DNA from: a virus | Lineage: Duplodnaviria > Caudoviricetes | Strand: one strand, 5' to 3' | IMG/VR virus record: IMGVR_UViG_3300025018_003594 | Span: 1 to 26,127 of that record | Length of the DNA: 26,127 nucleotides | Shown: positions 1 through 26,127 of the stretch, piece after piece | How the letters are laid out: every line of letters begins with the position of its first letter | Numbering within the stretch: the stretch's first letter is position 1 | Notes under the pieces: model-generated | Database searches by the model: none | Seen by the model: only the letters and a program-made list of their open reading frames with translations | Told to the model about the DNA's origin: nothing | Made by a program: the position numbers and the translations under genes

Positions 1-155
1 CCGCCAAAGTCCCTTGGTTGCTCCAAGACCCATCACCTATGCTCAAATAGGTTGATGACACCTACTAAATTTTCTACTCAAACCATTAGTATCTCCAATT
101 AGTCCTGTAATGGTAAAAAACTCAGAAATATCGCTAAAGGTAAAAGTCGTTGGTT

Positions 156-1217
156 CTAAGGTTTTTTTAATAATGTTAGTTCCAAGGATTCTAAACCACC
201 AATTGGATATTCACTAAATGGTATAAGAATATACTCTTTTTCATCTTCACCTTTTACATATAACTTACCATCATCTTTTTTATATATATTTGAAACAATT
301 TTTCCATCTGGTTTTCGATGAAATTTACCTTTTAATACTGCCAGTTCAACTCTTGATTCAGGATCGTTGGGGTCTGGCATAAGCATCATAGCTAAAGTAG
401 AACCTCCAAAAGTTTTAAATCCATATTTTTTGTTTTCTCCTACAACTTGTTCTGACCATCCATGAGTTCTTGTTAAATGAAAGGCTGCTAGCTGAATATC
501 ATCTGCGTGTGTCTGAAGTAAAAGGTATGCCAATGTTTTATATTGTTCTTCAATATGATCGTCACTAACGCCACTTCCAAAAACAGCTACTTGTCCAAAA
601 GGAACTTCTTTGACATCTAAAGTAGCTTTAGTTGTTCTACTTCCTAATACATTTTCAAATGATACCAAAGCATTTTGTTTAAAACCTTTAATTTCTACAC
701 AATCAATATCTCCATTAGCACATTTAAAAATCTCTATAGCATTATCTAAAAATAATCTATTTGATTTAGGAGCATATTTTAAAGCTTTAATTATATTTGA
801 ACACTCTTCTTTATTTAGTTTCATTGGAACTAAATCAACTAAACCGATAAGTCCACTAATTGCCGTATCTTTTGCCGGTCTAGAAGTAACTTCTTTTAGG
901 TTTGAAACTTCTATTAAGCTTTCTCTTGCTAAATTAATTAATAACTCAACTGGGTCTTCATTTACTTCTATACCTATTTCTCTTTTTTTAAGAAGTTCTT
1001 TAAATTTATTAACATAATTTTTAGTGAGAGTTTTTTTAAATAAGGTTGCTGTTTGACAATCTCCAGCTACAGCTAATGCAGGACCACCTGTTATGATCTC
1101 ACACTTTTGACAATTATCTTTATAAAAAGGTTTTCCAGAAATTGGTTTATGGGTTACTCTCGTGTCAGTTGCAATACAAACTCCTGACCAAGTTCTACAT
1201 CCTGCTATTAAAGTCAT
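156..1217 (-). CDS. Divergent proteasome-beta/HslV-like Ntn-hydrolase (putative threonine protease), 353 aa
   Basis: After Met removal: T1-LIAG...GVCIAT-D17-T-R19-VT, a Lys33 equivalent (NCQK), a Gly47 equivalent (AVAGD), a later FGSG and TFGG. This is the proteasome-beta pattern with long insertions. Confidence 0.6.
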   Translation of the reverse strand: MTLIAGCRTWSGVCIATDTRVTHKPISGKPFYKDNCQKCEIITGGPALAVAGDCQTATLFKKTLTKNYVNKFKELLKKREIGIEVNEDPVELLINLARESLIEVSNLKEVTSRPAKDTAISGLIGLVDLVPMKLNKEECSNIIKALKYAPKSNRLFLDNAIEIFKCANGDIDCVEIKGFKQNALVSFENVLGSRTTKATLDVKEVPFGQVAVFGSGVSDDHIEEQYKTLAYLLLQTHADDIQLAAFHLTRTHGWSEQVVGENKKYGFKTFGGSTLAMMLMPDPNDPESRVELAVLKGKFHRKPDGKIVSNIYKKDDGKLYVKGEDEKEYILIPFSEYPIGGLESLELTLLKKP

Positions 1218-1240
1218 AGCATGATTATAGCTCTAGTTTT

Positions 1241-2548
1241 CTAAATTATATTCAATTGTCTATCTTTCAACTCAAATTTAGTTTTCACTCCCTTCAGAAT
1301 TTTCAGTCTTTCTTCCGGAGTTCCGTATTGTAGAACGTGTAATAAATATTCTCTTAAAATTTCAGTCTGAGTTGTATTTAGCTCCGAGAATTCATTACTT
1401 CCACTGTTGTGCGGAGTTGATTGAAATTGTGGAGTAAATTTATCAATTACTGTCGCTTTAAAGTGTTGCAGACGTTTTACTTCTTCTCCAAATTCTTCCG
1501 AGAGATATTTCGCGTTCAGCTTAATATTAGGTAGATGTTCAATTAACTGCTTAATTAATTCTCGCTCAGTAATATACGGTTCCTTGCAACTATATTTTTT
1601 AATGCGATTGCAGTGGTAATAAATATGAGTGTTAACTTTATTTGCCTTCGTTCTTCTATATTTAATTTCAGCTGTCACACTTCCTCCGCATGATCCACAT
1701 TTACATATTTTCTTAAATGGGAATAATTGTTTATTCCATTGCTTCGGTGCTACTTGTAGTTGTATCTGAACTTTTTCAAATAAAGTTTTGGTGATAATAG
1801 TTTTGTGAGTTCCCTTGTACCAGTTATCTCCGTACTTAAATTCTCCATAATAAAATGGATTTTGTAGTGCCACATAGACTTTGCTTAAAGCTAATTTACA
1901 TCCGCTTTTAGTTGTAAATCCGATATCATCAAGCCACTTCTTAACCATCCTTCCTGAGTATCCTTGATTAGCAACCTTGTTAAACATTTCTTTAATTACT
2001 GGAGCTCGCTCTTTATCTTGTTCTACAGTTGAAATTCTATTAGCTTTTAACACGTTGTTATATCCAATTGGTGCAAGTCCTGGCCTAATTCCAAACTCGC
2101 ATTTATTTCTCAGACCTCTTTTAACATTCACACCTCGGTTGTCATTTTCTAGCTTTGCTTGTGAGCAAAGAATCATTAATAAAAACTTTTCATTAGGATT
2201 ATTAGTAAACGACTGTGAGTAGGTTTTTATATGAGAGAGTTTTCCTTGATCCATTAAATCTACTATTCTCCCCAAATCTCCAGCATTACGACTCAATCTG
2301 TCAGGGGCCCATGTAAGTATTGCATTGAATTTTCCCTCATGAAGTCTGTTTAAGAGAGTATTAAATTCAGGTCTTTGTCCAGATTCTTTCGCAGAATGGC
2401 TTTCAGTAATGGTTTCAACAACATAAATTTTTTCCCGTTTGGCAATCTTAAGCATTTCAGAAATCTGACCATCTATGCTCATGGCTTGTCGTTCATCTGA
2501 CTCTGATGATTTGCGTGCATATAGGCAATATTTTATTTCGTCTGACAT
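1241..2548 (-). CDS. Large serine recombinase (resolvase + recombinase + Zn-ribbon domains), 435 aa
   Basis: YARKSS catalytic Ser motif, SAK..RPEF, DRLSRN, NPFYYG, and Zn ribbon CKCGSCG...YYHC...C. AAAGGA Shine-Dalgarno (SD) site upstream. Confidence 0.93.
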   Translation of the reverse strand: MSDEIKYCLYARKSSESDERQAMSIDGQISEMLKIAKREKIYVVETITESHSAKESGQRPEFNTLLNRLHEGKFNAILTWAPDRLSRNAGDLGRIVDLMDQGKLSHIKTYSQSFTNNPNEKFLLMILCSQAKLENDNRGVNVKRGLRNKCEFGIRPGLAPIGYNNVLKANRISTVEQDKERAPVIKEMFNKVANQGYSGRMVKKWLDDIGFTTKSGCKLALSKVYVALQNPFYYGEFKYGDNWYKGTHKTIITKTLFEKVQIQLQVAPKQWNKQLFPFKKICKCGSCGGSVTAEIKYRRTKANKVNTHIYYHCNRIKKYSCKEPYITERELIKQLIEHLPNIKLNAKYLSEEFGEEVKRLQHFKATVIDKFTPQFQSTPHNSGSNEFSELNTTQTEILREYLLHVLQYGTPEERLKILKGVKTKFELKDRQLNII

Positions 2549-2571
2549 ATTTTTCCTTTCATCAAGGACAC

Positions 2572-2599
2572 AAGGTACCGCGATTCTGCTTGAAGTCTA
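2572..2599 (-). promoter_or_regulatory. Putative promoter TAGACT-N16-TACCTT upstream of the recombinase (copy 1)
   Basis: Minus strand: TAGACT (2599-2594), 16 nt, TACCTT (2577-2572). The same hexamers and spacing recur at 2771-2798. Confidence 0.5.
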
Positions 2600-2621
2600 G
2601 TTGTGAAATAAGAGCAGATTA

Positions 2622-2762
2622 CTAACATTTTTCTATTTCTTTTTTAAGTTTTTTACTGTGTTTGAAAAATTTATCAATAAGATCTCTATCGCCTGTAATT
2701 AGGTAATGGTAAAAATAGTATTCACAACGTTTAATGAGTTTGAGAATTTTGTCCTTGTTCAT
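2622..2762 (-). CDS. Small basic hypothetical protein, 46 aa (not in the ORF track)
   Basis: ATG 2762 to TAG 2622: MNKDKILKLIKRCEYYFYHYLITGDRDLIDKFFKHSKKLKKEIEKC. It fills the gap between the two promoter-like repeats and starts 8 nt after the TACCTT box. Confidence 0.45.
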   Translation of the reverse strand: MNKDKILKLIKRCEYYFYHYLITGDRDLIDKFFKHSKKLKKEIEKC

Positions 2763-2770
2763 ATGAGGAC

Positions 2771-2798
2771 AAGGTATCGCTAAAAAATGACAAGTCTA
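2771..2798 (-). promoter_or_regulatory. Putative promoter TAGACT-N16-TACCTT (copy 2)
   Basis: Minus strand: TAGACT (2798-2793), 16 nt, TACCTT (2776-2771). Duplicate of the motif at 2572-2599. Confidence 0.5.
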
Positions 2799-2973
2799 GC
2801 CGAGAAAATACTAACTATTTTCTTCAATTAGTTCAGTATCTTCATGAGTAATTGTGCCGATCTCACCCATAAAATGAAAATTAACTAAACCATGCTCATA
2901 AGCACTAATTAAATACTCTGAATTCTTCTTAATTTTATTTTTCAAAAATTTTTTATTCTTCCGTTGCAGAAAA

Positions 2974-2995
2974 CCCCAGCTTTTTAAAGCTGGGG
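2974..2995. repeat. IS left-end subterminal hairpin
   Basis: CCCCAGCTTT-TT-AAAGCTGGGG, perfect 10-bp stem. Confidence 0.9.
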
Positions 2996-3050
2996 ATGAA
3001 TGGCGGCTTTTAGCTGGAGGGTAAAAACGCATATCTAGTATACTTGTGGC

Positions 3051-3470
3051 ATGAGTTTGAAATATTGGACAGGTAGCCATACAAAACATAGATTGAGATA
3101 TCATTTGGTATGGATACCAAAGTATCGGAAGAGAGTCTTGAGAGGCAAAATATCAAAGAGGTTGAAGACATTGTTTTATGAGGCTTGCCAGGTAAATAGA
3201 TGGTGGATAGATGAAATAAAGATCTTGGAAGATCACGTTCATATGTTGATACAGATAAAGCCGAATGAGAGTGTAGCTGAGGTAGTTCAAAGACTAAAAG
3301 GTGGAAGTAGCAGAATCATAAGGAAAGAATATCCAGAATTGGAAGACTTTTTATGGGGAGATAGCTTTTGGGCAGATGGGTATTTTGCCGAGACAGTAGG
3401 ACAAGTGAATGAAGGAGTAATTAAGAACTATATTAAGAATCAACATGCAACAAGTATTGATGGCTTTTAG
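3051..3470 (+). CDS. tnpA: IS200/IS605 Y1 (HUH) transposase, 139 aa
   Basis: YHLVWIPKYR, HUH motif DHVHML, LKGGSS, FWADGYF and catalytic Tyr in NYIKNQ. Confidence 0.96.
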   Translation: MSLKYWTGSHTKHRLRYHLVWIPKYRKRVLRGKISKRLKTLFYEACQVNRWWIDEIKILEDHVHMLIQIKPNESVAEVVQRLKGGSSRIIRKEYPELEDFLWGDSFWADGYFAETVGQVNEGVIKNYIKNQHATSIDGF

Positions 3471-3485
3471 CCATCATGCATGAAG

Positions 3486-3505
3486 CTCCGGCTTTTAAGC
3501 CGGAG
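3486..3505. repeat. IS right-end subterminal hairpin
   Basis: CTCCGGCTT-TT-AAGCCGGAG. A further hairpin TGATGGCT-TTT-AGCCATCA (3458-3476) spans the tnpA stop. Confidence 0.9.
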
Positions 3506-3796
3506 AGATTGTTCACTGGAATTTGCCATAAAAAATGAACCTAATACAAAAAATAATCCAACTATTAATCGTACGAAGTCTAGAGAAAACAATCCAGTGA
3601 TAGCAACAAAGATTCCAAAAATTAAAGTATAACTTTTAATTGATGACTTCTTTCTTAATTCTTTATCTGTAAAAACAAGTTTTAAATCATCTTTTGTTAT
3701 TTTTTTCTTATAAACAGGAAAGGCTTTATTTTTGTTAAGTTTTTCTACTAAATCGTTAAGTGCAATTTGTTTTTTCATATCATCACCAATTATAGA

Positions 3797-4891
3797 CTAA
3801 ATCATATCACTAGTATTTTGCGATAAAGTTTTAAATAGTGAGACCAACTTCTCAGTATCAACATCTGCCAAGTCCCATTTCGCAACAATTCCATATTTAG
3901 ATTCACCTGATAGTGGATTGGTTGGAATTTTAATTACTGATTTAATTGCCTCTAAAATTTCTGATTGCCTATCTAGATTATTACACCAAAAGTCTAAGTG
4001 CTTACTTGGTTGCCCATTATTTACTCCAGTTGCCACTGTTAACGAGTTTCTTTCATTACTATCAAATGAATAATAGAAATTAATATTTTTAGGAGTTTTT
4101 CTACTAGATAGACCTGATGCTACAATTTCTCCTGAGGATATTTTTCCACTAAGTGAGATGATTTCTTGAATAACTCTCTGAATTTTTGGTTCAAATGCTT
4201 CAACAAATTCTTCATCTGAGATAACTACAGTATTGAGTTTTTTACTAGCAACATCCTTTTTTACTTCTGCTCCAAATAACTTGGGGATCATGATTTCAAA
4301 ACTATCATGTTGATAATATTCAAGCTCAACTCCATAAATATCAAATTTACTATTTTGGTTCATGTAGAGAATTAAGTCTTTTAGTTGGTCATGTAGATTA
4401 TCCATGAGAACTACAAACTTGAAGTTACCCTCACTAAGATTGTGTTTCATTCTTTCTAAAACTATCTGCACCTCTTCATCATCAAGACCATAATACTCAC
4501 TGACCTTATCAGTCACTGATTGACCAAATTGTTTCTGAACGTGCTTGTTTAATTTGAGTAGAAAATCATCGAAATCTGACTGCGATTTCCAAAGCGATGC
4601 TCCATAATCTAAAACCTGAGCAACAACTGTTCTTTTATCTGGATTTTTATACAATTTAGTTTCAACTAAGTAAATCTCTCCATCGCGATCTATACCAACT
4701 GCATCAATGGGACCGCTATTTGTTCCAAATTCACGAGCTAGAATCAAAAGTTGAATATCATCTTTAATGTCATAAAGTGGAATACTCTCTGGGTTGTCAT
4801 AGATATATTCTTGCAATCTATTTTCTAAACCAAAGCTAAGCTTGTCTAATTTAGTAGCATTTTTTCCATTTTGTGAGACGATGATTGGCAT
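3797..4891 (-). CDS. NucS/EndoMS-like PD-(D/E)XK endonuclease domain protein with unknown C-terminal domain, 364 aa
   Basis: LENRLQEYI...AREF..GPIDAVGID..GEIYLVETKL...R.VVAQVLDY: E..D..ExK..Q...Y pattern of NucS-like nucleases. Confidence 0.75.
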   Translation of the reverse strand: MPIIVSQNGKNATKLDKLSFGLENRLQEYIYDNPESIPLYDIKDDIQLLILAREFGTNSGPIDAVGIDRDGEIYLVETKLYKNPDKRTVVAQVLDYGASLWKSQSDFDDFLLKLNKHVQKQFGQSVTDKVSEYYGLDDEEVQIVLERMKHNLSEGNFKFVVLMDNLHDQLKDLILYMNQNSKFDIYGVELEYYQHDSFEIMIPKLFGAEVKKDVASKKLNTVVISDEEFVEAFEPKIQRVIQEIISLSGKISSGEIVASGLSSRKTPKNINFYYSFDSNERNSLTVATGVNNGQPSKHLDFWCNNLDRQSEILEAIKSVIKIPTNPLSGESKYGIVAKWDLADVDTEKLVSLFKTLSQNTSDMI

Positions 4892-4917
4892 ATTTTTGTT
4901 CTTTCTTCCTGATCAAA

Positions 4918-4983
4918 TGATAAGCTAGAGTTAGCAATAAATCAAGGCCAATACCAGAGGTAATTGCTAACTCTCACTTAGTG
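4918..4983. promoter_or_regulatory. Pair of imperfect 19-bp operators in the divergent nuclease/XRE promoter region
   Basis: TGATAAGC-TAG-AGTTAGCA (4918-4936) and TGCTAACT-CTC-ACTTAGTG (4965-4983). They include a perfect 12-bp inverted repeat AGAGTTAGCAAT (4927-4938) / ATTGCTAACTCT (4963-4974). Confidence 0.6.
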
Positions 4984-5017
4984 GAGTAATCAGATGTTTT
5001 CCAGAACAATGGGAAGC

Positions 5018-5230
5018 ATGAGGAAAAACGCCAAACTTCCCAAAGTTTTGGGTAAGAAGGTACAACGCCAGCGTAAAAAGATCGGTCTCTCACAAGAAGC
5101 AGTTGCAGATAAAGTGGGCATTAGTCGTGCTTATATGGGTTATATTGAGCAAGGTCGAAATATCCCTTCACTAGAAGTGCTAGAAAAAGTTGCCAAGGTA
5201 CTAAAAGTTAAACTCAACGAACTTCTTTAG
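5018..5230 (+). CDS. XRE/Cro-C1 family HTH transcriptional regulator (about 70 aa; alternative starts from 4994)
   Basis: R...GLSQEAVADKVGISRAYMGYIEQGRNIPSLEVLEKVAKVL is a canonical HTH_3 pattern. Confidence 0.92.
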   Translation: MRKNAKLPKVLGKKVQRQRKKIGLSQEAVADKVGISRAYMGYIEQGRNIPSLEVLEKVAKVLKVKLNELL

Positions 5231-6783
5231 TCCCAACCCTCAGGATCATTCTCTAGTGTTCTTAAATTAAACTTTTCACTCCTTCTTCTACCCAGTAACG
5301 GATCAAAATCATAAAGATTATTAACGAAATGAACTCTAACTACCTCAGATTGTAATGAGTTAGGAGTTGTTCCATTCTTGGCGTATTCCATGATTTGCAG
5401 AACAAGTAAAGTAAAGGCATCCATTAAATCGTCATGAGACTCTGTACCAAAATTAACCATCTGATTTACTAGCTCAGTTGAAGCATCTTTGGGAAAATGA
5501 ATCTGGCCTCGTCTTATCCAATATGCCACTGCTGCTAATCGCTCTAACTTGTTAAGATTGCCAACTTGCACATCATGAGCATCAATACCTTCATGTAACA
5601 ACTGCTGTGTTAAAGATTGTTGATAGCTAGTACTTTCAATGAATAAATGAGTTTGTGGATACACTTTTTTAAAGTCCATTAAAAAATCAATGGTTTCTCT
5701 AAAATTAAATCTTTCATTAGTGGGATTGCGGTCAATGAAGACGTGATACTCATCGTTATGTCTATAAACAGAACCAGACACAACAGCGGTATAGTCAGCT
5801 TTATCATTTTTACTAATAGCCAAATCAACTCCAGCCGCTCTGAATTGAAAATATGGTTCCCAGCCAGTGGGAATATCGTCATACCATCTAATATCTTCAT
5901 AACGAACCAGCTGATCTTCATCGGCTACTACCTTCAGCAGATACTCACGTGCCCAAATTCGATCATCGGCAATCTTAGCTTTTTCCTGATTAATACTTTC
6001 TAGTGTGGGATACATTTCCGGCCAAGCAATTTGACCATCATCATTAATCATTGGAACAAATAATTCTCTTCCATTTAAGTTCTTTGCTCTGATTGACTCT
6101 CTTAAATTTGCTAAAAGTGAATTGGGATGCAAATAGTTACCAATCATAATAATCTTGGTATTTTTATCTCCCAAAGGGGCAATCTCACTACTGTAAAGTT
6201 CTTGCATCCTTTTTCTACCTTCTTTAGTTTTAACTGAAGATGAGTCTTCCATATCATCACAAACAATAAAATCTGGTCGGTGTTGTTTGTAGCGAACTCC
6301 ACGAATGCTTTGATCAATAGAAACAGCAGAAATTTTGGCTCCATAAATCGAGAACTCTAATGACATTGAGTTCCAAGTATTATTAGTTTCTTTAAATGGA
6401 CCCAGATCACTTCTGAGCAACTCATTCACTTCAAGCTCTGCCTTGATGCTAGCCATATGGGATCGAGCCTGTTCTTGAGTCTGACAAACAATCAGCACAT
6501 GTTTCTTAGCTTGAACTCCCATGATCATCCATAACGGAGCAATGGTTGTAAGCAGGGTTGATTTACCCGATCCTCTAAATGTAATTGCTACAGCAAAAGG
6601 ACATTTCTCGTCTTCAGCAATTTGAAGCATGTCATATTGGAACTGAGCAAAACCACAGCTGAAGTAGTGTGGGAAGTAGATAGTAGAAAAATATAAAATA
6701 CTTTCCCTTGTTAAGTTGGCTCTCATGTTTTGATCAGAAACTATAGTTTCTAATAGTTTTTCATTGATTAATTTATTTTTCAT
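5227..6783 (-). CDS. terL: Phage terminase large subunit-like protein, 518 aa
   Basis: Walker A FRGSGKST, IRG...RPDFIVCDD Walker B, W.REY, and RNase H-like nuclease motifs GVDLA, DYTA, FIES, HDDLMDA. Confidence 0.88.
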   Translation of the reverse strand: MKNKLINEKLLETIVSDQNMRANLTRESILYFSTIYFPHYFSCGFAQFQYDMLQIAEDEKCPFAVAITFRGSGKSTLLTTIAPLWMIMGVQAKKHVLIVCQTQEQARSHMASIKAELEVNELLRSDLGPFKETNNTWNSMSLEFSIYGAKISAVSIDQSIRGVRYKQHRPDFIVCDDMEDSSSVKTKEGRKRMQELYSSEIAPLGDKNTKIIMIGNYLHPNSLLANLRESIRAKNLNGRELFVPMINDDGQIAWPEMYPTLESINQEKAKIADDRIWAREYLLKVVADEDQLVRYEDIRWYDDIPTGWEPYFQFRAAGVDLAISKNDKADYTAVVSGSVYRHNDEYHVFIDRNPTNERFNFRETIDFLMDFKKVYPQTHLFIESTSYQQSLTQQLLHEGIDAHDVQVGNLNKLERLAAVAYWIRRGQIHFPKDASTELVNQMVNFGTESHDDLMDAFTLLVLQIMEYAKNGTTPNSLQSEVVRVHFVNNLYDFDPLLGRRRSEKFNLRTLENDPEGWD

Positions 6784-7186
6784 TTGATTTTCCTTTCATA
6801 ATTAGTGAGGCATGTTTTAAAGCCTCTTGAATAAGTTCTTGTTGCTCCGAAGTGAGCGTTCCATCTTTTACTTTTGTGGTTACCTCAATTTTATTGCTGT
6901 AAGCAGAGTGGCGATGATTAAGCCAATAGAAAATAGCAGAGATATTGCGATCACGAATGGCTGATAATAATTGACTCTCTGCCATGTCATTTACTAGAGA
7001 AACACCTTCTACCAGAGCTTGATCTGCCTCTTTGGCGAATTCTTTATCTTCTTCCTTCCACCTATAAAATGTAGATCGTGCAATGCCTGTTTTCTCACAG
7101 GCTATTTGCACCACAGGAGTTTTCTTCAGCTGGTCGATCATCAACTGTCTATTTTGTTGAGTTCTATCTTGAAGATCATTTGACAT
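6773..7186 (-). CDS. HTH protein, putative terminase small subunit (137 aa from ATG 7186)
   Basis: VQIACEKTGIARSTFYRWKEEDKEF HTH followed by helices and AIFYWL. Overlaps terL. AAAGGA SD precedes ATG 7186. Confidence 0.65.
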   Translation of the reverse strand: MSNDLQDRTQQNRQLMIDQLKKTPVVQIACEKTGIARSTFYRWKEEDKEFAKEADQALVEGVSLVNDMAESQLLSAIRDRNISAIFYWLNHRHSAYSNKIEVTTKVKDGTLTSEQQELIQEALKHASLIMKGKSNEK

Positions 7187-7928
7187 GAGAATCCTTTCTG
7201 ACACTAGCTTTAAATCCAGTGAGTTTCTCCCAGCGATTCACAATTACTTGACAGTATTCGGGCTCCAACTCAATTCCTATACACTTACGAAGCGTCTGAT
7301 GAGCCGCCAATAGAGTTGTGCCACTACCTAAGAATGGGTCGTAGACTGTTTCTTCAATCTGCGTGCTATTTAGAATTAGCCTACGAATAAGAGAGATCGG
7401 CTTCATAGTGGCGTGATATTTACTCTTTTGTGGTTTAGGTGCATAGAGAACAGACTTATCCTGAGCCTTGTAAAACTTGTGAGTGCCAAACCAGCCAAAA
7501 GCTATTAATTCATGAGCAGGTAAATAATCCAATCTTGCCATAGTTGATTGGTTCTTCACCCACACCAACAACTGAGAGAACTTAAATCCAGACTGGATCA
7601 TAGCTTCCCGTAGAGCGAAGATCATTTTGTCTGAGTTCCAACAATAGATTGAATTCTTCTTGGCTAGAGATGGTTTGACCGTTTCTAACCAGTCTTTAGT
7701 GAATTGAATATACTCTTTGTCAGACTGAAGATGGTCATTTACTAGTGGTTTATGAGCTGTGGGGTTCATAGATGACTGAGCTATTGTCACGCCATACGGA
7801 GGATCCGTTTGGATAGAATGAATAGTGTTTTCTCCAATCACTTTTTTTACAAACTCTGTATCTGTGCTACTTCCACATCCCAAAGTGTGCTCACCAAGTT
7901 GAAGGATCATGCCTTGTGTTATTTGCAT
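7176..7928 (-). CDS. Beta-class N6-A/N4-C DNA methyltransferase, 250 aa
   Basis: TDPPYG precedes HATMKP and YDPFLGSGTT (catalytic motif IV before SAM-binding motif I). AGGAGG SD. Confidence 0.92.
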   Translation of the reverse strand: MQITQGMILQLGEHTLGCGSSTDTEFVKKVIGENTIHSIQTDPPYGVTIAQSSMNPTAHKPLVNDHLQSDKEYIQFTKDWLETVKPSLAKKNSIYCWNSDKMIFALREAMIQSGFKFSQLLVWVKNQSTMARLDYLPAHELIAFGWFGTHKFYKAQDKSVLYAPKPQKSKYHATMKPISLIRRLILNSTQIEETVYDPFLGSGTTLLAAHQTLRKCIGIELEPEYCQVIVNRWEKLTGFKASVRKDSHVK

Positions 7929-9187
7929 AAGATTGCCTCCTTACCAGTTAAGTCTTTAAATCTTTGAACAATGACCTCGCAAAAAATTGGATCAATTTCC
8001 ATTAAAAATGCTTGCCTATTCATTTGCTCACAAGCTACCAATGTTGAACCAGATCCACCAAATAAATCCAAGATCTTATCTTTGGATTTGCTACATCGCC
8101 TAAGAGGTTTTTCATGAAGTGTGACTGGCTTTTCAGTGGGTGTTAAATAACTTTGACCAGCTATTCTTTTAGCTAGCCAAATATCAAAAATATCCATAAT
8201 GTCTGAGTGAGAACGATTGCCAGTAGATATTTCATTATTGAAAATTTCACTAAGTTTGGTTTCATTACTATTTAGATATGGATTCCCAAGTATTCCGTAA
8301 GTACACGGTTCGTATGACTTATTGAAACTTACATTAGGAGTAGGATTAAATGAATTCTTAACCCACAAACACACTCGTTGATTTTTTATCCCAAGTTTTT
8401 TATACAACTGTTGGATCAACCAAATATAAGATTGGTCAGAATAATAAAAAAAGTGAGCATCTTTTTTCACAACAGATACTGCGTTTTTAAGAGTGTTTTC
8501 TAAAAATATGCTGTACTCTTCATCTGACTTATTATCTTTAACTTTAGTACCTCCGTACTTTCCCTTGGTACCAACGCCTTTGTCATAGCTTAAATTTATG
8601 TTGTAGATAGGGTCCGAATAGACAACATCTATTTTATTTTTCCCAACTAACTTTTGAACGTCTTCTAATTTTGTGGAGTCGCCACACAAAAGAAAATGCT
8701 GACCTAGTTGAAACAAGTCGCCAGTTTTAATATCAGTCGTCTTAATTTTGGCTACTGCTTTTTGAGAATCAAATTGATCGTCCTCGGTTGAAAATTGTTC
8801 ATCCCAAATTTGACTTAAATCCTGTTCATCAAATCCCACATCTAAGAGCAGAGATACATCGAATGTCTTTAGTAAGTCATAATCCCAAGAGCCTCCATTG
8901 ACATTAAGTCTCAAGTTTAATTCTTTCTCTTTTTCTAAAGAAAGATCTAGATAAACAACAGGAACAGTTTTATAACCTATTTTTTTGGCTACTGTGTATC
9001 TTGCATGACCACCAACAATGATGTTTTTTCTTTCTAAAGAAGAATTTACTATCAAGGGATCTACTAAGGAGAATCTTTTTATACTCTCCGTGAGATCCTG
9101 TTCTTGCTTATCAGAAAGTTTCCTCGGATTATAGATCGAGGGATTGAGTAGATTGATATCTACCTCTGTTATTTTTATGTTAGGCAT
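7919..9187 (-). CDS. ParB-like N-terminal domain fused to beta-class DNA methyltransferase (422 aa from ATG 9187)
   Basis: YNPRK...L.ESIKRF....PLIVN...IVGGHAR (ParB/Srx fold), then LLCGDST, SDPIYN, TPTEKP and LDLFGGSGST. AAGGGG SD precedes ATG 9187. Confidence 0.88.
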   Translation of the reverse strand: MPNIKITEVDINLLNPSIYNPRKLSDKQEQDLTESIKRFSLVDPLIVNSSLERKNIIVGGHARYTVAKKIGYKTVPVVYLDLSLEKEKELNLRLNVNGGSWDYDLLKTFDVSLLLDVGFDEQDLSQIWDEQFSTEDDQFDSQKAVAKIKTTDIKTGDLFQLGQHFLLCGDSTKLEDVQKLVGKNKIDVVYSDPIYNINLSYDKGVGTKGKYGGTKVKDNKSDEEYSIFLENTLKNAVSVVKKDAHFFYYSDQSYIWLIQQLYKKLGIKNQRVCLWVKNSFNPTPNVSFNKSYEPCTYGILGNPYLNSNETKLSEIFNNEISTGNRSHSDIMDIFDIWLAKRIAGQSYLTPTEKPVTLHEKPLRRCSKSKDKILDLFGGSGSTLVACEQMNRQAFLMEIDPIFCEVIVQRFKDLTGKEAILCK

Positions 9188-9213
9188 GTGGCCCCTTCTA
9201 TCTTGAGGCCAAC

Positions 9214-9269
9214 AAAAAAGCTGACACAAGATAATTAACCGTAAATTGGTTGACTATCTTGTATCAGCT
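9214..9269 (-). terminator. Long hairpin plus U-tract (intrinsic terminator/attenuator-like) in the leader of the methylase-terminase operon
   Basis: 22-nt arms 9219-9240 and 9248-9269 with 19/22 Watson-Crick pairs and a 7-nt loop. On the minus-strand RNA two mismatches become G-U pairs and a U run follows (A run 9214-9219). Confidence 0.6.
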
Positions 9270-9474
9270 GAGCTGATTTGCTTACTGGTCAAAGTAAGCG
9301 GTATCTTTAAAATTTACTTTTATACTAAACATAAGACTATCACTAGAAAATTAAGCTGTCAATAATGACGAGTATTGATATAGAAGCACATCAATACGCA
9401 CATTGATAACCCAAAGTAAGCAGTTTCGAGCTATAATGGAACATACCAAATTTGCAATTTTTGAAAAATACCAG

Positions 9475-10959
9475 ATGGAAAAAATTACTTTATCAAAATT
9501 AGAACAATATCTCTCCAAAGCAGCTTGGATTCTTAAAGGTCCAGTAGATGCAGCAGACTTCAAAGCATATATTTTCCCACTTCTTTTTTTTAAACGTATT
9601 TCTGATGTTTATGATGAAGAATATAAGATAGCATTGGATGAATCTGGCGGTGATGAAGAGTATGCTAATTTACCAGAGTTCCATAGATTTACTATTCCTG
9701 AAGGATGTCATTGGAAAGATGTTCGTGAGACTACTTCTAATGTCGGTCAAAAACTTCAATATGCCTTTCGTGAAATTGAGAAAGCCAACCAAAAACATTT
9801 GTTTGGTATTTTTGGGGATACTCAATGGAGTAATAAAGAAAAGTTGAGTGATGAATTACTTCTTAATTTATTAGAACATTTTTCTCAATATAATTTAGCA
9901 AATTCAAATGTTAATCCAGACATGCTTGGGCAATCTTATGAGTATCTCATCAAACATTTTGCTGATATCACTAATAAAAAGGCTGGTGAATTTTATACTC
10001 CACGTACAGTTGTAAAACTAATGGCTCAAATCCTTGATCCAAAAGAAGGCGATCGAATTTATGATCCAGCTTGTGGTACTGGAGGAATGTTACTTGAAGC
10101 TGTATCTCATGTTGAAAAAGAAAATAAAGATGCTCGTACTTTAAAACTTTATGGTCAAGAGAAAAATCTAACAACATCCGCCATTGCAAGAATGAACATG
10201 TTTTTACATGGCATTGAAGATTTCTCAATTGTTCGCGGTGATACTTTAAAAAATCCTGCTTTCTTTGACGGTGATAAGTTAGCAGTATTTAATTGTGTAG
10301 TTGCCAATCCACCTTTCTCTTTAAAAAAATGGGGTTCAAAAAGTTGGGAATCAGATCCATATGGTAGAAACCAATATGGATTGCCTTCAGACTCGAATGG
10401 AGATTTTGCCTGGGTTCAACACATGATTGCTTCAATGGATCCAATTACTGGCAGAATGGCAGTAGTTCTTCCTCATGGAGTACTTTTTAGAAAAGGTCAG
10501 GAAGGAAAAATTAGAGAAGCAATTCTTAAAGATGATTTACTGGAAGCCGTTATTGGCTTAGGAGATAATATTTTTTATGGAACTTCACTTGCCGCCTGTA
10601 TTTTAGTTTTTAGAAAACAAAAACCACTTAACCGAAAAAGCAAAGTTTTATTTATTGATGCCAATGACCAAGTGCGTGTAGGACGAGCTCAAAATTATTT
10701 AGAAAAAGAACATATAGAAACAATTTTTAACTGGTATTTAAATTTTGAAGAGGTTGAAAACTACGTCCACATTGCAGACCAAAAAGAAATATCAGAAAAT
10801 GACTTTAATTTAAATATTCCGCTATATGTCGAGAAAGAAATTGAAGATAATTTACCTTCTTTAGAAGAAGCGAAACTTGTTGTAAAAAATTCAGCAAATG
10901 AAGTTTGGGAAGCTGAAGAAGAATTTAAACAGCAGTTAAAGAAATTTGATTTAATATGA
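9475..10959 (+). CDS. hsdM: Type I R-M methyltransferase subunit M1 (NPPF), 494 aa from ATG 9475
   Basis: LLFFKRISD, AGEFYTP, YDPACGTGG, YGQE, ANPPF, VLPHGVLFR and FNLNIPLYV. Confidence 0.95.
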   Translation: MEKITLSKLEQYLSKAAWILKGPVDAADFKAYIFPLLFFKRISDVYDEEYKIALDESGGDEEYANLPEFHRFTIPEGCHWKDVRETTSNVGQKLQYAFREIEKANQKHLFGIFGDTQWSNKEKLSDELLLNLLEHFSQYNLANSNVNPDMLGQSYEYLIKHFADITNKKAGEFYTPRTVVKLMAQILDPKEGDRIYDPACGTGGMLLEAVSHVEKENKDARTLKLYGQEKNLTTSAIARMNMFLHGIEDFSIVRGDTLKNPAFFDGDKLAVFNCVVANPPFSLKKWGSKSWESDPYGRNQYGLPSDSNGDFAWVQHMIASMDPITGRMAVVLPHGVLFRKGQEGKIREAILKDDLLEAVIGLGDNIFYGTSLAACILVFRKQKPLNRKSKVLFIDANDQVRVGRAQNYLEKEHIETIFNWYLNFEEVENYVHIADQKEISENDFNLNIPLYVEKEIEDNLPSLEEAKLVVKNSANEVWEAEEEFKQQLKKFDLI

Positions 10960-12422
10960 TGACACAAAACCAACTAGAAAATTATCTTTGGGGAGCAGCT
11001 ACTTTGCTTCGTGGCGTTATTGATGCTGGAGATTACAAACAATATATTTTCCCTCTCATTTTTTATAAAAGAATTTGTGATGTTTATGATGAGGAATATC
11101 AAGAAGCTCTTGAAGATTCAGGTAATGATTTAGAGTTTGCTACATTTGCCGAAAATCATCGCTTCGTTGTACCAAAAGAATTTCACTGGAGTAAGGTACG
11201 AGAAGTAACTTCAAGTGTAGGCATGGCTTTACAAAAAGCTATGCAAGAAATTGAAAAAGCTAATCCAGATGTCCTCTATGGAATTTTTGGTGATGCTCAA
11301 TGGACTAATAAGCAACGTCTATCAGATGAAATTTTGCTTGATCTTATTGAACATTTTTCTAGCGAAAAACTTACTATTGAGAATGTCCCTGATGATAAGT
11401 TGGGTGATGCTTATGAATATCTAATTAAAAAATTTGCTGATGATAGTGGTCACACTGCAGCAGAGTTCTATACCAATCGCACAGTAGTGCAACTAATGAC
11501 TCAACTCATGAATCCTCAACCAGGAGAAAGTGTCTATGATCCTACATGTGGTTCTGGAGGATTACTTCTAAATTGCGCACTAGAATTAAAAAGACAAGGC
11601 AAAGAATATCGCACTCTTAAATTATTTGGTCAGGAAATAAATTTAATGACTTCTTCTATTGCTAGAATGAACATGTTTTTGCATGGAATTGAGGACTTCT
11701 CCATTAAACGAGGAGATACTCTTAAGGAGCCACTTTTTGTCGAAAATGATAGATTAAAAAAATTTAATGTAATTTTAGCTAATCCACCTTACTCTATTAA
11801 ACGATGGGATCGTAAGATGTTTGAGAGTGATCCTTATGGAAGAAATACATTAGGAACACCTCCACAGGGTTGTGCTGATTATGCTTTCCAGCAACATATT
11901 ATTCAAAGTTTAGATAGAGAAAATGGAAGATCAGTGGTTCTTTGGCCTCATGGAGTTTTATTCCGAGATCAAGAAAAAGACATGCGAAAGAAGCTTATTG
12001 AAATGGATTTAGTTGAAGCTGTCATAGGTCTTGGTCCAAATCTTTTTTACAACTCACCAATGGAATCATGTTTATTAATTTGCAGAACAAACAAAAAACC
12101 TAATCAAAGAAATAAAATTTTATTTATTAATGCAGTAAATGATGTTAAAGCTGAAACTGGAACAAGCTATCTTAAAGATGAACATATTGAGAAGGTCAGC
12201 AATGCGTTTCATAACTATGAAGATGTTGATGGATTTGCAAAAGTTGTAAAAAATGAAGATATTGAATTGCAAAAACACAACTTAAACATCTCTCTTTATG
12301 TCTCTGGTAGAACAAATAATAATAAAGAAAGCTTTGATACTGATCTATTGCCATTAATTCAGGATTGGAGCAAATCATCAATTAAGCTTAAAAACAGTAT
12401 TAAAGAATTAATTCATGAATAA
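10956..12422 (+). CDS. hsdM: Type I R-M methyltransferase subunit M2 (NPPY), 488 aa
   Basis: LENYLWGAA..LRG, AAEFYTN, YDPTCGSGG, ANPPY and WPHGVLFR. ATGA overlap with the M1 stop. Confidence 0.95.
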   Translation: MMTQNQLENYLWGAATLLRGVIDAGDYKQYIFPLIFYKRICDVYDEEYQEALEDSGNDLEFATFAENHRFVVPKEFHWSKVREVTSSVGMALQKAMQEIEKANPDVLYGIFGDAQWTNKQRLSDEILLDLIEHFSSEKLTIENVPDDKLGDAYEYLIKKFADDSGHTAAEFYTNRTVVQLMTQLMNPQPGESVYDPTCGSGGLLLNCALELKRQGKEYRTLKLFGQEINLMTSSIARMNMFLHGIEDFSIKRGDTLKEPLFVENDRLKKFNVILANPPYSIKRWDRKMFESDPYGRNTLGTPPQGCADYAFQQHIIQSLDRENGRSVVLWPHGVLFRDQEKDMRKKLIEMDLVEAVIGLGPNLFYNSPMESCLLICRTNKKPNQRNKILFINAVNDVKAETGTSYLKDEHIEKVSNAFHNYEDVDGFAKVVKNEDIELQKHNLNISLYVSGRTNNNKESFDTDLLPLIQDWSKSSIKLKNSIKELIHE

Positions 12423-13566
12423 ACAACTTTTTAACAAAAACCACTGGAAAAAGTTCAATTTTGGCGACATTGTTCAAGAAGTAAGAATCGCTGAGCACAA
12501 TCCAATTGAAAATGGTATTAAAAGATACATTGGACTTGAGCATATTGATTCAGAAGATTTACATATAAAATCTTGGGGAAATATAAAAGATGGGACAACT
12601 TTTTCTAGAAAATTTATAAAGGGACAATTGCTTTTTGGAAGAAGAAGAGCTTATCTCAAAAAAGCTGCGATTGCAGACTTTGATGGGATTTGTTCAGGAG
12701 ACATTTTAGTCTTTGAAGCAATCAAAGGTAAATTAATACCAGAATTGTTACCATTTATAGTTCAGAATGACAGGTTCTTTAATTTTGCTGTAGATGCATC
12801 TGCTGGATCGTTATCACCAAGAGTAAAGTTTAAAGATTTGGCAAAATTTAAACTTACTTTACCCACTTCTTTAGATGAACAAAAAGAGTTAGCCGATTTA
12901 TTGTGGGCCGGGGATAAATTGGTGAAAAAATATAATAATCTACTGAATAGATCTCAAAATCACATTGATGTTGCAATTTCCAATAAAATGATGAACCTTC
13001 CAGAAAATTTTCAAAAGGTTTCTGAATTATTATTAGAAAATCCAATGTATGGTGCTAGTAATAAAGCTGCACCTTACATTAATAATCAGTCAAGATATGT
13101 CAGAATCACTGATATTGATGACAATGGAAAATTAAAAAACGATACGAAAGTTTCAATGGATAACTACGATAGTAAATATGAGTTAAAACAAAATGACATA
13201 TTACTTGTAAGAACAGCTGAACCAGGAAAATCGTTCATATATAAATCTTCAATGGGAAAATGTGTATATGCTGGTTACTTAATTAAATTTGTTTTTGATT
13301 CTAAAAAAATATTTCCTGACTACTTTTATATATTTACCAAAACAAATTTATATCGGAGACAAATATTAAGACGACAAAAAAAGGGTACTCTCTCAAACAT
13401 TAACTCATCTCAATTTCAATCAATTAGATTAAACGTTCCTAACAAAGCTGAGCAAGAGGAAGTTATTAACCTATATTCTCAACTAACAAATAATATTAAT
13501 GACATTAATAAAATGATAGGTATAACTAGATCTCTTATCAAAAACATTACAAATGGGATATTTTAA
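12415..13566 (+). CDS. hsdS: Type I R-M specificity subunit, 383 aa
   Basis: Two target-recognition domains, each followed by a conserved P...EQ helix (LPTSLDEQ; VPNKAEQ). Lies directly after the hsdM genes. Confidence 0.92.
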   Translation: MNKQLFNKNHWKKFNFGDIVQEVRIAEHNPIENGIKRYIGLEHIDSEDLHIKSWGNIKDGTTFSRKFIKGQLLFGRRRAYLKKAAIADFDGICSGDILVFEAIKGKLIPELLPFIVQNDRFFNFAVDASAGSLSPRVKFKDLAKFKLTLPTSLDEQKELADLLWAGDKLVKKYNNLLNRSQNHIDVAISNKMMNLPENFQKVSELLLENPMYGASNKAAPYINNQSRYVRITDIDDNGKLKNDTKVSMDNYDSKYELKQNDILLVRTAEPGKSFIYKSSMGKCVYAGYLIKFVFDSKKIFPDYFYIFTKTNLYRRQILRRQKKGTLSNINSSQFQSIRLNVPNKAEQEEVINLYSQLTNNINDINKMIGITRSLIKNITNGIF

Positions 13567-14774
13567 TGGATAATAACGATAATCAATTTCAAAAAATATT
13601 TTTACCTTCTGATGAATCTAGAATAATAGATGCAACAAAAGATAACACTTTGACAAAAGGAAATTTTTCTGGAGGAAAATACTTTAGTATTCAATTCAGT
13701 GATGAAATAGGAGAATGGCAGATTTCACCAAAGATTAAATTAACTTTTTCTTTCATACCAGATAAGAATGATATTTCATACGTAAAAATTCAAAAACTTA
13801 AGAAGGTGTCAAATGAGTGGATTGAGCAAGAGTGCTTGAAACTTTCTAGCTTCGGCTTTAAACACATAGGAACACTTCTTAATTTTATAAGTAATGATCT
13901 AGACCTTAAAAGCGTTACTAATAAAAAATTAACAATTGCTGAAAATACAATAGATATTGATACTGAAACAATAAAAAAAATCAAAACTGTTTTGTCTGAT
14001 AACAAATCGCTTCAGTTTTTTAAAAAAACAATTCAAGACTTGATGAATAATAGCGAATTAGTTACTTCAGAAGATGTTGTGGCTGTTGGATATCGTAAAA
14101 ATGAGTTAAAAACATTTAAAAACTTACTCAACGAAACTGGCTTTATTGATAAGTATAAAAGTGATAACAAAATAATAAAACCAGGTTACGAATCAGTATG
14201 GCAATTCTTTTTTGAGAAAAATCCTTGGATATGGGGATATGGTTTAAGTTATGTTTGGAGTGGCCCATTTGATGAAAATCCTGTAGAAAAAATTGTCACC
14301 GGTCACACCTTTTTTCAAAGTGGGAAACGAGCTGATGGAGTCTTATCTACTATTAGCACTATTAAAAGCTTTGTTATAGTTGAAATCAAACTTCCAGATC
14401 ACGAATTACTAGAACAGGCTTCTAAAGCATATAGAAAAGAATGCTGGAAAATTTCTGGAGAGGTATCTGGTGGGATTTCACAATGTCAAAAAACTAAACA
14501 TAAATTTATTTCTCAAGTTAAAGATAAGCTCAATTTGACAAATAATGATGGTAATCCAACCGGCGAAACCATATATGCTATTAAACCAAAATCGTTTTTA
14601 ATTGTTGGAAATTTAGATCAATTCAAAACTGAGCACGGAGTAAATGAAGAAAAATATTCAAGTTTTGAATTGTTTAGAAATTCAAATATAGATCCAGAAA
14701 TAATTACATACGACGAACTTTATCAAAGAGCAAACCATATAGTGAACAATCAAATAAGTAAAAGTGTAGAATAA
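13566..14774 (+). CDS. sduA: Shedu anti-phage nuclease (DUF4263 C-terminal domain), 402 aa
   Basis: ESVWQFFFEKNPWIWG, RAD, IVEIKLP, GISQ, LIVG, FR....PEIITYDELYQRA are DUF4263 signatures. Variable N-terminal region of about 170 aa. Confidence 0.85.
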   Translation: MDNNDNQFQKIFLPSDESRIIDATKDNTLTKGNFSGGKYFSIQFSDEIGEWQISPKIKLTFSFIPDKNDISYVKIQKLKKVSNEWIEQECLKLSSFGFKHIGTLLNFISNDLDLKSVTNKKLTIAENTIDIDTETIKKIKTVLSDNKSLQFFKKTIQDLMNNSELVTSEDVVAVGYRKNELKTFKNLLNETGFIDKYKSDNKIIKPGYESVWQFFFEKNPWIWGYGLSYVWSGPFDENPVEKIVTGHTFFQSGKRADGVLSTISTIKSFVIVEIKLPDHELLEQASKAYRKECWKISGEVSGGISQCQKTKHKFISQVKDKLNLTNNDGNPTGETIYAIKPKSFLIVGNLDQFKTEHGVNEEKYSSFELFRNSNIDPEIITYDELYQRANHIVNNQISKSVE

Positions 14775-14778
14775 TAAT

Positions 14779-17745
14779 ATGTCATTTAACGAACTAAATA
14801 CAATCGAACCATATATCATAAAAAAGCTTTCTGGCTACACCCTTCCGCCAGAAGGAACTCTAGCTCTTGGTGAAGAACAAGCTATTTATGGCGACTATCC
14901 ATGGAAATATATTCATCCTAAATTACTCAAACGAAGTGAAACTGATATATTACTTGAGTCTGAAGTCGTTGAAGCTCTTAAAAAACTTAATCCAGAAATT
15001 GAAGCTCAACCAAGCAGAGCTGAAGAAGTACTTTATAGACTTAGGTCAGTTTTACTATCTGTTGATTCCATTGGCTTAGTAAAGGCAAACGAAGAATTTG
15101 CTAAATGGTTAGTTGGTGACAAGACCATGCCTTTTGGTGAAAACAATCAACATATTCCGATAAGACTAATTGATTTTGATAATTGGAAAAATAACTCTTA
15201 TATTGTCACCAACCAATACACAGTTCTAGGGAAGACAGAAAAAAGACCTGATCTCACATTTTTAGTAAATGGCATTCCTCTAGTTATTGGTGAATTAAAA
15301 ACACCAGTTAGACCAGCTATATCCTGGTTAGATGGTGCAGTAGATATCCATGATGACTATGAGAACACTATTCCCCAATTATTTGTTCCTAATCTATTTT
15401 CTTTTGCTACCGAAGGCAAAATGTACCGATATGGATCTGTGCGAATGCCACTTGAACTTTGGGGTCCATGGAAAACGCAAGAAAGTAAAAAGAAACATTT
15501 ACAACTAAAAGAAATTGATGTTGCCATTGAGGACCAGCTTCATCCAAAAACTTTGCTTGATTTACTAAAAAACTTTACTTTGTATGCAACAGATAATAAG
15601 AACAGAAGAATTAAAATTGTTGCTCGTTATCAACAATATGAAGGTGCTAATAAAATTGTTGAACGAGTTAAAGAAGGAAAACTCAAGCAAGGATTGATTT
15701 GGCATTTCCAAGGTTCTGGAAAATCATACCTAATTGTTTTTGCTGCTCAAAAACTGAGATTATCTCCAGAACTCAAAAGTCCTACTGTTTTAGTTATTGT
15801 TGATAGAACCGATCTTGATAGTCAGATGTCAAACAATTTTTCTGTTACAGAAATACCCAATGTTGTTCCTGCAGAAAGCATCCAAGATCTAAACAGATTA
15901 CTTGCCAATGACACTCGTAAAATTATTATTACCATGATGCATAAATTTAGAGATGTTACTGAGACTCTAAATGAAAGAGAAAACATAATTGCTTTAGTTG
16001 ATGAGGCTCATCGTACCCAAGAGGGTGATTTGGGAAGAAAAATGAGAACGGCTATTCCAAATGCTTTTCTTTTTGGTTTAACAGGAACTCCAATTAATAA
16101 AACAGACAGAAATACCTTTTATGCTTTTGGTTCTCCAGAAGATACTGAAGGATATATGTCGCTCTACTCATTTCATGAATCTGTGAGAGATGGGGCTACA
16201 CTTAAGTTGCATTTCGAACCACGATTGCTCAATATCCATGTAGATAAAGCTAGCGTGGATACTGCCTTTGCAGAAATAACACAGCATCTTACGAATGAGG
16301 ATAAACAACAATTAGTCAATCAGGCTGCTAAAATGTCTGCTTTCCTAAAATCTCCGAGCAGAATTGAAAAAATTGTTGCTGACATTGTTGAACACTTTAC
16401 ACAAAGAGTCGAACCACAAGGTTTTAAGGCAATGATAGTTGCTCCAGATCGTGAAGCGTGTGATATCTATAAACAAGAACTTGACAAAATATTCCCAGAA
16501 GAATCATCTGCTGTTGTAGTTTCAAGCTCTGCTAGTGATGCTTTGGAATTTAGAAGAAAATATGAACGAAGCAAAGATCAAGAAGAAAAAGTGTTAGACC
16601 ACTTTAAAGAACCATCACATCCACTTAAGATCGTGATTGTTACTTCTAAACTTCTTACTGGTTTTGATGCACCAATCTTACAATGCATGTACCTAGATAA
16701 ATCAATGAAAGATCATAATTTACTTCAAGCTATTTGTAGAACTAATCGCGTATACAAGGATAAATCTCATGGACTAATCGTTGATTACTTTGGTGTTTTT
16801 GATGATGTAGCAAAATCTCTTGAGTTCGATGATAAGAGTGTGCAAAGAGTAATTACTAATCTTTCTGAATTAAAAATGGAATTGCCAGATGCTATTGAAA
16901 AATGTATTTCTCATTTTCCAGATGTTGACCGTAGTGTAGAAGGTTTTGAAGGTTTGCAATTAGCTCAAGATTGTTTGCATTCAGATGAGAAAAAAGATGC
17001 ATTTGCAGCTGATTACAAATATTTGGCAAAACTTTGGGAAGCAATATCTCCCGACTTAGTTCTCAATCGCTATGAAAAAGATTATCGATGGATTTCTCAA
17101 GTTTACGAATCAATAAAACCTCCATCTGGTGATACAGGTAGATTGCTTTGGCATGCTCTAGGAGCACAAACAACTAAAATGATGCATGAGCATATTCATA
17201 TCGATACCATCAATGACGATTTGGAAAAAGTAATTTTAGACGCAGATCTTATTGAAAGCTTAACGCAAGCTTCAGATGATACAAAGATTAAAGAGATGGA
17301 AGGTGAAATTGCTAAACGACTAAAAAAACATTCTAATGATCCTCGTTTTGTTGCTCTAAGTGAAAAGCTTGAACAACTTAAAGATAGAGCTCTGCAAGGA
17401 TTAATTAGTAGCGTAGATTTTCTCAAAGGATTAGTTGATATTGCTCGAGATGTTGTTGCAACTGAAAAGGAAGTACAAACTGAAGAAGAGCGCAATAATG
17501 CTAAAACCGCTCTAACAGATTTATTTCTAGAAATAAAAACGGATGCTACTCCCGCCATAGTAGAACGAATTGTTAGTGATATAGATGAGATTGTCAAAAT
17601 TGTTAGATTTTCAGGCTGGCAATCTACCAATGCTGGTGAACGTGAAGTGCAAAGAGCACTGAGAAAAACTTTATTGAAATATAAGTTACATAAAGAAACT
17701 GAATTGTTTAATAAATGCTATAAATATATCAAGGAATATTATTAA
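14779..17745 (+). CDS. hsdR: Type I R-M restriction/translocase subunit, 988 aa
   Basis: RPD..FLVNGIPLVIGELK nuclease, HFQGSGKS, DEAHR, TGTP, LLTGFDAP and QAICRTNR helicase motifs. Confidence 0.97.
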   Translation: MSFNELNTIEPYIIKKLSGYTLPPEGTLALGEEQAIYGDYPWKYIHPKLLKRSETDILLESEVVEALKKLNPEIEAQPSRAEEVLYRLRSVLLSVDSIGLVKANEEFAKWLVGDKTMPFGENNQHIPIRLIDFDNWKNNSYIVTNQYTVLGKTEKRPDLTFLVNGIPLVIGELKTPVRPAISWLDGAVDIHDDYENTIPQLFVPNLFSFATEGKMYRYGSVRMPLELWGPWKTQESKKKHLQLKEIDVAIEDQLHPKTLLDLLKNFTLYATDNKNRRIKIVARYQQYEGANKIVERVKEGKLKQGLIWHFQGSGKSYLIVFAAQKLRLSPELKSPTVLVIVDRTDLDSQMSNNFSVTEIPNVVPAESIQDLNRLLANDTRKIIITMMHKFRDVTETLNERENIIALVDEAHRTQEGDLGRKMRTAIPNAFLFGLTGTPINKTDRNTFYAFGSPEDTEGYMSLYSFHESVRDGATLKLHFEPRLLNIHVDKASVDTAFAEITQHLTNEDKQQLVNQAAKMSAFLKSPSRIEKIVADIVEHFTQRVEPQGFKAMIVAPDREACDIYKQELDKIFPEESSAVVVSSSASDALEFRRKYERSKDQEEKVLDHFKEPSHPLKIVIVTSKLLTGFDAPILQCMYLDKSMKDHNLLQAICRTNRVYKDKSHGLIVDYFGVFDDVAKSLEFDDKSVQRVITNLSELKMELPDAIEKCISHFPDVDRSVEGFEGLQLAQDCLHSDEKKDAFAADYKYLAKLWEAISPDLVLNRYEKDYRWISQVYESIKPPSGDTGRLLWHALGAQTTKMMHEHIHIDTINDDLEKVILDADLIESLTQASDDTKIKEMEGEIAKRLKKHSNDPRFVALSEKLEQLKDRALQGLISSVDFLKGLVDIARDVVATEKEVQTEEERNNAKTALTDLFLEIKTDATPAIVERIVSDIDEIVKIVRFSGWQSTNAGEREVQRALRKTLLKYKLHKETELFNKCYKYIKEYY

Positions 17746-17753
17746 TCCAAGGT

Positions 17754-18365
17754 ATGTATAGTATTGTAATACTTATTAAAGAAATCATTATAAAAATACT
17801 TGTATTTTTGATTAAAGGTTATTATTTTCTTTTCAAAAAAGACTACTACAATAAACATCACCTCGAGATTGTCTGGGATAATGGCAATTTAAGAGCTAGT
17901 TGGTTTAACCATAATGACTATGTTGTTCTAAAAGAATCAGAGCTTAATGAAACTTTATTAGAATCAGACCCAGAAGAATTTATTAATTTAGTTCTGAGCG
18001 AAGCAAAAAATTGTAATTTTATTATTTTTGATTGTGGTGATGATGAAAGATTTGTGCAATTCTGGCTCGGGGATGGTGAAATTATGGCGAGTTGGCCGAT
18101 TATCAAAAAAACAAATAAGTTAGGTAAATATATTTATCCAATGCTTGGAGTATTAAATGAATTAGATATTACCCAAAGACCAACAAAAGTTGGTGGTTTG
18201 ATTAGAACTAAGTATCAATATTACGAAGTAAAACAGGAGCGAGATTTTAAAGATTACCAAATTCATTTTGCTGATAATATTGATGAAGCTACTAGATTTA
18301 CAACTGTTATCTTTACCAAAGTCTTTAAGCAAGATCTTGATAAGTTAAGATTTAAATTAGGTTAA
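17754..18365 (+). CDS. Hypothetical protein with hydrophobic N-terminus, 203 aa
   Basis: Starts 8 nt after the hsdR stop on the same strand. No family recognised with confidence. Confidence 0.65.
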   Translation: MYSIVILIKEIIIKILVFLIKGYYFLFKKDYYNKHHLEIVWDNGNLRASWFNHNDYVVLKESELNETLLESDPEEFINLVLSEAKNCNFIIFDCGDDERFVQFWLGDGEIMASWPIIKKTNKLGKYIYPMLGVLNELDITQRPTKVGGLIRTKYQYYEVKQERDFKDYQIHFADNIDEATRFTTVIFTKVFKQDLDKLRFKLG

Positions 18366-19778
18366 TATTTTTTTAAGCTCTCTCCAAATCTCCACCATCG
18401 CCCAAGTATCCAACTTACAATAAGTCAATAAATTGCTAGCAATAGCATCTCTTTCAGCCTGAACAATATCTCCATACACCATCTCATGCCATTTGATCAT
18501 AGCTGTTGCACCCTCGCCAATTTCCAAAGTTTTGTAGCTAAGTTCTGGAGCTAAAATTGGCAACACTTTTTTAATTGATGCACTTCCATGAAATTTATTA
18601 TCAACATAAAGACCTTTTGAAAATACTTCCATCAAATCAAAAGTTCTTTTGTTGATACTGGCTAATTGCTCTGCATATTCTGGAACAAGCGCTCCTAATT
18701 CTTCATTTCTGCCACACTCAAAGCCTTTATTCCACACAATGATTGTGCCAGTCTCTCCAATTACATCACACAGTGCTTTGGCTAATTCTGGAGCTGGGTC
18801 ATCTTTTTCTCTGGCTAAGAATTCATAATGTTTAAACTCGCTACTCTCAGGAGATTCAGCTACATGAATAGAAAATTGAGTTGTAATTTGCTGGTATGGT
18901 CCATAGTTGTCATACATTGGCAAAGCTTCAGCGTAGGTTTCGTAATCTAAAAAATATAATGGAAACTCTAATCCATCCAACTGTTTTTTAATTGCTTCAT
19001 GTTTGATTATTGGCTTACCACTTCTAATAGATTGAATCTGTAACTTTTGTTTAGTAGATGTTTTAAAAGTATCAGGAATGTCCTTGATTAAACCAACTCC
19101 CATATCAATTAGTTCAGCATATTGTTTTTTACTACCTCTATTCAAATCATAAATTGGATAAGCTGGTAATTCTGGGAAACAAATAGTTGGATACGAGCAA
19201 GTTCCTGGATTAAAACAATGTTCATCACTAGGTATAGTTTCTAGTCTCAGAGTTGACCAAGCATCAGAGCGAAGTTGATATACTTCATCTTCTTTTTTAG
19301 CAATCTCATCCTCCATGTCTTCAATCACAAATAGTTGTTGCAGATCAATTTCTCCATCACGTCTATAATCACTATTTACTATTACTAAATATGTTTTATT
19401 AATCGATAGTGTCGCCTTACCTACCAAGTATTGAAAAGTCACGTCATACTTATGTTCAGTATGAATAGTGGTACTACTTTTTATTTCATATAAATCATAG
19501 GTGTTATTTGTTTTGTCATGAACTAAGGCATCGATACGTGATTGATAGTTGCCATCAGTCAATGTTTCTTCAAATGAAATAGTGGTTCCAGCTGGGTATT
19601 CGCGAGCAACTTTTTTTTCTAAAAATACTTTAGCCAATTTCTCAATTTCATAACCTTGCTTCATGATATGTTGGTCGTAGACAGAAACAGGCTTAGGAGT
19701 GACCTCAGAACGAGATTTTAGCCACATGTGGAGTGGTGAATCTAAATATTCAATAAAAAGTGATTTTGTTAATTTCAT
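18357..19778 (-). CDS. DUF2779-family protein: RecB/Cas4-like nuclease domain plus RNase H-like (DEDD) domain, 473 aa
   Basis: RIDAL...LYEIKSST...DVTFQ, Cys cluster CFNPGTC....C, PLYFLDYET, WNKGFE, SIKKVLP and YCKLDT. Confidence 0.85.
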   Translation of the reverse strand: MKLTKSLFIEYLDSPLHMWLKSRSEVTPKPVSVYDQHIMKQGYEIEKLAKVFLEKKVAREYPAGTTISFEETLTDGNYQSRIDALVHDKTNNTYDLYEIKSSTTIHTEHKYDVTFQYLVGKATLSINKTYLVIVNSDYRRDGEIDLQQLFVIEDMEDEIAKKEDEVYQLRSDAWSTLRLETIPSDEHCFNPGTCSYPTICFPELPAYPIYDLNRGSKKQYAELIDMGVGLIKDIPDTFKTSTKQKLQIQSIRSGKPIIKHEAIKKQLDGLEFPLYFLDYETYAEALPMYDNYGPYQQITTQFSIHVAESPESSEFKHYEFLAREKDDPAPELAKALCDVIGETGTIIVWNKGFECGRNEELGALVPEYAEQLASINKRTFDLMEVFSKGLYVDNKFHGSASIKKVLPILAPELSYKTLEIGEGATAMIKWHEMVYGDIVQAERDAIASNLLTYCKLDTWAMVEIWRELKKILT

Positions 19779-19854
19779 TACAACTCATTATATCGTTAAA
19801 ATAGACCAAAATGGTGTTAAACTAGAGTCAAATAATAAACATAATTTTTGATAT

Positions 19855-20325
19855 ATGAAACAAAAAACAAAACTAGAATCTGTAGCTGTTGGAGTCACAG
19901 GTGAATATTATGTTGCTGGTGAATTAAGTCATCGAGGCTATATTTCTTCAATCACCCTTCGCAATACTAGAGGAATTGACATTATTGTCAGTAACAAAGA
20001 AGGAACAAAATCAGCCACTATCCAAGTAAAAAGCACTCAAAATAATATGAAAAACAGTTGGATTCTAACCCAGAAGTCTGAAGATTTCTTTTCTGAAAAT
20101 CATTTTTATATTTTTGTAAATTTAGATGAGCCTGGGATAAGACCAAAGTTTTTTGTTGTTCCAAGTGAAGTAGTTGCTCAATACATATCAACCAGTCACA
20201 AAAACTGGCTCAACAAACCTGGTAGAAATGGTCAGCAACACAATGATAATCAAATGAGACGATTTGACGATTTAGAAGGACAATATTTAGAGGCTTGGAG
20301 TCTTATTGAAAATCATTTGAAATAA
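19855..20325 (+). CDS. Small PD-(D/E)XK (Hjc-like) endonuclease-family protein, 156 aa
   Basis: GVTGEYYVAGEL..RGY...GIDII...IQVKS: E..D..QxK nuclease pattern. Confidence 0.75.
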   Translation: MKQKTKLESVAVGVTGEYYVAGELSHRGYISSITLRNTRGIDIIVSNKEGTKSATIQVKSTQNNMKNSWILTQKSEDFFSENHFYIFVNLDEPGIRPKFFVVPSEVVAQYISTSHKNWLNKPGRNGQQHNDNQMRRFDDLEGQYLEAWSLIENHLK

Positions 20326-20380
20326 ACAAAGTGATTTGGAAAAATATCTTTTTTAGAATTTACCTAAGTATAATTTTGAT

Positions 20381-20405
20381 TTATGCTAACTATTAGTTAG
20401 CATAA
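20381..20405. promoter_or_regulatory. Perfect 25-bp palindrome (putative operator) just before the zinc-ribbon gene
   Basis: TTATGCTAACTA-T-TAGTTAGCATAA, between TATAAT (20369-20374) and ATG 20407. Confidence 0.7.
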
Positions 20406-20406
20406 T

Positions 20407-22032
20407 ATGTCATTTCAATATCTGAAATCACAACAAGATTACGAAGATCGCTATGATTTAGGCACGATCAGAGAATGTCTTAGACAACTCGAGATGATTG
20501 ATGGGATTGGCGAGAAGCTCAGAGTTGAACCAAAGTTTGAGAAATATCCTGAATCCGAACATGAGAAAAACATGGGAATTTTTAGAGGCAGATTTATTTT
20601 TGTAATAAAAGCATCGAGGTACAAAAACCGTGCTTCAACCATTGAGGAATGGATGGAAGCGGATCGAACCAAGCAAGATAAGCAAGACAATACTCCAATT
20701 CCAAAGGCTGATTGTCCAGTTTGTGGTACTGTCTTGGTCAATGATGGTTTACATCACTTGGTTGATTGGGATGATGATAAACCCATGAGAGTTTTATTTA
20801 CCCTCAAATGCCTAAAGTGTAAAAAGCGTCACGGTGTTTATGATGATGGAGAGTTTTATGTTTCAAAATCAGATTTTTGCCCTGATTGTAAAGAAGAACT
20901 AGAAGTGAAAAGCAATAGAAAAGGTGAGGTAATTACAACTCGCTACAAGTGTAAGAGCTGTGGGTATTCAAACAAAGATACTTATGACCTTAAGAAGAGC
21001 GACGAAGAACATAAAAAATGGGAAGAAGATCAAGCAAAGAAGGATCTTGAAGATAAGCAGTTACTTGAAAAATATCGAGATCAGTTTTGTCTGTCTGATA
21101 AAGAAGGCAAAGAATATGTTGAAAGTCTTGAAGCTTTGGAAGTAGCTCAGGAAGTAAAAGCTGAAGTTCTAGCAGAAATGGACACTCCTGCTCATGAGAA
21201 ACTGCTCTCAGTAAACAAAATCTCAATTACCGATCTTGAAAAATTAGTTAATAAAGCACTGGAAAAAAGTGGTTTTACTCGTCTATCGTTTGGTAATCCA
21301 GATATGGATAGATATGTATTAGTTCCTTTTACTGTTCAAGAAGCCAAGCCTAAGCGACGAGATCGTGAAAGTGTCTCGAATCTATATGACTTATTAAAAC
21401 AAGCACTCAAAGACACCAACTGGCGAGTACCCAAAGATACGATCAGTTATCGTTTGGGCTTCCTCACAGGCAAACTCAAAGGATATGAGCTAGAAGATGA
21501 CTTACTCAAACTCTTTGGCAAAGAAGAACCAAAGAAACCTAAATCAAAGCTTGATCCTGAGTTCCGAGCAAAGTATGAGCATCATCACTTAGTACAAATG
21601 GCTCGAATGGGTGCTGAATATGAAGCAACCAAACAAATTAGAACTCGCAGATTAAAGAATGAGCCTGATGGATTTTACCTGAATGATGGTGGTCGAGGTT
21701 ATACTTGCGGAATCTGCAGAAGATCACATGACGGTGAAGATATTTGGTGGCGACCAGATGGATTGAGATGTCGTGATTGTTGGAGAAATATTCAGGAGGG
21801 AGTTATTCCCGTGCTCAATCTTGATAAAGAGTGGTGGGAGGAAGACCACTTCACAAAATTTGAAGTTGATTATTACTATGGTGTCAAAACTCAATCAATT
21901 AAAAAGCTAAGGCGCGAGGGTATTTTGGTTGGAAGAGATCTAAAAGATGAAAATGGGTATGTCTACGAAACTGTTTTTTTGGTGAGCGAAAATCAGAAAT
22001 TCCTTAAAGATCATCCACGAAAAGAGAGGTAG
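20407..22032 (+). CDS. Hypothetical multi-zinc-ribbon protein with possible C-terminal winged HTH, 541 aa
   Basis: Six CxxC motifs (CPVC, CLKC, CPDC, CKSC, CGIC, CRDC). The tail FEVDYYYGVKTQSIKKLRREGIL resembles a MerR/Xis-type HTH. Confidence 0.75.
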   Translation: MSFQYLKSQQDYEDRYDLGTIRECLRQLEMIDGIGEKLRVEPKFEKYPESEHEKNMGIFRGRFIFVIKASRYKNRASTIEEWMEADRTKQDKQDNTPIPKADCPVCGTVLVNDGLHHLVDWDDDKPMRVLFTLKCLKCKKRHGVYDDGEFYVSKSDFCPDCKEELEVKSNRKGEVITTRYKCKSCGYSNKDTYDLKKSDEEHKKWEEDQAKKDLEDKQLLEKYRDQFCLSDKEGKEYVESLEALEVAQEVKAEVLAEMDTPAHEKLLSVNKISITDLEKLVNKALEKSGFTRLSFGNPDMDRYVLVPFTVQEAKPKRRDRESVSNLYDLLKQALKDTNWRVPKDTISYRLGFLTGKLKGYELEDDLLKLFGKEEPKKPKSKLDPEFRAKYEHHHLVQMARMGAEYEATKQIRTRRLKNEPDGFYLNDGGRGYTCGICRRSHDGEDIWWRPDGLRCRDCWRNIQEGVIPVLNLDKEWWEEDHFTKFEVDYYYGVKTQSIKKLRREGILVGRDLKDENGYVYETVFLVSENQKFLKDHPRKER

Positions 22033-22056
22033 ATTGATCCATATATAACTTGCTTC

Positions 22057-22092
22057 TTTACTTTTTACGCTTAATGCGTAAAATAGTGCGTA
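22057..22092 (+). promoter_or_regulatory. Putative lexA promoter with overlapping palindromic operator
   Basis: TTTACT-N16-TAAAAT (22057-22084). Inverted repeat TTTTACGC-TTAAT-GCGTAAAA (22063-22083) and an extra TGCGTA half-site (22087-22092) touching the ATG. Confidence 0.6.
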
Positions 22093-22712
22093 TGAATAAA
22101 AAACTGACTTCTAAACAGAAGCAAGTTCTATCAACAATCATTGATTTAATCCAGAAACTTGGGCATGAGCCTACTCTAGAGCAAGTGAGATCTGCACTAG
22201 ATTACACTAGCACTAGCTCAGTCCAAAGACACACAGATTCTCTCAAGGAATTAGGTTACCTTAGTAAATCTCGTGGATTATCTCTTCCAGATACAGACCA
22301 AACCGTACAAATTCCTTTAGTGGGAAATGTTGCATGTGGTGCTCCACTCTTAGCAATTGAAAATATTGAGGCATACATTCCCTATGACTCAACAGGTCTG
22401 AGGGGAAATAGTGATGACTATTTTTTCCTTAGAGCAGTTGGTGACAGTATGGATGCTACTAATGTTAATGGCAAAACCATTGATGATGGTGATTATGTTC
22501 TAGTTAAGAAACAGGATTACCCCGATTTCGGAAAAAGAATAGTCGCTTTAATTGGTGAGAATGCCACTATTAAAAGGCTAAAACGTGGAGATGGTCATAT
22601 TATTCTTGAGCCAGAATCTAACAATCCAGCAAATAAACCTATTTACGTGTTTGAAGAAATCTCAGTTCAAGGTGTAGCTGAGGATGTAATTAAGAAAGGC
22701 TTTAATGATTGA
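22092..22712 (+). CDS. lexA: LexA-family repressor (wHTH + S24 autopeptidase), 206 aa from ATG 22092
   Basis: LTSKQ..VL...G..PT..Q......S.SSVQRH...L...GYL, IPLVGNVACGAP cleavage loop, GDSM catalytic Ser and ATIKR catalytic Lys. Confidence 0.9.
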   Translation: MNKKLTSKQKQVLSTIIDLIQKLGHEPTLEQVRSALDYTSTSSVQRHTDSLKELGYLSKSRGLSLPDTDQTVQIPLVGNVACGAPLLAIENIEAYIPYDSTGLRGNSDDYFFLRAVGDSMDATNVNGKTIDDGDYVLVKKQDYPDFGKRIVALIGENATIKRLKRGDGHIILEPESNNPANKPIYVFEEISVQGVAEDVIKKGFND

Positions 22713-23193
22713 ACTAATAGGAAATATTTCCGATATTGCTAGCTTAGTAATAATATTGGCAACAGTTCTAGCTTGGTTTAAGGGTATACTGCCTGCTGTT
22801 ATTAGATTAGGCCTTGGTTTAGCTAAAAGAAAAATTGTGGTTTTTGCAAAATCTGATAACGCCATAAGCTTAATAAGCTTGTTAACAGACTCTAAGCTTA
22901 TTTCAAAAAATAATATCTCTCAAATAACTAAGAAAGATGATTTTGGAAAAGCCAGTGAAGCCACCCTCTTTTTGGTTTATTGGCCAGACTGGAAAAAAGA
23001 CTTAATTAATATTAAAAATCTCAAGCGTGATAGCGACGCTCTTGTAATTTATGCTCCCAAATCAGAAGGTTATATTCCTGATGATTTGATGGCAGAACTT
23101 GACTCAGCGAGAAATGTTACCGTCGTGAATTTCCGTGGACGATTACTTAACGATATAGTGACCGCCATGATAACAACTGGATACACAAAATGA
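22705..23193 (+). CDS. N-terminal TM helix plus small alpha/beta (Rossmann/receiver-like) domain; putative CBASS effector, 162 aa
   Basis: Hydrophobic IASLVIILATVLAWF, then alternating strands (KIVVFA, LFLVYW, ALVIYA, VTVVN) and helices. Lies immediately upstream of the CD-NTase. The effector role is inferred from position. Confidence 0.6.
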   Translation: MIELIGNISDIASLVIILATVLAWFKGILPAVIRLGLGLAKRKIVVFAKSDNAISLISLLTDSKLISKNNISQITKKDDFGKASEATLFLVYWPDWKKDLINIKNLKRDSDALVIYAPKSEGYIPDDLMAELDSARNVTVVNFRGRLLNDIVTAMITTGYTK

Positions 23194-23208
23194 TAAAAGT
23201 AAGAAGTT

Positions 23209-24528
23209 ATGATAAAACCTGAAATAAATGAACTGCTTAGACAATATGTTAGAGACAACTTATCCCCAGATGAAAAAGATAGAACTTTTGTTTCAAATAT
23301 ATACGATTCTTTTACTGAGCTCCTAAATAACAACTGCATACAAATAGGTTCTTATCCAAGATTTACTTCAATAAGACCTCTCCATGATTTGGACATCCTT
23401 TATATATTGGGTCAGTGGAATCAATACGCACACAATCCTCAATCCGCACTTTCAAAACTATTTGAATCAGTAAAAGCTGATTATAAAAATCCAACAAATT
23501 ACACGGTAAAAGTTTCGCTACAAACTCATTCCGTTACAGTTGCATACATGGATGGCGATAAAGAAATATTTTCAGTTGATATAGTTCCAGCATACATTTT
23601 TTCTAAAAACGAATTTCAACTAGACACTTATAAAGTGCCGGAGTTGTTGAGAAAAAGACATGGCAACAAGAGAAATGAGTTTTATCAGCAGCTTGCTATT
23701 CAAGGTCGAGAAATGGGATGGATTGATTCTGATCCAAGGGGCTATATAAAAGTTGCGTCAGATATTAATAAATCTAACAATGATTTTAGAAAGTCAGTTA
23801 AATTTGTCAAAGCATGGGCCAATTCTTACAAGGAAGAATATGATGACTTTAAGATGAAATCCTTTCATATTGAACAACTCATCACAATTCAATATAAATT
23901 GAATTCTAACCTTGAAATATTTGATGCAATTTTTAATTTCTTTTTACAGTTACCAGATTCTTTTTCTAGACCACAAATTACTGACAGAGCTGACAGCACA
24001 AGATATATCGACGATTATATTAAAGACTTAACTCAAGCACAGAGAGACCTAATATTAGAAGCAAGAAACCAGTTTTTATCTCAACTAGAGAGTATCTATT
24101 TTGATGTCGAAATTGAAGATTTGCTGCAACCAGTACTTTATACAAGATTACCATCAGAAGATTTCCTTTTTGACAGACAAATACCAACTCTTACAGAGAC
24201 AACTATGACTATTGAGGGATGGATACAAAAAAACGGAAATGACTTTCGTAGACTTACTCAACAAGGTTTTATTGATAACGGGCTGAAGATAAAATTTAGG
24301 CTTCATATGGGGGTTGATTGCGATGAATATTGGTGGAAAGTTAAAAATGACAATAACTGTGAACAGCCAAGAGGAGATATAACAGTTGGCAATACAAAGA
24401 ATGTTCCTGAAGACACGAAGTATCCTGGGAATCATTATGTTGAGTGCTATGCAATTCGTGATGGAATTTGTGTTGCTAAAGCTAGACAAAATGTTGTTAT
24501 AAAGCATCAAAGTAAAAAGTATTATTAA
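23209..24528 (+). CDS. CD-NTase (cGAS/DncV-like, SMODS) nucleotidyltransferase with C-terminal AGS-C domain, 439 aa
   Basis: IGSYPRFTSIRPLHDLDIL (GS...DxD), SVDIVPA third Asp, W..SDP, VKAW and KSFHIE. The C-terminus WKVKN...RG.I...EDTKYPGNHYVECYAI..G.CVA is the AGS-C signature. Confidence 0.88.
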   Translation: MIKPEINELLRQYVRDNLSPDEKDRTFVSNIYDSFTELLNNNCIQIGSYPRFTSIRPLHDLDILYILGQWNQYAHNPQSALSKLFESVKADYKNPTNYTVKVSLQTHSVTVAYMDGDKEIFSVDIVPAYIFSKNEFQLDTYKVPELLRKRHGNKRNEFYQQLAIQGREMGWIDSDPRGYIKVASDINKSNNDFRKSVKFVKAWANSYKEEYDDFKMKSFHIEQLITIQYKLNSNLEIFDAIFNFFLQLPDSFSRPQITDRADSTRYIDDYIKDLTQAQRDLILEARNQFLSQLESIYFDVEIEDLLQPVLYTRLPSEDFLFDRQIPTLTETTMTIEGWIQKNGNDFRRLTQQGFIDNGLKIKFRLHMGVDCDEYWWKVKNDNNCEQPRGDITVGNTKNVPEDTKYPGNHYVECYAIRDGICVAKARQNVVIKHQSKKYY

Positions 24529-24540
24529 TATTGAATCATT

Positions 24541-25863
24541 ATGAAAAAAATCAAAGTATCCATCCGCGACGAACAGACATTAGAGTTACAAGAAGACGGT
24601 CAAAAAGGCGATTTAATTGATCTTTCCTCACTCCATGACCTAGATATAGATAAATCCACTATTAAAAGTGTTGTAAATTCTATTAAAAAAGATCATTTTG
24701 ACGAGGAAGTTGAGAAAGTACGTAAAACTGTTGAGCAACAAAAAGAATTAGAAGCTCAACTCAAAGAACAAAAACTCCTAGAAAAAATTGCAGTCTTGGA
24801 GAAAGAAAAAGAATCAGCTGTTAAGTTGGCTGAAGCCAATGCTAAGAACTTATCACAAGAAGATATAGCCAAAAAAGAAGCTGAAATTACCAGACTTCAA
24901 TCTCAAATAGAAGCTGCCCAAACAGAAAAGAAATTGGCTGTCACAGAAGCTCTCAAGGTGGTTGAAAAAGAACGCGATGAGCTAGTTCACAAGCTTGATA
25001 AAAAGGATTCGGAGTCAAAACTTCTTACTACCTCTATCAAAGAAAAATATGAAAATGAACTCAAGAGTAAAGAGGAAATGATTGAGTATTACAAGGATTT
25101 GAAGGTCAAAGCCTCGACCAAAATGCTTGGTGAAACTCTTGAACAGCACTGTGAAATTGAATTCAATAAGCTTAGAGCCACTGCTTTTCAAAATGCCTAC
25201 TTTGAAAAAGATAATGAGGGTAACGCAAAGGGCAGTACAAAAGGAGATTACATCTATCGTGAGACTAATGATCAAGGTGTAGAAATCATTAGCATCATGT
25301 TTGAAATGAAGAACGAAGGCGACGATACAGAGAATAAAAAGAAAAATGAAGATTTCTTTAAAAAGCTCGATAAAGATAGAAATGACAAGGGTTGTGAGTA
25401 TGCAGTACTCGTTTCATTACTAGAAGCTGATAACGAGCTCTATAACACTGGAATTGTAGATGTCTCACATAAATATCCCAAAATGTATGTCATTAGGCCT
25501 CAATTCTTCATTCCAATGATCACTTTGCTTAGAAATGCCGCTTTAAATTCGCTTAAATATAAAACAGAATTGGCTATAGTTAAGAGTCAAAACATTGATA
25601 TTACCAAGTTTGAAGATGAAGTAACTGGCTGGAAAGATAGCTGGTTGAGATCAATGAAATATGCGGGTCAGCAACATGTTGAAGCAGTTGAGCAAATCAA
25701 CAAAGCGATAAAAGATCTTGAAAAAGTAAGAGATGCTTTAACACTTTCAGATAAACACTTGCTCACAGCAGAAAATAAGATGGACGATCTCACTATCAAA
25801 CGGCTCACCAGAGGTAATCCAACTATGAAGGAGAAGTTTGAGGAGTTGAAAAAAGATAAGTAG
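24541..25863 (+). CDS. DUF2130-family coiled-coil protein with C-terminal nuclease-like domain, 440 aa
   Basis: Long EK-rich coiled coil, then STKMLGETLEQHC, FEKDN, KGDYIYRE, IMFEMKNE, CEYAVLVSLLE and KMYVIRPQFFIP. Confidence 0.85.
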   Translation: MKKIKVSIRDEQTLELQEDGQKGDLIDLSSLHDLDIDKSTIKSVVNSIKKDHFDEEVEKVRKTVEQQKELEAQLKEQKLLEKIAVLEKEKESAVKLAEANAKNLSQEDIAKKEAEITRLQSQIEAAQTEKKLAVTEALKVVEKERDELVHKLDKKDSESKLLTTSIKEKYENELKSKEEMIEYYKDLKVKASTKMLGETLEQHCEIEFNKLRATAFQNAYFEKDNEGNAKGSTKGDYIYRETNDQGVEIISIMFEMKNEGDDTENKKKNEDFFKKLDKDRNDKGCEYAVLVSLLEADNELYNTGIVDVSHKYPKMYVIRPQFFIPMITLLRNAALNSLKYKTELAIVKSQNIDITKFEDEVTGWKDSWLRSMKYAGQQHVEAVEQINKAIKDLEKVRDALTLSDKHLLTAENKMDDLTIKRLTRGNPTMKEKFEELKKDK

Positions 25864-25917
25864 TATTTAATATATCAAAATATATCGTTACTAAAACAAG
25901 ACACTCCCTTTTTATAC

Positions 25918-25978
25918 TGTCCCATTTGTCCCATTTTTAGTACAATTACCTCTGAAAGGTGCATTTGCATATGGGACA
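25918..25978. repeat. Tandem TGTCCCATT x2 plus inverted copy ATGGGACA
   Basis: TGTCCCATT at 25918-25926 and 25927-25935; reverse complement of the 8-mer core at 25971-25978. Confidence 0.6.
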
Positions 25979-26127
25979 CACAGGTTCCAGACCCAGGTGC
26001 TCCGCAACAATCGACAAATACTACCAACGATAATGCCTTGGTGAGTGTGATGGATTAGGCGAGCGATATGTGTCAGTCAACAAATTAAAATGCTGGGGAA
26101 TCATTTATTTTTTCTTTATTTTGAGTC

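Follow-up and report, generated by a model that had tools for sequence, protein, structure and literature searches.

This locus raises the question of what a LexA-family repressor does at the head of an anti-phage operon. The window, that is, the whole 26,127-nt stretch of virus-labelled DNA that was analysed (IMG/VR record IMGVR_UViG_3300025018_003594), represents a mobile element of a likely ultra-small (CPR) bacterium. As the first-pass annotation described, four co-oriented genes follow one another on the plus strand: the first two overlap by 8 nt, and spacers of 15 and then 12 nt precede the third and fourth. These are an accessory LexA-family repressor gene, encoding wHTH and S24 domains (22092-22712); the gene for a CBASS 1TM effector, with an N-terminal TM helix and a receiver (REC)-like domain, assigned by PADLOC and a structure model (22705-23193); a CD-NTase gene with a C-terminal AGS_C domain, assigned by SMODS/AGS_C and PADLOC matches (23209-24528); and a DUF2130 gene of the PD-(D/E)XK family, assigned by Pfam (24541-25863). 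The ORF finder starts lexA at an in-frame TTG at 22050; in relatives the alignment begins at the ATG at 22092. Upstream, also on the plus strand, a gene for a 541-aa zinc-ribbon protein (20407-22032) is assigned to the element backbone from its upstream copies in relatives: it immediately precedes lexA in most close ones, with copies 76-81% identical in three of them and further upstream copies in three more, and it is absent in L003. A probable right-hand attachment scar lies at 25981-26005 on the plus strand, where near-identical copies carry tRNA 3'-end sequence. At 26001 the window is joined by a contig whose end resembles a tRNA, and comparison of this region with L120 and L121 gives 11 substitutions in 20 nt.

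The core of the operon is an ordinary two-gene type I CBASS, given that the 1TM gene encodes a CBASS effector. The 1TM protein matches the PADLOC CBASS effector model PDLC00664 '1TM' at E=1.7e-55, so that the earlier statement that no classical effector is present does not stand, and an effector-less system is rejected. It also matches C3a59, a PADLOC model for a type III CRISPR accessory protein, at E=1e-42. The proposed recurrence of the gene was recovered when neighbourhoods were compared, as 74 of the 80 related loci have a family member 5' of the cyclase, two of these being partial matches; the remaining six comprise four without upstream DNA, one with NucC and one without an effector. 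Residues 11-29 form the TM helix (hydropathy 2.27), and the predicted structure (pLDDT 88) superimposes on the NtrC1 receiver domain over 113 residues (Z 13.5, rmsd 2.3 A). A canonical response-regulator receiver has its phospho-acceptor Asp at the end of strand 3; in the REC-like domain here, strand 3 ends at Y92-W93, and a conserved aspartate, D95 (58/61), follows three residues further on. The predicted fold, a TM helix joined to a REC-like domain, gives the effector an architecture like that of Cam2. Separately, an Atlas search with the effector returned unnamed clusters only, and a plasmid search returned two cyanobacterial hypothetical proteins.

The cyclase carries SMODS and AGS_C domains and matches PADLOC PDLC00785 at E=1.7e-180. 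Its nucleotidyltransferase motifs are intact, with G47-S48, D60, D62 and D124 invariant among 42 aligned homologues. The closest solved folds are CdnC and CdnD, to which a sequence search of solved structures gives weak matches only. A scan of the 23 window proteins agreed with the first-pass annotation in detecting no cap2/cap3, HORMA or TRIP13, and it detected no Cas10 or Csm/Cmr core gene. At one locus, L019, NucC stands where the 1TM gene would, beside a cyclase 48% identical to this one. NucC is activated by cA3, and Cam2 is predicted to be so too in the accessible part of PMC11229360; the cyclase product is therefore probably a cyclic trinucleotide such as cA3. No experimental work on this effector, or on this branch of cyclases, came up in the literature search.

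The repressor passes the TIGR00498 profile for LexA, at 126 bits against a cut-off of 111, and the Ser/Lys dyad reported earlier is intact, S119 and K161 being accompanied by a Cys82-Gly83 site. UmuD likewise has a Cys-Gly cleavage site instead of Ala-Gly. The cleavage apparatus is kept across the LexA set (Gly83 in 38/38, Ser119 in 37/38 and Lys161 in 37/38). Host genomes carry a separate main LexA and recA: the main LexA of four of them falls in a clade distinct from the accessory protein in a quick version of the LexA tree, and recA was found in five of five. In these five incomplete host genomes, the palindrome described below, with one mismatch at most, is absent from the contigs with recA or the main lexA. 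Hence the accessory protein is rejected as the main SOS repressor of the host. A scan of viral contigs for LexA gave six pattern matches, with no relative among them.

The palindrome that had been noted over lexA's own promoter was recovered there. It is perfect, TTTTACGC-N5-GCGTAAAA at 22063-22083, and lies within a plus-strand sigma70-like promoter (22057-22084; -35 TTTACT at 22057, -10 TAAAAT ending at 22084) whose spacing is identical throughout the LexA clade. A third half-site, GCGTA at 22088-22092, crosses the lexA start. The -10 element ends 7 nt before the ATG, so that the lexA mRNA is likely leaderless. Taken alone the palindrome is weak evidence, since the 26 kb contain four such perfect inverted repeats (ten overlapping matches; 8-bp arms, at least 3 G/C, spacer of 12 at most), and it is conservation that carries the argument. 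Close relatives conserve the arms and vary the spacer. The half-site TAC[GAT]CT, defined after the sequences had been viewed and scored in loci that are kin, occurs at -50 to -20 in 28/32 promoters of repressors with a QRH recognition helix (19/23 outside the close clade) versus 0/6 with other helices; control windows give 0/31 and 0/32, and shuffles a mean of 1.3 and a maximum of 6. The promoter motif thus tracks the recognition helix. Other LexA lineages carry different promoter motifs, and in three loci the promoter facing CBASS has its -35 spanned by AGAAC-N10-GTTCT. Arm conservation and half-site counts together suggest that palindrome plus third half-site (22063-22092, assigned to neither strand) are the likely LexA operator.

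What lies behind this promoter is exchangeable. Repressors 89-93% identical head type I CBASS in six loci, including L003 and L124, type II CBASS in L113 (cyclase, E1-E2, JAB) and Thoeris in L122; Thoeris also follows LexA in L114 (79%). Cargo is exchanged at the lexA stop, with DNA similarity to the window ending at 22699 in L113, L114, L122 and L124 and the cargo of 10/10 close loci overlapping the end of lexA by up to 8 nt or following its stop codon by at most 4 nt. In the quick LexA tree, L003 with CBASS and L122 with Thoeris are sister rows (SH-aLRT 98). Among 45 loci selected by LexA, a CBASS cyclase is present in 12 and a different known defence system in no fewer than 10; in 23 the neighbours are unknown, candidate-only, truncated or on the opposite strand. 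Conversely, 16 of the 80 cyclase loci have LexA, as the earlier proposal of a recurring link would have it, and 64 have no LexA-like gene within the DNA fetched, so that this CBASS does not need LexA. Of the 27 non-CPR cyclase loci for which 2 kb or more of upstream sequence was available, 26 showed no LexA-like gene in the fetched DNA. In 400 genomes of the phylum, sampled without selection, 8 of 18 CBASS cyclases have a LexA-like gene within the fetched flanks of about 5 kb (in seven cases directly at the operon head), as do 4 of 9 ThsB (Thoeris-type) TIR genes; a null of uniform chance overstates this enrichment, since both gene types cluster on islands. The link between LexA and CBASS holds and is broader than CBASS. 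Of the cyclic-nucleotide defence system first proposed, a minimal CBASS led by a self-cleaving-type LexA remains, and its description as four-gene, CBASS-specific and effector-less does not, given that LexA heads many unrelated defence systems.

The accessory LexA is most likely a switch for exchangeable defence cargo, autoregulated and cleavable with the help of RecA. We lean, with some confidence, towards a type I CBASS in a swappable slot behind this self-repressing protein, with RecA-stimulated self-cleavage after damage raising expression of the cassette; DNA damage would likely switch the LexA-headed slot on. LexA bound to its half-sites, both those in the interval from -35 to -10 and the one covering the start, would hold a single leaderless transcript of lexA, effector, cyclase and DUF2130 low. 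RecA filaments on ssDNA, formed when a phage replicates, a nuclease attacks or DNA is damaged, would stimulate cleavage of LexA at Cys-Gly and so derepress the slot. A distinct signal from the phage, for which AGS_C is a possible reader, would activate the cyclase to make probably a cyclic trinucleotide such as cA3, which could bind the REC-like domain, whereupon the TM helices may disrupt the membrane and abort infection. DUF2130 would be independent cargo beside the end of the element. Counting against the damage model are the cyclase loci without LexA, the 23 of 45 LexA-selected loci with no clear defence neighbour on the same strand, a negative correlation of defence expression with recA in E. 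coli (accessible part of bioRxiv 10.64898/2025.12.14.694197), and the dispensability of the regulator for phage protection in a CapH/CapP CBASS (accessible part of bioRxiv 10.1101/2022.04.27.489752).

A less probable account, which still deserves some weight, is that LexA is the master repressor of the element and that the defence genes hitch-hike on its autoregulated transcript, which keeps them expressed steadily at a low level while the element is dormant, any rise upon damage being a side effect. Lambda rexAB ride on the cI transcript in a parallel manner. The account draws on the serine recombinase and terminase genes in the virus-labelled window, on six loci where a LexA-like gene is divergent from a terS-terL operon, most of them also having a ParB-methylase, and on the same E. 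coli data, in which defence expression dropped as recA increased. However, in the window neither the recombinase nor the methylase-terminase operon has a paired half-site 5' of it, only single half-sites occurring (5070 and 9395), and the exact palindrome is found once in each of five host genomes, at this lexA. Nor does hitch-hiking need a motif over the cargo-facing -35, yet divergent layouts show one.

It is improbable that LexA regulates only itself, with the CBASS pair driven from its own promoter inside lexA and the site serving as an insertion hotspot. The same pair does occur in the 64 LexA-free loci, where type I R-M operons often enclose it, and the promoter scan performs near chance (24 sites versus 20.6 expected), such that a weak internal promoter could escape notice. 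Against this, the scan finds no plus-strand promoter-like site inside lexA, and the junction leaves no room for a terminator or promoter in the 10 close loci.

A fixed four-gene system in which DUF2130 is a nuclease serving the cyclase as its second effector is very improbable and, with the gene on the cyclase strand after 12 nt and DUF2130 in the PD-(D/E)XK family list (accessible part of PMC3424549), is opposed by the absence of DUF2130 from all 87 related cyclase loci, by at least three other genes occupying its position behind cyclases 79-90% identical, and by the lack of cyclase or 1TM gene at all 21 viral DUF2130 loci. The first-pass inclusion of DUF2130 as a CBASS component is accordingly rejected, and the gene is probably a co-transcribed passenger in a variable position. 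The Atlas look-alike of DUF2130 is RmuC (score 0.81), as a lead only.

If the switch in front of a swappable slot is real, a RecA-dependent self-cleaving regulator would join the short list of anti-phage controllers, in a hard-to-culture and poorly studied lineage. Since roughly half of the loci chosen by LexA hold unannotated or candidate cargo, the slot serves as a discovery tool. The 2.5-kb cassette is directly testable in a laboratory strain, and it supplies a CBASS partner for an unstudied TM-REC (Cam2-like) effector, so that the cyclase product can lead to its ligand. The broadest reading, whose chances appear evenly balanced, is that LexA paralogues of Patescibacteria elements, with private operators, would be a third class of DNA-damage immunity switch beside CapH/CapP and WYL regulators, gating freely exchangeable CBASS, Thoeris, Hachiman, Shedu and R-M cassettes, such that whatever gene follows a lexA of this sort would predict new defence systems, and that TM-REC would be a cyclic-trinucleotide receptor common to CBASS and type III CRISPR. 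A literature search that extended little into subscription journals yielded no paper on a LexA-family repressor at the head of CBASS or of any defence slot.

As in other type I CBASS with an AGS-C fusion, a cyclase is paired here with one membrane effector and no ancillary genes, and the AGS_C fusion occurs in about 40% of type I operons (bioRxiv 10.1101/2023.05.21.541620); unlike those systems, this locus has a LexA paralogue at its head. The effector of DancE-Cap15 is Cap15 (bioRxiv 10.64898/2026.10.06.757031), whereas a TM helix with REC fold is predicted here. Cam2, as described in the accessible part of PMC11229360, is similar in architecture, having an N-terminal TM helix, a REC-like domain and no kinase gene alongside, with NucC as a neighbouring or alternative effector; the match to C3a59, a possible counterpart of Cam2, is a further likeness. 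Cam2 pairs with Cas10 in type III CRISPR, but this effector pairs with a CD-NTase. The repressor shares with the SOS LexA (TIGR00498) its wHTH and S24 domains, cleavage site, Ser/Lys dyad and operator-like motif over its own promoter, and differs as a mobile-element paralogue with its own motif in hosts that keep a separate LexA. In CapH/CapP, too, the repressor is proteolysed upon ssDNA or DNA damage and accompanies CBASS and other immune systems, with two proteins of which the metallopeptidase senses ssDNA directly, as far as the accessible part of Lau et al. (bioRxiv 10.1101/2022.04.27.489752) describes; here a single protein of the Ser-Lys self-cleaving type would need host RecA. BrxR/CapW likewise is a single regulator family heading diverse defence systems (PMC9122601; PMC9122588), and 48% of BrxR homologues lie within 50 kb of a defence system (PMC9122601), but these regulators have a ligand-sensing WYL domain and no autoproteolysis, whereas here the cargo abuts the stop codon of the regulator. 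A profile search of the window proteins gave no metallopeptidase-partner or WYL-domain match for the regulator or its neighbours. In its working mode, the LexA-headed slot most likely resembles CapH/CapP or BrxR/CapW.

The four plus-strand genes at 22057..25863, lexA (22092-22712), a 1TM effector (22705-23193), a cyclase (23209-24528) and a DUF2130 gene (24541-25863), are separated as the first-pass annotation described, by an 8-nt overlap and by gaps of 15 and 12 nt. The leading gene encodes a LexA-type repressor, as had also been proposed, given that it scores above the TIGR00498 cut-off and retains Ser119 and Lys161; Cys82-Gly83 is present as well. The reported palindrome over its promoter is perfect and occupies 22063-22083, between the -35 element (22057) and the -10 element, which ends at 22084, 7 nt upstream of the ATG at 22092. 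LexA relatives (38 after dereplication, out of 47 recovered) keep the cleavage glycine in 38/38 cases and the serine and lysine in 37/38 each. The host's own, main LexA scores higher and falls in its own clade in each of four host-type genomes of close relatives (G001-G004), and recA is found in all five genomes tested. The exact palindrome is present once per genome, at the cassette (five genomes), with one-mismatch copies at three sites elsewhere in the genomes searched.

In the dereplicated set, the motif TAC[GAT]CT, picked after the sequences had been viewed, is located in the -35/-10 interval of 28 of the 32 promoters whose repressor has an [SA][VLI]QRH recognition helix, versus 0/6 with another helix. 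Control windows gave 0/31 and 0/32, and 2000 shuffles gave a mean of 1.3 and a maximum of 6. Other LexA lineages have motifs of their own. In L005, L025 and L069, AGAAC-N10-GTTCT straddles the -35 element of the promoter that faces CBASS, and these loci account for three of its five matches in the 848 kb searched. TACCT repeats occur in L028, L045 and L196, all with a PTI[HY]QH helix, and the patterns tried brought up no motif in L093, L212 or L214. On a viral contig (L084:6705-9269), a 2TM effector and a cyclase come immediately after the gene for an S24 repressor whose HTH is of Cro/C1 type, an arrangement like that of cI-rexAB.

At the level of sequence comparison, the LexA link is real and is a property of the slot, the position right behind the accessory lexA stop codon. 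DNA similarity to the window ends at 22699 in slot relatives, and exchanged cargo begins -8 to +4 nt relative to that stop. The LexA-selected set held 45 loci (7 genome regions and 38 metagenome loci), from which 112 proteins were scanned, mostly genes downstream of LexA, with duplicates and loci without downstream DNA left out. Of the 45, 12 have a CBASS cyclase, a count that includes two loci almost the same as the window and another two duplicates. Their architectures number at least seven: 1TM/AGS_C, type II (E1-E2 and JAB), Cap15, two SAVED types, 1TM with E2, and one that runs off the end of its contig. At least 10 others encode Thoeris, TIR-SLATT, Hachiman, Shedu, R-M or an AriA-like ATPase. 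The remaining 23 have neighbours that are unknown, mere candidates, truncated or on the opposite strand. The nine-row LexA clade around the window (support 99) is itself mixed: six rows have type I CBASS as cargo, two have Thoeris and one has type II CBASS.

LexA and cargo are often separated by a small DUF2188 gene, PADLOC PDC-S16 (L127, L131, L138, L141, L146, L153, L093), its place being taken by DUF3892 or DUF1508 genes in L132, L133 and L118. Unannotated cargo (L125, L132, L133, L135, L142, L113:6634-7443) includes trypsin-like protease operons, products of 240+299, 769 and 556 aa, and a 269-aa putative type II CBASS effector; these are candidate new defence genes.

Seen from the cyclases, the expected recurrence of lexA stood in part: a LexA-like gene, co-oriented or divergent, is near the cyclase in 16 loci of the best 80 of 483, but the tie belongs to the slot and is not CBASS-specific. 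By label, and with at least 2 kb upstream, such a neighbour is found in 10/27 CPR loci versus 1/27 others (Fisher p=0.005, or 0.01 with two near-duplicate pairs merged, the only kinship correction made) and in 5/10 with doubtful labels. The LexA-like proteins found this way share 25-94% identity with the window LexA and represent several lineages. In an unselected sample of 400 genomes of the phylum, G003 left out, 18 have a SMODS match, all CBASS-cyclase-like (16 via PADLOC, 2 via our own profile). For eight of the 18, the flanking DNA fetched, in several cases cut short by a contig end, includes a LexA-like gene, which heads the operon in seven; the flanks of 4/9 ThsB TIR genes also include one. 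Uniform expectation is 2-5% (2-5 LexA-like genes per Mb), a null that ignores island clustering.

By homology, the window has an ordinary CBASS core. The cyclase combines a SMODS with an AGS_C domain, is recognised by PADLOC PDLC00785 (E=1.7e-180) and belongs to an alignment with catalytic residues intact in 42/42 sequences. Its predicted structure is nearest to CdnC and CdnD, which produce cAAA; structure entry titles agree in part. The claim that a classical effector is missing fails, since PADLOC's '1TM' model for CBASS effectors recognises the 162-aa 1TM gene (E=1.7e-55), as does C3a59, a type III CRISPR accessory model (E=1e-42). Members of this effector family precede the cyclase in 74 genome loci of the best 80 of 483, with partial matches in two. 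Of the remaining six, four offer no upstream DNA, L019 carries NucC instead and L077 is without an effector there. The effector model (pLDDT 88) shows a TM helix and then a receiver fold (Z 13.5, rmsd 2.3 A across 113 residues), the TM-REC architecture of Cam2, a type III CRISPR membrane effector and predicted cA3 binder (PMC11229360). From this architecture, and from NucC adjoining a cyclase 48% identical to the window's in L019, we infer that the product is probably a cyclic trinucleotide. L001 and L003 pair cyclases 88-90% identical to the window's with distant members of the effector family (profile E about 1e-7; L001 against C3a59, E=3e-32), so that the effector, too, has undergone exchange.

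Replacement of the effector by such a distant TM-REC variant (L001:5470-5988, L003:4502-5020) next to so similar a cyclase offers a natural pair for comparing ligand specificity. TM-REC effectors also accompany shorter cyclases (L127, L198, L058, L060-L065, L076, L080), followed by E2 in L127 and L198, the two loci scanned there, a short type II layout. In many loci that lack LexA (L022, L024, L027, L036, L041, L044, L059, L079, L081), some of them from Bacteroidota, this effector-cyclase pair has been inserted into a type I R-M operon or next to one.

The virus-labelled record, covered by contigs from four DNA runs, of which two carry no flag as a possible source, encodes a serine recombinase, terL, terS, a methylase and a ParB-methylase at 1241-9229, without capsid or portal genes, as well as an IS200 transposase. 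Its type I R-M operon (9403-17745) contains hsdM twice in tandem (518 and 488 aa) and encloses Shedu (SduA) between hsdS and hsdR. Capsid, portal and tail genes are absent among 23 window proteins (Pfam, NCBIfam) and 15 (PHROGs). The recombinase-terminase-methylase module also borders LexA-headed slots in L115, L133, L135, L183, L185, L211 and L213, and possibly marks a satellite-like family of CPR elements. The closest relatives are genomes of 1.0-1.2 Mb; G002 and G004 place in the order of L003, which is labelled Patescibacteria, despite their 'Pseudomonadales' labels, and from this placement we infer a CPR host.

Positions 3797-4891, 4994-5230 and 18357-20325 hold a NucS-like/PDC-S11 nuclease and, divergent from it, an XRE HTH gene, as well as a DUF2779 gene (weak Cas4-like match) divergent from a 156-aa PD-(D/E)XK-like gene. 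An 11-bp hairpin (20381-20405) precedes a 541-aa zinc-ribbon protein (20407-22032) without confident family, relatives of which recur near LexA genes or cargo in many loci (L061, L065, L115, L125, L133, L183-L185, L198). At 25981-26005 the window differs from L120 and L121 by 11 substitutions within 20 nt, with one other change across 9 kb. L120 and L121 have a canonical tRNA T-arm/3' end there and the window a degenerate form, also seen in contigs of three DNA runs; the two forms resemble alternative scars of an attachment site on the right-hand side of the element.

In the reading that we consider reasonably probable, the LexA-type repressor would hold an autoregulated cassette transcript, RecA-stimulated self-cleavage would derepress it and so arm the cassette, and a separate phage cue would fire the cyclase. 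Against induction, one survey reports a negative correlation between the defence genes of E. coli and recA (bioRxiv 10.64898/2025.12.14.694197). The main rival, steady hitch-hiking of defence genes on an element repressor, is favoured by the several LexA relatives that face away from a terminase operon but disfavoured by the absence of a paired site at the window's recombinase and terminase promoters, and we regard it as rather unlikely. An internal promoter driving the CBASS genes is a poor fit and quite improbable.

The proposed membership of DUF2130 falls away on locus comparison, by which it is a passenger: tblastn found it in 0/87 cyclase loci, and behind cyclases 79-90% identical its position is filled by different genes, with products of 420-424, 288 or at least 212 aa. 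Of 21 viral loci with DUF2130, not one includes this cyclase or this effector, and one has a LexA-like gene four genes away. The gene, of a PD-(D/E)XK family of unknown function (PMC3424549), is the last ahead of the probable tRNA-type attachment scar and may be co-transcribed with the cassette because it starts 12 nt past the cyclase. A fixed four-gene system including DUF2130 fits poorly and is hardly credible.

AGS-C fusions are described as frequent among type I CBASS (bioRxiv 10.1101/2023.05.21.541620). The portions of the literature searched, including parts of PMC8565304, PMC12345140 and PMC12259885, yielded no description of a LexA-headed defence slot. As far as the published accounts consulted go, the window LexA would work like CapH/CapP (bioRxiv 10.1101/2022.04.27.489752) and BrxR/CapW (PMC9122601; PMC9122588), but is a member of neither group.
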